Shown: piece after piece, positions 1-35,174 of the stretch | How positions within the stretch are numbered: position 1 is the stretch's first letter | Layout: each line of letters begins with the position of its first letter | Source of the DNA: Thermoleophilia bacterium | Lineage (GTDB): Bacteria; Actinomycetota; Thermoleophilia; Gaiellales; Gaiellaceae | Reading direction: 5' to 3' | NCBI GenBank assembly: GCA_014534415.1 | Contig: JACVRM010000001.1 | Location: 1 to 35,174, forward strand | DNA length: 35,174 nucleotides | Notes under the pieces: model-generated | Database searches by the model: none | Told to the model about the DNA's origin: nothing | The model's input: the letters and a program-made list of their open reading frames with translations, nothing else | Position numbers and translations under genes: made by a program

Positions 1-1490
1 GCCGACTCGGCCAGCTCGAGGAAGTACGCAGCGTGCCTGTCACGCACGCGCTCGGCGTCGCCTGATTCCTCGAGGCGACCGCCCGCGTACTCGTGGATCG
101 TCTCGAGCATCCCGAAGCGGCCCGATTCCCAGCGCCGCACGAGGTTCTTCTCGAGCAGCGACTGGAGCGTGTCGAGCTCCGCGTCGCAGACCCGCTCCGC
201 GGCGGCGAGGTCGAACGAGCCGGCGAAGACGCTCAGACGACGGAACAGATCCTGCTCGGGAGGCGTGAGGAGATCGAAGCTCCACGCGATCGTGGCTCGG
301 AGCGTGCGCTGGCGCTCGGGTGCGTCGCGACGTCCAGCGGTCAACAGCGGCAGCGCCTGCTCGAGGCGGCCGAGGAGCTGAACCGGCGGCAGCAGCTTCG
401 TGCGCGCGGCGGCGAGCTCGACGGCGAGCGGGAGGCAGTCGAGCCGCCGGCAGATCTCCCGCACCACGTCCGCGGGCTCGGCAACTGCCGCGCGCTCACG
501 GAAGAGCGACACCGCGTCGTCGAGCGGCAGCGGCTCGACGGCGTACTCGCGCTCGCCTGCGATGCGCAAGGGCTCGCGACTCGTGGAGACTGCCTTCGCG
601 TTCGGCGTGGCGGCGAGCAGCTGCGCAATGTCGGCAGCGGCCTCCAGCACTTGCTCGAGGTTGTCCAGAACGAGCAGGACACGCCGGTCGGCGATGTGCT
701 CGGCGGCCGGCCCCTGCGCCTCGACGGCCTGCGCGATCGCCGGCAGCACGAGCTCCGGATCGCGGATGGTCTGGAGCGGCACCCAGTACACACCGTCAGG
801 GAAGTCGTCCTGCGCGTCGGCCGCGACTTGGAGCGCGAGCCGCGTCTTGCCCGACCCGCCCGGACCGGTGAGGGTGACGACCCGGTTCTCGGCCAGCAGC
901 GCCGCGACTTCGTCGAGCTCGCGTTCCCTTCCGACCAGCGGGCTCGGCTGCACCGGCAGCGTCGAGCGGTACAGCACCTTGAGCGGCGGGAAGTCTCCGT
1001 CTCCGAGCTGGTAGAGCCGAATCGGGGCGCCCAGATCCTTGAGCCGCTGCTCGCCCAGGTCGCGCAGGCCGTCGCCGCCGCTGAGCGCGCTCGCCGTCGT
1101 TTCCGAGACGAGCACCTGGCCGCCGTGCCCCGCGGCAGCGATGCGCGCGCCCCGGTGCACGTCCATCCCGACGTACCCGTCGCCGGTCACGAGCGGCGCG
1201 CCGGTGTGCAGGCCGATCCTGACCTGGATCGGCGTGCTCTGCAGCGTCGCCCGCACGCGCTCGGCCGCGGCGAGCGCCTCGTCGGCCGAGCCGAAGGCGA
1301 CGAAGAAGGCATCACCCTGCGTGTCGACCTCGACGCCGCCGTGGTGCGCGAACGCCTCACGCAGCAGGCGGCGGTGCTCGGCCAGCGCTCCTGCGTAGCG
1401 CTCGGCGCCCAGTTCCTCGAGGAGTCGCGTCGACCCCTCCACATCCGTGAACAGGAACGTCACGTTGCCGGTGGGCAGCTGACGAGTCAC
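1..1490 (-). CDS. Class III adenylate/guanylate cyclase domain fused to a P-loop STAND (NB-ARC/AAA-like) NTPase with helical repeats; partial, C-terminus runs off the window start
   Basis: Absent from the ORF track because there is no stop inside the window. The reverse strand from GTG at 1490 (in-frame TAG just upstream) reads VTRQLPTGNVTFLFTDVEGSTRLLEELG...DTQGDAFFVAFG...RIGLHTG, a cyclase homology domain. It continues with LTGPGGSGKTRLA (Walker A, 843-866), LVLDNLEQV (Walker B-like) and helical repeats to the edge. Confidence 0.85.
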   Translation of the reverse strand, partial: MTRQLPTGNVTFLFTDVEGSTRLLEELGAERYAGALAEHRRLLREAFAHHGGVEVDTQGDAFFVAFGSADEALAAAERVRATLQSTPIQVRIGLHTGAPLVTGDGYVGMDVHRGARIAAAGHGGQVLVSETTASALSGGDGLRDLGEQRLKDLGAPIRLYQLGDGDFPPLKVLYRSTLPVQPSPLVGRERELDEVAALLAENRVVTLTGPGGSGKTRLALQVAADAQDDFPDGVYWVPLQTIRDPELVLPAIAQAVEAQGPAAEHIADRRVLLVLDNLEQVLEAAADIAQLLAATPNAKAVSTSREPLRIAGEREYAVEPLPLDDAVSLFRERAAVAEPADVVREICRRLDCLPLAVELAAARTKLLPPVQLLGRLEQALPLLTAGRRDAPERQRTLRATIAWSFDLLTPPEQDLFRRLSVFAGSFDLAAAERVCDAELDTLQSLLEKNLVRRWESGRFGMLETIHEYAGGRLEESGDAERVRDRHAAYFLELAES

Positions 1491-1511
1491 GAGCCGTCCG
1501 CGCGGGCGCGA

Positions 1512-3176
1512 CTACTTCTTACAGACGGCGACGAGGTTGAGCATGCCGAATTGTGACGTGAAACAGCCGAGGCTCTCCGAGACGTAGAAGCGCGCGTTCT
1601 CGTTCACGAAGGGGGCGATCGGGGCGGCGTCGCGCATCGTGATCCGGTCGAGGTCCGCGTAGGCGGCGTACCGCTTGTCGCCCGTGAGCGACGAGGCTCG
1701 TGCGACGAGCCGGTCGAAGCGTGGACTCGAAAAGTACGCGAGGTTCGAGCTGTGCTTCTCCTGGATGCCGTCGCTCGCCAGCAGCGGACGGAGGAACGCG
1801 TTGGGATCCGCGTAGTCGGCTCCCCAGCCGATCAGCGCGATGTCGAAGGGCTCGCCGCGCGTCGTCATCTTGTCGACGGCGACAGGTGGAAGGAACGTGC
1901 GGATCTCGACGTCCAGGCCGATCTCGCGGACTTGCTGCTTGAACACCTCCGCCATTTCGGGGAACGCACCGATGGAAAACGCGTAGAGGATTGCCTTGCC
2001 TCCCCGCGCGCGGCCCTCGGCGAGGCGACGTGCACGCGCGAGGTCTCGACCTCGAATCGGGTAGATGTCCCAGTTGCGAAAGCCGGGCATCGGCGCGGGG
2101 AGGACCTGGTCGGTGCGGGCGCCGGCCAGGTAGCCGAACTGGCGCGCGAGCGCCGGGCGATCGAGGGCGAAGTTGATCGCTCGCTTCAGCGCCGTGTTCC
2201 CGTGACCGGAACCGCGCGGCCCGAAGAGTGGGCGGTCGTGGTTGAACGCGAAGAACCAGACGGTCATCGTCTTACGGACGAAGAAACGTTCGCGGTTGAT
2301 GCCGTACCTCTGCGCAACCTCTCCGTACGCGGGCGGCGGCACGCCGACCAGCCCGAGGTCCGTCTGGTTACGGTCGATACGGAGCTTCGTGGCCGGCGGC
2401 GCGACGCCGAAGGCGTACTCGATGCGATCGACGTTCGCCGGACGGGTCCTCGCAATCGGCCCGCGCCAGTAAGGGTTGCGATCGACGACCGCGAAGCGCC
2501 GGCTCTGCCATTCCCGCAGCACGTACGGGCCGCCGCCGCTGAACGGCGCGCCGATACCCTCAGGATCCCGACGCAGACCGCGCGGTCCCGGCTGGGCGCA
2601 GAAGAACGGCATCGTCAGGCGCGCCACCAGGTCCGGGACCGGCCGCTCGAGCGTCAGAAGCAGCTGGTTTCGGCGCACCTGGACGCCGCGGGCACGCTGC
2701 GCCTTGCCGTCGAGGACCGCTCTTGCCCCGGTGATCTCGCTCAGATACTGCGCGGCGGGTGACTGCATTCTCGGGTCGAGCGCACGGTGAATGGCGTTCG
2801 CGTAGCTCGTCGCCGTGACCGGGGTGCCGCTCGAGAAGCGCGCGTAGTTGCGTCGGACGGTGATCACGACGCGCTTGCCATTGCGCGAGACGCGCGGGAA
2901 CCCGTTCGCGGTCGCGGCCACCGGTCTCGTGCCGGCTCGCCCGTCGACGTCACGGTAGCTGTACAGGTTCGCGCACGCCGCCGCGAGCAGCTGCCACGAG
3001 AACAGATCGTAGGCAAGCGTCGGATCGACGGTGGGGAAGTCCACCGGGTGGTCCAGGCGGAGCGTGCCGCCGCGCCGCTCGGCTGCACTCGGTGCAGGGC
3101 CGGCGAAGACCGACGCGACGAGCAGCGCCGCGCCGGCGGCGCCTGCCAGTCCCGATCCCCACAGCCTCGTGCGCAT
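1512..3176 (-). CDS. ABC transporter substrate-binding protein, family 5 (peptide/nickel type, DppA/OppA-like)
   Basis: 554-aa ORF with an N-terminal signal peptide (MRTRLWGSGLAGAAGAALLVASVFAGPAPSAAE). Length and sequence pattern are typical of SBP_bac_5 (GGTLRL...DPTLAYD...). High GC3 frame. The stop lies 21 nt upstream of the cyclase GTG, so the two are probably co-transcribed. Confidence 0.88.
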   Translation of the reverse strand: MRTRLWGSGLAGAAGAALLVASVFAGPAPSAAERRGGTLRLDHPVDFPTVDPTLAYDLFSWQLLAAACANLYSYRDVDGRAGTRPVAATANGFPRVSRNGKRVVITVRRNYARFSSGTPVTATSYANAIHRALDPRMQSPAAQYLSEITGARAVLDGKAQRARGVQVRRNQLLLTLERPVPDLVARLTMPFFCAQPGPRGLRRDPEGIGAPFSGGGPYVLREWQSRRFAVVDRNPYWRGPIARTRPANVDRIEYAFGVAPPATKLRIDRNQTDLGLVGVPPPAYGEVAQRYGINRERFFVRKTMTVWFFAFNHDRPLFGPRGSGHGNTALKRAINFALDRPALARQFGYLAGARTDQVLPAPMPGFRNWDIYPIRGRDLARARRLAEGRARGGKAILYAFSIGAFPEMAEVFKQQVREIGLDVEIRTFLPPVAVDKMTTRGEPFDIALIGWGADYADPNAFLRPLLASDGIQEKHSSNLAYFSSPRFDRLVARASSLTGDKRYAAYADLDRITMRDAAPIAPFVNENARFYVSESLGCFTSQFGMLNLVAVCKK

Positions 3177-3298
3177 CGTCGCGACCCGCGCCCGAGTGTT
3201 TCACGAAAGAGCGGTGCCCCACAAGCAGGCGATTTCCGCTTCGAAGCCTCACTGCGCGCCGGCTTACACCCCGGCGGCGGCCGCCGGCGGCTCGCAGT

Positions 3299-3475
3299 TC
3301 AGTACGACGCGCGGCCGCGCGCCTTGCGGCGGTGCTTCAGGTACTTCGAGGTCTCGCCCAGCGCGATCACCGCGATGAACGTCAGGCCGACGAGCAGCAT
3401 GCCGATCAGGACCTTCTTGCCTTCCTCGGCCGCGTCGGCGAAGACCGGCAGCACGAGCGCGAGCGCCGTCGACAC
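3299..3475 (-). CDS. Small (58 aa) predicted membrane protein, hypothetical
   Basis: Below the ORF-track size cutoff. GTG at 3475 follows an in-frame TAG. Translation: VSTALALVLPVFADAAEEGKKVLIGMLLVGLTFIAVIALGETSKYLKHRRKARGRASY, with one clear TM helix, a basic tail and GC-rich third positions. No family recognised. Confidence 0.35.
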   Translation of the reverse strand: MSTALALVLPVFADAAEEGKKVLIGMLLVGLTFIAVIALGETSKYLKHRRKARGRASY

Positions 3476-3484
3476 GCCGTGAAT

Positions 3485-4006
3485 CTACCCCACCCTGCGC
3501 GCATGTGCGCCGAGCGCGCGCTCGACGGGCGCTGCGCCGGCAGCGTCCCGGGCAAGCTCGAGCAGCGGCGTGGCGTCGGCACGTACGCGCAGCGCGTCGC
3601 GGGCGTCGGCGAGCGCGCCGCGGCCGAGCAGCGCGGCCGTCGCGGCCCAGGCCGCGCCGTCGCCGGGGCGATTCTCCGCCCGCAGTTGAGCGCACAGCGA
3701 GATGAGCTCCCCGAGGTCGGCGACGGCCGCCGCGCTGGCGGACGCGGCGAGCCGCACGAGCCCGTGCGCGTACAGATAGTCGCCGAGCAAGAGGACGGTG
3801 TTGCGCTCCGTCGGAGCGAACAGCCGAGGCCGGCCGTAGTGGACGAGGTACCCCTCGTAGATCGTCTCGAGGCCAAGCGCGAGGCGCGGCGACGCGAGCG
3901 GCGAGAACACGGCCACGAGCTCGCGCTCGTGGCTAGGGAGAAGCGAGTCCGCCCAGAGTTGGCTCTCGGCGGCCGCCTCCTCCGCGATCGCCTGCCAGAT
4001 TCCCAC
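3485..4006 (-). CDS. Hypothetical protein (173 aa), translationally coupled to hemL; faint resemblance to the helical core of polyprenyl synthases but without DDxxD
   Basis: The track ORF 3485..4171 overlaps hemL by 166 nt with an R-rich junk N-terminus. GTG at 4006 overlaps the hemL TAG by 1 nt (TAGTG) and gives [18 protein letters not shown]...LGLETIYEGYLVHYGRPRLF...LLLGDYLYAHGLVRLA. Confidence 0.55.
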   Translation of the reverse strand: MGIWQAIAEEAAAESQLWADSLLPSHERELVAVFSPLASPRLALGLETIYEGYLVHYGRPRLFAPTERNTVLLLGDYLYAHGLVRLAASASAAAVADLGELISLCAQLRAENRPGDGAAWAATAALLGRGALADARDALRVRADATPLLELARDAAGAAPVERALGAHARRVG

Positions 4007-5283
4007 TAAGCGACAGCTTCGAAGAAGCTCGCCACGGCCTCCACCGTCCGGTCGACGGCCGCGTCGTCGTGCGCGAGCGAGACGAACAGCGCCTCGAACT
4101 GCGACGGGGCGACGTAGATGCCCGCGGCGAGCAGGTGGCGGAAGAGAGCGCCGTAGCGCTCGGTGTCGCACGCCGACGCCTCGGTGAAGTCGCGCACGCC
4201 CCCCGCTCGGAAGAACAGCGTCACCATCGCCCCCACACGCTGCACGGAGACCGGCCGGCCTGCGGCGGCGTCACGGAGCCCGCTCTCGAGCCGCGCGCCC
4301 GTTCGCTCGAGCTCGTCGTAGACCGCGCCGTCACGCAGGCGGTGGAGAACGGCAAGCCCGGCGGCGGTCGCGAGCGGGTTCCCCGACAGCGTGCCCGCCT
4401 GGTAGACGTCGCCGGCCGGCGCGAGCAGGCTCATCAAGTCCGTGCGGCCGCCGAACGCGGCGAGCGGCAGGCCGCCGCCGATGATCTTGCCGAGGATCGT
4501 CAGGTCGGGGAGCACGCCGTAGCGCTCCTGCGCGCCTCCGCGCGCGACGCGGAAACCGCTGATCACCTCGTCGAATACGAGCAGCGCTCCCGAGGCGTCG
4601 CAGAGCCGTCGCAGCCCCTCGAGGAAACCGGGTTCGGGCGGGACGACGCCCATGTTGCCGGCCACCGGCTCGACCAGGATGCAGGCGAGCCCCTCGCCAT
4701 AAGCCGCCACCGCCTCCGCGGTCATGTCGAGGTCGTTGAACGGAGACACGAGCGTGTCGGCGGCGACGGCCGTCGGCACGCCGGGGGTGGCCGGAATGCC
4801 GAGCGTCGCGATTCCCGAGCCGGCGTCGACGAGCAAGCCGTCAGCGTGGCCGTGGTAGCAGCCTGCGAACTTCAGCACGCGGTCGCGGCGGGTCGCGGCG
4901 CGCGCGAGCCGCACGGCGCTCATCGCCGCCTCCGTCCCCGAGGAGACGAGGCGCACCTGCTCGACGGACGGCACGGCAGCCACGATCTCGGCGGCCAGCT
5001 CGACCTCGCGCTCGGTCGGCGCGCCGAAGCTCGTGCCGTCCGCGGCCGCCGCGCGGACGGCGTCCACCGTCTCGCGATCGGCATGGCCGAAGAGCAGCGG
5101 CCCCCAGGACAGCACCCAGTCGAGGTAGTGGTTTCCCTCCGCGTCTTCGAGATACGCGCCCCGGCCGCGCCGCACGAAGAACGGCTCGTCCAGGCCGACG
5201 GCTCGCATCGCTCGCACGGGCGAGTTGACGCCGCCCGGGATGAGCGCGCGGGCGCGCCTGTACAGGTCGCTCGCGCTCCTCAG
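4006..5283 (-). CDS. hemL: Glutamate-1-semialdehyde 2,1-aminomutase
   Basis: Clear HemL sequence: [13 protein letters not shown]...[11 protein letters not shown]...[11 protein letters not shown]...[15 protein letters not shown]...[11 protein letters not shown]. The longest canonical-start ORF begins at GTG 5217 and would delete the conserved [12 protein letters not shown] segment. I extend the CDS to CTG 5283-5281, which overlaps the hemB TGA. The exact start is uncertain (alternative CTG at 5265). Confidence 0.9.
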
Positions 5284-6248
5284 AGCCAGGCCGCGAGATC
5301 CTTCGCCCAGTACGAGACGATCAGGTCGGCGCCGGCGCGCTTGATCGACGTGAGCGACTCGAGCGCCGCCTGCCGCTCGTCGAGCCAGCCGCGGGCGCCC
5401 GCCGCCTTGACCATCGCGTACTCGCCGGAGACGTTGTACGCGGCGACGGGTAGATCGAACCGCTCGCGCACGGCGCTGATCACGTCCAGATTGGGCAGCG
5501 CCGGCTTGATCATCAGCACGTCGGCGCCCTCCGCGACGTCGAGTTCACACTCGCGCAGCGCCTCGCGCGCGTTGCCGGGATCCATCTGGTAGCCGCGCCG
5601 GTCGCCGAACGCAGGCGCGGAGTCGGCCGCCTCGCGAAACGGCCCGTAGAAGGCGGAGGCGTACTTGGCGGCATAGGAGACGACGGCGATCTCGTCGTGG
5701 CCGGCGTCGTCGAGCGCAGTGCGTACGGCGCCAACCCGGCCGTCCATCATGTCGCTCGGGCAGACGGCGTCCGCGCCCGCGTCGGCGTGACTTAAGGCCG
5801 TCCGGGCGAGCAGCTCGAGCGTCTCGTCGTTCCGCACGCCCGGCTCGTCGGGCGCCACGACGCCGCAGTGGCCGTGGGACGTGTACTCGCACAGGCAGAC
5901 ATCGGTCAGGAGCACGAGCTCGGGTACGCGTTCGGCCAGCTCGCGCAGCGCCCGCTGGACGATGCCGTCGGGATCCCACGCACCGGACCCCTCGTCGTCC
6001 TTCTCCTCCGGCACGCCGAAGAGCAGGACCGCCCCGACGCCGGCGCTCGCCAGCTCGTCGGCCTCGCGCACGACCGTCTGGAGGGAGAAGCGGCTCATGC
6101 CCGGGAGCGCCTCGTTCAGCTGCGGCTCGGGGGCGACGAAGAGGGGCATCACGAAATCGCGCACGTCGAGCCGGGTCTCGCGCACGAGCTCGCGGAGCGC
6201 GCCGGTGCGCCGCAGCCGGCGCAACCGCGTGCGGGGAAACGTGGCCAC
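5280..6248 (-). CDS. hemB: Porphobilinogen synthase (delta-aminolevulinate dehydratase), Zn-type
   Basis: [27 protein letters not shown]..., Cys-rich metal site [14 protein letters not shown], and active-site Lys context [10 protein letters not shown]. The start is set at GTG 6248, which matches the family N-terminus FP..R.RRLR. The track's TTG 6287 adds a Cys/Arg-rich extension that lies inside a palindrome. Confidence 0.92.
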
Positions 6249-6283
6249 GCACAGATTGTCGCACCGCGCGCAGGGCCGGCGAC

Positions 6284-6306
6284 CCAAGTAACAGTCTGTT
6301 ACTTGG
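6284..6306. promoter_or_regulatory. Perfect 23-bp palindrome CCAAGTAACAG-T-CTGTTACTTGG (candidate operator or hairpin) between the ABC-2 permease stop and the hemB start
   Basis: Read directly: 11-bp arms with a 1-nt centre, markedly AT-richer than the surroundings. It abuts the permease stop codon (6307-6309) and lies 36 nt upstream of hemB GTG 6248. Confidence 0.45.
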
Positions 6307-7641
6307 CTAGACGAGCAGCCGGCGCGCCGCGGCGCGCGTCAGTCCGGCGAGTGCAGCGCCGATCGCGGCGAGCCACGCGCCTTCGACGGCGAGCTCGCGC
6401 CACGGGTGCGGCTCGTAGAGCGCGGCGCTGAAGAAGCGCACCGAGTGCTCGACCGGGAAGGCATCGCCCACCCAGCCCGCTGCGGGCAGCGCGTCGGAGG
6501 GAACCAGCGCGAGGAACGCGAGCGGTAGCGCGAGAGCGACGGCTACGAGGAGCGCCGTACGCGCTTCCCGGCCGACGGCGGCGACGAATGCGCCGAGTCC
6601 ACCCAGTGCGGCTCCGGCCAGCACCAGGCCGACCGCGACCACGGGGAGGCGGCTCCACGGCTGCCCGCCGCGAACGCCGCCGAGCTCCACGGCCACACCG
6701 AAGGCGAGGAAGACGAGGAGCCCCAGCGCGAGCGACACGAGCGCGGCGAGCGCGATCTTCGCGGCGACGAACTCGCCGAGACCGGCCAGCCCGCGGGCGA
6801 GCCGCCCGACCACGTTCTCGTCACGTTCGGCGGAGAGCGAACCCGCCGCGATGAGCACCGAAAGCAGTCCGACCGTGAGCGTGAGCGCGTACGCCTGCAC
6901 CTGCGCCGAGAAAGCCCACGTCCGTCCGCGGTCCGGCCGCCGGACGAGCTCGATCGGGTTCGCCGTCGCGCGCAGTGCGTCGTCCGTCTGCTCGAGCGCG
7001 AGCCGCGCCGTCCCGACGAAGTCGCGCACCTGCTCGACCTCCTGTGACGGAGGCGCGCGCCGCAGCAGCTCGGCGCTCCGCTCGAGCCCGAGCACCTCGA
7101 ACGGCCTCCCCAGGAACGACCCGCTGCCGCCGCGCAGCAGCAGGTCGACGTAGTCGAGATTCGCCTCGATGTACGCCCGCTGGAGGCGTCGGTTGAGCGT
7201 ATAGACGAGCGCCTGGACCTCGCGCACGACCCGGCCCGTGAACGGCCCGCTCCCGGTCTCGAGCTCGAGCGTCGGGCTCTCGACCATCCCGCGCAGGTCG
7301 TCGACGAAACCCTCGGGCACGCGGACGAGCGCGATGACGCGGCCGGTCTCGAGCTGCCGCCGGGCCTCGGCGTACGAGAGCCGTACGAGCCGGACCTCCT
7401 CGCCGGCTCGCCGAATCGCCCGCTCGACTCGGAAGTCCTGGGCTCCGACGCGCACGACGTCCGGCAGTCCGTCTTCGTCGACGAGCGCCACGCGCGGCTT
7501 CGTGCCCGCGTAGCCGGCCACGAGCGCGACGAGCACCGCGACGAGCAACGGGTAGCCGAGCGCCGCCCCGAGCAGAAGGGGCGACCGTCGCAGCACGATC
7601 AGGTCCTTGCGCAGTAGGAGCGCAACGCGCCGGACACTCAC
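6307..7641 (-). CDS. ABC-2 type transporter permease with large extracytoplasmic loop
   Basis: 444-aa ORF: an N-terminal TM ([25 protein letters not shown]), a ~200-aa soluble loop, then 5 C-terminal TM helices. This topology is typical of ABC2_membrane_3/YhgE-like permeases. Its GTG start overlaps the ATPase stop (GTGA, 7638-7641). Confidence 0.85.
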
Positions 7642-8291
7642 ACCCGAGCCGCCTCCACGCCGGGGAACTCCGGCGCCGCGCCGCTGAAGACGACGCGGCC
7701 TTCCTCGAGCGCGACGACGCGCTCCGCGAACCGCACCGGTTCCTCCGGGTTCTGCGTGGCGACCACGACCGCTTGACCGGCGTCGCGCAGCGAGAGCACG
7801 GTCGTCCAGAAGCGCGCGCGTGCTCGCTCGTCGAGGGACGCTGTCGGCTCGTCGGCGAGCAGCACGTCGGGATCGCCGAGCAGCGCGAGCGCGAGGTTGA
7901 GCCGCTGGCGCATGCCAAGCGAGAGCTCGGCGCTCGGTCGTCCGTCGTCCGGGAGCTCGAGCTTCGCGAGCAGACGCCTGGCCGCCTCCGGTGCGTTCGC
8001 GTCGCCGCCGAGCCGCGCGAAGAGCTCCACGTTCTCGCGCGCCGAGAGCCGCCCGTAATGACCCGGCCGCTGGGGAGCCCAGCCGACACGCAGGCCCGGC
8101 GCGCGCTCGACGCGTCCGCTGCTCGCCGGCAGCGCACCGGCCAGCAGGGCGAGGAGCGTCGATTTACCAGCGCCGTTCGGGCCGACGAGCGCCACGACTT
8201 GCCCGCGCGAGACTTCGACGTCGGTCGGGTGGAGTGCGACGCGGTCGCCGTAGCGGCGCGACACGGCGCGGGCGGCGAGCAAGGCCGTCAA
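7638..8291 (-). CDS. ABC transporter ATP-binding protein
   Basis: Walker A GPNGAGKST, Q-loop, signature LSLGMRQR, Walker B LLADEPT. The track ORF extends to 8666, but that N-terminal 125 aa is Arg/Gly junk. TTG 8291 (LTALLAARAVSRRYGDRVAL...) gives a normal 217-aa ATPase and overlaps the upstream ORF stop (TTGA). Confidence 0.85.
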   Translation of the reverse strand: MTALLAARAVSRRYGDRVALHPTDVEVSRGQVVALVGPNGAGKSTLLALLAGALPASSGRVERAPGLRVGWAPQRPGHYGRLSARENVELFARLGGDANAPEAARRLLAKLELPDDGRPSAELSLGMRQRLNLALALLGDPDVLLADEPTASLDERARARFWTTVLSLRDAGQAVVVATQNPEEPVRFAERVVALEEGRVVFSGAAPEFPGVEAARV

Positions 8292-8620
8292 CGGCGCACC
8301 GCGGCCGGCGGCTCGTCGGTCGGGCCGGCCACGACCCGCCGCGCGGCCGCGCCGGTCCGTCCGTTGACGTCCGTACCGTGGAGGTTCGCGCGCTCCGCCG
8401 CGACCGCCACGAAGAGGAGCACGGCGTGACGACCCGCACCCGCAACCGCCCCCGCCAGCAGCAGCGCCGAGTCGAGTCCGACGGGCTGGATCCAGCTCGG
8501 TACCCGGATCCGGGCGCTGCAGCTCACCACGTCGATCGTAGCGCCCGCGTCGCGGTGCTTCGCCCGCCCGCCTGGGACTGGACGTGGGAGCAGGACGGCG
8601 CTCTCGCGCTCGATCGTCAC
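8288..8620 (-). CDS. Hypothetical protein (110 aa) coupled to the ABC ATPase
   Basis: GTG-start ORF with roughly 88% G/C at third positions by my count. The other two frames here look like off-frame Arg-rich junk. Contains one hydrophobic stretch (ALLLAGAVAGAGRHAVLLFVAVAA). No family recognised. Confidence 0.35.
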   Translation of the reverse strand: MTIERESAVLLPRPVPGGRAKHRDAGATIDVVSCSARIRVPSWIQPVGLDSALLLAGAVAGAGRHAVLLFVAVAAERANLHGTDVNGRTGAAARRVVAGPTDEPPAAVRR

Positions 8621-8725
8621 GAAATCTGGAGCGAATCGGCTCTATCATCCCCGCCTCCGATGTCACGAACTCCGTCTCTTGCTCCGCGGTTGCGGCCCGT
8701 GCCAGGCTCCGATAGCGTCGCGGCC

Positions 8726-9493
8726 ATGCGGCGGCGCCCCACCGAGCCGCGGAGCGCGCGACGGCGCGTGCGGCCCCGGCTGCACACCGGACGGCTGGTC
8801 GCCGGCGCGTTCGTCGCTGCCGCGCTCGCCGTGACGCTCCTGCTCACGGCGTTCGGGACGGCCGAGCAGACGCGCGTGACCGGAGCCGCCGTCGCGCCGG
8901 CCAAGCGGTTGCTGCCGGCGCGCCCGCTTCCCCAGGTGATCGCCGTGCGCGGCGCGCTGCGCATCGAGCTGCCGATCGCCCAGAGTCGGGTCACGGCGAT
9001 CGGGTATCACGCGGCGTCGACGGGCGGGCTCGCGCTCGACCCCGTCGGACGGCCGGCCAACGAGGGACTGCTGAGCCGGCTCGCGCATCGCCTGTTCGGC
9101 GGCGGGGGCGGCGGGCTTCGCTACTACCAGCTCGGCGGCAGCGGCGGCGCCGACACGGCCGTTCTCAACGTCGGCGCGCCACCCGGTACCGACGTCTACG
9201 CGCCGGTGGACGGAACGGTCGTCGGCATCAGCGACTACATCGTGAGCGGCGGCAAGTACGGCGTGCGCATCGACATCCAGCCGGCCGGCGCGCCCTCGCT
9301 CGTGGTCTCCCTCACGCACCTGCGCCCGGACCCCGCGCTCGAGATCGGCTCGTCCGTCGCCTCGACCGTCTCGAAGATCGGCACGGTGCTCGACCTGTCG
9401 CGCGTAGAGGAGCAGGCGCTCGCTCGCTACACGCAGGACGAGGGCAATCACGTGGCGCTCGAGGTCCGCCCGGCCGCCACACTCTCCCCATAG
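8726..9493 (+). CDS. Membrane-anchored protein with degenerate M23/LytM-like C-terminal domain (hypothetical)
   Basis: ATG 8726 lies within the long track ORF 7991..9493, whose upstream part is junk. Basic N-terminus plus TM (LVAGAFVAAALAVTLLLTAF). The C-terminus DVYAPVDGTVVGI...GVRIDIQP...SLTHLRPD...KIGTVLD...GNHVALEV resembles the M23 core, but the HxH metal motif is replaced. Confidence 0.65.
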   Translation: MRRRPTEPRSARRRVRPRLHTGRLVAGAFVAAALAVTLLLTAFGTAEQTRVTGAAVAPAKRLLPARPLPQVIAVRGALRIELPIAQSRVTAIGYHAASTGGLALDPVGRPANEGLLSRLAHRLFGGGGGGLRYYQLGGSGGADTAVLNVGAPPGTDVYAPVDGTVVGISDYIVSGGKYGVRIDIQPAGAPSLVVSLTHLRPDPALEIGSSVASTVSKIGTVLDLSRVEEQALARYTQDEGNHVALEVRPAATLSP

Positions 9494-9546
9494 GCGGCGA
9501 GCGGCTCTCGGAACGAGCACGGGCTGCCGAGCCGCGCAGAGACGCG

Positions 9547-10326
9547 CTGAGAATCCTCTTCATCGCCGATGTCTTCGGCGCGCCGGGCCGACGCGCGGTC
9601 GAGGACCGGCTGCCGGCCTTGCGAAAGGAGCTCGCCGTCGACTTCTGCGTCGTGAACGGGGAGAACGCGGCGGACGGCTCCGGCCTGACTCCGAAGCTCG
9701 CCGAGCGACTGCTCGCGTCGGGCGGCGACGTCGTCACGCTCGGCAACCACGCGTGGCGGCGGCGTGAGCTCCTCCCGTACCTCGAAACCGCCGACCGCGT
9801 CGTCCGCCCGGCAAACCTCTCCAGGCACGCGCCCGGCCGCGGGCTCACGGTTGCGCCGGCCGGCGACGGTACGCCGGTTGCCGTGATCAACCTGATGGGC
9901 TGGCTCTTCCTGAACGTCGCGACGACGCCGTTCGAGGTCGTCGACGGCCTCGTCCAGGACGCGCGCCGCCGCGCGGCGGTCGTGCTGGTCGACGTGCACG
10001 CCGAGGCGACGAGCGAGAAGGTTGCGCTCGCCCGGTGGCTCGACGGGCGCGTCACGGCCGTCGTAGGAACGCACACGCACGTGCAGACGAGCGACGCTCG
10101 CGTGCTGCCGGGTGGAACGGCCACGATCACGGACGCCGGCATGACAGGCCCGCACGACTCAGTGATCGGTGTCCGCGCCGAGCTCGCGATCGAGCGCATG
10201 CGGACCGGCATGCCCATTCGGTTCGAGCCCGCGCACGGCGACGTCCGCATTGAGGGAGCGCTGGTCGAGTGCACCCGCGAGGGCCGCGCAACAACCTGCG
10301 AAGCCGTCCGGGTCGAGGTCCGCTAG
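9547..10326 (+). CDS. ymdB: YmdB-family metallophosphoesterase (TIGR00282-like, 2',3'-cyclic-nucleotide phosphodiesterase)
   Basis: Near-collinear with B. subtilis YmdB from residue 1: (L)RILFIADVFGAPGRRAV...VNGENAADGSGLT...TLGNHAW...VRPAN...VDVHAEATSEK...GTHTHVQT.D..VLP.GTA.ITD.GMTG. The first canonical start (9619) would remove the metal-binding GD motif. CTG 9547 sits exactly where the family Met1 is. Confidence 0.9.
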   Translation: MRILFIADVFGAPGRRAVEDRLPALRKELAVDFCVVNGENAADGSGLTPKLAERLLASGGDVVTLGNHAWRRRELLPYLETADRVVRPANLSRHAPGRGLTVAPAGDGTPVAVINLMGWLFLNVATTPFEVVDGLVQDARRRAAVVLVDVHAEATSEKVALARWLDGRVTAVVGTHTHVQTSDARVLPGGTATITDAGMTGPHDSVIGVRAELAIERMRTGMPIRFEPAHGDVRIEGALVECTREGRATTCEAVRVEVR

Positions 10327-11564
10327 GCGCTGCCGGCGGCCGCCTGGAGACGCGCGCGCCGTCTCGACCACGCCCGGGCCGGCGAGACGAGCACGGCGAC
10401 GATCGCGAGCAGCAGTACGTCGCGCGTAAGGACGAGCCACGTGGCCGTGGCGTCCAGGTCTTCGACGAGATCCCAGTAGCGGTGCGGGAACCAGAGTTGT
10501 GTCAGCACCGCCGCGAGGGCGAGCAAGGCCGAGGCGGCCGCGCCGCGGCGGCCGCCTACCAGTGGGACGAGCGGCAGTAGCCAGATCAAGAACTGCGGCG
10601 AGAGCACCTTGCCGAGCGCGACGAACGCGCAGACGGCCGCCGCCGCGTAGCGAACGAGCCGCTCGCGGTCGCCCGGGTCACCGCGCCGGGCGAACGCCGT
10701 CCAGATGGCGGCCAGCGCTGCGAGCTGGAGCACCGTTTGTCCGGCCGCGAGGACGTCGGCGCCCGTCCCGACGAGGTTCTGCGACCCCGCGCTCGTGCCC
10801 GTCGTCATTTCGATGTCCCCAACCTGGTGCGCCGCAAGCAGAATCGCCGAACCGAGGCTCTCGATCTGAAGACCTCGCGTCGCGTGCATGGAGAAGGCGT
10901 CCCAGAGGCCGCCGGGCGAGATCGCCGCGAACGGCAGCACGCACGCGGCGATCGCGCCGGCGAGGATCGCACCGCAGATGAGCGCCTCGCGGCGCCCCTC
11001 CCTCCGCCAGACGAACGCCAGCGCGAGCGGCACGAGCACGCCCGGAAAGACCTTCACGACCGCGCCCAGCCCCAGGACGGCGCAGCCGACGCGCTCCCGT
11101 CCGCCGACGAGCGCCGCGAGCGCGGCGACCGCGAGCGCGGCCGGCAGGAGATCGAAGCGCGAGAGCACGACCGAACCGAGCGCGAGTGGCAGCACGGCCG
11201 CGAACGCCGGGGGCGCGGCGCGCGCCGCGCCCCGCCGCCCGAGCGCGCTCAGCGAGACGACCATCGCGACCAGCGCGGCCGCCCCGCACAGCCACATCAG
11301 CGCCTCGAAGAGCCGGCGATAGCCGTTGGACCCGTCGCCCACGGTCGGCAGCGCGAAGACCGGCAGCGCGCCGGGCGGGTACTCCACGGCGAAGTCGCGG
11401 TACGGGACCTCGCCCGCCACCATCGCCTCGCCGTACCTCTCGTACACGGGCACGTCGCTGATCGGACGTTCCGCCCAGAAACCCTGGTGCAGCAGTACCC
11501 AGGTGACGAACAGGGCGCCGAGAGCGCCGACTGCGATCGCGATCGTCCCGGCGGACTTGCTCAC
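10323..11564 (-). CDS. Integral-membrane glycosyltransferase, GT87/DUF2029-like (polyprenol-phosphate-sugar dependent)
   Basis: GTG 11564 overlaps the stop of the upstream gene (GTGA). The 413-aa polytopic protein reads VSKSAGTIAIAVGALGALFVTWVLL...DVPVYERYGEAMVAGEVPYRDFAVEYPPGALPVF..., the signature N-terminal loop of DUF2029/GT87 enzymes. The track ORF (878 aa) is an out-of-context extension through the upstream gene. Confidence 0.78.
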   Translation of the reverse strand: MSKSAGTIAIAVGALGALFVTWVLLHQGFWAERPISDVPVYERYGEAMVAGEVPYRDFAVEYPPGALPVFALPTVGDGSNGYRRLFEALMWLCGAAALVAMVVSLSALGRRGAARAAPPAFAAVLPLALGSVVLSRFDLLPAALAVAALAALVGGRERVGCAVLGLGAVVKVFPGVLVPLALAFVWRREGRREALICGAILAGAIAACVLPFAAISPGGLWDAFSMHATRGLQIESLGSAILLAAHQVGDIEMTTGTSAGSQNLVGTGADVLAAGQTVLQLAALAAIWTAFARRGDPGDRERLVRYAAAAVCAFVALGKVLSPQFLIWLLPLVPLVGGRRGAAASALLALAAVLTQLWFPHRYWDLVEDLDATATWLVLTRDVLLLAIVAVLVSPARAWSRRRARLQAAAGSA

Positions 11565-13387
11565 GCGCGCCAGCTCTTCGCCGGCGCCGCCGCTGCCACG
11601 AGCGGCCTCTCGTGCTCCGCTCGACTTGCCTGCGCGTCCGCCGCCGCCGGCCGGTTCGGCGAAGCGGCCGGCGCCAGGACGGCGAGCGCGACGAACGGAA
11701 AAAACCACGGGATGTAGAGGTAGAACCAGTGCGTGAGGACGAGCTCGAACGCGATCAACAGTGCCCCGGACAGCGCCGCGAGCTGCAGCGGCGACTTGCG
11801 CCTCGGCACGAAGTACGCCGCGACGCCGGCCGCCGCAACGAGCCCCATCAGCACCTGCTGTGCCCGCTTCAGGTCCGGGATGCCGTCCGCGTGGTACTGC
11901 CCCCAGTCCCACAGCGAGAACGGGGACTCGCGGCCGATCTGCGCCTCGAACGTGCGCTCGTAGAAGATGCGCGCGGCTTCGAATGCGTCGGGCTCGAGCA
12001 GCAGCACCGAGAAGCCCGCGAGCGAGGCGACCGCGAAGGCGCCTGCGAAGACCGCCTTGGCGCGCGGCCTGCGGAGCGCGTCGGGATACGACGCCCACAG
12101 CGGCACCAGGATGAGCGCCGAGAGCTTCGTCCAGGCGCCGAGCGCAAGGAGCGCGCCTCGCGCCGCTGGCGATGAAACGAGCCAGAACCCCCAGACGAGC
12201 AGCGCAGGCTGGACGGCGTCGTTCGTGTTGGCATTCGACACGTACTGCGTGAACGGGTAGGCCGCCCAGGCAAAGGCGAGCGCGACGGCGAGGCGGGCGC
12301 CGCCGAACCGCCGCCCGACGAGCACGAGGCCGAGGATGGCGAGCAGGTCCCACGCGATGCTCGTGAAATGGGCCGCGGGTAGGTCGTCCCACCGGCCCTC
12401 CCAGCCGAACAGCCAGTAGCCGGGCAGGTAGGCGAGGTACGAGACCGGCCCGTACGTGTCGCCCGTCTCGTTGGCCGTCTCGCAGCGGCCGTTCGTCTGG
12501 ATCCGGTCGCGGATCACTCCTTCGGCGTTCGCTGCGCCGCACGGCTTGCGACCAGCCTCGACCGGCATGTGCCCGTACGGCGCCTCCCCGTTGGCGATGC
12601 GGTGCGCCCCGATGACGCCCGCGTACCCGACATCGATCACGTTCGACGTCTCCGTGTTGAGCCCGATCCGGAAGCCGACGAGGAAGACCGTGGCCGCGGC
12701 GAGCAGCCACACCGGCCAGAGCGGACGGTCGGGCGCTCCGACCCGGCCGCGCACGCCGATCCACACCATCCGCGCGAGGAGGTAGACGAGCGGCGGGTAC
12801 GCAAGCGGAACGCTCGTGAAGACGTCGCCGTCGTTGAAGTACGCGAGCGAGACGCCGAACGAGAGCAGCACGAGCAGGTCGAGATTGCGCAGCGAGAACG
12901 GCCGCCGGAAGTTGGCCAGCCCGACGAAGAACGCAGCCGAGAGCGACAGCCAGATCCACGGGTCATTCAACTCCTTGCCGCCGAATGCGCCCTCGTAGCC
13001 GCGCGCCATCGTCCAGGCAACCTGCGGGCCGGTCCACGCCTCGAGCACCTGCCCCGTGTCGTCGTCGACCTTGACACGCGCGATCTCCCCGGCGTCGCGC
13101 CACCAGACATTGACGGTCCAGCTGCCGTCCGCGTCGTACTTCGCGTCGCTCGTCCGGCCGGCGACCGGATAGCGGCCGAGCCAGTCCTTCACCTTGGGGT
13201 GTGCCAGCGCGATGTCCAGAACCCGCTGCTTCGTCAGCTGTTTCGTCCGGCCGGCCGCTCCGAAGCGCGCTTCGGCGAGCGGTCCTCGTTCGGCGTAGAC
13301 CGGCGCCGTCGGCGGCCTGTCCTGTGCGAGCGCGGGCGGCGCGAGCACGAGCGCGCAGGTCACAGCGAGGAGCAGCCGCGCGATCAC
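11561..13387 (-). CDS. Large polytopic GT-C-type glycosyltransferase-like membrane protein with N-terminal secreted PepSY-like domain
   Basis: 608 aa. Signal peptide MIARLLLAVTCALVLAPPALAQD, then a ~120-aa soluble domain (KVKDWLGRYP...DGSWTVNVWW...ARVKVDDDTGQVLEAWTG) that resembles PepSY. About 12 TM helices follow, with DUF2029/ArnT-like features. Confidence 0.78.
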   Translation of the reverse strand: MIARLLLAVTCALVLAPPALAQDRPPTAPVYAERGPLAEARFGAAGRTKQLTKQRVLDIALAHPKVKDWLGRYPVAGRTSDAKYDADGSWTVNVWWRDAGEIARVKVDDDTGQVLEAWTGPQVAWTMARGYEGAFGGKELNDPWIWLSLSAAFFVGLANFRRPFSLRNLDLLVLLSFGVSLAYFNDGDVFTSVPLAYPPLVYLLARMVWIGVRGRVGAPDRPLWPVWLLAAATVFLVGFRIGLNTETSNVIDVGYAGVIGAHRIANGEAPYGHMPVEAGRKPCGAANAEGVIRDRIQTNGRCETANETGDTYGPVSYLAYLPGYWLFGWEGRWDDLPAAHFTSIAWDLLAILGLVLVGRRFGGARLAVALAFAWAAYPFTQYVSNANTNDAVQPALLVWGFWLVSSPAARGALLALGAWTKLSALILVPLWASYPDALRRPRAKAVFAGAFAVASLAGFSVLLLEPDAFEAARIFYERTFEAQIGRESPFSLWDWGQYHADGIPDLKRAQQVLMGLVAAAGVAAYFVPRRKSPLQLAALSGALLIAFELVLTHWFYLYIPWFFPFVALAVLAPAASPNRPAAADAQASRAEHERPLVAAAAPAKSWRA

Positions 13388-13420
13388 GCCGTCAGCGTGC
13401 CTGGCGGCCCGCGGCTTCCG

Positions 13421-13870
13421 CTAGCCCGCGCGAAACGACCAGAGCTTGTTGCCGACGAAGTTGATCGGCGTGACGAGCACGATGGCGATCGCCTGCGCCG
13501 ACAGCTTGCCGAGCCCGCTCCAGACGAAGAGCGCGAGCAGAACCTCGTTCGCAGCGAGCGCGCAGAGCGCGACGACCAGGAACCGCAACCCCTGGTACGC
13601 GACGTGGCCGCGCTGGCCGCGGAACGTCCAGAGGCGGTTCCAGGTGTAGTTGTTGGCGACGGCCACCACGAACGAACATGCCGCCGCGGCGAGATAGTGG
13701 ACGCCGAATGCGAGCAGCGCGGCGTAGACCGAGAGGTTGACGACGTAGCCGGTCGCGCCGACAGTGCAGAACTTCGCGAGCTGGATCCAGTTGGCTCGCC
13801 GGCGCAGCGCGCGCGCGGCGCGCCGACGCGAGAACACGAGCGCGGGCGAGACGTCGGACGAGCGCTCCAT
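13421..13870 (-). CDS. GtrA-family membrane protein
   Basis: ATG 13870 gives MERSSDVSPALVFSRRRAARALRRRANWIQLAKFCTVGATGYVVNLSVYAALL...NYTWNRLWTFR...PINFVGNKLWSF, the classic GtrA pattern. The track's 84-aa N-terminal extension covers a non-coding repeat element. Confidence 0.85.
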   Translation of the reverse strand: MERSSDVSPALVFSRRRAARALRRRANWIQLAKFCTVGATGYVVNLSVYAALLAFGVHYLAAAACSFVVAVANNYTWNRLWTFRGQRGHVAYQGLRFLVVALCALAANEVLLALFVWSGLGKLSAQAIAIVLVTPINFVGNKLWSFRAG

Positions 13871-14022
13871 CTGCGGCGCGAGCGTAGCTGCCCACTCGTC
13901 GACGACGCCCCGACTGCATCTGCGGCTGCGGCCCGCGCGGCGCCAGCGACGGCGCGATGCACGAGAGCGACCGGGGCGGCCGTCCGGCAAGGACACGCCC
14001 TCCGCAACGAAACGGCGACGGA

Positions 14023-14143
14023 CGATCCACAGCCGCGCCGACCCGCATAGCTCCGGGGACTGTCCCCGAAAGCGGCCCGCCGAGACGCGTCCTCTGTCGG
14101 GGAAGCGTGACGATTCATCCACGGGGGCGGAGGGCGCGCGGGC
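14023..14143 (-). repeat. Copy A of a ~120-nt conserved intergenic element (structured RNA or multi-palindrome DNA site), upstream of the GtrA operon
   Basis: Aligns with 18769-18892 in the same orientation. The core (14122->14055) is gtggatgaatcgtcacgcttccccgacagaggacgcgtctcggcgggccgctttcggggacagtcccc. It contains GACGCGTC and the perfect 7-1-7 palindrome CGGGGAC-A-GTCCCCG (14054-14068). Confidence 0.6.
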
Positions 14144-14410
14144 CTAGTGGACCGAGAACTGCTCCTCGCCGCGTGGCTCCTCCCACGCGACCTCCACGTC
14201 GTCGACGTCGGCGAGAGCCGGCCCGCGGCCACACCAGCGAAGGAGCGTCTCGACGCGCTCGCGCTCGCCCTCGAGCGCCGCTTCGACGCTCCCGTCGGCG
14301 GCGTTGCGCACCCAGCCGGCGAGGCCGAGTGAGCGCGCGCGCTCGCGCAGCTCGGCGCGGAAGAAGACGCCCTGCACGCGACCGCGCACGCGCACCCGCG
14401 CGCGCGCCAC
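14144..14410 (-). CDS. acyP: Acylphosphatase
   Basis: [48 protein letters not shown] matches the acylphosphatase signature (V.G.VQGV.FR ... G.V.N..DG.VE). GTG 14410 lies 1 nt after the pcm stop. The track start 14434 would overlap pcm by 23 nt. Confidence 0.85.
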   Translation of the reverse strand: MARARVRVRGRVQGVFFRAELRERARSLGLAGWVRNAADGSVEAALEGERERVETLLRWCGRGPALADVDDVEVAWEEPRGEEQFSVH

Positions 14411-14411
14411 G

Positions 14412-15065
14412 TCACTCGCCGAAGCCCTGCTCACCGACGAGCGGGACGAACCGGCACTGGACCGAGCGGACGACGGCCGGGCCCTCCGGGCTGCGGACGA
14501 TCAGCTCGAGGCGCTGGCCGAACCGGCCGCCCACCGGGATGACGAGCCGGCCGCCCGGGCGCAGTTGTGCGTAGAGCGCCTCGGGCAGCTCCGGCGCGGC
14601 GGCCGCGACCCCGATCGCGTCGTACGGCGCGCGCTCCGGCACGCCGAGCGTCCCGTCGCCGACGTGGAGCTCGACGCGCTCGTAGCCGGCAGCCGCTAGG
14701 CACGCTCGCGCCCGCTCGGCGAGCTCGGGCAGGCGCTCGATGGACACGACCTCGCCGGCGAGCTCCGCGAGCACCGCTGCCTGGTAGCCCGAGCCAGTGC
14801 CGACGTCGAGCACCCGGTCGCCTCCATCCACCCCGAGCGTCTCGACGATGCGCGCGACCATGTACGGCTGCGAGATCGTCTGGCCGAACCCGATCGGCAG
14901 CGCGGCGTCCTCGTACGCGTGCCGGCGCAGATGCTCGGGAACGAAGATCTCGCGCGGGACGCGCGCCATCGCTTCGAGCACCCGCTCGGCGACGACGTCG
15001 CGCGCGCGCAGCTGCTCGTCCACCATCCGGGCGCGCGCCGCGGCAAAAGAGTCCTCAGGCTGCAC
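14412..15065 (-). CDS. pcm: Protein-L-isoaspartate O-methyltransferase
   Basis: VPREIFVPE...IGFGQTISQPYMVA...VLDVGTGSGYQAAVLA...V.SIER...VGDG..G.....PYDAI.V.AA....P..L..QL..GGRLV.PVG. The start is uncertain: GTG 15065 (chosen), ATG 15026 or the track's 15116. Confidence 0.9.
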   Translation of the reverse strand: MQPEDSFAAARARMVDEQLRARDVVAERVLEAMARVPREIFVPEHLRRHAYEDAALPIGFGQTISQPYMVARIVETLGVDGGDRVLDVGTGSGYQAAVLAELAGEVVSIERLPELAERARACLAAAGYERVELHVGDGTLGVPERAPYDAIGVAAAAPELPEALYAQLRPGGRLVIPVGGRFGQRLELIVRSPEGPAVVRSVQCRFVPLVGEQGFGE

Positions 15066-16419
15066 GCGCGGTTGCCACCGAAACGCCGAAGTGCTGCGTG
15101 ACGAGGGGCGCGACATCCACGATCCGCCGAGGAGGAGCGGCCGTACCGACGGTCACCATCGGCACGAGCGAGTCACCGGCCGCGAGCGAGCCGTGACTGC
15201 CACCGCCAGCGTGGTGGCGGCGGCCCAGGTCGGCGAACGCGACCTCGGGCGCCGCCGTCACGATGAGCTCCCCCGCGTTGGGATTGCCCAGCGCTGCCCA
15301 GACACGCTCCCACGCGTTCGGCTCGGGCAGCAGCCCTTCGTCGCCCGACCAGCGCCACCGGTCGCCTTCGTCGCGCGCGAAGCGGAGCTCCTCGCCGCCG
15401 CGGCGGACGACCGCCTCCGTCCCTTCACGGAAGAGCACCGCCTCGGTCCCCGGAAGCCGCTCCGCGCGGGCTGCGAGCTCGCGCACGTCCGTCCGGCACG
15501 CCGGCAGCCGGTAGACCATGCCGACGCGATTGGATGCGGCAACGGCGACCTCGGCGTCGGCCGCCCCACGCGCCGGCAGCAGGCGGAAGTCTGCGAACGC
15601 GGCCTCGAGCGGCACGCCGCGCGAGACCGGCGTCTGGCCGTGATCCGAGCAGACGACCACCGCGTACCGCTCGAGGAACGCGTCGCCGCCCCCGGCTGCG
15701 TCGAACAGCGCGCCGACCGCGGCATCGCTGCGCGCTAGCGCGGCGCGCGTGCCCTCCGGTCCATGGAGATGCGAGGCGAAGTCGTAGTCCGGCAGGTAGA
15801 AGACGAGGAACTCGAAGCCGTCTCGTGTGACGAGCCAGCGCCCGACCATCGCGGCGTAGGCGTCGACCGAGCCGAGCATGCGCGCCTTGACCGCGAGCGG
15901 CGCTCCCGTCCGGTCCGATTCGAAGAGGTTGAAGTAGTAGAACCGCTTCGGCCCGTACGCGTCCGGCATGACGCCCGGCACCGTGGAGCGATGTCGGGTC
16001 GTGCCGCGGTAGCACGTCATGTTCACCGCGGCGGTCGTCAGGCCGGCTGCCTCGAGCGTCTCGAACATGGTGGGGGTCTCGCGCGCGAGGTGGTCGCGGT
16101 TCATGTGGATGACTGCGTCGCGGATCGAGCGGCGAGTGCCGGCGGCGCGCAGCGCGCCGAACGACGAGCCGTACTCCACGTAACGACGCTCGGCGCGGTG
16201 GTACCAGACGAGATGCGGTATCAGGTGGGCGTCGGGATGCGCGCCGGTCGCGATCGACGCGAGGCAAACGGGTGTCAGCGAGGGGAAGGTGGACACCGCT
16301 CGGCCGTACTCGCCGTGTTCGGCGAGGAACGCGAGCGCCGGGGCGCGGCCGCTCTCGACGGCCTCCTCGAACGCGGCCGGCGTGAGGCCGTCGATCACGA
16401 TGAGGACGAGCTTCTTCAC
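15055..16419 (-). CDS. Alkaline-phosphatase-superfamily enzyme (type I phosphodiesterase / nucleotide pyrophosphatase-like)
   Basis: 454 aa. (M)KKLVLIVIDGLTPAAFE...STFPSLTPVCLASIATGAHP...FLVFYLPDYDFASHLHGP...VVVCSDHGQT shows the metal-ligand and nucleophile (T/S) pattern of PF01663-type enzymes. Its GTG start overlaps the upstream stop (GTGA, 16416-16419). Confidence 0.82.
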   Translation of the reverse strand: MKKLVLIVIDGLTPAAFEEAVESGRAPALAFLAEHGEYGRAVSTFPSLTPVCLASIATGAHPDAHLIPHLVWYHRAERRYVEYGSSFGALRAAGTRRSIRDAVIHMNRDHLARETPTMFETLEAAGLTTAAVNMTCYRGTTRHRSTVPGVMPDAYGPKRFYYFNLFESDRTGAPLAVKARMLGSVDAYAAMVGRWLVTRDGFEFLVFYLPDYDFASHLHGPEGTRAALARSDAAVGALFDAAGGGDAFLERYAVVVCSDHGQTPVSRGVPLEAAFADFRLLPARGAADAEVAVAASNRVGMVYRLPACRTDVRELAARAERLPGTEAVLFREGTEAVVRRGGEELRFARDEGDRWRWSGDEGLLPEPNAWERVWAALGNPNAGELIVTAAPEVAFADLGRRHHAGGGSHGSLAAGDSLVPMVTVGTAAPPRRIVDVAPLVTQHFGVSVATARAA

Positions 16420-16841
16420 GGCTCGTCCCGCGCGAGGATGCGCAGGCCGGCGTGGCGATCGCCCGCACGCCTTCTCAGGCGCGCGGCCAGCGCCGGCACG
16501 GCCACTGCCTCGACGTAGCCGACGAGCGGCACGAGCGCGAGGACTGCGCCGCCGAGCGCGACGAGCGTGACGAGCAGTGCCGTTCCGCCGCGCGTCCCGC
16601 CGCGGCGCAGCGTCCCCGACACGACGGGGCCGGCACCCGCGCCCCCGAGCAGCCCTCCCACCGCGCCGCCGACCGCCTCGTCCCAGCCGGCCAGGAGCAG
16701 CGCCACGCCGGCTGCGCCGGCTGCGGCGAGCAGCGACGCGACAACGGCGGCGCCGCGAACACCGGCGAGCGAGCCCGCGAACGCCACCCCGAGGCTCGCA
16801 CCGAGGCCCGCAAACAGCCCGATCGTGTAGACGTCGCCCAC
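16416..16841 (-). CDS. Gly/Ala-rich small membrane protein (141 aa), hypothetical
   Basis: GTG 16841 gives VGDVYTIGLFAGLGASLGVAFAGSLAG... with about 4 TM helices. The track's 353-aa version runs through the E2 gene in an Arg-rich junk frame. Confidence 0.55.
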   Translation of the reverse strand: MGDVYTIGLFAGLGASLGVAFAGSLAGVRGAAVVASLLAAAGAAGVALLLAGWDEAVGGAVGGLLGGAGAGPVVSGTLRRGGTRGGTALLVTLVALGGAVLALVPLVGYVEAVAVPALAARLRRRAGDRHAGLRILARDEP

Positions 16842-16927
16842 CGCCGGCCAGTGTAGAGCGTGCCTCGTTCGGCGCTCAGCGCGCACGGGCCGGCCCGCAC
16901 GCGACGGACGCGGTGGACGGCGAGGCG

Positions 16928-18049
16928 CTAAGCGTCCCCGCCGCCCGGACCGCCGCTCTCGAGCCGGCGAATGACCGCAAGCCCGAACTCGGCGGCGCGA
17001 GCGCCGTCGACGACACGGTGGTCGAACGTCAGCGCCACATGGCCGACCGGCGCCACGAGCACCTGACCGTCGCGCACGACCGGGCGCGGGGCGACGCGGC
17101 CGACGCTCAGGATCGCCACCTCGGGGTGGTTCACGATCGGCGTCTGGAAGAGGCCCGCCGCTCTGCCGGCGCTCGTCACCGTGAAGGTGGAGCCGCGCAG
17201 CTCCTCCGGCTTGAGCGAGCCGGCGCGCGCACCCTCGGCGAGTCGGCCGACCTCGGCGGCGAGCTCCTCGAGCGGCCGGGAATCGCAGCCGCGGACGACC
17301 GGAACGACGAGCCCGGCGTCCGTCTGCACGGCCACGCCGAGGTCGTAGCGGTCGAGATAGACGATCTCGTCGCCTTCCAGGCGCGCGTTGAGCTCCGGGA
17401 ACTCCCGCAACGACAGTGCGCACGCGCGCAGGAGCATCGGGACGAGCAGCTTGAGGTCGACCCGGCTGAAGTCGCACTCCTCGACCCAGGTCACCGGCGG
17501 CACCTCGCGGTGTGCGCGCGCCATGTGCTCGGCGATCAGCCGGCGCACGCCGCGCAGCGGCTCGCGGCGGCCTTCCGCGGGGGCGACGCCGCCGGCCGCG
17601 CCGCGGACGTCCGCTTCCGTGATGCGGCCCTGCGGCCCGGTTCCCTCGACCTCCGCGAGGTCGACGCCGAGCTCGTGCGCCAGCCGGCGGACGAGCGGGG
17701 TCGCACGAACCTTGTCCGCCCGATCCCGCTGCGCCGTGACGGGTGACGCGGGAGCCGCCTGCTGCTGCGGGGCCGACTCGGCCCGCGGCTGCTCGTCCTC
17801 ACCGGCCGGCGCGCCGTCGCCGATCACGACGAGCACCGTCCCGACCGCCACGACGTCACCCTCCCCGACGAGAATCCGTCTCACCGTCCCGGCCGCGGGC
17901 GACGGGATCTCGACCGTGGTCTTGTCCGTCTGGATCTCCACGAGCGGGTCGTCCTCGGCGACGTCCTGGCCCTCGGAGACGAGCCAGCGCGCGATCTCGC
18001 CCTCCGTCAGCCCCTCGCCGAGATCCGGCAGCTTGAACTCGTAGGCCAC
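16928..18049 (-). CDS. Dihydrolipoamide acyltransferase (E2) of a 2-oxoacid dehydrogenase complex
   Basis: GTG 18049: VAYEFKLPDLGEGLTEGEI..W.V.EGD.V..D.PLVEIQTDKTTVEIPSP (lipoyl domain with the DK motif). A PSBD (ATPLVRRLAHELGVDL) follows, then a catalytic domain ending LTFDHRVVDGARAAEF. Confidence 0.92.
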   Translation of the reverse strand: MAYEFKLPDLGEGLTEGEIARWLVSEGQDVAEDDPLVEIQTDKTTVEIPSPAAGTVRRILVGEGDVVAVGTVLVVIGDGAPAGEDEQPRAESAPQQQAAPASPVTAQRDRADKVRATPLVRRLAHELGVDLAEVEGTGPQGRITEADVRGAAGGVAPAEGRREPLRGVRRLIAEHMARAHREVPPVTWVEECDFSRVDLKLLVPMLLRACALSLREFPELNARLEGDEIVYLDRYDLGVAVQTDAGLVVPVVRGCDSRPLEELAAEVGRLAEGARAGSLKPEELRGSTFTVTSAGRAAGLFQTPIVNHPEVAILSVGRVAPRPVVRDGQVLVAPVGHVALTFDHRVVDGARAAEFGLAVIRRLESGGPGGGDA

Positions 18050-18077
18050 GGCGGCGGAATCTAGCGGCCCGGCCCGC

Positions 18078-18707
18078 TCAGAGCACTCGCGCGCCCGCGG
18101 CGTCGAACGCCTCGACCGTCGCGCCGGCCGCCGCGCTCGCCGCGAACTCCTCGCTGAACAGCGAGAAGACGACGACGTCCCGCGGGCCGCTGCCCGCCGC
18201 ACCGCCCGGAAGGCGCCGTCTCAGCGTTGCCTCCTCGGTGAACCCGAGCTTGCGGGGGATCGCCGCGCTCGGCGCGTTGGGCGGGTCGACGCGTATCTCC
18301 ACGCGGTCGGCTCCGCAGACGGCGAACGCGACGCGCGTGAGGGCGGCGGTCGCTTCCGTCGCGAGGCCGCTACCGGCGCGGCTGGCTCGGATCCAGTAGC
18401 CGATCTCGAAGGCGTCGTCGCCGACGCGCGTGTGCAGTCCCGTGCCGCCGACGACCTCCGACTCGTCCGGGGCAAGGATGCCGTAGACGAAGTCCTCGCC
18501 GAGATCGAAGCGAGCCCGGAACCGGCGCAGGAGCGCCACCTTCTCCTCGAGCGGCTGGGGCTCGGCCTGCGCCCACGGCATCCAGTCGCGCAGGTGATCG
18601 AGGCTCGAGTCGACCGCCTCCTTGAGCAGCGGGGCGTCGCGCGGCTCCCAGCAACGGATGAGCAGGCGCTCGGTACGCACGCGGTAGGGCGGATCGCTAC
18701 GCGCCAC
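18078..18707 (-). CDS. GNAT family N-acetyltransferase (RimJ/RimL-like, Acetyltransf_3)
   Basis: 209 aa. RTERLLIRCWEPRDAPLLKEAVDSSLDHLRDWMPW...EIGYWIRASRAGSGLATEA..AL...AF.....RVEIRVDP.N..S.AIPRKLGF is the typical RimJ-type pattern. Confidence 0.88.
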   Translation of the reverse strand: MARSDPPYRVRTERLLIRCWEPRDAPLLKEAVDSSLDHLRDWMPWAQAEPQPLEEKVALLRRFRARFDLGEDFVYGILAPDESEVVGGTGLHTRVGDDAFEIGYWIRASRAGSGLATEATAALTRVAFAVCGADRVEIRVDPPNAPSAAIPRKLGFTEEATLRRRLPGGAAGSGPRDVVVFSLFSEEFAASAAAGATVEAFDAAGARVL

Positions 18708-18768
18708 GCTCGAACCCTAGGGCCGCGTCTCGGAGTGGGGACCGGGGAGCGTCCCGCCGGAACGTGTT

Positions 18769-18892
18769 CTCCATGGCCTCGACCCCCCGGGCCAGTTCGA
18801 GGGACTGTCCCTCTCGAGCGGCCCGCGGAGACGCGTCCTCCGTGACGAGATCGTGACGAGTCGTCCACACAGGTCGCCGAGCGGCGGGCTAT
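18769..18892 (-). repeat. Copy B of the ~120-nt conserved intergenic element, upstream of the GNAT gene inside the dehydrogenase operon
   Basis: The core (18868->18801) is gtggacgactcgtcacgatctcgtcacggaggacgcgtctccgcgggccgctcgagagggacagtccc. It matches copy A at 40/50 positions in the first 50 nt, ungapped, then has a 1-nt indel. The palindrome GAGGGAC-A-GTCCCTC (18799-18813) stays perfect through paired substitutions. Confidence 0.6.
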
Positions 18893-18973
18893 GCAGCACG
18901 ATTCGCCAGGTTCAGGCGGCGCGCCACCGGGCCAGAGCCCGTGCGTGCCGTCCGCCGCCCGCTGCGCGCGGAC

Positions 18974-20026
18974 CTAGAAGTCGAGCAGCCGCCGGACCGC
19001 CGCGGCTACCCGCTCGACGGACGGCATGTAGGCGTCCTCGATCTGCCAGTACGGGTACGGCACGTCGTAGCCGGTCACGCGCAGCACCGGCCCGCGCAGG
19101 TCGAGGATCGCCTTCTCGGCGAGGATCGCCGCCAGCTCGGCCGCGTAGCCACACGTACGCGGCGCCTCCTGGACGATCACGACGCGGCCCGTCTTGGCCG
19201 CCGACACCAGCAGCGCTTCCTCGTCCAGCGGCTTGAGCGTGCGGACGTCGAGCACCTCGACCGAGGCCTCGCCGGCGAGCGCGTCCGCCGCCTGCTCCGC
19301 CAGCGGCACCATCGAGCCATAACCGACCAGCGTCACGTCGCTGCCCCCGCGCGCCACGCGCGCCTTTCCGAGCGGCACGACGTGCTCGCCCTCCGGTACG
19401 TCACCTCGCATCGTCCGGTAGTGCAGCTTCGGCTCGAGGACGACTACTGGATCCGGCTCGCGAATCGCCGCCGCGAGCAGCCCCTTCGCGTCCGCGGGCG
19501 TCGACGGGATCGCCACCTTCACTCCCGGCGTGTGCGCGTAGTACGCCTCCGGCGAGTCGTCGTGCAGCTCCGGCGCGCGCACGCCACCGCCGTAGGGCAT
19601 CCGCACCGTCAGCGGGAACTCCATGCGCCCTCCGGTGCGCCAGCGATAGCGGCCGACGTGCGTGATGAGCTGGTCGAGCGACGGGTACGAGAACGCGTCG
19701 TACTGCATCTCGCAGACCGGCCGGAAGCCGGCCATGCAGAGGCCGATCGCGGTGCCAATGATCCCCGCCTCGGCGAGCGGCGTGTCGACGCAGCGGTCGG
19801 CGCCGAACCGGTCGCGCAGGCCCGCCGTGGCGCGGAAGACGCCGCCCGCGCGACCGACGTCCTCGCCCATCACCATCACCGAGTCGTCGCGCTCGAGCTC
19901 GACGTGGAAGCAGTCGTTGATCGCCTCCACCAGAGTCAGCTCGCGCGGCCGGCCGTCGCGGCTCACATCCGTACCTTCCGGCAGCGCCTCCGCAGAGACG
20001 GCTTCCGAACGCGCCGTCTCAGCCAC
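18974..20026 (-). CDS. 2-oxoacid (pyruvate/branched-chain) dehydrogenase E1 component, beta subunit
   Basis: LTLVEAINDCFHVELERDDSVMVMGEDVG..GGVFR.T.GL...FG..R..DTPLAE.GI.G.AIG.. is the standard E1-beta sequence. GTG 20026 overlaps the E1-alpha stop by 8 nt. GTG 19966 is an alternative start closer to the family N-terminus. Confidence 0.93.
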   Translation of the reverse strand: MAETARSEAVSAEALPEGTDVSRDGRPRELTLVEAINDCFHVELERDDSVMVMGEDVGRAGGVFRATAGLRDRFGADRCVDTPLAEAGIIGTAIGLCMAGFRPVCEMQYDAFSYPSLDQLITHVGRYRWRTGGRMEFPLTVRMPYGGGVRAPELHDDSPEAYYAHTPGVKVAIPSTPADAKGLLAAAIREPDPVVVLEPKLHYRTMRGDVPEGEHVVPLGKARVARGGSDVTLVGYGSMVPLAEQAADALAGEASVEVLDVRTLKPLDEEALLVSAAKTGRVVIVQEAPRTCGYAAELAAILAEKAILDLRGPVLRVTGYDVPYPYWQIEDAYMPSVERVAAAVRRLLDF

Positions 20027-21086
20027 CGAGCACCCTGCGCAGCTCCGCGAGATCGTCCGCGAACGAGGCCGGTGCGTTCACGAAGGCATGGTCGAAGAGC
20101 AATGACACGTCCGCCGGCGGCTCGCCCTCGGCGTCCGCGATGCCCTGCCGCATCATGTCGGTCGCCTCGGCGCGAATCTGCTGGTCGAGCTCGTCCGTCA
20201 GGACGCCGAGCCGGTCGAGGTAGCCCTTGTAGCGACCGACGCACTCGCCCTTCTTCTCCTGCTCGACGCGCTCGAGGTCGATGTACGCCTTGGGGTCGTC
20301 CGCCGTCGCGTGCGGGGCGGTTCGGTACGTCACGGCCTCGACGAACGTCGGCCCCTCGCCCCGTCGCGCCCGCTCGACCGCCTCGCGCGTCGCCTCGTAG
20401 ACGGCCAGCACGTCGGCACCGTCCACGCGCACGCCCGGGATGCCGTAACCGACCGCCTTGTCCGCGAGCGTCTTCGCACGCGTCTGCGCCTCGAGCGGCG
20501 TCGAGATCGCCCACTGGTTGTTGTTGCAGAGCAGGATCAGCGGCGCGTCCATCACGGCCGCGAAGTTAGCCCCCTCGTGGAACGAGCCCTCCGACGTCGC
20601 GCCGTCGCCGAAGAAGGCGATCGCGCACGCCTGCTCGCCCTTGAGCCGCTTGCCCCACGCGAGCCCCGCCGCATGGGGAACGTGCGTCGCGATCGGCACG
20701 CAGATCGACGCGACGTTGTAGTCGGCGGGGTTCCACCAGCCCGACGGGTGTCCGCGCCACCACTGCAGCACGGTCGCCGCGGGCATCCCACGCAGGATCC
20801 CGATCGCCGACTCGCGATAGCTCGGGAAGATCCAGTCGTCGTCCGAGAGCGCGTAGACCGCCCCCGCCTGCATGGCCTCGTGATTCCAGAAGATCGCGTA
20901 GGTGCCGATGCGACCCTGCCGGTGGAAGACGACCGACCGCTCGTCGTACGTCCGCAGCAGCACGAGTGAGCGGTAGAGCTCGATCAGGTCCTGCTCGTCG
21001 AGCCCTTCGACCTCGCGGTCCGCGATCCCGCCGCCGTCGCCGATCACCCGCCGCAGCTCCGGCTCGGCGTGAAGAACCCGCGCCAT
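20019..21086 (-). CDS. 2-oxoacid dehydrogenase E1 component, alpha subunit (ThDP-dependent)
   Basis: 355 aa. YR.LVLLRTYDER...QGRIG.Y...G.EA.Q.G...AL...DW.FPSYRE...., with the ThDP motif FFGDGATSEGSFHEGANFAAV...LCNNNQWAIS. Confidence 0.93.
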   Translation of the reverse strand: MARVLHAEPELRRVIGDGGGIADREVEGLDEQDLIELYRSLVLLRTYDERSVVFHRQGRIGTYAIFWNHEAMQAGAVYALSDDDWIFPSYRESAIGILRGMPAATVLQWWRGHPSGWWNPADYNVASICVPIATHVPHAAGLAWGKRLKGEQACAIAFFGDGATSEGSFHEGANFAAVMDAPLILLCNNNQWAISTPLEAQTRAKTLADKAVGYGIPGVRVDGADVLAVYEATREAVERARRGEGPTFVEAVTYRTAPHATADDPKAYIDLERVEQEKKGECVGRYKGYLDRLGVLTDELDQQIRAEATDMMRQGIADAEGEPPADVSLLFDHAFVNAPASFADDLAELRRVLGG

Positions 21087-21095
21087 TCCAGCAGG

Positions 21096-21119
21096 AATCT
21101 ACCCGACCCGGCCTAGGAT
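21096..21119. promoter_or_regulatory. Back-to-back -10-like boxes in a 39-bp divergent gap: TAGATT (minus, 21101-21096) and TAGGAT (plus, 21114-21119)
   Basis: TAGGAT is followed by 6 nt and then ATG 21126, the geometry of a leaderless mRNA. TAGATT is followed by 9 nt and then the E1-alpha ATG (21086), giving a leader of about 2-3 nt. There is no room for Shine-Dalgarno leaders. Confidence 0.35.
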
Positions 21120-21125
21120 CCCCGC

Positions 21126-21683
21126 ATGCACGACACGCTCGAGCGCCCGCTTGCGCTGGGCGGTCTGGGCTTTGCAGTCGCCCTCGCACTCTTTGCGGTG
21201 CTCGAAGACGCACGCGCCGACGCATACCTGCTCGGCCTCGCCGCCTTCTTCCTGGTCGCCTTTCTCGGTGCGCTGCGGGCCAGCCTGCGCGCCGTGGAAG
21301 GCGAGACGGCGCCGCTCTCGGCGACGGCGGTGATCGGCGGCTCCGTCGCCGCTGCCGGCTACGCCTTCCTCGCCGCGGCCTACGCCTCCGTCGCGCGTGA
21401 CGAGCTTCGCGAGCCGAACGTCGAGATCGCCGAGTTCGCGTTCTTCGTCTCGTTCCCGCAGGCGGCGGTGCTCGCGGCGGCGGCCACCGCCATGGCGCGA
21501 ACAGGAGTAGTGGCTCGTCCGCTCGGCCTCGCTGGCCAAGCGTTCGTGCCGCTTCAGCTGGGCGCGCCGCTCGTCCTGCTTTCTCCCGGTTCGGACGACT
21601 TCGCGATCGGGCTTGCGCTCGTGCCGTTCTGCGCCTGGGTCGCGGCGACGAGCATTCTGCTCGTGAGACGCCCTCGCGCCTGA
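21126..21683 (+). CDS. Hypothetical polytopic membrane protein (185 aa)
   Basis: ATG start and about 5-6 hydrophobic helices (LGGLGFAVALALFAVL, YLLGLAAFFLVAFLGAL, ...). This is the only coherent frame in the interval. No family recognised. Confidence 0.6.
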   Translation: MHDTLERPLALGGLGFAVALALFAVLEDARADAYLLGLAAFFLVAFLGALRASLRAVEGETAPLSATAVIGGSVAAAGYAFLAAAYASVARDELREPNVEIAEFAFFVSFPQAAVLAAAATAMARTGVVARPLGLAGQAFVPLQLGAPLVLLSPGSDDFAIGLALVPFCAWVAATSILLVRRPRA

Positions 21684-21740
21684 CGGGCCACGCGAACGCG
21701 CCGCGATCTCCGACCGTCCGCCTGCGAGGCGGGACGTCTG

Positions 21741-22643
21741 CTACGCGAGTACCGCCACCGCGTCTCGCTCGGCCTCGAAGACCGCGTGCTCGACGTCGCC
21801 GAGGTCCTCGCCGTCCGCCTGGAGCGGCAGCGGCCGCCCGCTCCGCAGCTCGATCCGGTCGAGGTCGTGGCCGTAGAGGACGTCGGCCGCGCTCGCCTGA
21901 CCTCGCCCACGCAGCGCGTACGCGAGCAGGCGCGGCAGCACGCGGGGCGAAACGGCGCGCGGCGCTACGAGGTCGAGACCGAGCTCGAACCGCGCCCGCG
22001 GCGCCGCGTGGACCGCCAGCGGACCGGCGAAGGTGTACGGGTCGGCGTTGGCGACGAGCGCGAACGCGGCGCGACCGTGCCCGACGATCTCGAGCTCCGG
22101 CTCGAAGCGGCCGCGCCGCTCCCAGAGCAGGCGCGCGACCGTCCAGACGACGTAGGCGTCGCCCGGGCGCCGCCCGTCGCTTCGCCGGCCGCGGCGGTCG
22201 ACGCGCCGGATGAGCTCGGCGTCGAGCCCGATCCCGGCGGAGAACGTGAACCGCCGGCCGTTGACGCGCCCCAGCGAGATGCGGCGGACCGTCCCGCCGT
22301 CGAGCGCCCGGGCGACGGCTCGCGCGGCGTCCACCGGGTCGCGCGGCACGCCCAGCGCGCGCGGTAGCACGTTCGTGCCCCCGCCCGGCACGAACCCGAC
22401 CGGCACGGGGTCTCGCAGTCCGTTCAGCACCTCGTTGAAGCCGCCGTCGCCCGAGAAGACCACCACCGCGTCGAGGTCCCCCCGCAGCACAGCGGCGAGC
22501 TCGGTCGCGTGACCCGGCCGCTCGGTACGCAGCGTCGTCACGTCCGCGACCCGGCGGAGCGCGCGCTCGACGGCCGCCATGGAGTGCTCGGTGACGCGGC
22601 TCGCGAACGGATTCACGATCAAGGCCACGCGCCGCCTCGTCAC
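21741..22643 (-). CDS. Diacylglycerol kinase-family lipid kinase (YegS/DagK-like)
   Basis: RRVALIVNPFAS...., the nucleotide-binding SGDGGFNEVLNGL, and PVGFVPGGGTNVLPRALG are the DAGK_cat signature. 300 aa. Confidence 0.88.
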   Translation of the reverse strand: MTRRRVALIVNPFASRVTEHSMAAVERALRRVADVTTLRTERPGHATELAAVLRGDLDAVVVFSGDGGFNEVLNGLRDPVPVGFVPGGGTNVLPRALGVPRDPVDAARAVARALDGGTVRRISLGRVNGRRFTFSAGIGLDAELIRRVDRRGRRSDGRRPGDAYVVWTVARLLWERRGRFEPELEIVGHGRAAFALVANADPYTFAGPLAVHAAPRARFELGLDLVAPRAVSPRVLPRLLAYALRGRGQASAADVLYGHDLDRIELRSGRPLPLQADGEDLGDVEHAVFEAERDAVAVLA

Positions 22644-22684
22644 GCGCCCAGCGTACTCGCATCGCTGGACCGGGCGGAAAGACA

Positions 22685-22707
22685 GAAGGCCGGCGATGCC
22701 GGCCTTC
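22685..22707 (-). terminator. Intrinsic terminator of the M6 protease gene
   Basis: On the minus strand: GAAGGCCGGC-AUC-GCCGGCCUUC followed by UGUCUUUCC. A second hairpin precedes it (CUCCUC..ACGCGC..GCGCGU..GAGGAG, 22708-22749). Confidence 0.7.
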
Positions 22708-22752
22708 CATCTACCTCCTCACGCGCAAGCGCGCGTGTTGGACGAGGAGTCT

Positions 22753-25700
22753 CTAGCGGGCGTAGAGCCCGATGTTGTCGAACGTGACCGTCCCGGCGGT
22801 TGCGAAGTCGGTCGGCGCGAAGCCGGTCAGCACGATCCGGATCTCCGCGACGCCGATCGGGATCGCCACCGCCTTTTCGAGGTCGGCGAAGCCGTTCGTC
22901 GCCAGGGGTGCGGTGAGCAGCTTGACCGTGTCGAGCACCTGCCCGGTTGCACTCAGGTAGGCGAGGCTGACGGCCGGGGCCGACGAGGCGCCGATCGCGT
23001 TCACCGAAGCGGTTACGTCGTAGGTCGCGCCGCCGGTGACCGCGATGGGAGCGCTCGTCCAGCTCGGCGAGCCGTGCACGGCCGCGTTCCCGCCCGAACC
23101 CTGCATCTGAGCGCCATGAGAACCGTCCGAGCCGCCGCTCGAGGTGTAGGACGTGGTGCCGGCGCCGGTGCTCTGACTCGACCAGCTCTCCGGAGCGGTG
23201 CCGGCCGCGTTCTGCGTCTCGAAGTCGCCGTTCTCGACCTTGTTCCCCTTGACCTCGACCGTGCGGGTCGCCGAGTTGTTGTTCTCGTTCTCCTCGGCGA
23301 CGAGACCGGTCTTGTCGGCCGTGGCCTTGATCTCATGCTGACCCTTCACGTTGCGGGTGTCCCAGACGATCGCCACCTCGGTCGACGCACCCTTCGCCAG
23401 CGCAGCGGTGTTCGCGAGCCCGAGCACGTTCGTGCCGTCGAGCAGGAACTCGGTTTTCGACGCGGGTGCGATTCCCGGGCCGGCATTCTGGATCGTCGCG
23501 GTGACCTTGACCTTCTCGCCCTCGCGGCCCTTCTGCTGGGCGACGACGAGGTTCGTCACCTGGAGGTCGGGGCCGAGCACCGTCACGGTCACGGTGGCGG
23601 TTCCCGTGAGCCCCTGGGCGTCGGTCACGGTCAGCGTCGCCGTGTAGCTACCCCTCGCGGCGTACGCGCGCGTGACGCTTTGCCCCGTCGCCGTCGGCGA
23701 GCCGTCGCCGAAATTCCACCGGTAGACCAGCTGATCGGCGGGCGTGCTGTCGTCGAAGGAGCCGGCAGCGTCGAACGTGACGGGCTCCCCGGTCCCGGCC
23801 GTCTTCGGCGTGGCGCTGGCGACCGCCGTGGGCGCAGCGTTGACGACGCCGGTGGAGTACTTGAACACCGCACAGCCGGCACCGGCCGTGATCCTCGCGT
23901 TCGCGGTCAGGTCGGAGGGCAGCGCCTCGCTGTTGGCCGTGTGGCCTGCCATCCCGAGCACGTCCAGCGTCAGGCAGCCGTAGTCGAAGTGCCAGAGGCC
24001 GTCGGGCGACGAGTCGTCGTTGAAGTTGTCCACCCAGCCGACGTCACGGAAGCGGCTGTCGCCCGTCGCGGTCGTGAAAGCGGCGTCGCGACACCGGAAC
24101 GGCGTCAGCACACCGGGCTCGGGGTGCGTCTCCTCGATGTTGTTTCCGCAGTCGTACCTCGGCTGCGGCCTCGAGTCGATGTAGTGCTGCCGCGGCGGCT
24201 GCGGCCCGCCGTTGTTGCCGTAGCCGCGCACTTCGTCGGTGTACTCGACGAGCACCCCCGGGTCCCAGCCGATCGCGCCGCGGTCTGACTGGCCGCGCCC
24301 GTTGAAGTCGAAGCCGGAGCGGTCACGCAGCTCCAGGTAGTAGGCGTGGTCGAGCGCGGACGGCTCGTCGGCCTTGATGCGGCTCCAGCCGTCCGTGCAC
24401 TTGGCGGCCACCTTCATGCCCTCGTTGCAGCCGCCCGGGAAGAGGCGCAGCTCGTCCTCCTCCGAGAAGTCGCTCGAGTAGATGACCTGGTTGCCGGCCT
24501 TGATCTCCAGGTCGTCGATGAACCAGCCCGGCCGATCCAAACCAGGGTCGGTGAAGTAGGAGAAGCGCAGCACCACCCCGCGCTTGCCCGCGTACGAGGA
24601 CAGGTCGTACTGGTCCGCGATGAACGGCGAGCCGCTGTCATAGCTGTCCTCGCCGCGGTCGACCGCGACTCGCGCCGGGCCGCCGGCGGCCGCGCCGCTC
24701 GTGCCGGTCAGGCCGTTGTCGAAGTTGTTCAAGCACGCGGAGTTGTGCGGGTTGACGGCCTTGGAGGTCGTGTAGCCCCGCTGCGAGGCGAGCGACGAGT
24801 AACTCGTCCCGTCGGTGCTCGCCAGCACGAACCCGTAGTCGAAGTCCCACTCGATGTCCCAGCTGGACTTGAAGCTGACCGTGATCGGCGTGCCCTCGGG
24901 CACGAATTCCAGCTCGGGCAGGTTCACGTCGAGGTTGTGGCCGGCCTTGGGGGCGCAGCCGAAGTCGTTGCCACGGCCTGACCACCACACGTAGGGCGCC
25001 GAGGCCTGCGTGCGCACCTTCTCGGGATCGATGATCAGACGCGGAGGCAGCTTGAGCGCGTACGCCTCGGAGTTGTGGATGTTCTGGTCGCCGTTCGCCG
25101 CCGAGAGCGTGTAGGCCTGCCCGCTCGGCGTCTGCCACTCGATCTTGCCCGTGTCGTTCTTGATCTCCTCCCAGTCGGACACGTTGCGCGTCTCGCCCGG
25201 CTGGAGGAACTTGGGGACGACCCAGCCGAGCTCTTGCTTCGAGAAGATCGTCATGTGCTGCGAGTAGTCCGCAGCCATCAGGTTCCAGTCGTTGTACGCC
25301 GAGTAGCCCGCGTAGTAGTCCGGCAGTCCGAGGTGATGGCCGTACTCGTGCGCGATCACGCTCGCGTGGTCCATCGCGTCCTCGGGGTTGATGTTGTACG
25401 GACCGACCCGTACGTGCACCGGCAGGCTGTCGCGACCGGTGCCACCGTTCGCCCGACAGTCGGCGAACTCGGCGTAGCTCTCGTTCTCCCAGCACTGCGG
25501 GACGCCCTCCAGGTCCGTCAGCTGGTCGTCCGAGACGTAACCCGCCAGGCCGGTGACCGGATCCTGGTACGAGTTCTCGAGCGACGAGGAGTGCGGCCAC
25601 GGGTTGTCGTAGGGCACGCCGTCCTCGCAGAAGATCGTCCCGAGCTGCGAGCTTCCGTTGCCGCCGCAGCCGGCGAACACGACCATCGTGAAGTCGACGA

Positions 25701-27516
25701 GGCCGTCCTTGTCTGAGTCGAACTGGTTGTAGTCGATCTCCGGGTCGGCGATCTGAACCGCGTCGTAGATCATCTTGCTCGTGTCGCCGCAGGCCTCGTC
25801 GATGGCGATCGTCGTCGCGGTGAACACCGGGAAGTCGCCGCCGTAGTACTCGGTGTCGCCCGGCAGCTGGTACCAGCCGTCGCGGATGCGGTCGGGATAG
25901 ACCGGCGTCCCGTAGAGCTCCTTGGTGTTACCCAGCGTGGCGCCGCGGCACGTCGGCTTCTTGACGTCGCGCTCGGTGAAGCGGAAGCCCGGCTCGTATT
26001 CGAAGTTCGCCGCCGCGATGTCGGCCGACGGAACGGTGCCGTCCGGGAAGAGCTGCCCGAAGGACATCTCCTGGTAGAGGTTGAACGTCGAGCCGGCGAA
26101 GTCGGGCGAGTTGACGACCGTCTCCAGGCGCTGGCCGCTGTGGCGCGACTTGTGCTTACGATCGCGGAAGTCGACCGGGATCATCGGGAACGGCTTGTCG
26201 CCGTATCGCGCCGTCTCGAACCCGCCGGTGGGGGGGATGACCTTCGGGCCGTGGCTGTCGGAGCGCAGCGCACCCGCGAGGCCGTCGTACGTCATCGAAG
26301 CGGTCGACGACAGGTCCTTCCACACGATGCGCGCGTCCTCGGTCGTGGTCAGCGCTCGGCCCTCGGCGACGAGGGTCGCCGTCTCGCCGGCCGCGACCGT
26401 GGGGATGTCCCAGCGGATTGTCCCGCTCGTGACCGTGGCCGAGCCAGAGGCGGCGAGTGGCTTCGCGCTGAGGAACCTGGCGCCGGGCGGCTGCGGTATC
26501 GAGACGGCCACGTTGTTCTTCGCCGCGTCTGAGAAGTTCTTGACGAAGACACGGAACGGGTACTTCTCGCCGGGCTTGACCCACCCGGTCGAGGAGACGA
26601 ACTTGTTCTCGAGCAGCAGCGTCGGGGCCGCGGCGGCGAGCACGACCGGGCCGGCGCCCTGACCGCTCCACTCGCCGGACGTCTGCTGGCTTCCACCGTT
26701 GCCGACGAACGGCGTCGCATCGGTGTAGGTCGCGGTCGCGCGGACGCCGAGCGTCAGCCTGTAGTTCGTGCCCGCACCCGGGTCGAGATTCGCCGTCGCC
26801 GAGCCCGGGAAGCTCGCCGCGAACGCGCCGGTCTCATCTGCCTGGACGCTCACGGGGCCGGCGAGCTGCGTCCCGTCGGGTGCGTGAAGCGTCAGCTCGA
26901 GCGATGCCGGCACCGGCGTGCGCTGGTCGGCACCGCAACCCACGCAGGCAAGGCTGTCGTACTCGACGACCGTTCCGGTCACGTCGACCGACTCACCCGG
27001 CGCGAACGACTCCTCGGTCGCCTTGAGGTCGATCTCGAGCGGGTTCAGCACGAACGTCGCCTGACCGCTTCCCTCGTCGGGAGCGGCCACCGAGGCGCGA
27101 ACCGTGATCGTCCCCGGATCCCAGTGCTGTTTCGGGACGATCAGGAAGGCGACGCGGCCGGCCGAGCTCGCCGTCACGTTCTGTGTGTCGACGACGGTGC
27201 CGTCGCTGTCGATGAACTCGACCTTGACGGGCTTGGCCTGCGCGGGAACGATCGAGACTCGCCCCCAGCCGCAGTCCTGCCGCCGCAGCGTGCTCTTTGC
27301 ATAGCCGACGTTGTTCGTGCAGATCGGCTGCGGCTGGATGTCCTCGCGGATGTCCCAGGACGCGAACGTGAACGTCGCGCCGTCGGGTGCTGCTGCACCG
27401 GCGCCCACGAGACAGAGCGGGACAGCGGCAGTGAGAGCAGCCAGCACGGCGACGAGCGTCGCCCGCGACGGGCACCAGCCTCGGCGTACGAAAGAGTTGC
27501 GACCGACTCGCGACAT
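22753..27516 (-). CDS. Secreted multidomain M6 (immune inhibitor A / InhA-like) zinc metalloprotease, 1587 aa, with PKD, CARDB-like and CBM-like C-terminal modules
   Basis: ATG 27516 is preceded by GAGGAGG with a 9-nt spacer. Signal peptide ...ATLVAVLAALTAAVPLCLVGAGAAAP. The zinc motif HEYGHHLGLPDYY (HEYGH at 25336-25350) is diagnostic of family M6. PKD repeat (VYRWNFGDGS...YTATLTVTD, ~23.6-23.85 kb). CARDB-like module (DLQVTNL...ENNENNNSATRTV). The terminal jelly-roll ends TFDNIGLYAR. The track start (27630) adds an implausible leader spanning the promoter. Confidence 0.9.
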   Translation of the reverse strand: MSRVGRNSFVRRGWCPSRATLVAVLAALTAAVPLCLVGAGAAAPDGATFTFASWDIREDIQPQPICTNNVGYAKSTLRRQDCGWGRVSIVPAQAKPVKVEFIDSDGTVVDTQNVTASSAGRVAFLIVPKQHWDPGTITVRASVAAPDEGSGQATFVLNPLEIDLKATEESFAPGESVDVTGTVVEYDSLACVGCGADQRTPVPASLELTLHAPDGTQLAGPVSVQADETGAFAASFPGSATANLDPGAGTNYRLTLGVRATATYTDATPFVGNGGSQQTSGEWSGQGAGPVVLAAAAPTLLLENKFVSSTGWVKPGEKYPFRVFVKNFSDAAKNNVAVSIPQPPGARFLSAKPLAASGSATVTSGTIRWDIPTVAAGETATLVAEGRALTTTEDARIVWKDLSSTASMTYDGLAGALRSDSHGPKVIPPTGGFETARYGDKPFPMIPVDFRDRKHKSRHSGQRLETVVNSPDFAGSTFNLYQEMSFGQLFPDGTVPSADIAAANFEYEPGFRFTERDVKKPTCRGATLGNTKELYGTPVYPDRIRDGWYQLPGDTEYYGGDFPVFTATTIAIDEACGDTSKMIYDAVQIADPEIDYNQFDSDKDGLVDFTMVVFAGCGGNGSSQLGTIFCEDGVPYDNPWPHSSSLENSYQDPVTGLAGYVSDDQLTDLEGVPQCWENESYAEFADCRANGGTGRDSLPVHVRVGPYNINPEDAMDHASVIAHEYGHHLGLPDYYAGYSAYNDWNLMAADYSQHMTIFSKQELGWVVPKFLQPGETRNVSDWEEIKNDTGKIEWQTPSGQAYTLSAANGDQNIHNSEAYALKLPPRLIIDPEKVRTQASAPYVWWSGRGNDFGCAPKAGHNLDVNLPELEFVPEGTPITVSFKSSWDIEWDFDYGFVLASTDGTSYSSLASQRGYTTSKAVNPHNSACLNNFDNGLTGTSGAAAGGPARVAVDRGEDSYDSGSPFIADQYDLSSYAGKRGVVLRFSYFTDPGLDRPGWFIDDLEIKAGNQVIYSSDFSEEDELRLFPGGCNEGMKVAAKCTDGWSRIKADEPSALDHAYYLELRDRSGFDFNGRGQSDRGAIGWDPGVLVEYTDEVRGYGNNGGPQPPRQHYIDSRPQPRYDCGNNIEETHPEPGVLTPFRCRDAAFTTATGDSRFRDVGWVDNFNDDSSPDGLWHFDYGCLTLDVLGMAGHTANSEALPSDLTANARITAGAGCAVFKYSTGVVNAAPTAVASATPKTAGTGEPVTFDAAGSFDDSTPADQLVYRWNFGDGSPTATGQSVTRAYAARGSYTATLTVTDAQGLTGTATVTVTVLGPDLQVTNLVVAQQKGREGEKVKVTATIQNAGPGIAPASKTEFLLDGTNVLGLANTAALAKGASTEVAIVWDTRNVKGQHEIKATADKTGLVAEENENNNSATRTVEVKGNKVENGDFETQNAAGTAPESWSSQSTGAGTTSYTSSGGSDGSHGAQMQGSGGNAAVHGSPSWTSAPIAVTGGATYDVTASVNAIGASSAPAVSLAYLSATGQVLDTVKLLTAPLATNGFADLEKAVAIPIGVAEIRIVLTGFAPTDFATAGTVTFDNIGLYAR

Positions 27517-27568
27517 TCGAGTTGACCTCCTCGTCCAATGACACCACTTTACGTGGAGTCTACGGATG

Positions 27569-27596
27569 ACTATAGCACCACCGGGTAGGGTGTCAA
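27569..27596 (-). promoter_or_regulatory. Promoter of the M6 protease gene with inverted repeat in the spacer
   Basis: Minus strand: TTGACA-CCCTACCCGGTGGTGC-TATAGT (16-nt spacer). The repeat ACACC-N9-GGTGC spans the -35 edge to the -10 edge. It has the same layout as the promoters at 29195-29223 and 34935-34963. Confidence 0.6.
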
Positions 27597-27634
27597 GAAG
27601 CGCCCACGCGAGGAACCCGCCTGCTGGCACAACG

Positions 27635-27663
27635 CAGCAGGCCCGCCGTGGGCGGGCCTGCTG
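27635..27663 (-). terminator. Hairpin terminator downstream of the 479-aa S8 protease gene
   Basis: Minus strand: CAGCAGGCCCGCC-CAC-GGCGGGCCUGCUG, a 13-bp perfect stem, followed by CGUUGUGCC (weak U tract). Confidence 0.55.
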
Positions 27664-27702
27664 TCGGACGAGGAAGTGTCCGGGAGAAGCTGGTTTTCCC
27701 GG

Positions 27703-29142
27703 CTAGCCGCCGATCGCGCGCAGCGCGTCCACGCGGCCGTAGCCGTAGAAGCTGTCGTAGCCGGCGGCGCCGATGTCGACGGAGGTCTCCTTGAGCTTCG
27801 CCTCCACCTGGTCAGGCTTCATCACGACGTCGCCGTCGGGAGCGACCTTGCCGTACCTGCTCACGATCAGCGCCGCCACGCCGGCCGCGTGCGGAGACGC
27901 CATCGACGTACCGTTCGCCGTCAGGTACTGGCTGCCCGGGAACGTCGAATACACCGCCGCCCTGCCGTCGCTCGCGTCGGCATCGCCGCCGGTCGACCCG
28001 TTGCCGCCCGGCGCCGTCACGTCGACCGCGCCGAAGCCGTAGTTCGAGTAGCTCGCCTTCACGCCGTCCGCGCCGATCGACGAGACGCCGATCACGCCGG
28101 GCGTCTGACCCGGGACGACCCTGCAGTCCGCGTACTGCGGGCTGCCGAGATCGAGCCTCGAGTTTCCGAGCGCGGCGACGGGGACGACGCCGCGGCTGCG
28201 CGCGTACGCGATGGCGCGCTCGATGGCCGTGACGGTCGCGCTGTCCTGCGGGTTGCACTCGATGAGCTGCTCGTCGTCGGCGTAGAAGCTCATATTCACG
28301 ACGTCGAGCTTGATGTCGCCCGCGTAGGTGATCCCGTCGACGACGGCGCTCCACCAGCACGCGTACGCCTGGCAGACGGTGACGGGCACGAGCGTGACGT
28401 CCGGAGCGACGCCCACGATGCCGACCCCGTTCGACTGGGCCGCGATGCTGCCGGCCACGTGCGTTCCGTGGAAGCTCGTGTCCGTGCAAGGCAACGGAGC
28501 ACCGACGCCGGGCGTCACCGAGACGCGTGCGCGTGAGCAGTCGACGTTCGACGACCCGCCGAGCACGCCCATGTCGGTGAAGTCCACGTGCGTGCTGTCG
28601 ACACCCGTGTCGAGCACGCCCACGTCGACCGTCCGCGAGCCCGCGTGCCGGGCGTGCGCCTGGTTGGTCCGGATCATCTTCATGTCCCACTGCAGATTCT
28701 CGGCCGGATCGTCGTGCAGGTCGGGATTACTCCGGCGGTTGTCCGACTTCGGCTGGGCGTCGGCGCCCTTCGGCGTGACGGAGCGGTCCTCGCTGACCGA
28801 ATCGATCACGGCGTAGCCGCCCGTCACCGCGTACTCCTGCACGAGCTGCGCGAAGTTTCCGTTCGCCGACTCGGCCACGATCACGCCGATTTGCTTGCTC
28901 AGGTCGTTCGTGATCGTGCCGCCGGCGGCCTGGACCGCGTAGACGGCGTACTGATGCGTGACGGCGTAGACGGCGTAGTCCGAGCCGACGGCGTACCCAT
29001 CGGTCACCGCGTAGTCGCCGTCCAGCGTGATGATGTAGCGCTTCGTATCGACCGCGTAGCCGCTCGCGGAGCTCAGCGTGAGACCACCGAGCGCCACCGC
29101 AGCCACGAGAACGGCCAAAAGAAGGCGGTGTAGGCGTAGCAT
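27703..29142 (-). CDS. Secreted S8 (subtilisin-like) serine protease, 479 aa, with YAV-repeat-containing propeptide
   Basis: ATG 29142 is preceded by GGACGAGGAGG. Signal peptide MLRLHRLLLAVLVAAVALGGLTLSSASG. Catalytic triad contexts VGVLDTGVD, HGTHVAGSIA and GTSMASPHAAG. Confidence 0.9.
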   Translation of the reverse strand: MLRLHRLLLAVLVAAVALGGLTLSSASGYAVDTKRYIITLDGDYAVTDGYAVGSDYAVYAVTHQYAVYAVQAAGGTITNDLSKQIGVIVAESANGNFAQLVQEYAVTGGYAVIDSVSEDRSVTPKGADAQPKSDNRRSNPDLHDDPAENLQWDMKMIRTNQAHARHAGSRTVDVGVLDTGVDSTHVDFTDMGVLGGSSNVDCSRARVSVTPGVGAPLPCTDTSFHGTHVAGSIAAQSNGVGIVGVAPDVTLVPVTVCQAYACWWSAVVDGITYAGDIKLDVVNMSFYADDEQLIECNPQDSATVTAIERAIAYARSRGVVPVAALGNSRLDLGSPQYADCRVVPGQTPGVIGVSSIGADGVKASYSNYGFGAVDVTAPGGNGSTGGDADASDGRAAVYSTFPGSQYLTANGTSMASPHAAGVAALIVSRYGKVAPDGDVVMKPDQVEAKLKETSVDIGAAGYDSFYGYGRVDALRAIGG

Positions 29143-29194
29143 TCTCTTCCTCCTCGTCCGTGGTGTTGCGGCGGCGCTTAAACCGCCACGCCGC

Positions 29195-29223
29195 ATTTAA
29201 CACACCACTGGAGAGGGTGGCAA
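29195..29223 (-). promoter_or_regulatory. Promoter of the 479-aa S8 protease gene with inverted repeat in the spacer
   Basis: Minus strand: TTGCCA-CCCTCTCCAGTGGTGTG-TTAAAT (17-nt spacer). About 40 nt around it match the LVIVD-gene promoter (TCTCATCTTGmCACCCT.....AGTGGTGTGTT). Confidence 0.6.
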
Positions 29224-29279
29224 GATGAGATTTCAGGTCAATCTGATGGAGGTTTGAGCAGCTTTGGCCCGGAAAATCT

Positions 29280-31898
29280 CTACCCGCGTTCGTCGAGCCG
29301 AAGCAAGAACGAGCCGAATGAGCCCGCGCCGCCGCCACCGAGCTTCGCTCGGCTGACGGCGACGTAGTAGCGGCCAGGCGCCGGCGACGGGAGGGTCAGG
29401 ATCTGCGGCGCTCCGCTCGGAGTCGACCCCCGCTCCGCGTTCGCGGACAGATCGGTGACTCCCGGCTGGCTGAACGGATGCGTCGTCGCATCGAGATCGA
29501 GGTCGGCGTCGTAGATGTACAGGTCATAGGTTTCGTCGGACGGGCTGACCGCGTGCACCGAGAAGCGGGCCGCGCTCAAGCCGGCCGCGAGCTCGACCGG
29601 GTAGACGAGCCAGTCGGCGGACGAACCGGTGCCGGCGCTGCCTGCGGCCGACGGCCAGACCGTGTCGCCCTTGGCGAAGACGTCGAGCGCGGAAGCGACC
29701 GACGACTGCGCGCCTGACGAGACTCCGGCGACGCGGTTCGCGTCGTGGAGCGGCACCGACGCGAAGACGGGGATCTCGAGCACCTGCCCGTTCGACACCG
29801 TCGCGACGACGGTGCCGCTGTACGAGCCTGGTACCGCGCCGGCAGGCGCGGTGGCGGTGAACGTGACGAGCGCGTCACCCCCCTTCGGGACGCTGGCCCG
29901 AGCAGGCAGTCGGATCGTCCAGCCGCCCTTCCCGGTCGTGATCGGCCGGCTCGTATCCGAGGGCCGGCCGGACTGGAAGGCGAAGCGCACGGTGTGCGGG
30001 CCCTGGCCGGGAGCCGCGTGGAGGACGAACCTCTGGCTCAGCGACGAGCCGGCCGGCAAGACACCCAGCTGCCAGCTGCCCTGGAGGTCTCGCGGACCCG
30101 TGCCGGCTGCATCCCCGCTGCCCGAGGCCGCGCTGTACGCGACGATGCCGCTGCGTAGCGCCTGGATCGCCCGCGTCACGTGCACCTTGCCGGCGCCCTG
30201 CGCGAGCGGCCCGACGAACGGATCGGCGCCGCGGTTGCGCGCCTCGTACAGGGTCAGCGTGCCGAGGAAGAGGTCGATGATCTGCACGCCGAGGCTGCAG
30301 AAACCGAAGAGCAGAACGTCGAGCTCGGGTGCCGGGCAGCTCGTAGACGTAGAGCCGTCGACCGTCAGCATCCACCGCGACTCGTAGAGGCCTGTTTCGG
30401 CCGTGTTCATCAGCGCCGCGCGAACGAGCGCGTGGCTTCGCGCCGGCAGGCCCGTCACTCCCGAGGAGCCCACCGGGCTGGCGCCGTGCTGGGTGCGGTA
30501 GGCCTGAAGCATCAGCGCGGCGACGCCTGCGGTGGCCGGGCTGGCCATCGACGTACCGGTTGCGGTCGCGTAGAGCGGATCGGCGCGCGTCCCCCTGTTC
30601 AGGTCGTTCTGCGTGATCGCAACGCCCTCGACCGCCTGCGGCGCGACGATGTTGTAGCCGGGCGCCGCCAGATCCGGCTTGAGCCACAGATCGCCGGTCG
30701 GGCCGCGCGACGAGAAGGACGAGATCGACGGCGGCTGCGCCCCGCTGCCGGACGCGCACTCCGCGCGGGTCGGCAGCCAGCCGGCGCAGATGTCGCCGGA
30801 CAGCGTGTCGTCGTGGTTGACGTCGTAGTCCTTCGCCGCCGCGGCGACCGACAGGACCTGCGCGGCGGAGCCGGGCGATTCGAGCGCGCTGCCGACGTAC
30901 GGCCCGCTGTTGCCGACAGCCGCCACGATCGTCGTACCGAAGCGCACTGCGAGCCGGTTGGCGACGTAGCTGACGAAGTCCACGTCGCTCCCCGAGTTCA
31001 GCCGGGTCGGACGAGACTCGGAGCCGAGGCTCAGGTTGACCACATCGGCGCCGACCGACTCGCAGCCGAGCGGGCCCGTACCCGCCGGTAGGGCAGCCCA
31101 CTCGAGCGCTGCGACGAGGTCGCTGTTGATACCTGCACCCGCGTCCGTGAGCACCTTGGCGACGGCGAGTTCTGCGTCGGGCGCGACCCCTGCGTAGCGC
31201 CCGTCGTCCGCGGACTCGACCGGCACCCCCTCGCCGGTGCCCGTCGCGATGCCGGCGACGTGCGTCCCGTGTCCGTGGCCGTCCTGCGTCCCGAGCGCAC
31301 ACGTCCCCGCGAGGAAATTGCGGCTGCCGACGACCTTGCCCGGGTTCGGCAGGAGACTCGACCAGTGGCGGAAGTCGAGGTCGTCGAAGTCGGCGTGCAG
31401 GGGATCCAGGCCCGTGTCCAGGACGGCCACGCGCACTCGTGCGCCGGTAATCCCCGCGCTCCACCACGGCTGGGCGCCGACGTCGCCCGTCGTGGCGCGA
31501 GACTGGTCGCCAGGAGGTTCGTGTCCGAGCACCGTGACCGCCTCGACCGGCGTCAGCCACCGGACCCACGGGAGCGCCGCGACGTCGAGGACCGACGCCG
31601 GGGTCGACGCGAGCGCGAACGCGTTCACGGAGCGGTACGCCCGCAAGATGCGCGCTCCGCGCAGCGCGAGCGCAGCCGCGTGGAGCGAGTCGTTCGGCTC
31701 CGAGAGCACTACGAAGTACGCCAGCTCGCCCGGCTGCAGGCCGGCCAGCGTGGCGACCCGGGGATCGGTCGGGGCCGCCCCTGCGACGAGCGCGTCGAGG
31801 CCGCCGCGCAGCTTGCCGGCGTCTGCCGCGCCCGCCGGCGCCAGGCAGAGCGCGGCGACGAGCGTCGCCAGCCCAGCGATGCCGCTGCGTGTCCGCAT
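29280..31898 (-). CDS. Secreted S8 serine protease, 872 aa, with C-terminal pre-peptidase (PPC)-like domain
   Basis: Signal peptide MRTRSGIAGLATLVAALCLAPAGAADA. Triad contexts VAVLDTGLD, HGHGTHVAGIA and GTSMASPATAG. The C-terminus ...DLYIYDADLDLDA...GRYYVAVSRAK...SFLLRL is PPC-like. The RBS is GGACGAAGGAAG. I see no promoter in the 69-nt gap after trmB, so it is probably co-transcribed with trmB. Confidence 0.9.
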   Translation of the reverse strand: MRTRSGIAGLATLVAALCLAPAGAADAGKLRGGLDALVAGAAPTDPRVATLAGLQPGELAYFVVLSEPNDSLHAAALALRGARILRAYRSVNAFALASTPASVLDVAALPWVRWLTPVEAVTVLGHEPPGDQSRATTGDVGAQPWWSAGITGARVRVAVLDTGLDPLHADFDDLDFRHWSSLLPNPGKVVGSRNFLAGTCALGTQDGHGHGTHVAGIATGTGEGVPVESADDGRYAGVAPDAELAVAKVLTDAGAGINSDLVAALEWAALPAGTGPLGCESVGADVVNLSLGSESRPTRLNSGSDVDFVSYVANRLAVRFGTTIVAAVGNSGPYVGSALESPGSAAQVLSVAAAAKDYDVNHDDTLSGDICAGWLPTRAECASGSGAQPPSISSFSSRGPTGDLWLKPDLAAPGYNIVAPQAVEGVAITQNDLNRGTRADPLYATATGTSMASPATAGVAALMLQAYRTQHGASPVGSSGVTGLPARSHALVRAALMNTAETGLYESRWMLTVDGSTSTSCPAPELDVLLFGFCSLGVQIIDLFLGTLTLYEARNRGADPFVGPLAQGAGKVHVTRAIQALRSGIVAYSAASGSGDAAGTGPRDLQGSWQLGVLPAGSSLSQRFVLHAAPGQGPHTVRFAFQSGRPSDTSRPITTGKGGWTIRLPARASVPKGGDALVTFTATAPAGAVPGSYSGTVVATVSNGQVLEIPVFASVPLHDANRVAGVSSGAQSSVASALDVFAKGDTVWPSAAGSAGTGSSADWLVYPVELAAGLSAARFSVHAVSPSDETYDLYIYDADLDLDATTHPFSQPGVTDLSANAERGSTPSGAPQILTLPSPAPGRYYVAVSRAKLGGGGAGSFGSFLLRLDERG

Positions 31899-31967
31899 CT
31901 CGCTTCCTTCGTCCGAGCCGGCGCACGGCCGGTGTGCTCTGAGCCTACTGCGGTTCGGCGCTTTCGC

Positions 31968-32801
31968 CTAGGCCGTCTTGGCGACCGGGACGAGGCGGTC
32001 GTACGCCGCGTCGAAGTCGAGGCCCTGCGCCCAGACGGCGTCGAAGGCGATCGTCAGCGTCTCGGCGAGCGAGCGATGCTCGACGACGACCATGGTCAGG
32101 TCCGAGCCGCCCTCGACCGGGTCTTCCATCCCGAACATCACGTACCGCCTGTCGATGATGACGAGCTTGAGCGGCAGCTCCTCGACGAAGCGGGCCTCCT
32201 CGCCGGCCTGGATGAAGCCGCGGACTCCTTCGATCGTCTCCGGATCGTCGAAGATCGAGAACTCGTAGACGCTCTTGGCGGTGTGCGTGCGTGCGACCTC
32301 GACGCCCTTCTCCTCCTCCTGGGGCGGGGTCGCGTACGGCGGCTTCGTGAAGACCAGAATCTCGTCCTTGATCTCCTCCTGGAGCTCGCTGAACCGCTCG
32401 TTGATCGCGCGGCGGTCGCGCAGTACCTCGATGTAGTCGAGCGGGTCGGTGACCTCCTGGCCCGCGCTGAAGGCCGGCGAGAGCTCTCCGATCATCTCGT
32501 CGGCGGCGCGCTCCAGCTCTTCGACGGCCTGACGGCGGTCCTCCACGAGGCGCTCGATGGCCGTTTCCGGAGCCGAGCCGACGTACTTGACCACGCGTCC
32601 CGGCCGGGTCGAGGCGAGTCCGCGCTCCACGAGGCTCGCGAGCACGTCGTAGATGCGCTGCCGCGGCACGCCGGCGATGCGCGCCACCTCGGCGGCCGTC
32701 GAGGATCCGCGCCGGATGAGCGCGAGGTACGCCTTGGCTTCGTACATCGTGAGCCCGAGGCGAGTCAGCTGATCGACGTAACGCTGCTCGTTCACCGACA
32801 C
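31968..32801 (-). CDS. TrmB-family transcriptional regulator
   Basis: The N-terminal wHTH LTRLGLTMYEAKAYLALIRRGSSTAAEVARIAGVPRQRIYDVLASLVERGL is the TrmB (PF01978) signature. 277 aa with a C-terminal sensor-like domain. The -10 box ends 2 nt before GTG 32801, so the true (leaderless) start may be GTG 32795. Confidence 0.9.
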   Translation of the reverse strand: MSVNEQRYVDQLTRLGLTMYEAKAYLALIRRGSSTAAEVARIAGVPRQRIYDVLASLVERGLASTRPGRVVKYVGSAPETAIERLVEDRRQAVEELERAADEMIGELSPAFSAGQEVTDPLDYIEVLRDRRAINERFSELQEEIKDEILVFTKPPYATPPQEEEKGVEVARTHTAKSVYEFSIFDDPETIEGVRGFIQAGEEARFVEELPLKLVIIDRRYVMFGMEDPVEGGSDLTMVVVEHRSLAETLTIAFDAVWAQGLDFDAAYDRLVPVAKTA

Positions 32802-32803
32802 CC

Positions 32804-32833
32804 ATCGTAGGGTGCCACCCGGACGAGTGTCAA
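32804..32833 (-). promoter_or_regulatory. trmB promoter, probably leaderless, with palindrome GGGTG-G-CACCC in the spacer
   Basis: Minus strand: TTGACA-CTCGTCCGGGTGGCACCC-TACGAT-gg-GTG. The palindrome (32810-32820) uses the same CACCC/GGTG half-sites as the three island promoters, but in everted order. Confidence 0.55.
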
Positions 32834-32891
32834 AGGCGCGTCCTCTGTTAAGGGCGCGGATTCGACCGGGCTCAGTAACTCCGTTACGGAC

Positions 32892-32917
32892 GAGCGGCCG
32901 CCTCCCGGCGGCCGCTC
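32892..32917 (-). terminator. Hairpin downstream of the LVIVD-repeat gene (terminator-like)
   Basis: GAGCGGCCGCC-(4 nt)-GGCGGCCGCTC, a perfect 11-bp stem 25 nt after the stop. There is no clear U tract on the minus strand. A small second hairpin follows (GTAAC-GGA-GTTAC). Confidence 0.5.
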
Positions 32918-32941
32918 GAGCAACTTCTGTGTTAGCGGCGG

Positions 32942-34894
32942 TTAGCCGGCGCCGACCTGGATGTTGCCCTTCAGCAGGACGCCGCCGGCGCCGTAGCCGT
33001 TGCCCAGCACCATCCGGAAGGTGTCCACGCTGCCGGGCTCGCCGAAGTCCTCCACCTCGACGAAGAGACTGACGCCGGGCACACCGTTCACGGTCGCCGT
33101 TCCGGTGAACGTCGCCTTGTTCCCGGTGCGGACGAACGAGTCGATCGAGGTCGACTTCACCTGCATCTTCGTCCCGTGGTCGACGTAGGTCAGCTGGCCG
33201 GTCGGGGCGCCAACCGCGAACGCTGCGTTGAAGCCGAAGTTCGCACGGCCGCCGGCGGCCGTGCCACGCAGGATCGACAGCTCGGCCAGCTCACCCGAGA
33301 CCTGGCCGCCGCCCGTCGCCTTGCCCGGAGTGTTGATGGGAGGCAGGGAGATGCAGTTCGCGCCGTCGCACGTCTTGAAGCGGTACACGTCGAAGCCGCG
33401 CGCCATGTCGCCGGCGTAGACGTAGCCCTTGTACTCCTTCGCCGACCAGGTGTCGGCGCCCGGCATGACGTTCCAGCCCAGCGTGTTCCCCCAGTCCGTG
33501 AACTGGTCTTCGGCGATGCCGTCGGTGGAGCTCGGCGCCCCCGAGAAATCGAGCCGCCAAACGCCCGCGCCGTAGTGAGCGCTGACGAGCTCGCGTGCCC
33601 GGAGGCTCGACACACCGTCGAAGCCGCCTTGGATCGGCCCCGGCCCGGCGGTGCCGTTGCCGCCGTTGCGGAACACGTGGATCGTGCAGGCGCGCTCGGT
33701 GCGACCGAGACCCGCGAGTACAGGCTCGAGGGCGTCGGCCGCAAGCAGCGGGTTCGGGTAGAACCACGTGCCCAGCCGCACCGGGTTCGACGGCGCCGCC
33801 GTAGCCGTCTCGGGCTTGCCGTCGATGGGTTCGAGAGTGTAGAAGTGCGCGCCGCCGATGATCCCGTCGGGCCCGGTGTTGCACTGTGTCTGGCTGAGGC
33901 CGCCGCCGCGCTCGTCGGTGAAGACGACGATCCTGCCGTCGGAGCTGACGTCCGCCTGGTGGTCGGTCGTGAGGTTGTAGCGGTTGTTCGCTCCGCCGGG
34001 CAGCGCATTCTCGGAGATCCACGCGATACGCAGCGGCTGCTGACCCTGTTCCAGTTGCGCGAGCACGTTCGAGACGTCGACGATGAACGTCCCGCCGACG
34101 CCGCCGGGGCCCGAGGGGCTGGCGAGGTACATGGTGTTTCCGTCGCGCGAGAACGACGAATCGTGCGCCGTACCGCCGGTGTCCGTCAGGATCTTCCCCC
34201 TGAAGACCGGGGTCGCACCACGGAGGTCGACCACCTCGACCCCGCTCGCGGACGTGTTCACGGCGAGCCAGGTGCCGCTGGGATGCAGCGTGATCGTGTG
34301 GGCTCCGCCGGAGACCGCGTTGAGGTAGCAGTCGACGAGCGACGTCGTGAACTTCGCGGTCTGCGGGTCGAACGTGAGCTTGACGACGTCGACGCCGCCG
34401 CGAGTGCTCGTCGGATTCTTCTCCTTGAGGCACGCCGAGGCGTGGACGGGGATGTTCACCGGGTCGAACGCGATCACGGCGGTGTCGCCGCGCACCGAGA
34501 CGTCGTTCTGCCAGCCCGGATCGACGTAGCCTCCGGCGATCGTCGGATGCGCCGGGTCGGTGATGTCGAAGATCCGCATCCCGGCGCCCATCGTCCCGAG
34601 GAACGCGTAGTCGCGGACCTTGCCGCTCGCATCAGTGCGCGATTGAAACTCCACGTCGGTTCCGACGAAGCCGCAGACGTTGGCGAGGTGCGCGATGTTC
34701 TTCGCCGAGCGCGGGGGCTGACCGGGCGTCGCGAGCGCCTCGCACGGCAACGCCACGTTGTGTGCGGGATCGAGCGGATCGCCGGCGAGCGCCTGCGCAC
34801 CCGCGACGGCCAGCGTCGCGGCCACGACCGCGATCGCGGCACCGGGGAAAACCTGCAAGAGACGGCGGCGCAGCGGTGTGCTCTCGGTGCTCAC
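32942..34894 (-). CDS. Secreted LVIVD-repeat-type beta-propeller protein with distinct ~120-aa C-terminal beta domain
   Basis: GTG 34894 is preceded by GGACGAGGAGG with a 5-nt spacer. Signal peptide ...RRRLLQVFPGAAIAVVAATLAVAGAQALAG. Repeated motifs of the GMRIFDITDPAHPTIAGGY / GVEVVDLRGATP / GTFIVDVSNV type are characteristic of LVIVD propellers. The C-terminal module ends ...FVEVEDFGEPGSVDTFRMVL..GY..GG.LLKGNIQV. Confidence 0.8.
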   Translation of the reverse strand: MSTESTPLRRRLLQVFPGAAIAVVAATLAVAGAQALAGDPLDPAHNVALPCEALATPGQPPRSAKNIAHLANVCGFVGTDVEFQSRTDASGKVRDYAFLGTMGAGMRIFDITDPAHPTIAGGYVDPGWQNDVSVRGDTAVIAFDPVNIPVHASACLKEKNPTSTRGGVDVVKLTFDPQTAKFTTSLVDCYLNAVSGGAHTITLHPSGTWLAVNTSASGVEVVDLRGATPVFRGKILTDTGGTAHDSSFSRDGNTMYLASPSGPGGVGGTFIVDVSNVLAQLEQGQQPLRIAWISENALPGGANNRYNLTTDHQADVSSDGRIVVFTDERGGGLSQTQCNTGPDGIIGGAHFYTLEPIDGKPETATAAPSNPVRLGTWFYPNPLLAADALEPVLAGLGRTERACTIHVFRNGGNGTAGPGPIQGGFDGVSSLRARELVSAHYGAGVWRLDFSGAPSSTDGIAEDQFTDWGNTLGWNVMPGADTWSAKEYKGYVYAGDMARGFDVYRFKTCDGANCISLPPINTPGKATGGGQVSGELAELSILRGTAAGGRANFGFNAAFAVGAPTGQLTYVDHGTKMQVKSTSIDSFVRTGNKATFTGTATVNGVPGVSLFVEVEDFGEPGSVDTFRMVLGNGYGAGGVLLKGNIQVGAG

Positions 34895-34934
34895 GGAAAC
34901 CTCCTCGTCCACGGGGCGGTGCTCTGACGCCGGC

Positions 34935-34963
34935 AGTAAACACACCACTCTTAAGGGTGTCAA
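34935..34963 (-). promoter_or_regulatory. Promoter of the LVIVD-repeat gene with inverted repeat in the spacer
   Basis: Minus strand: TTGACA-CCCTTAAGAGTGGTGTG-TTTACT (17-nt spacer), with the repeat ACACC-N9-GGTGT at 34942-34960. The track ORF start (TTG 34963) is in fact the -35 box. Confidence 0.6.
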
Positions 34964-34996
34964 GATGAGAAAGCGGGAGAAACCGTGAGGAAAGAG

Positions 34997-35174
34997 CTAT
35001 CTCGGTGTCGCGTACCCGCGCATGCCGTCGAGCAGCAACGCGTAGAAGCGGTCGGCCAGCTCGTCGGTGTCGCGACCGGGCTCGAGCCAGGTGTACGCCC
35101 AGTTGGCGGCCGACAGCACGAGCAGCGCGGCCGTCGCGTCGTCCAGATCGGTGCGGAAGTCGCCTCCCTCGCGC
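34997..35174 (-). CDS. C-terminal fragment of a probable TetR/AcrR-family regulator (N-terminus beyond the window end)
   Basis: The reverse strand reads ...LLVLSAANWAYTWLEPGRDTDELADRFYALLLDGMRGYATPR* (TAG at 34997-34999). This resembles the last helices of TetR_C domains. No HTH is visible, so the family call is tentative. Confidence 0.5.
   Translation of the reverse strand, partial: REGGDFRTDLDDATAALLVLSAANWAYTWLEPGRDTDELADRFYALLLDGMRGYATPR

Follow-up and report, generated by a model that had tools for sequence, protein, structure and literature searches.

Two spacers between genes on the minus strand of a 35,174-nucleotide stretch of DNA from a Thermoleophilia bacterium (hereafter the window) carry sequences that resemble each other, raising the question of whether the resemblance marks a structured RNA, a set of protein-binding sites, the remains of lost genes or a small repeat family. 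The original prediction had read the pair as a paralogous structured element of about 120 nt, one copy of which (copy A) lies upstream of an operon of GtrA, GT-C and GT87 genes. The window has a G+C content of approximately 72%, and its proteins place it with uncultured soil Gaiellaceae (Thermoleophilia). Gaiellales belong to the Actinomycetota, abound in soil and have almost no cultured representatives; to our knowledge nothing is known of their non-coding DNA. A literature search found no paper mentioning the motif, or REP sequences in Gaiellales.

The two spacers of the window

Copy A occupies a 273-nt spacer between an acylphosphatase gene upstream (14144..14434, minus strand; Pfam PF00708, 1e-25) and a GtrA-family gene downstream (13421..13870, minus strand; Pfam PF04138, 1.2e-26), whose ATG start at 13868-13870 is fixed by the length of its homologs, about 150 aa. 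Copy B occupies a 266-nt spacer between a 2-oxoacid dehydrogenase E1-beta gene upstream (18974..20026, minus strand; Pfam PF02779 and PF02780) and a GNAT acetyltransferase gene downstream (18078..18707, minus strand; Pfam PF13302 and PF00583; GTG start at 18705-18707), which is followed in the window by the E2 gene. The prediction of two look-alike intergenic sequences in the same orientation, about 4.7 kb apart, is borne out: both are on the minus strand at a distance of 4746 nt, and they align by blastn over 68 nt at 79.4% identity (E 2e-9, database of 1.48 Mb), a repeat search returning 52 nt at 81%. A recount likewise gives 40 identical positions in the first 50, ungapped and followed by a 1-nt indel. 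The predicted length does not hold, as robust similarity covers only about 70-75 nt (14122-14050). Weaker similarity had been claimed on both sides; the tail to about 14020 is weak, and similarity reappears precisely at both upstream stop codons, a feature that the prediction had missed. The acylphosphatase stop codon with 10 further nucleotides (TAGGCCCGCGCGC, 14134..14146, minus strand) matches its counterpart at the E1-beta stop codon (TAGGTCCGCGCGC, 18964..18976, minus strand) at 12 of 13 positions, and these two stop codons are the only sites of TAGG[CT]CCGCGCGC in the window, so the homology of A and B is taken, from sequence comparison, to begin at the upstream stop codon, with about 82 extra nucleotides before P1 in B.

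The core of copy A (14050..14122, minus strand), supported by its blastn match to B, consists of a box termed P1, a variable middle containing a palindrome termed P2, and a hairpin termed P3; the core of copy B (18795..18868, minus strand) is built of P1, a direct repeat (CTCGTCACG twice), P2 and P3. P1 is an imperfect, bulged palindrome whose sequence is conserved across the family described below (GTGGATGAATCGTCAC in A, 14107..14122; GTGGACGACTCGTCAC in B, 18853..18868, sequence verified; both minus strand), and a 17-mer covering it, GTGGAYGAMTCGTCACG, has two sites in the window, those in A and B, against a chance expectation of 0.08. P2 (GACGCGTC) lies at 14084..14091 in A, inside the 27-nt stretch that is most alike between the copies, and at 18830..18837 in B, where the sequence was verified (both minus strand). 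P3 is a perfect 7-1-7 palindrome in each copy, CGGGGAC-A-GTCCCCG in A (CGGGGACAGTCCCCG, 14054..14068, minus strand, with the unit GGGACAGTCCC at 14056-14066) and GAGGGAC-A-GTCCCTC in B (GAGGGACAGTCCCTC, 18799..18813, minus strand), the two differing at two positions per arm with pairing still perfect. All three shared sub-structures of the original prediction are present as it stated, but compensatory changes are confined to P3. The direct repeat of B is perfect (CGTGACGAG twice at 11-nt spacing), and spacer B additionally holds a degenerate extra P3-like unit (GGGACGCTCCC, 18745..18755, minus strand) matching with one mismatch. A possible degenerate second unit follows copy A (13963..14035, minus strand) and contains the P1-like TGTGGATCGTCCGTCG; it is weak and not significant with the covariance model described below (16.6 bits, E 1.3), as is the equivalent region of a near-identical strain (15.9 bits).

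Both spacers are non-coding, because G+C at codon positions 1, 2 and 3 is flat in every frame (0.66-0.78), whereas the neighbouring genes have a GC3 of 0.91-0.93 and a GC2 of 0.49-0.55. A small peptide beginning MD(E/D)SSR was considered and rejected: GC3 is flat, most substitutions affect the first or second codon position, and the copies do not share a consistent frame, in agreement with the earlier view that the indel breaks the frame and no peptide is conserved. Extended open reading frames across these spacers, such as a 233-aa 'GtrA' frame starting from the GTG of P1, are artefacts of which annotators should be aware.

Family members and junctions in related genomes

Comparison with relatives yielded a clear ortholog of copy A in locus L093 (GtrA 85% identical) and two members at other junctions: L094:2187-2263, between HIRAN and E2 genes, and L045:7944-8021, between GT87 and the convergent YmdB gene, 52 nt after the GT87 stop codon (42 nt in a rounded count). 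Locus L006, from a near-identical strain (GtrA 97% identical), has copy A with three substitutions. A covariance model, R1, was built from six sequences (copy A of the window, L006 and L093, copy B, and the members in L094 and L045) and scores these at 75-96 bits (96.3 for A over 14046-14127, 87.2 for B over 18791-18873, and 75-83 for L093, L094 and L045), values that are circular since the six are its own training set; the next best match in 1.44 Mb reaches 26 bits. The L045 member had been found by nhmmer (E 0.004) before it entered the model. Because further copies and an orthologous copy exist, the pair is not merely a local duplication remnant, the fallback that had been offered with the prediction.

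The family thus spans four different junctions, and its layout is a 16-nt P1 (GTGGAyGAATCGTCAC), a variable middle, and P3 as GGGWC-A-GWCCC with a stem of 5-7 pairs. Members start 21-105 nt after the upstream stop codon, all five independent copies are oriented like the upstream gene, and in each of the five P3 begins 56-58 nt after P1 does. Passive decay does not explain the conservation of the P1 sequence. In its 5' part, B is most similar to L094 (80%); its middle is 89% identical to that of A in the window, a segment in which A and the L093 ortholog are only 70% identical. This mosaic identity, though its segments are short, suggests copying or gene conversion within the genome.

The conserved gene order in 80 Gaiellales loci is E1-alpha, E1-beta, (GNAT), E2 ... 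PCMT, acylphosphatase, GtrA, GT-C, GT87. The junction between acylphosphatase and GtrA is 11-50 nt long in relatives (L001-L003) or has a PRC-barrel gene inside it (35 of these 80 loci), and the gap between E1-beta and GNAT is 3-24 nt in most relatives versus 266 nt in the window; among the relatives closest by GNAT (78% identity), E1-beta and GNAT are separated by an FmdA_AmdA gene, and a HIRAN gene follows GNAT. These tight or gene-filled junctions show both long spacers to be lineage-specific additions, opening junctions that are tight in most relatives.

The same comparison invites the explanation that the spacers are scars of lost genes (PRC-barrel at A and FmdA/AmdA at B, or else an E2 linker fragment that was displaced) and that the similarity of A to B is leftover coding sequence. 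The presence of these genes at exactly the two junctions in relatives would fit, as would two weak co-linear peptide matches to PRC proteins in spacer A and the occurrence of the P3 11-mer inside the E2 linker coding sequence of several relatives. However, a nucleotide profile of 28 PRC genes has no match in spacer A, FmdA and HIRAN proteins have none in spacer B, the similarity to E2 shows no significant extension past the 11-14-nt unit, and two further junctions, flanked by other genes, hold the element as well, making gene scars a very improbable source.

Upstream of both downstream genes lies a hexamer resembling a -10 box. TACGCT (13881..13886, minus strand) is located 10 nt before the GtrA ATG and is conserved in relatives, the GtrA start being preceded by TA(C/G)NNT at 7-12 nt in every relative inspected; TAGGGT (18714..18719, minus strand) is located 6 nt before the GTG start of GNAT, and its counterpart in L094 is TAGGTT followed by 7 nt and ATG. 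Actinobacterial promoters have a -10 element of the form TANNNT, and leaderless mRNAs are frequent. Given this background, the predicted boxes put the usual transcription starts of GtrA and GNAT downstream of the element, and both genes would be expressed from near-leaderless promoters of their own.

These observations bear directly on the claim that the element acts upstream of the GtrA operon, and on the broader notion that a 5' leader, whether a riboswitch, an attenuator or a leader bound by protein, controls GtrA/GT-C/GT87 and GNAT/E2 in cis. A leader would account for the sense orientation upstream of two operons and for the sequence and single hairpin common to the copies, but the element is missing ahead of GtrA and GNAT in most relatives, the conserved -10 boxes 6-12 nt before the start codons would leave it out of the usual transcripts, and the L045 copy, between convergent genes, has no co-directional gene downstream. 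Neither a conserved 5' UTR position nor multi-helix covariation, as expected of a riboswitch or 5' leader, is found, nor is an Rfam match or excess folding energy. The claim regarding the GtrA operon is accordingly not supported, and a 5' leader is regarded as close to refuted.

Pairing and folding of the element

An Rfam search over the whole window gave no match at gathering thresholds, and at permissive E-values the two spacers gave chance-level matches only, in line with the earlier failure to recognise any known riboswitch or RNA motif. The folding of the window copies is no better than that of shuffled sequence: against dinucleotide shuffles the cores have z-scores of -0.40 (A) and -1.25 (B), and longer stretches have z-scores of +0.07 and -1.16. 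RNAalifold on the first three sequences gave an unfavourable covariation term (+1.12). The support for pairing comes from P3, in which 96.7% of cells are paired across six family members and two of the five pairs show compensatory changes (GC to AU or the reverse twice, AU to UA once); its covariation score was equalled by one of 500 shuffles, and slid controls collapse. The 7-1-7 palindrome is under pairing constraint, and the earlier observation that its pairing is kept despite sequence change is upheld. The P1 helix shows one-sided changes only, none compensatory, and P2 is lost in L094, which has another 8-nt palindrome (GCCATGGC) at the same offset, and in L045, which has no palindrome there. 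With ordinary folding energy, one-sided changes in P1 and a P2 that is not kept, the idea of a multi-helix structured RNA of about 120 nt is not supported. A terminator scan of both spacers found no terminator-like site, and P3 is not a canonical intrinsic (Rho-independent) terminator because, although a hairpin is present, no U-tract follows it.

P3 units form arrays in sister lineages. At the A junction, L090/L091 (GtrA 90%) and L092 (88%) contain doublets of the form GGGACWGTCCCC-N3-6-GGGGACWGTCCC, and in L090 a P3 unit stands in place of P2. Clusters of P3 units lie upstream of E2 in L016 and L060, and L060 has further units between GtrA and GT-C, with an 84-nt tandem duplication. The arrays form very long hairpins: those of L090 and L016 fold to -100.9 kcal/mol (z -7.7) and -125.4 kcal/mol (z -8.1), respectively, and that of L092 folds with a z of -3.7. 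Mutual pairing of the two arms in L060 and L092, neither of which is palindromic alone, points to a hairpin rather than to a dimer-binding site.

That distinction matters for the interpretation of the copies as binding sites for DNA-binding proteins, in which P1 would be an operator, the CTCGTCACG repeat a response-regulator site and P2 and P3 dimer sites, placing the GtrA-glycosyltransferase and 2-oxoacid dehydrogenase operons in one regulon. P1 is conserved as sequence and not through compensatory changes, as an operator would be; the perfect direct repeat in B and the loopless 8-nt palindrome P2, better suited to double-stranded DNA than to RNA, fit the same interpretation, as does TGTGGACGA, which we take to resemble a high-GC DnaA box. 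Against it, the sequence of P3 varies (GGGAC/GTCCC versus GGGTC/GACCC) without loss of pairing, the arms in L060 and L092 pair mutually without being palindromes, P2 is lost in L094 and L045, the -10 box downstream lies at a variable distance from P3 (about 55 to 175 nt), and the L045 copy, between convergent genes, has no promoter to control. A strict orientation bias is also unexpected for an operator. As a widespread operator, P1 was considered and rejected, as its 17 matches compare with 7-14 in shuffles and 6 of the 17 are the family itself, so that it is not enriched elsewhere. Binding sites of this kind are judged quite unlikely to be the explanation.

A further alternative is a functional RNA module: the element would be a 3'-UTR or intercistronic signal for processing, stability or termination, with P1 as a box bound by protein or RNA and P3 as a hairpin, or would be cut from the upstream transcript as a small RNA of about 80-110 nt. 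Such a module would be in keeping with the five of five independent copies that follow the upstream gene and begin shortly after its stop codon, with the retained P1 sequence and 56-58 nt P1-P3 spacing at four loci, and with the covariation of P3. However, support extends to one helix only, fold z-scores are ordinary and Rfam offers no match; no promoter-like -10 precedes P1 and no U-tract follows P3; most orthologous junctions lack the element; and between the window and L006 the element changes at about the rate of its flanks (3 changes in about 73 nt versus about 12 over about 300 aligned flank nucleotides, by hand count). Soil metatranscriptome contigs cover only the conserved coding parts and none extends over the spacer. 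The module is therefore considered unlikely, but both a functional 3'-end RNA module and recognition by a mobilising enzyme stay live because P1 and the P1-P3 distance are conserved across four junctions. In its boldest form, also unlikely, P1-spacer-P3 would be a new orientation-specific RNA element of Gaiellales placed after stop codons, with P1 as a protein or RNase box and P3 as a structural stop, giving rise to 3'-UTR small RNAs or insulating cistrons.

Affinities, spread and copy number

The reading that we prefer, with about an even chance of being correct, is that A and B are members of a small family of non-coding palindromic intergenic repeats confined to a single lineage of uncultured soil Gaiellaceae, of the same general class as REP/BIME/REPIN sequences, MITEs and MIRUs. 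Under this repeat-family reading, the window copies would be decayed single-unit versions of the P3 arrays of sister lineages, and the 89% identity of their middles would result from the copying or gene conversion proposed above. The element would be co-transcribed with the upstream gene, and any function that it has is probably as a 3'-terminal stem-loop of the upstream transcript; P3, if it acts at all, may shield that transcript from exonucleases or serve as a weak terminator or cistron insulator. If the reading is true, a family of palindromic intergenic repeats would here be seen for the first time in Gaiellales, one in which repeats open tight, probably translationally coupled junctions and leave the downstream gene to its own near-leaderless promoter. 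Its value would lie in cataloguing and in a small, testable RNA or DNA motif, and no new mechanism is opened by it.

The REP/BIME/REPIN sequences of Proteobacteria, which are mobilised by RAYT proteins, resemble the Gaiellaceae family in being short, GC-rich, imperfect palindromes between genes and after stop codons, and P3 does lie in non-coding spacers in this way. Arrays and long hairpins occur in some REP-bearing genomes, as they do here in L016, L090 and L092; alternating units forming long hairpins are found in these three loci, and not in the window copies (z -0.40 and -1.25). Rapid turnover among close relatives and a plausible role as a 3' mRNA stem-loop are further likenesses. In contrast to REPs, which number hundreds per genome, the Gaiellaceae family is apparently of low copy number, its unit is shorter (11-15 nt) and without a conserved GTAG-type 5' tetranucleotide, the host is an actinobacterium (Thermoleophilia), no RAYT gene is present among the window proteins, and the window copies add a non-palindromic P1 at fixed spacing to P3, which is absent from REPs.

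MIRUs are actinobacterial elements of 40-100 nt that are oriented like the flanking genes, are placed relative to stop and start codons, and contain a short open reading frame coupled to the downstream gene by a 4-nt overlap. On present sequence evidence they are the nearest actinobacterial analogy: the Gaiellaceae copies are likewise intercistronic and co-oriented with the upstream gene (5/5 independent copies), and one relative shows a tandem duplication, the 84-nt repeat of L060. The insertion behaviour of mycobacterial MIRUs between the genes of operons has been described (PMC12548453). Unlike MIRUs, the Gaiellaceae copies have no consistent open reading frame or coupling, as frames differ among A, B and L094 (whose open reading frame ends about 60 nt short of E2) and GC3 is flat, and they have no sequence similarity to the MIRU element.

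MITEs and the mini-elements derived from IS200/IS605 (PATEs) are similarly small and non-autonomous, with hairpins near their ends and strand-specific orientation. Like IS200/IS605 derivatives, the window copies are without obvious terminal inverted repeats, and L090 and L016, with their long inverted repeats, recall the architecture of a MITE. The element differs from both in its undefined ends, in having no established target-site duplication or target tetranucleotide and in having no known transposase; in IS608, moreover, the left and right hairpins are alike, whereas P1 and P3 are not. Neither window spacer has terminal inverted repeats or a clear target-site duplication, and the comparison of filled with empty sites gave no clean boundaries, so that MITE-type ends were rejected. 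No transposase or RAYT (Y1 transposase) gene is present among the window proteins. The family may have spread by plain recombination or by means of a single-strand transposase of the RAYT or IS200/IS605 type. A link to phages was discarded, the single hit being an unrelated terminator hairpin in a viral contig of 36% GC in which the P1-P3 pattern is absent.

Hairpin terminators may lack a U-tract, and terminator motifs of conserved sequence are known in Actinobacteria, an example being the TRIT motif of M. tuberculosis. P3 is comparable in being a conserved-sequence GC hairpin that follows stop codons closely in the sense orientation with no U-tract. In contrast to TRIT-type terminators, it has a short stem (5-7 pairs) and is preceded by over 50 nt of conserved sequence, and it belongs to a far smaller family; termination by P3 is putative.

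All of the sequence examined belongs to one syntenic block, in which the 35-kb window has two copies and Gaiellales loci more distant from it, about 1.4 Mb in all, have one further R1 match. A search of 185,579 species genomes returned no match to an exact 21-base core (GAGGACGCGTCTCNNCGGGCCGC), and its three matches in JGI metagenomes are chance matches inside coding sequence. Contigs from soil metagenomes show no pile-up over copy A; a few match only the P3-P2 core of B and have unlike flanks, two of them with a P1-like sequence at the right distance. A high-copy repeat is disfavoured by this lack of pile-up and by the frequency of the unit, which at ≤1 mismatch is rarer than in shuffles (105 versus about 200). 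Judged from these searches, the family is real but appears small, with a low copy number.

As for the P3 11-mer found within the E2 linker coding sequence of relatives, the unit may there have been taken up in-frame, by analogy with the Rickettsia palindromic elements.

Palindromic elements in other Gaiellales

Units of the form GGGWCNGWCCC build large intergenic palindromic elements in other Gaiellales, with fold z of about -8, located upstream of E2 (a 2-oxoacid dehydrogenase component) and in the acylphosphatase-GtrA spacer. These elements are found in the relatives' loci L016 (5545-5742), L090 (662-810) and L060 (10593-10700); the GtrA-GT-C spacer of L060 also contains an 84-nt tandem duplication.

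In the E2 genes of relatives, the linker-coding parts contain GGGACAGTCCC as a palindromic unit, or a GGGACAGG-N8-CCTGTCCC hairpin, at L017:4948 and 4996, L022:2128 and 2287, L034:4898, L055:6078 and 6238, and L074:5789, and also in L012, L018, L040, L042, L045 and L046. Translation of these stretches gives GQSP, GQSL or GQAPGPVP, and the E2-linker palindromes may represent in-frame uptake of a palindromic element, or a coding hairpin. In L022, the segment of E2 encoding the E3-binding domain is flanked by a perfect 16-nt inverted repeat. The E2 gene of the window contains neither the unit nor the hairpin of the relatives' linkers.

Gene turnover at the two junctions

The E1-beta-E2 interval (window 18040-18974; also L003, L028, L055, L060, L071 and L094) is a hot spot where genes are gained and lost: GNAT, FmdA_AmdA and HIRAN genes, a gene for a TPR protein and small ORFs occupy it in combinations that differ among the relatives. 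At the acylphosphatase-GtrA junction, many Gaiellales encode a small putative PRC-barrel-like protein of approximately 90-160 aa, identified in 35 of the 80 relatives' loci (for example, L023:9679-9969 and L038:2567-2860); only the last 25 codons of this gene remain in L015, and the window and its closest relatives lack it.

GtrA start and predicted promoters

An ORF of 233 aa (13421-14122, minus strand) begins at the GTG of P1, the conserved 16-nt box of intergenic element copy A, and continues in frame into GtrA; the acylphosphatase gene shares this reading frame as well. Since homologs set the true GtrA start at 13870, an extended gene call from the P1 GTG would be an artefact. A predicted near-leaderless promoter layout for GtrA is conserved across Gaiellales, with TA(C/G)NNT 7-12 nt 5′ of the start; the predicted -10 box lies at 13881-13886 in the window and in the region 2930-2945 of L002, where its first bases are the TAG stop codon of acylphosphatase.

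Elsewhere in the window, a predicted sigma-70-like promoter block, TTGACACCC..GTGGTG..TA(T/A)A(A/G)T, occurs in three copies, at 27566-27603, 29193-29230 and 34933-34970, associated with the minus-strand genes 22753-27630, 27703-29196 and 32942-34963. The best copy reads TTGACA-16-TATAGT (27596-27569). Downstream of the three blocks is a secreted-protease gene cluster, which encodes an M6/InhA-like protein that carries PKD/CARDB domains, together with a subtilase and a beta-propeller protein. The gene at 31968-32801 codes for a TrmB-type regulator. The G+C content of the protease-cluster region is reduced, at 65-70%.

Follow-up and report, generated by a model that had tools for sequence, protein, structure and literature searches.

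The secreted-protease gene aprE of Bacillus subtilis is controlled by DegU, ScoC, AbrB and CodY, and inhA of the Bacillus cereus group by PlcR. To our knowledge none of these regulators belongs to the TrmB family or acts on the operator described below, and almost nothing is known of how extracellular protein breakdown is controlled in the uncultured Gaiellales/Thermoleophilia and Limnocylindria.

The TrmB family is characterised mainly from archaea. The site of TrmBL1/Tgr, the Thermococcales glycolytic motif (TGM), is TATCAC-N5-GTGATA; autoregulation by TrmBL1 has been reported, and what binding brings about depends on where the site lies with respect to the promoter (PMC4158304). TrmBL2 is the branch of the family without the sugar-binding subdomain, and a Tyr-Asp pair common to TrmB and TrmBL2 (Y50/D51) contacts DNA (PMC4158304). 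Archaeal TrmBL2 is an abundant component of chromatin; it binds largely without regard to sequence, in coding and intergenic DNA alike, and represses when bound at a promoter (PMC4158304, PMC3031468).

We analysed a 35,174-nt stretch of DNA (hereafter the window) from a soil-dwelling Thermoleophilia bacterium of the Gaiellaceae, an organism with a G+C content of 72%. An island of five genes, all co-oriented on the minus strand and with GC3 values of 0.89-0.93, lies between the end of a tetR gene and a lipid kinase gene:

35000-35173, minus strand: 3' end of a gene for a TetR-family regulator, truncated where the contig stops (Pfam TetR_C_24, E = 3e-7)
32942-34894, minus strand: predicted secreted beta-propeller protein, 650 aa
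31968-32801, minus strand: TrmB-family, TrmBL2-like regulator and predicted repressor, 277 aa from GTG 32801
29280-31898, minus strand: large S8 subtilase, predicted secreted, 872 aa (Peptidase_S8, 145.5 bits)
27703-29142, minus strand: small, subtilisin-like S8 subtilase, predicted secreted, 479 aa (Peptidase_S8, 158.8 bits)
22753-27516, minus strand: M6/InhA-like metalloprotease, multi-domain and predicted secreted, 1587 aa from ATG 27516
21741-22643: DAGK-type lipid kinase, a backbone gene beyond the M6 terminator (DAGK_cat, 72 bits)

We propose, with a probability of about 0.7, that this island is the local core of a regulon of secreted peptidases and companion surface proteins, with the TrmBL2-like protein as its predicted controller and repressor.

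A sequence-only reading of the window had assigned its proteins to the M6, S8, LVIVD and TrmB families. Profile searches placed the S8 and TrmB assignments above their cut-offs, as they did the M6 assignment, though the match there is partial and divergent; LVIVD fell just short, the propeller protein scoring 19.6 bits against the Pfam threshold of 20.2 for PF08309. The small subtilase retains the three motifs of the Asp-His-Ser triad, in order (DTG 178, HGTH 225, GTSMASP 411), and its nearest matches in the PDB are subtilisins DY, BPN' and Carlsberg; the large subtilase has the same motifs, also in order (DTG 161, HGTH 210, GTSMASP 448, with D161, H213 and S450). The metalloprotease reaches 31.8 bits for Peptidase_M6 (PF05547; cut-off 22), the match being confined to profile positions 184-260. 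Its HEXXH zinc motif takes the form HEYGH, at residue 723, and Pfam recognises an InhA-like MAM domain (55 bits) together with PKD, CARDB and DUF11 domains; NCBIfam TIGR03296, at 65.3 bits, stays under its cut-off of 110.8, and comparison with the PDB yields a weak match to InhA (4yu5) as well as matches to collagenase PKD domains. The 1587-aa protein is best predicted to be a divergent, M6-like protease.

PF08309 is recorded for many close homologues of the propeller protein, and Foldseek likens its AlphaFold2 model (mean pLDDT 74.9) to 7-bladed WD40-like propellers at target-normalised TM-scores of about 0.6. Its C-terminus carries an NCBIfam post_COAP_1 domain (96.7 bits, cut-off 40) which the earlier reading lacked. 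Homologues with 57-70% identity are found in Gaiellaceae and Limnocylindria, and the gene recurs as part of the module, adjoining trmB or a small S8 gene at several loci. Inspection agreed with the signal peptides claimed for the four secreted candidates, in each of which a positively charged N-terminal region is followed by a hydrophobic stretch (12-residue Kyte-Doolittle maximum 2.4-3.2).

Sigma70-like promoters stand ahead of the propeller, trmB, small S8 and M6 genes, and hairpins close three of the transcription units:

34935-34963, minus strand: propeller promoter, -35 TTGACA at 34963-34958, -10 TTTACT at 34940-34935, spacer 17 nt
34940-34962: predicted propeller operator O1, filling the -35 box and spacer; exact pattern match, PWM 22.3 bits
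32891-32918, minus strand: terminator hairpin of the propeller gene, 12-bp G+C stem, -36.7 kcal/mol, z = -3.2
32804-32833, minus strand: trmB promoter, -35 TTGACA at 32833-32828, -10 TACGAT at 32809-32804, spacer 18 nt
29195-29223, minus strand: small-S8 promoter, -35 TTGCCA at 29223-29218, -10 TTAAAT at 29200-29195
29200-29222: predicted small-S8 operator O1; exact pattern match, PWM 17.7 bits
27635-27663, minus strand: terminator hairpin of the small S8 gene, 13-bp stem, z = -3.7
27539-27596, minus strand: M6 promoter, -35 TTGACA at 27596-27591, extended -10 TATAGT at 27574-27569
27573-27595: predicted M6 operator O1, PWM 18.3 bits
27539-27561: predicted M6 operator O2, covering the predicted start of transcription and the early part of the 5' UTR, PWM 24.1 bits
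22680-22712, minus strand: terminator hairpin of the M6 gene, 15-bp stem with U-rich tail, z = -3.9, forming the right end of the module

In the promoter scan the trmB promoter scored 10/12 and that of M6, with its TG extension, 11/12. The terminators previously assigned to the M6, small S8 and propeller genes thus hold up (z = -3.2 to -3.9), and a search 3' of trmB and of the large S8 gene returned no hairpin (z = +0.4 and +0.25). The 69-nt gap from trmB to the large S8 gene, when scanned, proved free of hairpin, promoter and operator; the large S8 gene is probably co-transcribed with trmB, as had been suggested. The trmB transcript is probably leaderless, a start at GTG 32795, giving 275 aa, being more likely than one at GTG 32801.

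These promoters, taken at first for plain sigma70-like elements, are indeed present, but they are not plain: they share a 23-bp palindrome, TGACACCAC-N5-GTGGTGTCA, whose left half supplies the -35 box TTGACA. The palindrome is found at the propeller, small S8 and M6 promoters, the last with a second copy. Exact matches to the pattern TTGMCACYC-N6-GTGGYR number four: every one of the four transcription units is preceded by one, and the remainder of the 35 kb contains no other. Chance would yield 0.55 even with two mismatches allowed. By position weight matrix four sites score 17.7-24.1 bits and the next best in the window 9.5, and the motif is absent from the window's housekeeping genes. The trmB promoter carries a degenerate copy, TTGACACTCGTCCGGGTGGCA, of only 2.0 bits, a variant kept in the closest relatives (loci L003-L006). 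Because of this degeneracy, autoregulation of trmB is less certain in the clade of the window than in other lineages, and regulation of the large S8 gene in this window is uncertain.

The wider distribution of the motif was assessed in 80 genome loci (1.19 Mb) from Thermoleophilia and Chloroflexota/Limnocylindria, each with a trmB orthologue by construction, having been retrieved through that gene. Matches with at most one mismatch numbered 92, against 0.6 in dinucleotide shuffles of the 80 loci, about a 150-fold excess. They directly precede trmB and genes for small-type S8, M6, propeller and S53 sedolisin proteins, and also other S8 genes and genes with PPC or BNR domains. Throughout the 1.19 Mb, the occurrences either lie upstream of trmB or secreted-protein genes or are second, O2 copies; these are found on either strand, and the O1+O2 layout recurs in many target promoters. 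A site of at least 12 bits lies within 100 nt upstream of trmB at 58 of 78 loci, the pattern ending about 14-17 nt ahead of the start codon. The two kinds of S8 neighbour behave differently: all 17 gaps from trmB to a small S8 gene hold an operator of at least 18 bits, in the same place as in the window, whereas none of the 24 gaps from trmB to a large S8 gene does (median gap 88 nt), which fits an operon.

An S8 protease gene directly follows trmB at 41 of the 72 testable loci, in two phyla; at 27 of the 72 the downstream gene is unrelated (MobA-like transferase, uricase, MFS transporter). When metagenomes were scanned with the dual-operator pattern alone, 51 stretches were recovered. The genes downstream of the operators in them encode S8 peptidases that differ in architecture, M6 peptidases, S15 X-Pro dipeptidyl peptidase and DUF11/PKD proteins. 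Of the 21 stretches that reach 5 kb, 12 contain trmB, and of all 51, 13 do. The palindrome is thus found at regulator and target promoters alike, orthologous loci preserve it, and it occurs together with trmB, as expected of a regulon. The idea of a dedicated secreted-protease regulon around trmB is strongly supported, by the S8 genes downstream, by the excess of sites and by a motif-only scan that regains both peptidases and trmB; the linkage of trmB to proteases and the promoter motif both extend to orthologous loci, so that the two comparative checks proposed in the earlier reading speak for the idea.

Peptidase content varies between close relatives. Locus L005 has an M6 orthologue with two operators ahead of it, and in the closest relatives (L001-L004) the lipid kinase gene comes directly after trmB. 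The surrounding backbone (tetR ... lipid kinase - 2-oxoacid dehydrogenase E1a/E1b/E2) is conserved, and the module is the variable piece inserted into it. As to mobility, which had been judged unsupported, we found no tRNA gene or Rfam family in the window and, in a Pfam scan of the main ORFs outside the island, no transposase or integrase; G+C inside the island (0.66-0.74) resembles that outside (0.69-0.75). Within these scans the locus shows no signature of a mobile genomic island.

The regulator itself (GC3 0.93) passes the gathering threshold of PF01978, with 72.5 bits against a cut-off of 25.6, over residues 12-74. Within this region 31 orthologues all have Y51 and D52, and the surrounding PRQRIYDVL is likewise invariant. 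The AlphaFold2 model is confident for the winged helix-turn-helix and a long helix, residues 78-116 (helix block pLDDT 86-93), which aligns with TrmBL2 and TrmB chains and has the features of a dimerisation coiled coil; for the C-terminal domain pLDDT falls below 50. Profile comparison matches residues 6-258 to the TrmBL2 structures 5bpd, 5box and 5bqt (E = 4e-21), pairing them with residues 5-260 of the 5bpd chain. The NCBIfam TrmBL2 equivalog, at 74.5 bits, misses its cut-off of 530, and from its sequence we class the protein as a full-length homologue of TrmBL2, not an orthologue. A classical sugar-sensing TrmB or TrmBL1 was considered and ruled out: the sugar-binding effector subdomain, Regulator_TrmB (PF11495), has no match in the regulator, whose 275-277 aa compare with about 340 aa, and the NCBIfam TrmB/TrmBL1 equivalogs reach 55-67 bits, over residues 4-122 only, against cut-offs of 600-650. 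The earlier description of the regulon as ligand-gated finds no support in a TrmBL2 homologue that lacks the sugar-binding subdomain.

Put together, these elements suggest a simple scheme. A TrmB-family dimer, or tetramer, would bind the palindrome. O1 spans the -35 box and spacer, its own half-site giving TTGACA, and O2, where present, would cover the transcription start, so that bound TrmB should exclude RNA polymerase; it is because these positions would block polymerase that we predict a repressor. The trmB and large S8 genes would be transcribed together from the operator-bearing promoter, probably without a leader, and the propeller, small S8 and M6 genes would form separate, terminator-bounded units with one operator set each. 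On this evidence a control circuit for extracellular protein breakdown, so far undescribed, looks real.

Might another regulator bind the palindrome, with TrmB merely co-regulated or controlling something else, such as sugar genes? The obvious candidate is the TetR neighbour, an unlinked factor being the other. The earlier reading counted trmB as the only complete regulator of the island and overlooked the flanking tetR gene, which is conserved beside the module in Actinomycetota and whose C-terminus is encoded at 35000-35173. TetR proteins bind palindromes too, and full-length tetR orthologues of 75-97% identity adjoin the module on its 5' side in 16 loci from genomes and 14 from metagenomes, often as the gene immediately preceding an operator-bearing promoter. 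Yet strong operators persist in 52 of the 64 genome loci that have no tetR within 10 kb (92 sites), and none of 26 tetR genes has an operator within 200 nt upstream, whereas the 58 of 78 trmB genes cited above have a site of at least 12 bits. The geometry of the operator, hexamer-N5-hexamer with CAC/GTG, is moreover that of a known TrmB-family site. TetR is thus disfavoured relative to TrmB as the predicted operator binder, another binder of whatever kind seems unlikely, and tetR is best seen as bordering the module on its left, an arrangement conserved in Thermoleophilia-type genomes.

If TrmB does bind, it could do so as an activator or dual regulator, for O1 overlaps the -35 box, a position that some bacterial activators occupy as well. 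O1 is, however, centred between the -35 and -10 boxes, whose spacers are of normal length (16-18 nt), and O2 lies over the predicted start site; bacterial repressors that act sterically typically bind at such positions, and with near-consensus boxes (10-11/12) activation should be unnecessary. We hold either role to be improbable. A further reading takes the shared sequence for nothing more than a strong promoter typical of the lineage, or for the recognition element of an alternative sigma factor, with neither dedicated factor nor common control. It would account for the perfect TTGACA of the left half-site and for the -10-like hexamers that follow at the correct spacing. It would not account for an extended 23-bp palindrome, nor for O2 copies that lie downstream of the -10 box, where a promoter element is unexpected, and on either strand; the motif is missing from the housekeeping genes of the window and, in the 1.19 Mb, confined to the upstream regions of trmB and secreted-protein genes and to O2 copies. 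This last explanation we regard as very improbable indeed. Repression by the TrmBL2-like protein remains the preferred reading.

A bolder version of it, which we consider doubtful, would make the module a self-contained "protein-foraging switch", shared by Thermoleophilia and Limnocylindria through lateral exchange, with a scout subtilase and a ligand-sensing repressor. The repressor would be hard-wired in an operon with the "scout" large S8, behind an operator that is weak in this clade; basal activity of the scout on environmental protein would free a peptide or amino-acid signal; and the repressor, detecting it through its TrmBL2-type C-terminal domain, would let go of the tightly closed dual-operator promoters of the other peptidases. 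Were this so, bacteria would have in a TrmBL2-like protein a regulator both specific for a DNA sequence and responsive to a ligand, and one predictable on-switch would govern extracellular proteolysis in two soil lineages that are abundant and uncultured.

A predicted regulator, a 23-bp operator and a list of targets that recur in two phyla amount to a testable circuit, and one shared, with its switch, regulator and enzymes, by abundant uncultured soil phyla. Peptidase genes under the operator should be predictable from sequence and could be tracked in metatranscriptomes. The operator-repressor pair, with its strong sigma70-type promoters, could also serve as a compact expression switch in high-GC hosts. 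For the TrmB family, the locus points to a bacterial TrmBL2-type branch that apparently binds its operator sequence-specifically and controls a regulon unrelated to sugars, with a site geometry that echoes the archaeal TGM; this bears on how chromatin-like and specific binding evolved in the family.

Among known systems the nearest to the regulator is TrmBL2 (PF0496 / TK0471 of Thermococcales), of the same size class (about 264-277 aa) and the same build, a winged helix-turn-helix, a long helix and a C-terminal domain without sugar-binding subdomain, with the Tyr-Asp pair kept. Since TrmBL2 is largely unspecific, homology to it does not guarantee sequence-specific binding; the island regulator differs in being bacterial and in its association with one sharply defined palindrome of 23 bp at a few promoters, and so sharp an operator argues for specific rather than chromatin-like binding. 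The operator CACCAC-N5-GTGGTG resembles the TGM in being a hexamer-N5-hexamer palindrome with inner CAC...GTG, and TrmBL1 and the island regulator have DNA-binding domains of the same family. TrmBL1, unlike the island regulator, has a C-terminal sugar-binding domain and responds to maltose, maltotriose and fructose, and it controls archaeal glycolysis, gluconeogenesis and sugar uptake at TBP/TFB promoters; here the targets are secreted peptidases and the promoters of bacterial sigma70 type. With TrmB of Pyrococcus furiosus/Thermococcus litoralis (3qph) the regulator shares a homologous DNA-binding domain and dimerisation helix (residues 9-109, E = 5e-10), a likeness that stops after the coiled coil; classical TrmB, of 338 aa, has a sugar-binding effector domain and controls sugar ABC transporter operons through TACT-N3-AGTA. 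In function the closest parallels are the aprE and inhA circuits, where secreted subtilisin- and M6/InhA-type proteases are likewise under dedicated control by nutritional or population state, through regulators of unrelated families; what sets the present locus apart from them is the combination of a predicted regulator-protease operon with dual-operator satellite promoters.

The contig (35,174 bp, G+C about 72%) encodes housekeeping proteins whose counterparts in metagenome-assembled genomes (MAGs) of Thermoleophilia and Gaiellaceae are 72-89% identical. From 22,680 to 34,963 the minus strand carries every credible gene, and the GC3 of these genes is 0.89-0.93.

Genes of the island, in order of transcription
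32942-34894, minus strand: secreted 650-aa protein (propeller)
31968-32801, minus strand: TrmB-family regulator (trmB)
29280-31898, minus strand: 872-aa S8 subtilase (large S8)
27703-29142, minus strand: 479-aa S8 subtilase (small S8)
22753-27516, minus strand: 1587-aa M6/InhA-like metalloprotease (M6)

The sequence-only reading had named these families, given signal peptides to the four non-regulator proteins and hairpin terminators to three of the genes, and denied the island mobility; its description is correct, since gene calls, motifs, hairpins and lack of mobility genes agree. Pfam and NCBIfam upheld the family calls, with two qualifications: the 650-aa protein scores slightly below the Pfam threshold for LVIVD and carries a post-COAP-1 domain, and the metalloprotease match to M6 is partial, though its HEYGH motif is present. 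The catalytic motifs of both subtilases are intact. The model of the 650-aa protein is a seven-bladed propeller, for which a fold search returned only generic WD40-like propellers, and so no functional lead, and a sequence search of the PDB no match. By inspection, the N-termini of all four non-regulator proteins consist of a charged segment and then a hydrophobic one. Strong hairpins lie 3' of the propeller, small S8 and M6 genes; trmB and the large S8 gene lack one. Scans of the window found neither tRNA genes nor Rfam elements. No transposase or integrase is encoded by those ORFs beyond the island that were scanned, and the idea of a mobile island was discarded.

Several other features of the window deserve mention. 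The propeptide region of the small S8 (residues 29-110, window ~28810-29060, minus strand) contains nine Tyr-Ala-Val copies, e.g. DYAVTDGYAVGSDYAVYAVTHQYAVYAV, an unusual short-repeat expansion. The best solved relative of the large S8 is the Thermococcales subtilisin-like protease 3afg, and that of the regulator is TrmBL2, also from Thermococcales. A gene truncated at the contig end (3-1511, minus strand) encodes a fusion of an adenylate/guanylate cyclase catalytic domain with a STAND/NACHT-type NTPase. At 11561-13387 (minus strand), flanked by genes for a GT87 glycosyltransferase and a GtrA-like membrane protein, a 608-aa ORF shows a strong coding signal (GC3 0.91) and no Pfam match.

When the four upstream regions of the island were read, one sequence recurred around every -35 box. 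TTGMCACYC-N6-GTGGYR matches the window exactly at four places, upstream of the four transcription units and nowhere else; even at two mismatches only 0.55 matches would be expected by chance. Alignment of many copies from related loci extended it to a 23-bp palindrome, TGACACCAC-N5-GTGGTGTCA, whose left half supplies the TTGACA that resembles a -35 box. Sites were scored in bits with a symmetric position weight matrix (PWM).

PWM scores of operator copies in the window
Propeller promoter: 22.3 bits
Small-S8 promoter: 17.7 bits
M6 promoter, first site: 18.3 bits
M6 promoter, second site (27539-27561), just 3' of the -10 box: 24.1 bits
trmB promoter: 2.0 bits (TTGACAC...GTGG kept, otherwise degenerate)
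Next-best position in the window: 9.5 bits

The promoter of trmB and the large S8 thus bears only a weak copy in this window, a degenerate variant conserved among L003-L006, its closest relatives. No second operator lies 3' of the window's propeller and small-S8 promoters, where the best scores are below 0 bits. We put at roughly 95% the probability that the palindrome is a real, conserved regulatory signal linking the island genes.

More than 2,000 relatives of the regulator are present in the protein collection. Identity is 68-92% for the best 120, which, where named, come from Gaiellaceae and Limnocylindrales. A genome scan with trmB yielded 80 loci, each covered to at most 10 kb either side, in Thermoleophilia/Actinomycetota and Chloroflexota (Limnocylindria); as these include complete chromosomes and megabase contigs, the two-phylum spread is not a binning artefact. 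Among the MAG chromosomes bearing trmB, OY970149.1 and OY969885.1 are complete. The two soil phyla share the module, perhaps through lateral transfer. The sequence-only reading had proposed looking in related genomes for linkage of trmB to proteases and for the promoter motif, and the loci bear it out on both counts. An S8 gene lies directly 3' of trmB in 41 of the 72 loci with enough downstream sequence (large type 24, small type 17); in 27 of the 72, trmB is followed by unrelated genes. TTGMCACC-N7-GTGGTR occurs, with at most one mismatch, at 92 sites in 1.19 Mb, against 0.6 in shuffled sequence. A site of at least 12 bits lies upstream of trmB in 58/78 loci. Between the end of the pattern and the trmB start codon there are about 14-17 nt, enough for a -10 box only, so that the trmB mRNA is probably leaderless. 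Other sites precede genes for small-type S8, M6, propeller, S53 sedolisin, other S8 and PPC-/BNR-domain proteins. All 17 gaps between trmB and a small S8 contain an operator (18-28 bits), and none of the 24 gaps between trmB and a large S8 (median 88 nt) does. Two architectures recur, both present in the window: a probable trmB-large-S8 operon driven by an operator-bearing trmB promoter, and satellite genes with operator-bearing promoters of their own, many of which have a further operator downstream at a centre-to-centre distance of 34-36 bp.

In four of the closest relatives (L001-L004) the gene order is simply tetR-trmB-kinase; what varies around trmB is therefore an insert, made up of the peptidase genes and propeller. 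Three of the four have strong operators (14-23.5 bits) between trmB and the DAGK-type kinase gene, with no peptidase gene there: two sites at L001:11215-11273, one at L003:10884-10906 and two at L004:10922-10979. These are either relics of a lost peptidase promoter or a sign that the kinase gene is likewise controlled. Five Limnocylindria-type loci (L019, L024, L030, L036, L053) have, 3' of trmB, genes for a MobA-like nucleotidyltransferase and a uricase-like protein, the latter convergent; with no peptidase after trmB, the peptidase targets of those genomes, if any, are elsewhere. One Gaiellaceae MAG, DATLYU01, has two trmB copies on separate contigs (L058 and L063), with tetR beside each, and may hold paralogous modules within one organism or be a mixed bin.

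Because the 80 loci had been chosen through trmB, metagenome contigs were scanned with the DNA pattern alone. Only 51 stretches matched the dual-operator pattern. The genes downstream encode small-type S8, S8 with PA, I9 and fn3 domains, S8 with a PKD domain, M6, S15 X-Pro dipeptidyl peptidase, large DUF11/PKD proteins and, in one case, a cupin-domain protein. A trmB orthologue is present on 13 of the 51 stretches, and on 12 of the 21 that reach at least 5 kb. Peptidases and trmB having been recovered by the motif alone, the motif predicts both.

As to which protein binds the palindrome, comparison of these loci makes the TrmB-like protein the likely candidate. Its gene recurs in the motif-only set, beyond the loci it defines, and in most lineages the operator overlaps the trmB promoter itself. 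The operator shares the geometry of the TrmBL1/Tgr site, TATCAC-N5-GTGATA (PMC4158304): hexamer-N5-hexamer with inner CAC...GTG. The Tyr-Asp DNA-contact pair of the family lies inside an invariant PRQRIYDVL stretch. The conserved TetR neighbour could bind instead: the truncated gene at the window edge (35000-35173, minus strand) is the end of a TetR regulator, and every Thermoleophilia-type locus has a tetR orthologue (75-97% protein identity) as 5' neighbour of the trmB/peptidase module (e.g. L001:9379-9951, with equivalents in 29 other loci); the Chloroflexota loci lack it. We disfavour TetR as the binder: strong operators persist in 52 of the 64 genome loci without tetR, and no operator precedes any of 26 tetR genes. 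TetR looks like part of a backbone, tetR ... lipid kinase - E1a/E1b/E2; its own candidate targets are the genes beside it for the lipid kinase and 2-oxoacid dehydrogenase. An unlinked factor may also be the binder.

The first operator copy (O1) runs across the -35 box and the spacer of 16-18 nt, and the second (O2) lies over the predicted start site; the promoters otherwise come close to consensus (10-11/12). Steric repression classically has such a layout, from which we infer, with moderate confidence, that the TrmB-like protein, if it is the binder, would repress; that it activates instead is a minority alternative, archaeal TrmB-family members being able to do either (PMC4158304). The regulator aligns with TrmBL2 over residues 6-258 (E = 4e-21), a branch of the family without the sugar-binding subdomain (PMC4158304), and scores far below the cut-offs of the curated TrmB, TrmBL1 and TrmBL2 equivalog models. 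In the AlphaFold2 model, built on a shallow alignment of 31 sequences, the C-terminal domain has pLDDT <50. The proposal that the regulon is ligand-gated finds neither support nor refutation in these data.

TrmB-domain proteins are widespread in bacteria, the TrmBL2-type domain organisation having been noted in 19 bacterial genera in 2011 (PMC3031468), so that a bacterial TrmB gene is not in itself new. Our literature search, which left most subscription-journal papers outside, found no bacterial TrmB-family regulator of extracellular proteases and no description of the operator, the module, or Gaiellales or Limnocylindria in connection with TrmB. The nearest items were a Thermococcus TrmBL4 secretome paper, without a protease regulon, and mycobacterial MmtA1, a winged helix-turn-helix domain alone. 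The published picture of archaeal TrmBL2 is of a chromatin-like protein that binds DNA largely without specificity (PMC3031468). The operator here is sharply defined, which suggests that this bacterial branch has a different, specific binding mode. The palindrome-binding repressor is a known TrmB-family type, of which a bacterial, TrmBL2-like version is predicted here; what would be new is a secreted-peptidase regulon, with a dual-operator sigma70 promoter design, under predicted TrmB-family control.

Follow-up and report, generated by a model that had tools for sequence, protein, structure and literature searches.

The window, i.e., the whole stretch of 35,174 nucleotides that was analyzed, contains an inverted repeat in the promoters of three genes. 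This repeat likely serves as the operator for the TrmB-family regulator encoded next to it, a bacterial TrmBL2 homologue, which by sequence comparison would repress its own gene and secreted-protease genes.

Inverted Repeat in the Promoters of the Island

The repeat in the window is real. For the pattern CACCCTNNNNRGTGGTG with its 13 specified bases exactly three exact matches were found in 35 kb, and none in shuffled sequences. With up to 2 mismatches 5 matches were obtained versus an average of 0.88 in 100 shuffles, none of which reached 5. The three exact copies precede the predicted target genes for an M6 (InhA-like) peptidase (22753..27516, minus strand), a small S8 subtilase (27703..29142, minus strand) and, as a target in this genome only, an LVIVD/post-COAP-1 beta-propeller protein (32942..34894, minus strand). 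Each copy takes up the spacer that separates a TTGACA-like -35 box from a -10 box. The promoter sequences quoted in the initial annotation were found on the minus strand at 27596->27569 (M6), 29223->29195 (small S8), 34963->34935 (LVIVD) and 32833->32804 (trmB). The gap between CACCCT and [A/G]GTGGTG had been given there as N5; the true gap is 4 nt, and the pattern as written matches none of the sites. In the alternative description ACACC-N9-GGTGT the part CACC-N9-GGTG is correct, while the LVIVD site alone has the outer A...T. Describing the half-sites as 6-N5-6 (CACCAC/GTGGTG) is more appropriate. Judged from the sequence comparison, the window repeat CACCCT-N4-R-GTGGTG is a weakened copy of the 17-bp palindrome CACCAC-N5-GTGGTG, which consists of two 6-bp half-sites with centers 11 bp apart. 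A looser 17-mer scan of the whole window returned no further site except a second one in the M6 leader (27558-27542). The earlier statement that no other intergenic region carries the motif had overlooked this copy, but holds otherwise in that scan.

Architecture of the Proposed Target Promoters

In the M6 promoter the operator O1 (CACCCTACCCGGTGGTG; 27576..27592, minus strand) lies between -35 TTGACA (27596-27591) and -10 TATAGT (27574-27569), and orthologous O1 sites were found in three related loci (L001, L028, L106). The second predicted operator, O2 (CTCCACGTAAAGTGGTG; 27542..27558, minus strand), starts 34 bp downstream of O1 in the M6 leader. O1 of the small S8 promoter (CACCCTCTCCAGTGGTG; 29203..29219, minus strand; -35 TTGCCA, 29223-29218) precedes TGTTAAAT, which is probably an extended -10 box. 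O1 of the LVIVD promoter is CACCCTTAAGAGTGGTG (34943..34959, minus strand; -35 TTGACA, 34963-34958). Using a consensus scan, the promoter boxes proposed earlier were supported for M6 (11/12) and trmB (10/12), while the -10 boxes of small S8 and LVIVD failed, i.e., two of the three target promoters have -10 boxes which are weak by consensus. Both regions fit better, as far as their sequence tells, as extended TGnTAnnn boxes. The -35/-10 spacers measure 16-18 bp.

These features bear on the possibility that the TrmB-like protein binds but activates, or plays a dual role by MerR-type spacer remodeling or polymerase recruitment. TrmB-family proteins can activate or repress by site position (PMC4158304), and the weak small S8 and LVIVD -10 boxes might need help. 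However, the spacers are already optimal, so MerR-like realignment would be unneeded, the -35 boxes are near-consensus TTGACA, and an extra site past the start such as O2 is typical of repression. Moreover, in the archaeal family activation goes with binding upstream of the promoter and repression with binding on or beyond it (PMC4158304). We consider an activating or dual role very unlikely.

The Promoter of trmB

The trmB-like gene encoding the proposed regulator (31968..32801, minus strand; Pfam TrmB wHTH, TrmBL2 structure match) has its real start probably at the GTG at 32795, 9 nt past the predicted -10 box, so that its mRNA would be leaderless. The large S8 subtilase gene (29280..31898, minus strand) follows trmB after 69 nt. 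It lacks a separate operator and is probably transcribed together with trmB; the same gene arrangement recurs in L003. Between -35 TTGACA (32833-32828) and -10 TACGAT (32809-32804) the trmB promoter contains CACTCGTCCGGGTGGCA (32813..32829, minus strand), and this 30-nt promoter is identical among the window, L001 and L003. An everted tight palindrome, GGGTG-G-CACCC, had been proposed here. It turned out not to be the conserved feature: orthologues outside the clade carry an ordinary palindrome at this place, promoters within the clade share the core CACTC-N4-GGGTGGCA, whose register is that of the other sites, and in L131 the everted palindrome is broken by GGTGGCAGG. Judged by these alignments, the window trmB promoter holds a degraded copy in the same register, not an everted site. 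More distant trmB orthologues show TTGA-CACCAC-N5-GTGGT at the very position of the degraded copy.

Conservation in Related Genomes

Among 75 distinct promoters of trmB orthologues on related metagenome contigs (64-82% protein identity), 59 had the N5 palindrome, and in several further ones its spacing was N6 or N7. In the 59 promoters the site is directly preceded by the bases T (56/59), G (55/59) and A (50/59), indicating that it is fused to the TTGA of the -35 box. The autoregulation of trmB suggested in the initial annotation is thus supported across the family by comparison (CACCAC-N5-GTGG fused to -35), but is uncertain in this particular genome, because only 7/12 half-site positions of its trmB promoter agree with the consensus.

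Target promoters of secreted S8, M6 and M36 proteases and of surface proteins carry CACCC(C/T)-N5-GTGGTG as O1, and in 19 of 41 distinct O1 promoters of related loci O2 follows 33-37 bp downstream. The same sites stand ahead of orthologous S8 and M6 genes in at least 10 related contigs, and the small S8 O1 is kept ahead of at least 11 orthologous S8 genes with invariant arms and variable center. This pattern of invariant arms and varied center was seen ahead of orthologous S8, M6 and M36 genes in L001, L003, L014, L028, L106, L127, L129, L130, L132 and L134, with the central bases varying freely among the relatives (CTCCA, GGAAA, CCCGA, TTGAA, TAGAA, TTGTA and others). Overall, trmB loci were approximately 40-fold enriched for the motif (253 matches in 588 kb versus 6.1 +/- 2.9 in Markov simulations), and the housekeeping promoters examined in the same trmB loci had no motif. 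The conserved arms and the fixed position relative to the promoter boxes support the claim of a promoter-overlapping protein operator.

The similarity might also stem from copied promoter cassettes or a general promoter style with no specific binding site. The small S8 and LVIVD promoters do share extra flanking identity (TCTCATCTTG...GTGGTGTGTT), and the LVIVD site is without orthologous support, as LVIVD orthologues found elsewhere have no motif, which means that this promoter was acquired. Nevertheless, the similar cores of the two promoters have identical arms and differ at 4 of 5 central positions, which speaks for selection and against recent copying. The arms do not vary among orthologues that share 65-85% protein identity, and the motif is missing from the other promoters of the window and of the loci. 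Copying or a general promoter style is therefore a highly improbable explanation.

The TrmB-Like Protein as Candidate Binder

By far the best candidate for the binder of these sites is the adjacent TrmB-like protein, as proposed initially, on the comparative evidence of its constant linkage to the motif. The sites are linked exclusively to trmB, the sole gene constant across motif-bearing loci with otherwise different neighbors (L123, L125, L126). The protein scored 72.5 bits for the Pfam TrmB wHTH (cutoff 25.6), had 2062 homologues at E<=1e-10, and matched the TrmBL2 structures 5BPD/5BOX over its full length (E 7e-21, residues 4-258); the domain search found no sugar-binding domain. Its recognition helix PRQRIYDVL is invariant across trmB orthologues, which fits the invariant motif arms. 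The binder had been described as dimeric; this was an assumption, and the closest solved homologue TrmBL2 is a tetramer.

The neighboring TetR-like protein, brought up earlier as an alternative binder, was effectively excluded. Its gene adjoins the island in the window and is divergent from paaABCD in L001-L003, and the shared paaA-tetR intergenic region has a conserved palindrome of its own, CGAACGATCGTTAG, and no CACC motif. This palindrome fits CNAACGNNCGTTNG, the Thermus consensus of PaaR, the TetR-family regulator of phenylacetate catabolism, and the protein was classed as PaaR-type. In the distant motif-bearing trmB loci L123, L125 and L126 no TetR gene was found near the motif.

Another regulator encoded elsewhere might bind the motif, with trmB merely a conserved regulon member beside the others. 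The comparative data record co-occurrence only, the motif in the trmB promoter would look alike if trmB were target and not binder, and the window's own trmB site is degenerate. On the other hand, trmB is the only regulator gene that is constantly present near the motif, the promoter of trmB itself is exactly where the best palindromes stand, as is usual for an autoregulated gene, the geometry matches a characterized TrmB-family motif, and the TetR neighbor has a different operator. An unlinked regulator is thus unlikely.

RNA Elements in Leaders and 3' UTRs

The M6 leader contains the extended ribosome-binding sequence GGACGAGGAGG (27526..27536, minus strand). The identical 11-mer is also present at 29149-29159 (small S8) and 34900-34910 (LVIVD), giving three exact copies; counting matches with 1 mismatch, 9 were found versus 2.2 on average after shuffling. 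In several of these mRNAs the 3' UTR contains elements complementary to the mRNA's own ribosome-binding leader, with 9-12 nt of complementarity in the small S8 and M6 mRNAs. Past the small S8 stop codon lies a 24-nt element (CTTCTCCCGGACACTTCCTCGTCC; 27666..27689, minus strand) with the anti-leader in a small hairpin loop, followed by a terminator hairpin (27663-27635). It is near-identical in L001, L003, L028 and L106, with one extra C in L028 and L106. The M6 3' UTR hairpin (CTCCTCGTCC...GAGGAG; 22715..22749, minus strand), whose 5' arm could pair with 12 nt in the M6 leader, is likewise followed by a terminator (22708-22684). A 3' UTR element complementary to its own Shine-Dalgarno region, with 5' UTR-3' UTR pairing, is known for the icaR mRNA of Staphylococcus aureus (PMC3868564). 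Here the likeness is predicted from sequence, several different genes of one proposed regulon show the complementarity, and the anti-leader lies in or beside a small hairpin just before the terminator.

The repeat itself might act as an RNA hairpin, a stability or translation element in the transcripts, and not as a DNA site. O2 in the predicted 5' UTR folds as a small CCAC/GUGG hairpin, and these mRNAs have the other conserved RNA-level features described above. However, O1 lies upstream of the predicted start, and with a stem of four bases and a loop of nine the hairpin is weak. The arms never co-vary, a fixed sequence that indicates protein recognition and is not needed by an RNA helix, and in 50-56 of 59 trmB promoters the site keeps a fixed position relative to the -35 box. 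An RNA hairpin is accordingly an extremely remote explanation.

Proposed Mechanism and Known Systems

For the preferred reading, an operator of the TrmB-like protein, we infer binding to the sites, repression by this binding and cooperativity. The first bases of the predicted site are the last two of the -35 box TTGACA, and its end lies just upstream of the -10 box, so that a bound protein would keep RNA polymerase off the promoter. Bound at trmB's own promoter it would exert negative autoregulation. At the targets O1 appears weakened in the left inner triplet (CACCCT or CACCCC), and many of them, including M6 in the window, have a predicted O2 approximately 34 bp downstream in the early transcribed region. 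This combination suggests that two protein units bind cooperatively. The O1-O2 distance of 33-37 bp does not correspond to full turns of the helix, hence simple same-face cooperativity is not obvious. Within the window the M6 peptidase (O1 and O2), the small S8 subtilase and the LVIVD propeller protein (O1 each) would be controlled, and trmB and probably the large S8 gene behind it via the degraded site.

Classical bacterial repressors have their palindromic operator on or between the promoter hexamers, along with another operator further downstream, and autoregulate their gene. The proposed system resembles them in the palindrome over the -35/-10 spacer, the auxiliary downstream site and the autoregulated regulator gene. 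It differs in the protein family, in its half-sites of tandem CAC triplets, and in the O1-O2 distance, which does not match their simple same-face arrangement.

The closest known motif is the Thermococcales glycolytic motif TATCAC-N5-GTGATA of TrmBL1 (Pyrococcus furiosus) and Tgr (Thermococcus kodakarensis) (PMC4158304). It shares with the present one a TrmB-family wHTH protein, a 17-bp 6-N5-6 palindrome with identical inner CAC-N5-GTG, and repression from a site at or after the core promoter, as proposed here; autoregulation has been reported for the TrmB family (PMC4158304). In contrast to these archaeal regulators of sugar metabolism, which have a sugar-binding C-terminal domain and work with the TBP/TFB machinery, the window protein is bacterial, lacks the sugar-binding domain, and is predicted to act on sigma-70-type promoters and to control secreted proteases. 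The outer triplets are CAC/GTG here and TAT/ATA there.

The best full-length match was TrmBL2 (TK0471/PF0496; 5BPD, 5BOX, 5BPI, 5BQT), an archaeal chromatin protein and global repressor of similar size (264 versus 277 amino acids here), with a wHTH, a long helix, a C-terminal domain and no sugar sensor. TrmBL2 is reported to be conserved in some bacteria (PMC3031468). The score of 74.5 bits for the TrmBL2 NCBIfam equivalog is far below the cutoff of 530, indicating a distant homologue, not an orthologue. Archaeal TrmBL2 forms filaments and covers DNA largely irrespective of sequence (PMC4877046), so this homology does not predict specific binding, whereas the window protein is linked to discrete conserved predicted operators.

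The proposed mechanism is ordinary, while the pair of regulator and site has not been described previously. If true, one regulator would switch off its own gene together with a set of secreted proteases in uncultured soil actinobacteria.

Promoter Motif and Gene Arrangement in the Window

The four promoter sequences quoted in the initial annotation were found on the minus strand exactly where it had placed them. Its pattern, with a gap of five bases plus a purine, was miscounted by one base and as written matched 0 sites. Using the shared 17-bp pattern CACCCT-N4-R-GTGGTG, a scan of the window identified 3 exact copies, all on the minus strand (27592-27576, 29219-29203 and 34959-34943), in the promoters of the genes for an M6/InhA-like peptidase (22753-27516), a small S8 subtilase (27703-29142) and an LVIVD/PD40 propeller protein (32942-34894), respectively. 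A large S8 subtilase (29280-31898) and a TrmB-family regulator (31968-32801) complete this set of minus strand genes, all assigned by Pfam. With 2 mismatches allowed, the window gave 5 matches; shuffled sequences averaged 0.88, none of them reaching 5. The form CACC-N7-GGTG gave zero matches in the window, and the motif was found neither in the remaining 27 kb of the window nor at the housekeeping genes of the fetched loci. The initial count of three was one site short: a fourth (27558-27542, minus strand; CTCCACGTAAAGTGGTG) lies at the M6 gene, downstream of the copy in the promoter spacer. The terms O1 and O2 are used for the spacer site and this second, downstream site. At the small S8 and LVIVD promoters of the window, O1 stands without O2. 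A consensus promoter scan backed only the promoters of M6 (TTGACA-16-TATAGT, 11/12) and trmB (TTGACA-18-TACGAT, 10/12). Concerning the boxes previously proposed for small S8 and LVIVD, the -35 elements were good, while the -10 hexamers fitted worse than an extended TGnTAnnn element.

Conservation of the Motif in Related Loci

Three orthologous loci (81–84% protein identity) retained the gene order TetR, trmB, proteases, and carried the motif upstream of S8, M6, and M36 genes. In about 12 small S8 orthologues the arms CACCC(T/C) and GTGGTG were unchanged and the central bases varied freely. Fixed arms around a free centre are the pattern expected of an inverted repeat contacted by a protein which leaves the centre untouched. 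An inverted repeat might also act as an RNA hairpin. This is hardly credible here, as the arms are fixed in sequence with no co-variation and O1 precedes the predicted transcription start. Promoter cassettes copied without any binding role would likewise produce such likeness, which is very improbable given that the promoter cores of the small S8 and LVIVD genes, near-identical elsewhere, differ at 4 of 5 central positions.

A distant comparison comprised 80 metagenome loci together with the loci L123, L125, and L126. Nearly every trmB promoter there read TTGA-CACCAC-N5-GTGGT(t/a), followed by a TAnnnT box a few bases on. The N5 palindrome was present in 59 of the 75 distinct trmB upstream regions long enough to judge, and several others had N6 or N7. 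The bases directly before the palindrome were T, G and A in 56, 55 and 50 of these 59 promoters, respectively, which ties the site to the -35 box. In 588 kb of trmB loci, a loose form of the 17-mer gave 253 matches, versus 6.1 ± 2.9 in Markov simulations. Target promoters across the family had the form TTGA-CACCC(C/T)-N5-GTGGTG, with this O1 in the spacer, and 19 of the 41 distinct O1 promoters possessed an O2 of the form (g/t/a)ACCAC-N5-GTGGTG(tca), starting 33–37 bp, mostly 34–35 bp, downstream. From the 59 trmB and the 41 target promoters the consensus CACCAC-N5-GTGGTG was derived. Because the trmB orthologue promoters carry this full palindrome, the motif of the window reads as an imperfect copy of it, with CCT or CCC in place of CAC as left inner triplet.

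The genes behind O1/O2 promoters most commonly encoded S8 subtilases, furthermore M6 and M36 peptidases, DUF11/PKD proteins, sortilin/BNR-like proteins, and cadherin-like proteins. Nearly all target proteins had a signal-peptide-like N-terminus. In two loci of more distant relatives the motif also stood in front of a gene for an ECF sigma factor in the vicinity of trmB, with three operator copies in approximately 90 bp upstream (L123 13800-13880; L125 13870-13950), two of them within tandem TTGACA promoters. In these genomes the regulator may control a sigma factor.

Scanning the genome collection with CTTGMCACCCTNNNNRGTGGTG yielded neither a regulon definition nor an enrichment figure. The matches listed were mostly chance occurrences inside coding DNA of unrelated phyla; genuine loci among them were L008, L014, L028, and L106, with L046 as a probable one. 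At L046 (517-600) a clean O1 and O2 pair was observed upstream of a secreted-protein gene in a MAG labelled Candidatus Limnocylindria (Chloroflexota). Several homologues of LVIVD and one of TrmB bear the label Limnocylindria/Limnocylindrales as well. Unless these bins are wrongly assigned, the system extends across phylum boundaries.

The trmB and LVIVD Promoters

The window shares its 30-nt trmB promoter without any change with L001 and L003, two close trmB orthologue loci. Read in the common register it is CACTCG-TCCGG-GTGGCA, matching the consensus at 7 of 12 half-site positions. Relatives of the same clade retained CACTC-N4-GGGTGGCA. The initial annotation had described an everted palindrome, GGGTG-G-CACCC, at this promoter. 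As a conserved feature it did not hold, since it is broken by GGTGGCAGG in the trmB promoter of locus L131, and all other clades carry the ordinary palindrome at this position. In the simplest reading, the trmB site of the window is a remodelled, weaker putative operator rather than a new everted site. The proposed autoregulation gained support from comparative genomics across the trmB promoters; in the window itself, with its degenerate site, it is less certain. The trmB start codon lies 7–9 nt past the -10 box (window 32793-32809; L001 9989-10003; L003 9989-10003), which supports the -10 assignment, and such spacing in three genomes points to a leaderless mRNA. In the window, translation likely starts with the GTG at 32795 and not at 32801. 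The large S8 gene comes 69 nt after trmB; it lacks a site and is probably transcribed together with trmB.

LVIVD orthologues were examined for the motif as independent support of the third site, and it was absent from them. Of the three sites, that of LVIVD is the weakest. Since orthologues elsewhere are without motif or nearby trmB, control of the LVIVD gene seems to have arisen in the window genome only, the gene having gained an S8-like promoter. In other MAGs (loci L207 and L208; 65% GC), LVIVD/post-COAP-1 orthologues were observed within large clusters of S8, M14, and M28 peptidase genes; these loci had no operator and no nearby trmB.

The TrmB-Like Protein as Candidate Regulator

The TrmB-like protein matched the winged helix-turn-helix family PF01978 with 72.5 bits (cut-off 25.6; residues 12–74), and its N-terminal region matched the NCBIfam models TrmB, TrmBL1, and TrmBL2. 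In the TrmB family a long amphipathic helix after this domain makes the dimer. The AlphaFold model contains a helix at residues 78–116, with pLDDT values of 72–84 to about residue 100 and 61–46 beyond, and this region aligns with the TrmBL2 helix. A C-terminal sugar-binding effector domain was not found by Pfam, the sole further match being DUF7436, weak and under its cut-off (25.4 versus 34.2 bits). The TrmB structure 3QPH was matched over residues 9–110 only. For the TrmBL2 equivalog NF041141 a score of 74.5 bits was obtained (cut-off 530), which makes the protein a distant homologue rather than an orthologue. A profile of 13 orthologues matched chain 5BPD_A with an E-value of 7.1e-21 (query residues 4–258, chain residues 3–260). 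The predicted structure (mean pLDDT 58) is usable for its N-terminal half only, its C-terminal fold being too uncertain to confirm a TrmBL2 architecture. Public data yielded 2062 homologues at E ≤ 1e-10, mostly from soil metagenomes; the few named ones came from MAGs labelled Gaiellaceae, Thermoleophilia or Limnocylindria/Limnocylindrales.

The recognition helix PRQRIYDVL was invariant in the orthologue alignment, in line with the invariant arms of the motif. Moreover, trmB was the only gene that always accompanied the motif, even with all other neighbours different (L123, L125, L126). In L002, the third close orthologue locus, the proteases were absent and one O1 promoter was left directly after trmB. 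Constant linkage to the motif, invariant helix and a geometry resembling the archaeal TrmBL1/Tgr motif (TGM, TATCAC-N5-GTGATA) favor the TrmB-like protein as leading candidate for the binder. That a regulator unlinked to the motif binds it instead is unlikely. The neighbouring TetR-like protein, named initially as alternative, was set aside as the binder: the motif is missing from its own control region, and L123, L125, and L126 have no TetR gene within 10 kb. In L001–L003 the TetR gene is divergent from paaABCD, and between paaA and tetR a palindrome is conserved, CGAACGATCGTTAG, without a CACC motif in this intergenic region (L001 9231-9272; L002 9093-9133; L003 9334-9374). The palindrome fits a PaaR-type operator, by which the TetR gene at the window end (34998-35174) is identified as the phenylacetate regulator, outside the protease system.

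A repressor seated in the promoter spacer is a textbook mechanism. The sites are conserved and linked to trmB, from which we infer that the TrmB(L2)-like protein quite probably binds the 17-mer, blocks RNA polymerase, and represses its own gene together with a set of genes for secreted proteases and surface proteins, with O1 and O2 cooperating at promoters which have both. Binding of the same protein with activation as outcome is very unlikely. The core of the initial annotation, i.e., spacer operator, TrmB-like binder, and autoregulation, was well supported by comparative genomics, in contrast to its site definition, everted site and site count.

Comparison With Known Systems

Archaeal TrmBL1 and Tgr recognise TATCAC-N5-GTGATA, acting as repressors if it is located at or past the core promoter (PMC4158304). 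On the level of sequence, the motif described here shares the 6-N5-6 layout and the inner CAC/GTG with the TGM. Sugar-sensing TrmB and TrmBL1 possess a sugar-binding C-terminal domain; the protein investigated here is without it. TrmBL2, crystallised on a 19-bp TGM, is a tetramer that inserts two helix-turn-helix domains into each of two neighbouring major grooves (PMC4877046). According to the profile match to solved structures, TrmBL2 and the protein investigated here share a full-length architecture, and by analogy a TrmBL2-like tetramer might be the reason for the tandem CAC-CAC half-sites. TrmBL2 proteins are abundant DNA coating proteins of little sequence specificity that form tetramers or filaments, whereas the discrete, conserved putative operators found here argue for specific binding and not for nonspecific coating. 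The one bacterial PF01978 regulator turned up by the literature search, mycobacterial MmtA1, binds ACAATTGT and is without the C-terminal domain. The same search returned no described CACCAC-N5-GTGGTG operator and no bacterial TrmB(L2)-like protease regulator.

Leader and 3′UTR Complementarity

The exact 11-mer GGACGAGGAGG was found in the leaders, the ribosome-binding 5′ regions of the mRNAs, of M6 (27526-27536), small S8 (29149-29159), and LVIVD (34900-34910), all on the minus strand, and the large S8 leader carries the related GGACGAAGGAAG. Ribosome binding needs only GGAGG, and the 11-mer is longer. Its candidate pairing partner is CTTCCTCGTCC in the 3′UTR. On the 3′ side of the small S8 stop codon, a 24-nt element, CTTCTCCCGGACACTTCCTCGTCC, precedes a strong terminator (window 27689-27635, minus strand; L001 12568-12640; L003 15150-15210). 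It is near-identical in five genomes, with one extra C each in L028 and L106, and in the predicted fold the anti-leader sequence occupies a small hairpin loop just before the terminator. The M6 3′UTR contains a hairpin, CTCCTCGTCC...GAGGAG, again before a strong terminator (window 22749-22684, minus strand; L001 17563-17640; L106 at approximately 4433). An Rfam scan of the whole window gave no family at threshold; leaders and 3′UTR elements are not known RNA families.

Comparing leaders with their own 3′UTRs, perfect complements of 9–10 nt were found for small S8 (5 genomes) and of 12 nt for M6 (2 genomes). One compensatory change (n = 1) was seen in M6, TTGGAC/GTCCAA in the window versus GTGGAC/GTCCAC in L001. 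Two unrelated target genes had perfect complements of 10 nt with different sequences. Among 90 non-regulon genes of the same loci, a rough control including many genes inside operons, the maximum was 9 and none reached 10. Pairing of 5′UTR and 3′UTR was described for icaR and hbs (PMC3868564, PMC5737220); by sequence, the genes investigated here are alike in having a 3′UTR complement to their own leader, with which it may pair.

In L003 (15244-15400) the M6 coding sequence is apparently deleted, leaving the operator-bearing promoter, approximately 40 nt, and then the M6 3′UTR hairpin with terminator. This remnant may give a small-RNA-like transcript of approximately 120 nt with the anti-leader sequence. 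Its interpretation as a small-RNA gene was dismissed, as it is better explained as M6 promoter and 3′UTR left after a deletion. Similarly, the Shine-Dalgarno-like arm of the M6 3′UTR hairpin together with the ATG at 22710 was discarded as a gene start, because L001 and L003 do not share this ATG. The 714-aa open reading frame starting inside the M6 terminator (20566-22710, minus strand) had no family match and is probably no real gene. What follows M6 instead is a gene for a YegS/DAGK-type lipid kinase according to its family match (21741-22643, minus strand). The same kinase gene directly follows trmB in L002; the protease genes are therefore an insertion between trmB and the kinase gene.

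A joint reading of promoters and transcripts is possible, and we put it forward with considerable reservation. In abundant uncultured soil Thermoleophilia, a bacterial relative of the archaeal chromatin protein TrmBL2 would have turned into a sequence-specific master switch for extracellular proteolysis. Its paired helix-turn-helix domains would read the tandem CAC triplets, and the protein would bridge two operators approximately 34 bp apart across the promoter. The conserved 3′UTR elements would add a post-transcriptional layer by pairing with the leader 11-mer of their own and sister mRNAs.

Biological Meaning

The regulator-operator pair, the TrmBL2-like nature of a bacterial protein and the protease regulon appear undescribed in the searchable literature. 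The pair extends over a large branch of TrmB proteins in bacteria, so far uncharacterised, and the 17-mer is usable for regulon prediction in any genome of the clade. Tied, as it apparently is, to discrete operators of TGM geometry, the TrmBL2-like protein links a chromatin-type protein with classical site-specific regulators inside a single family. Characterised archaeal members of the family control sugar metabolism. The apparent regulon of secreted S8, M6, and M36 peptidases and large surface proteins is of a new kind for the TrmB family, and such secreted peptidases release nitrogen from soil protein.
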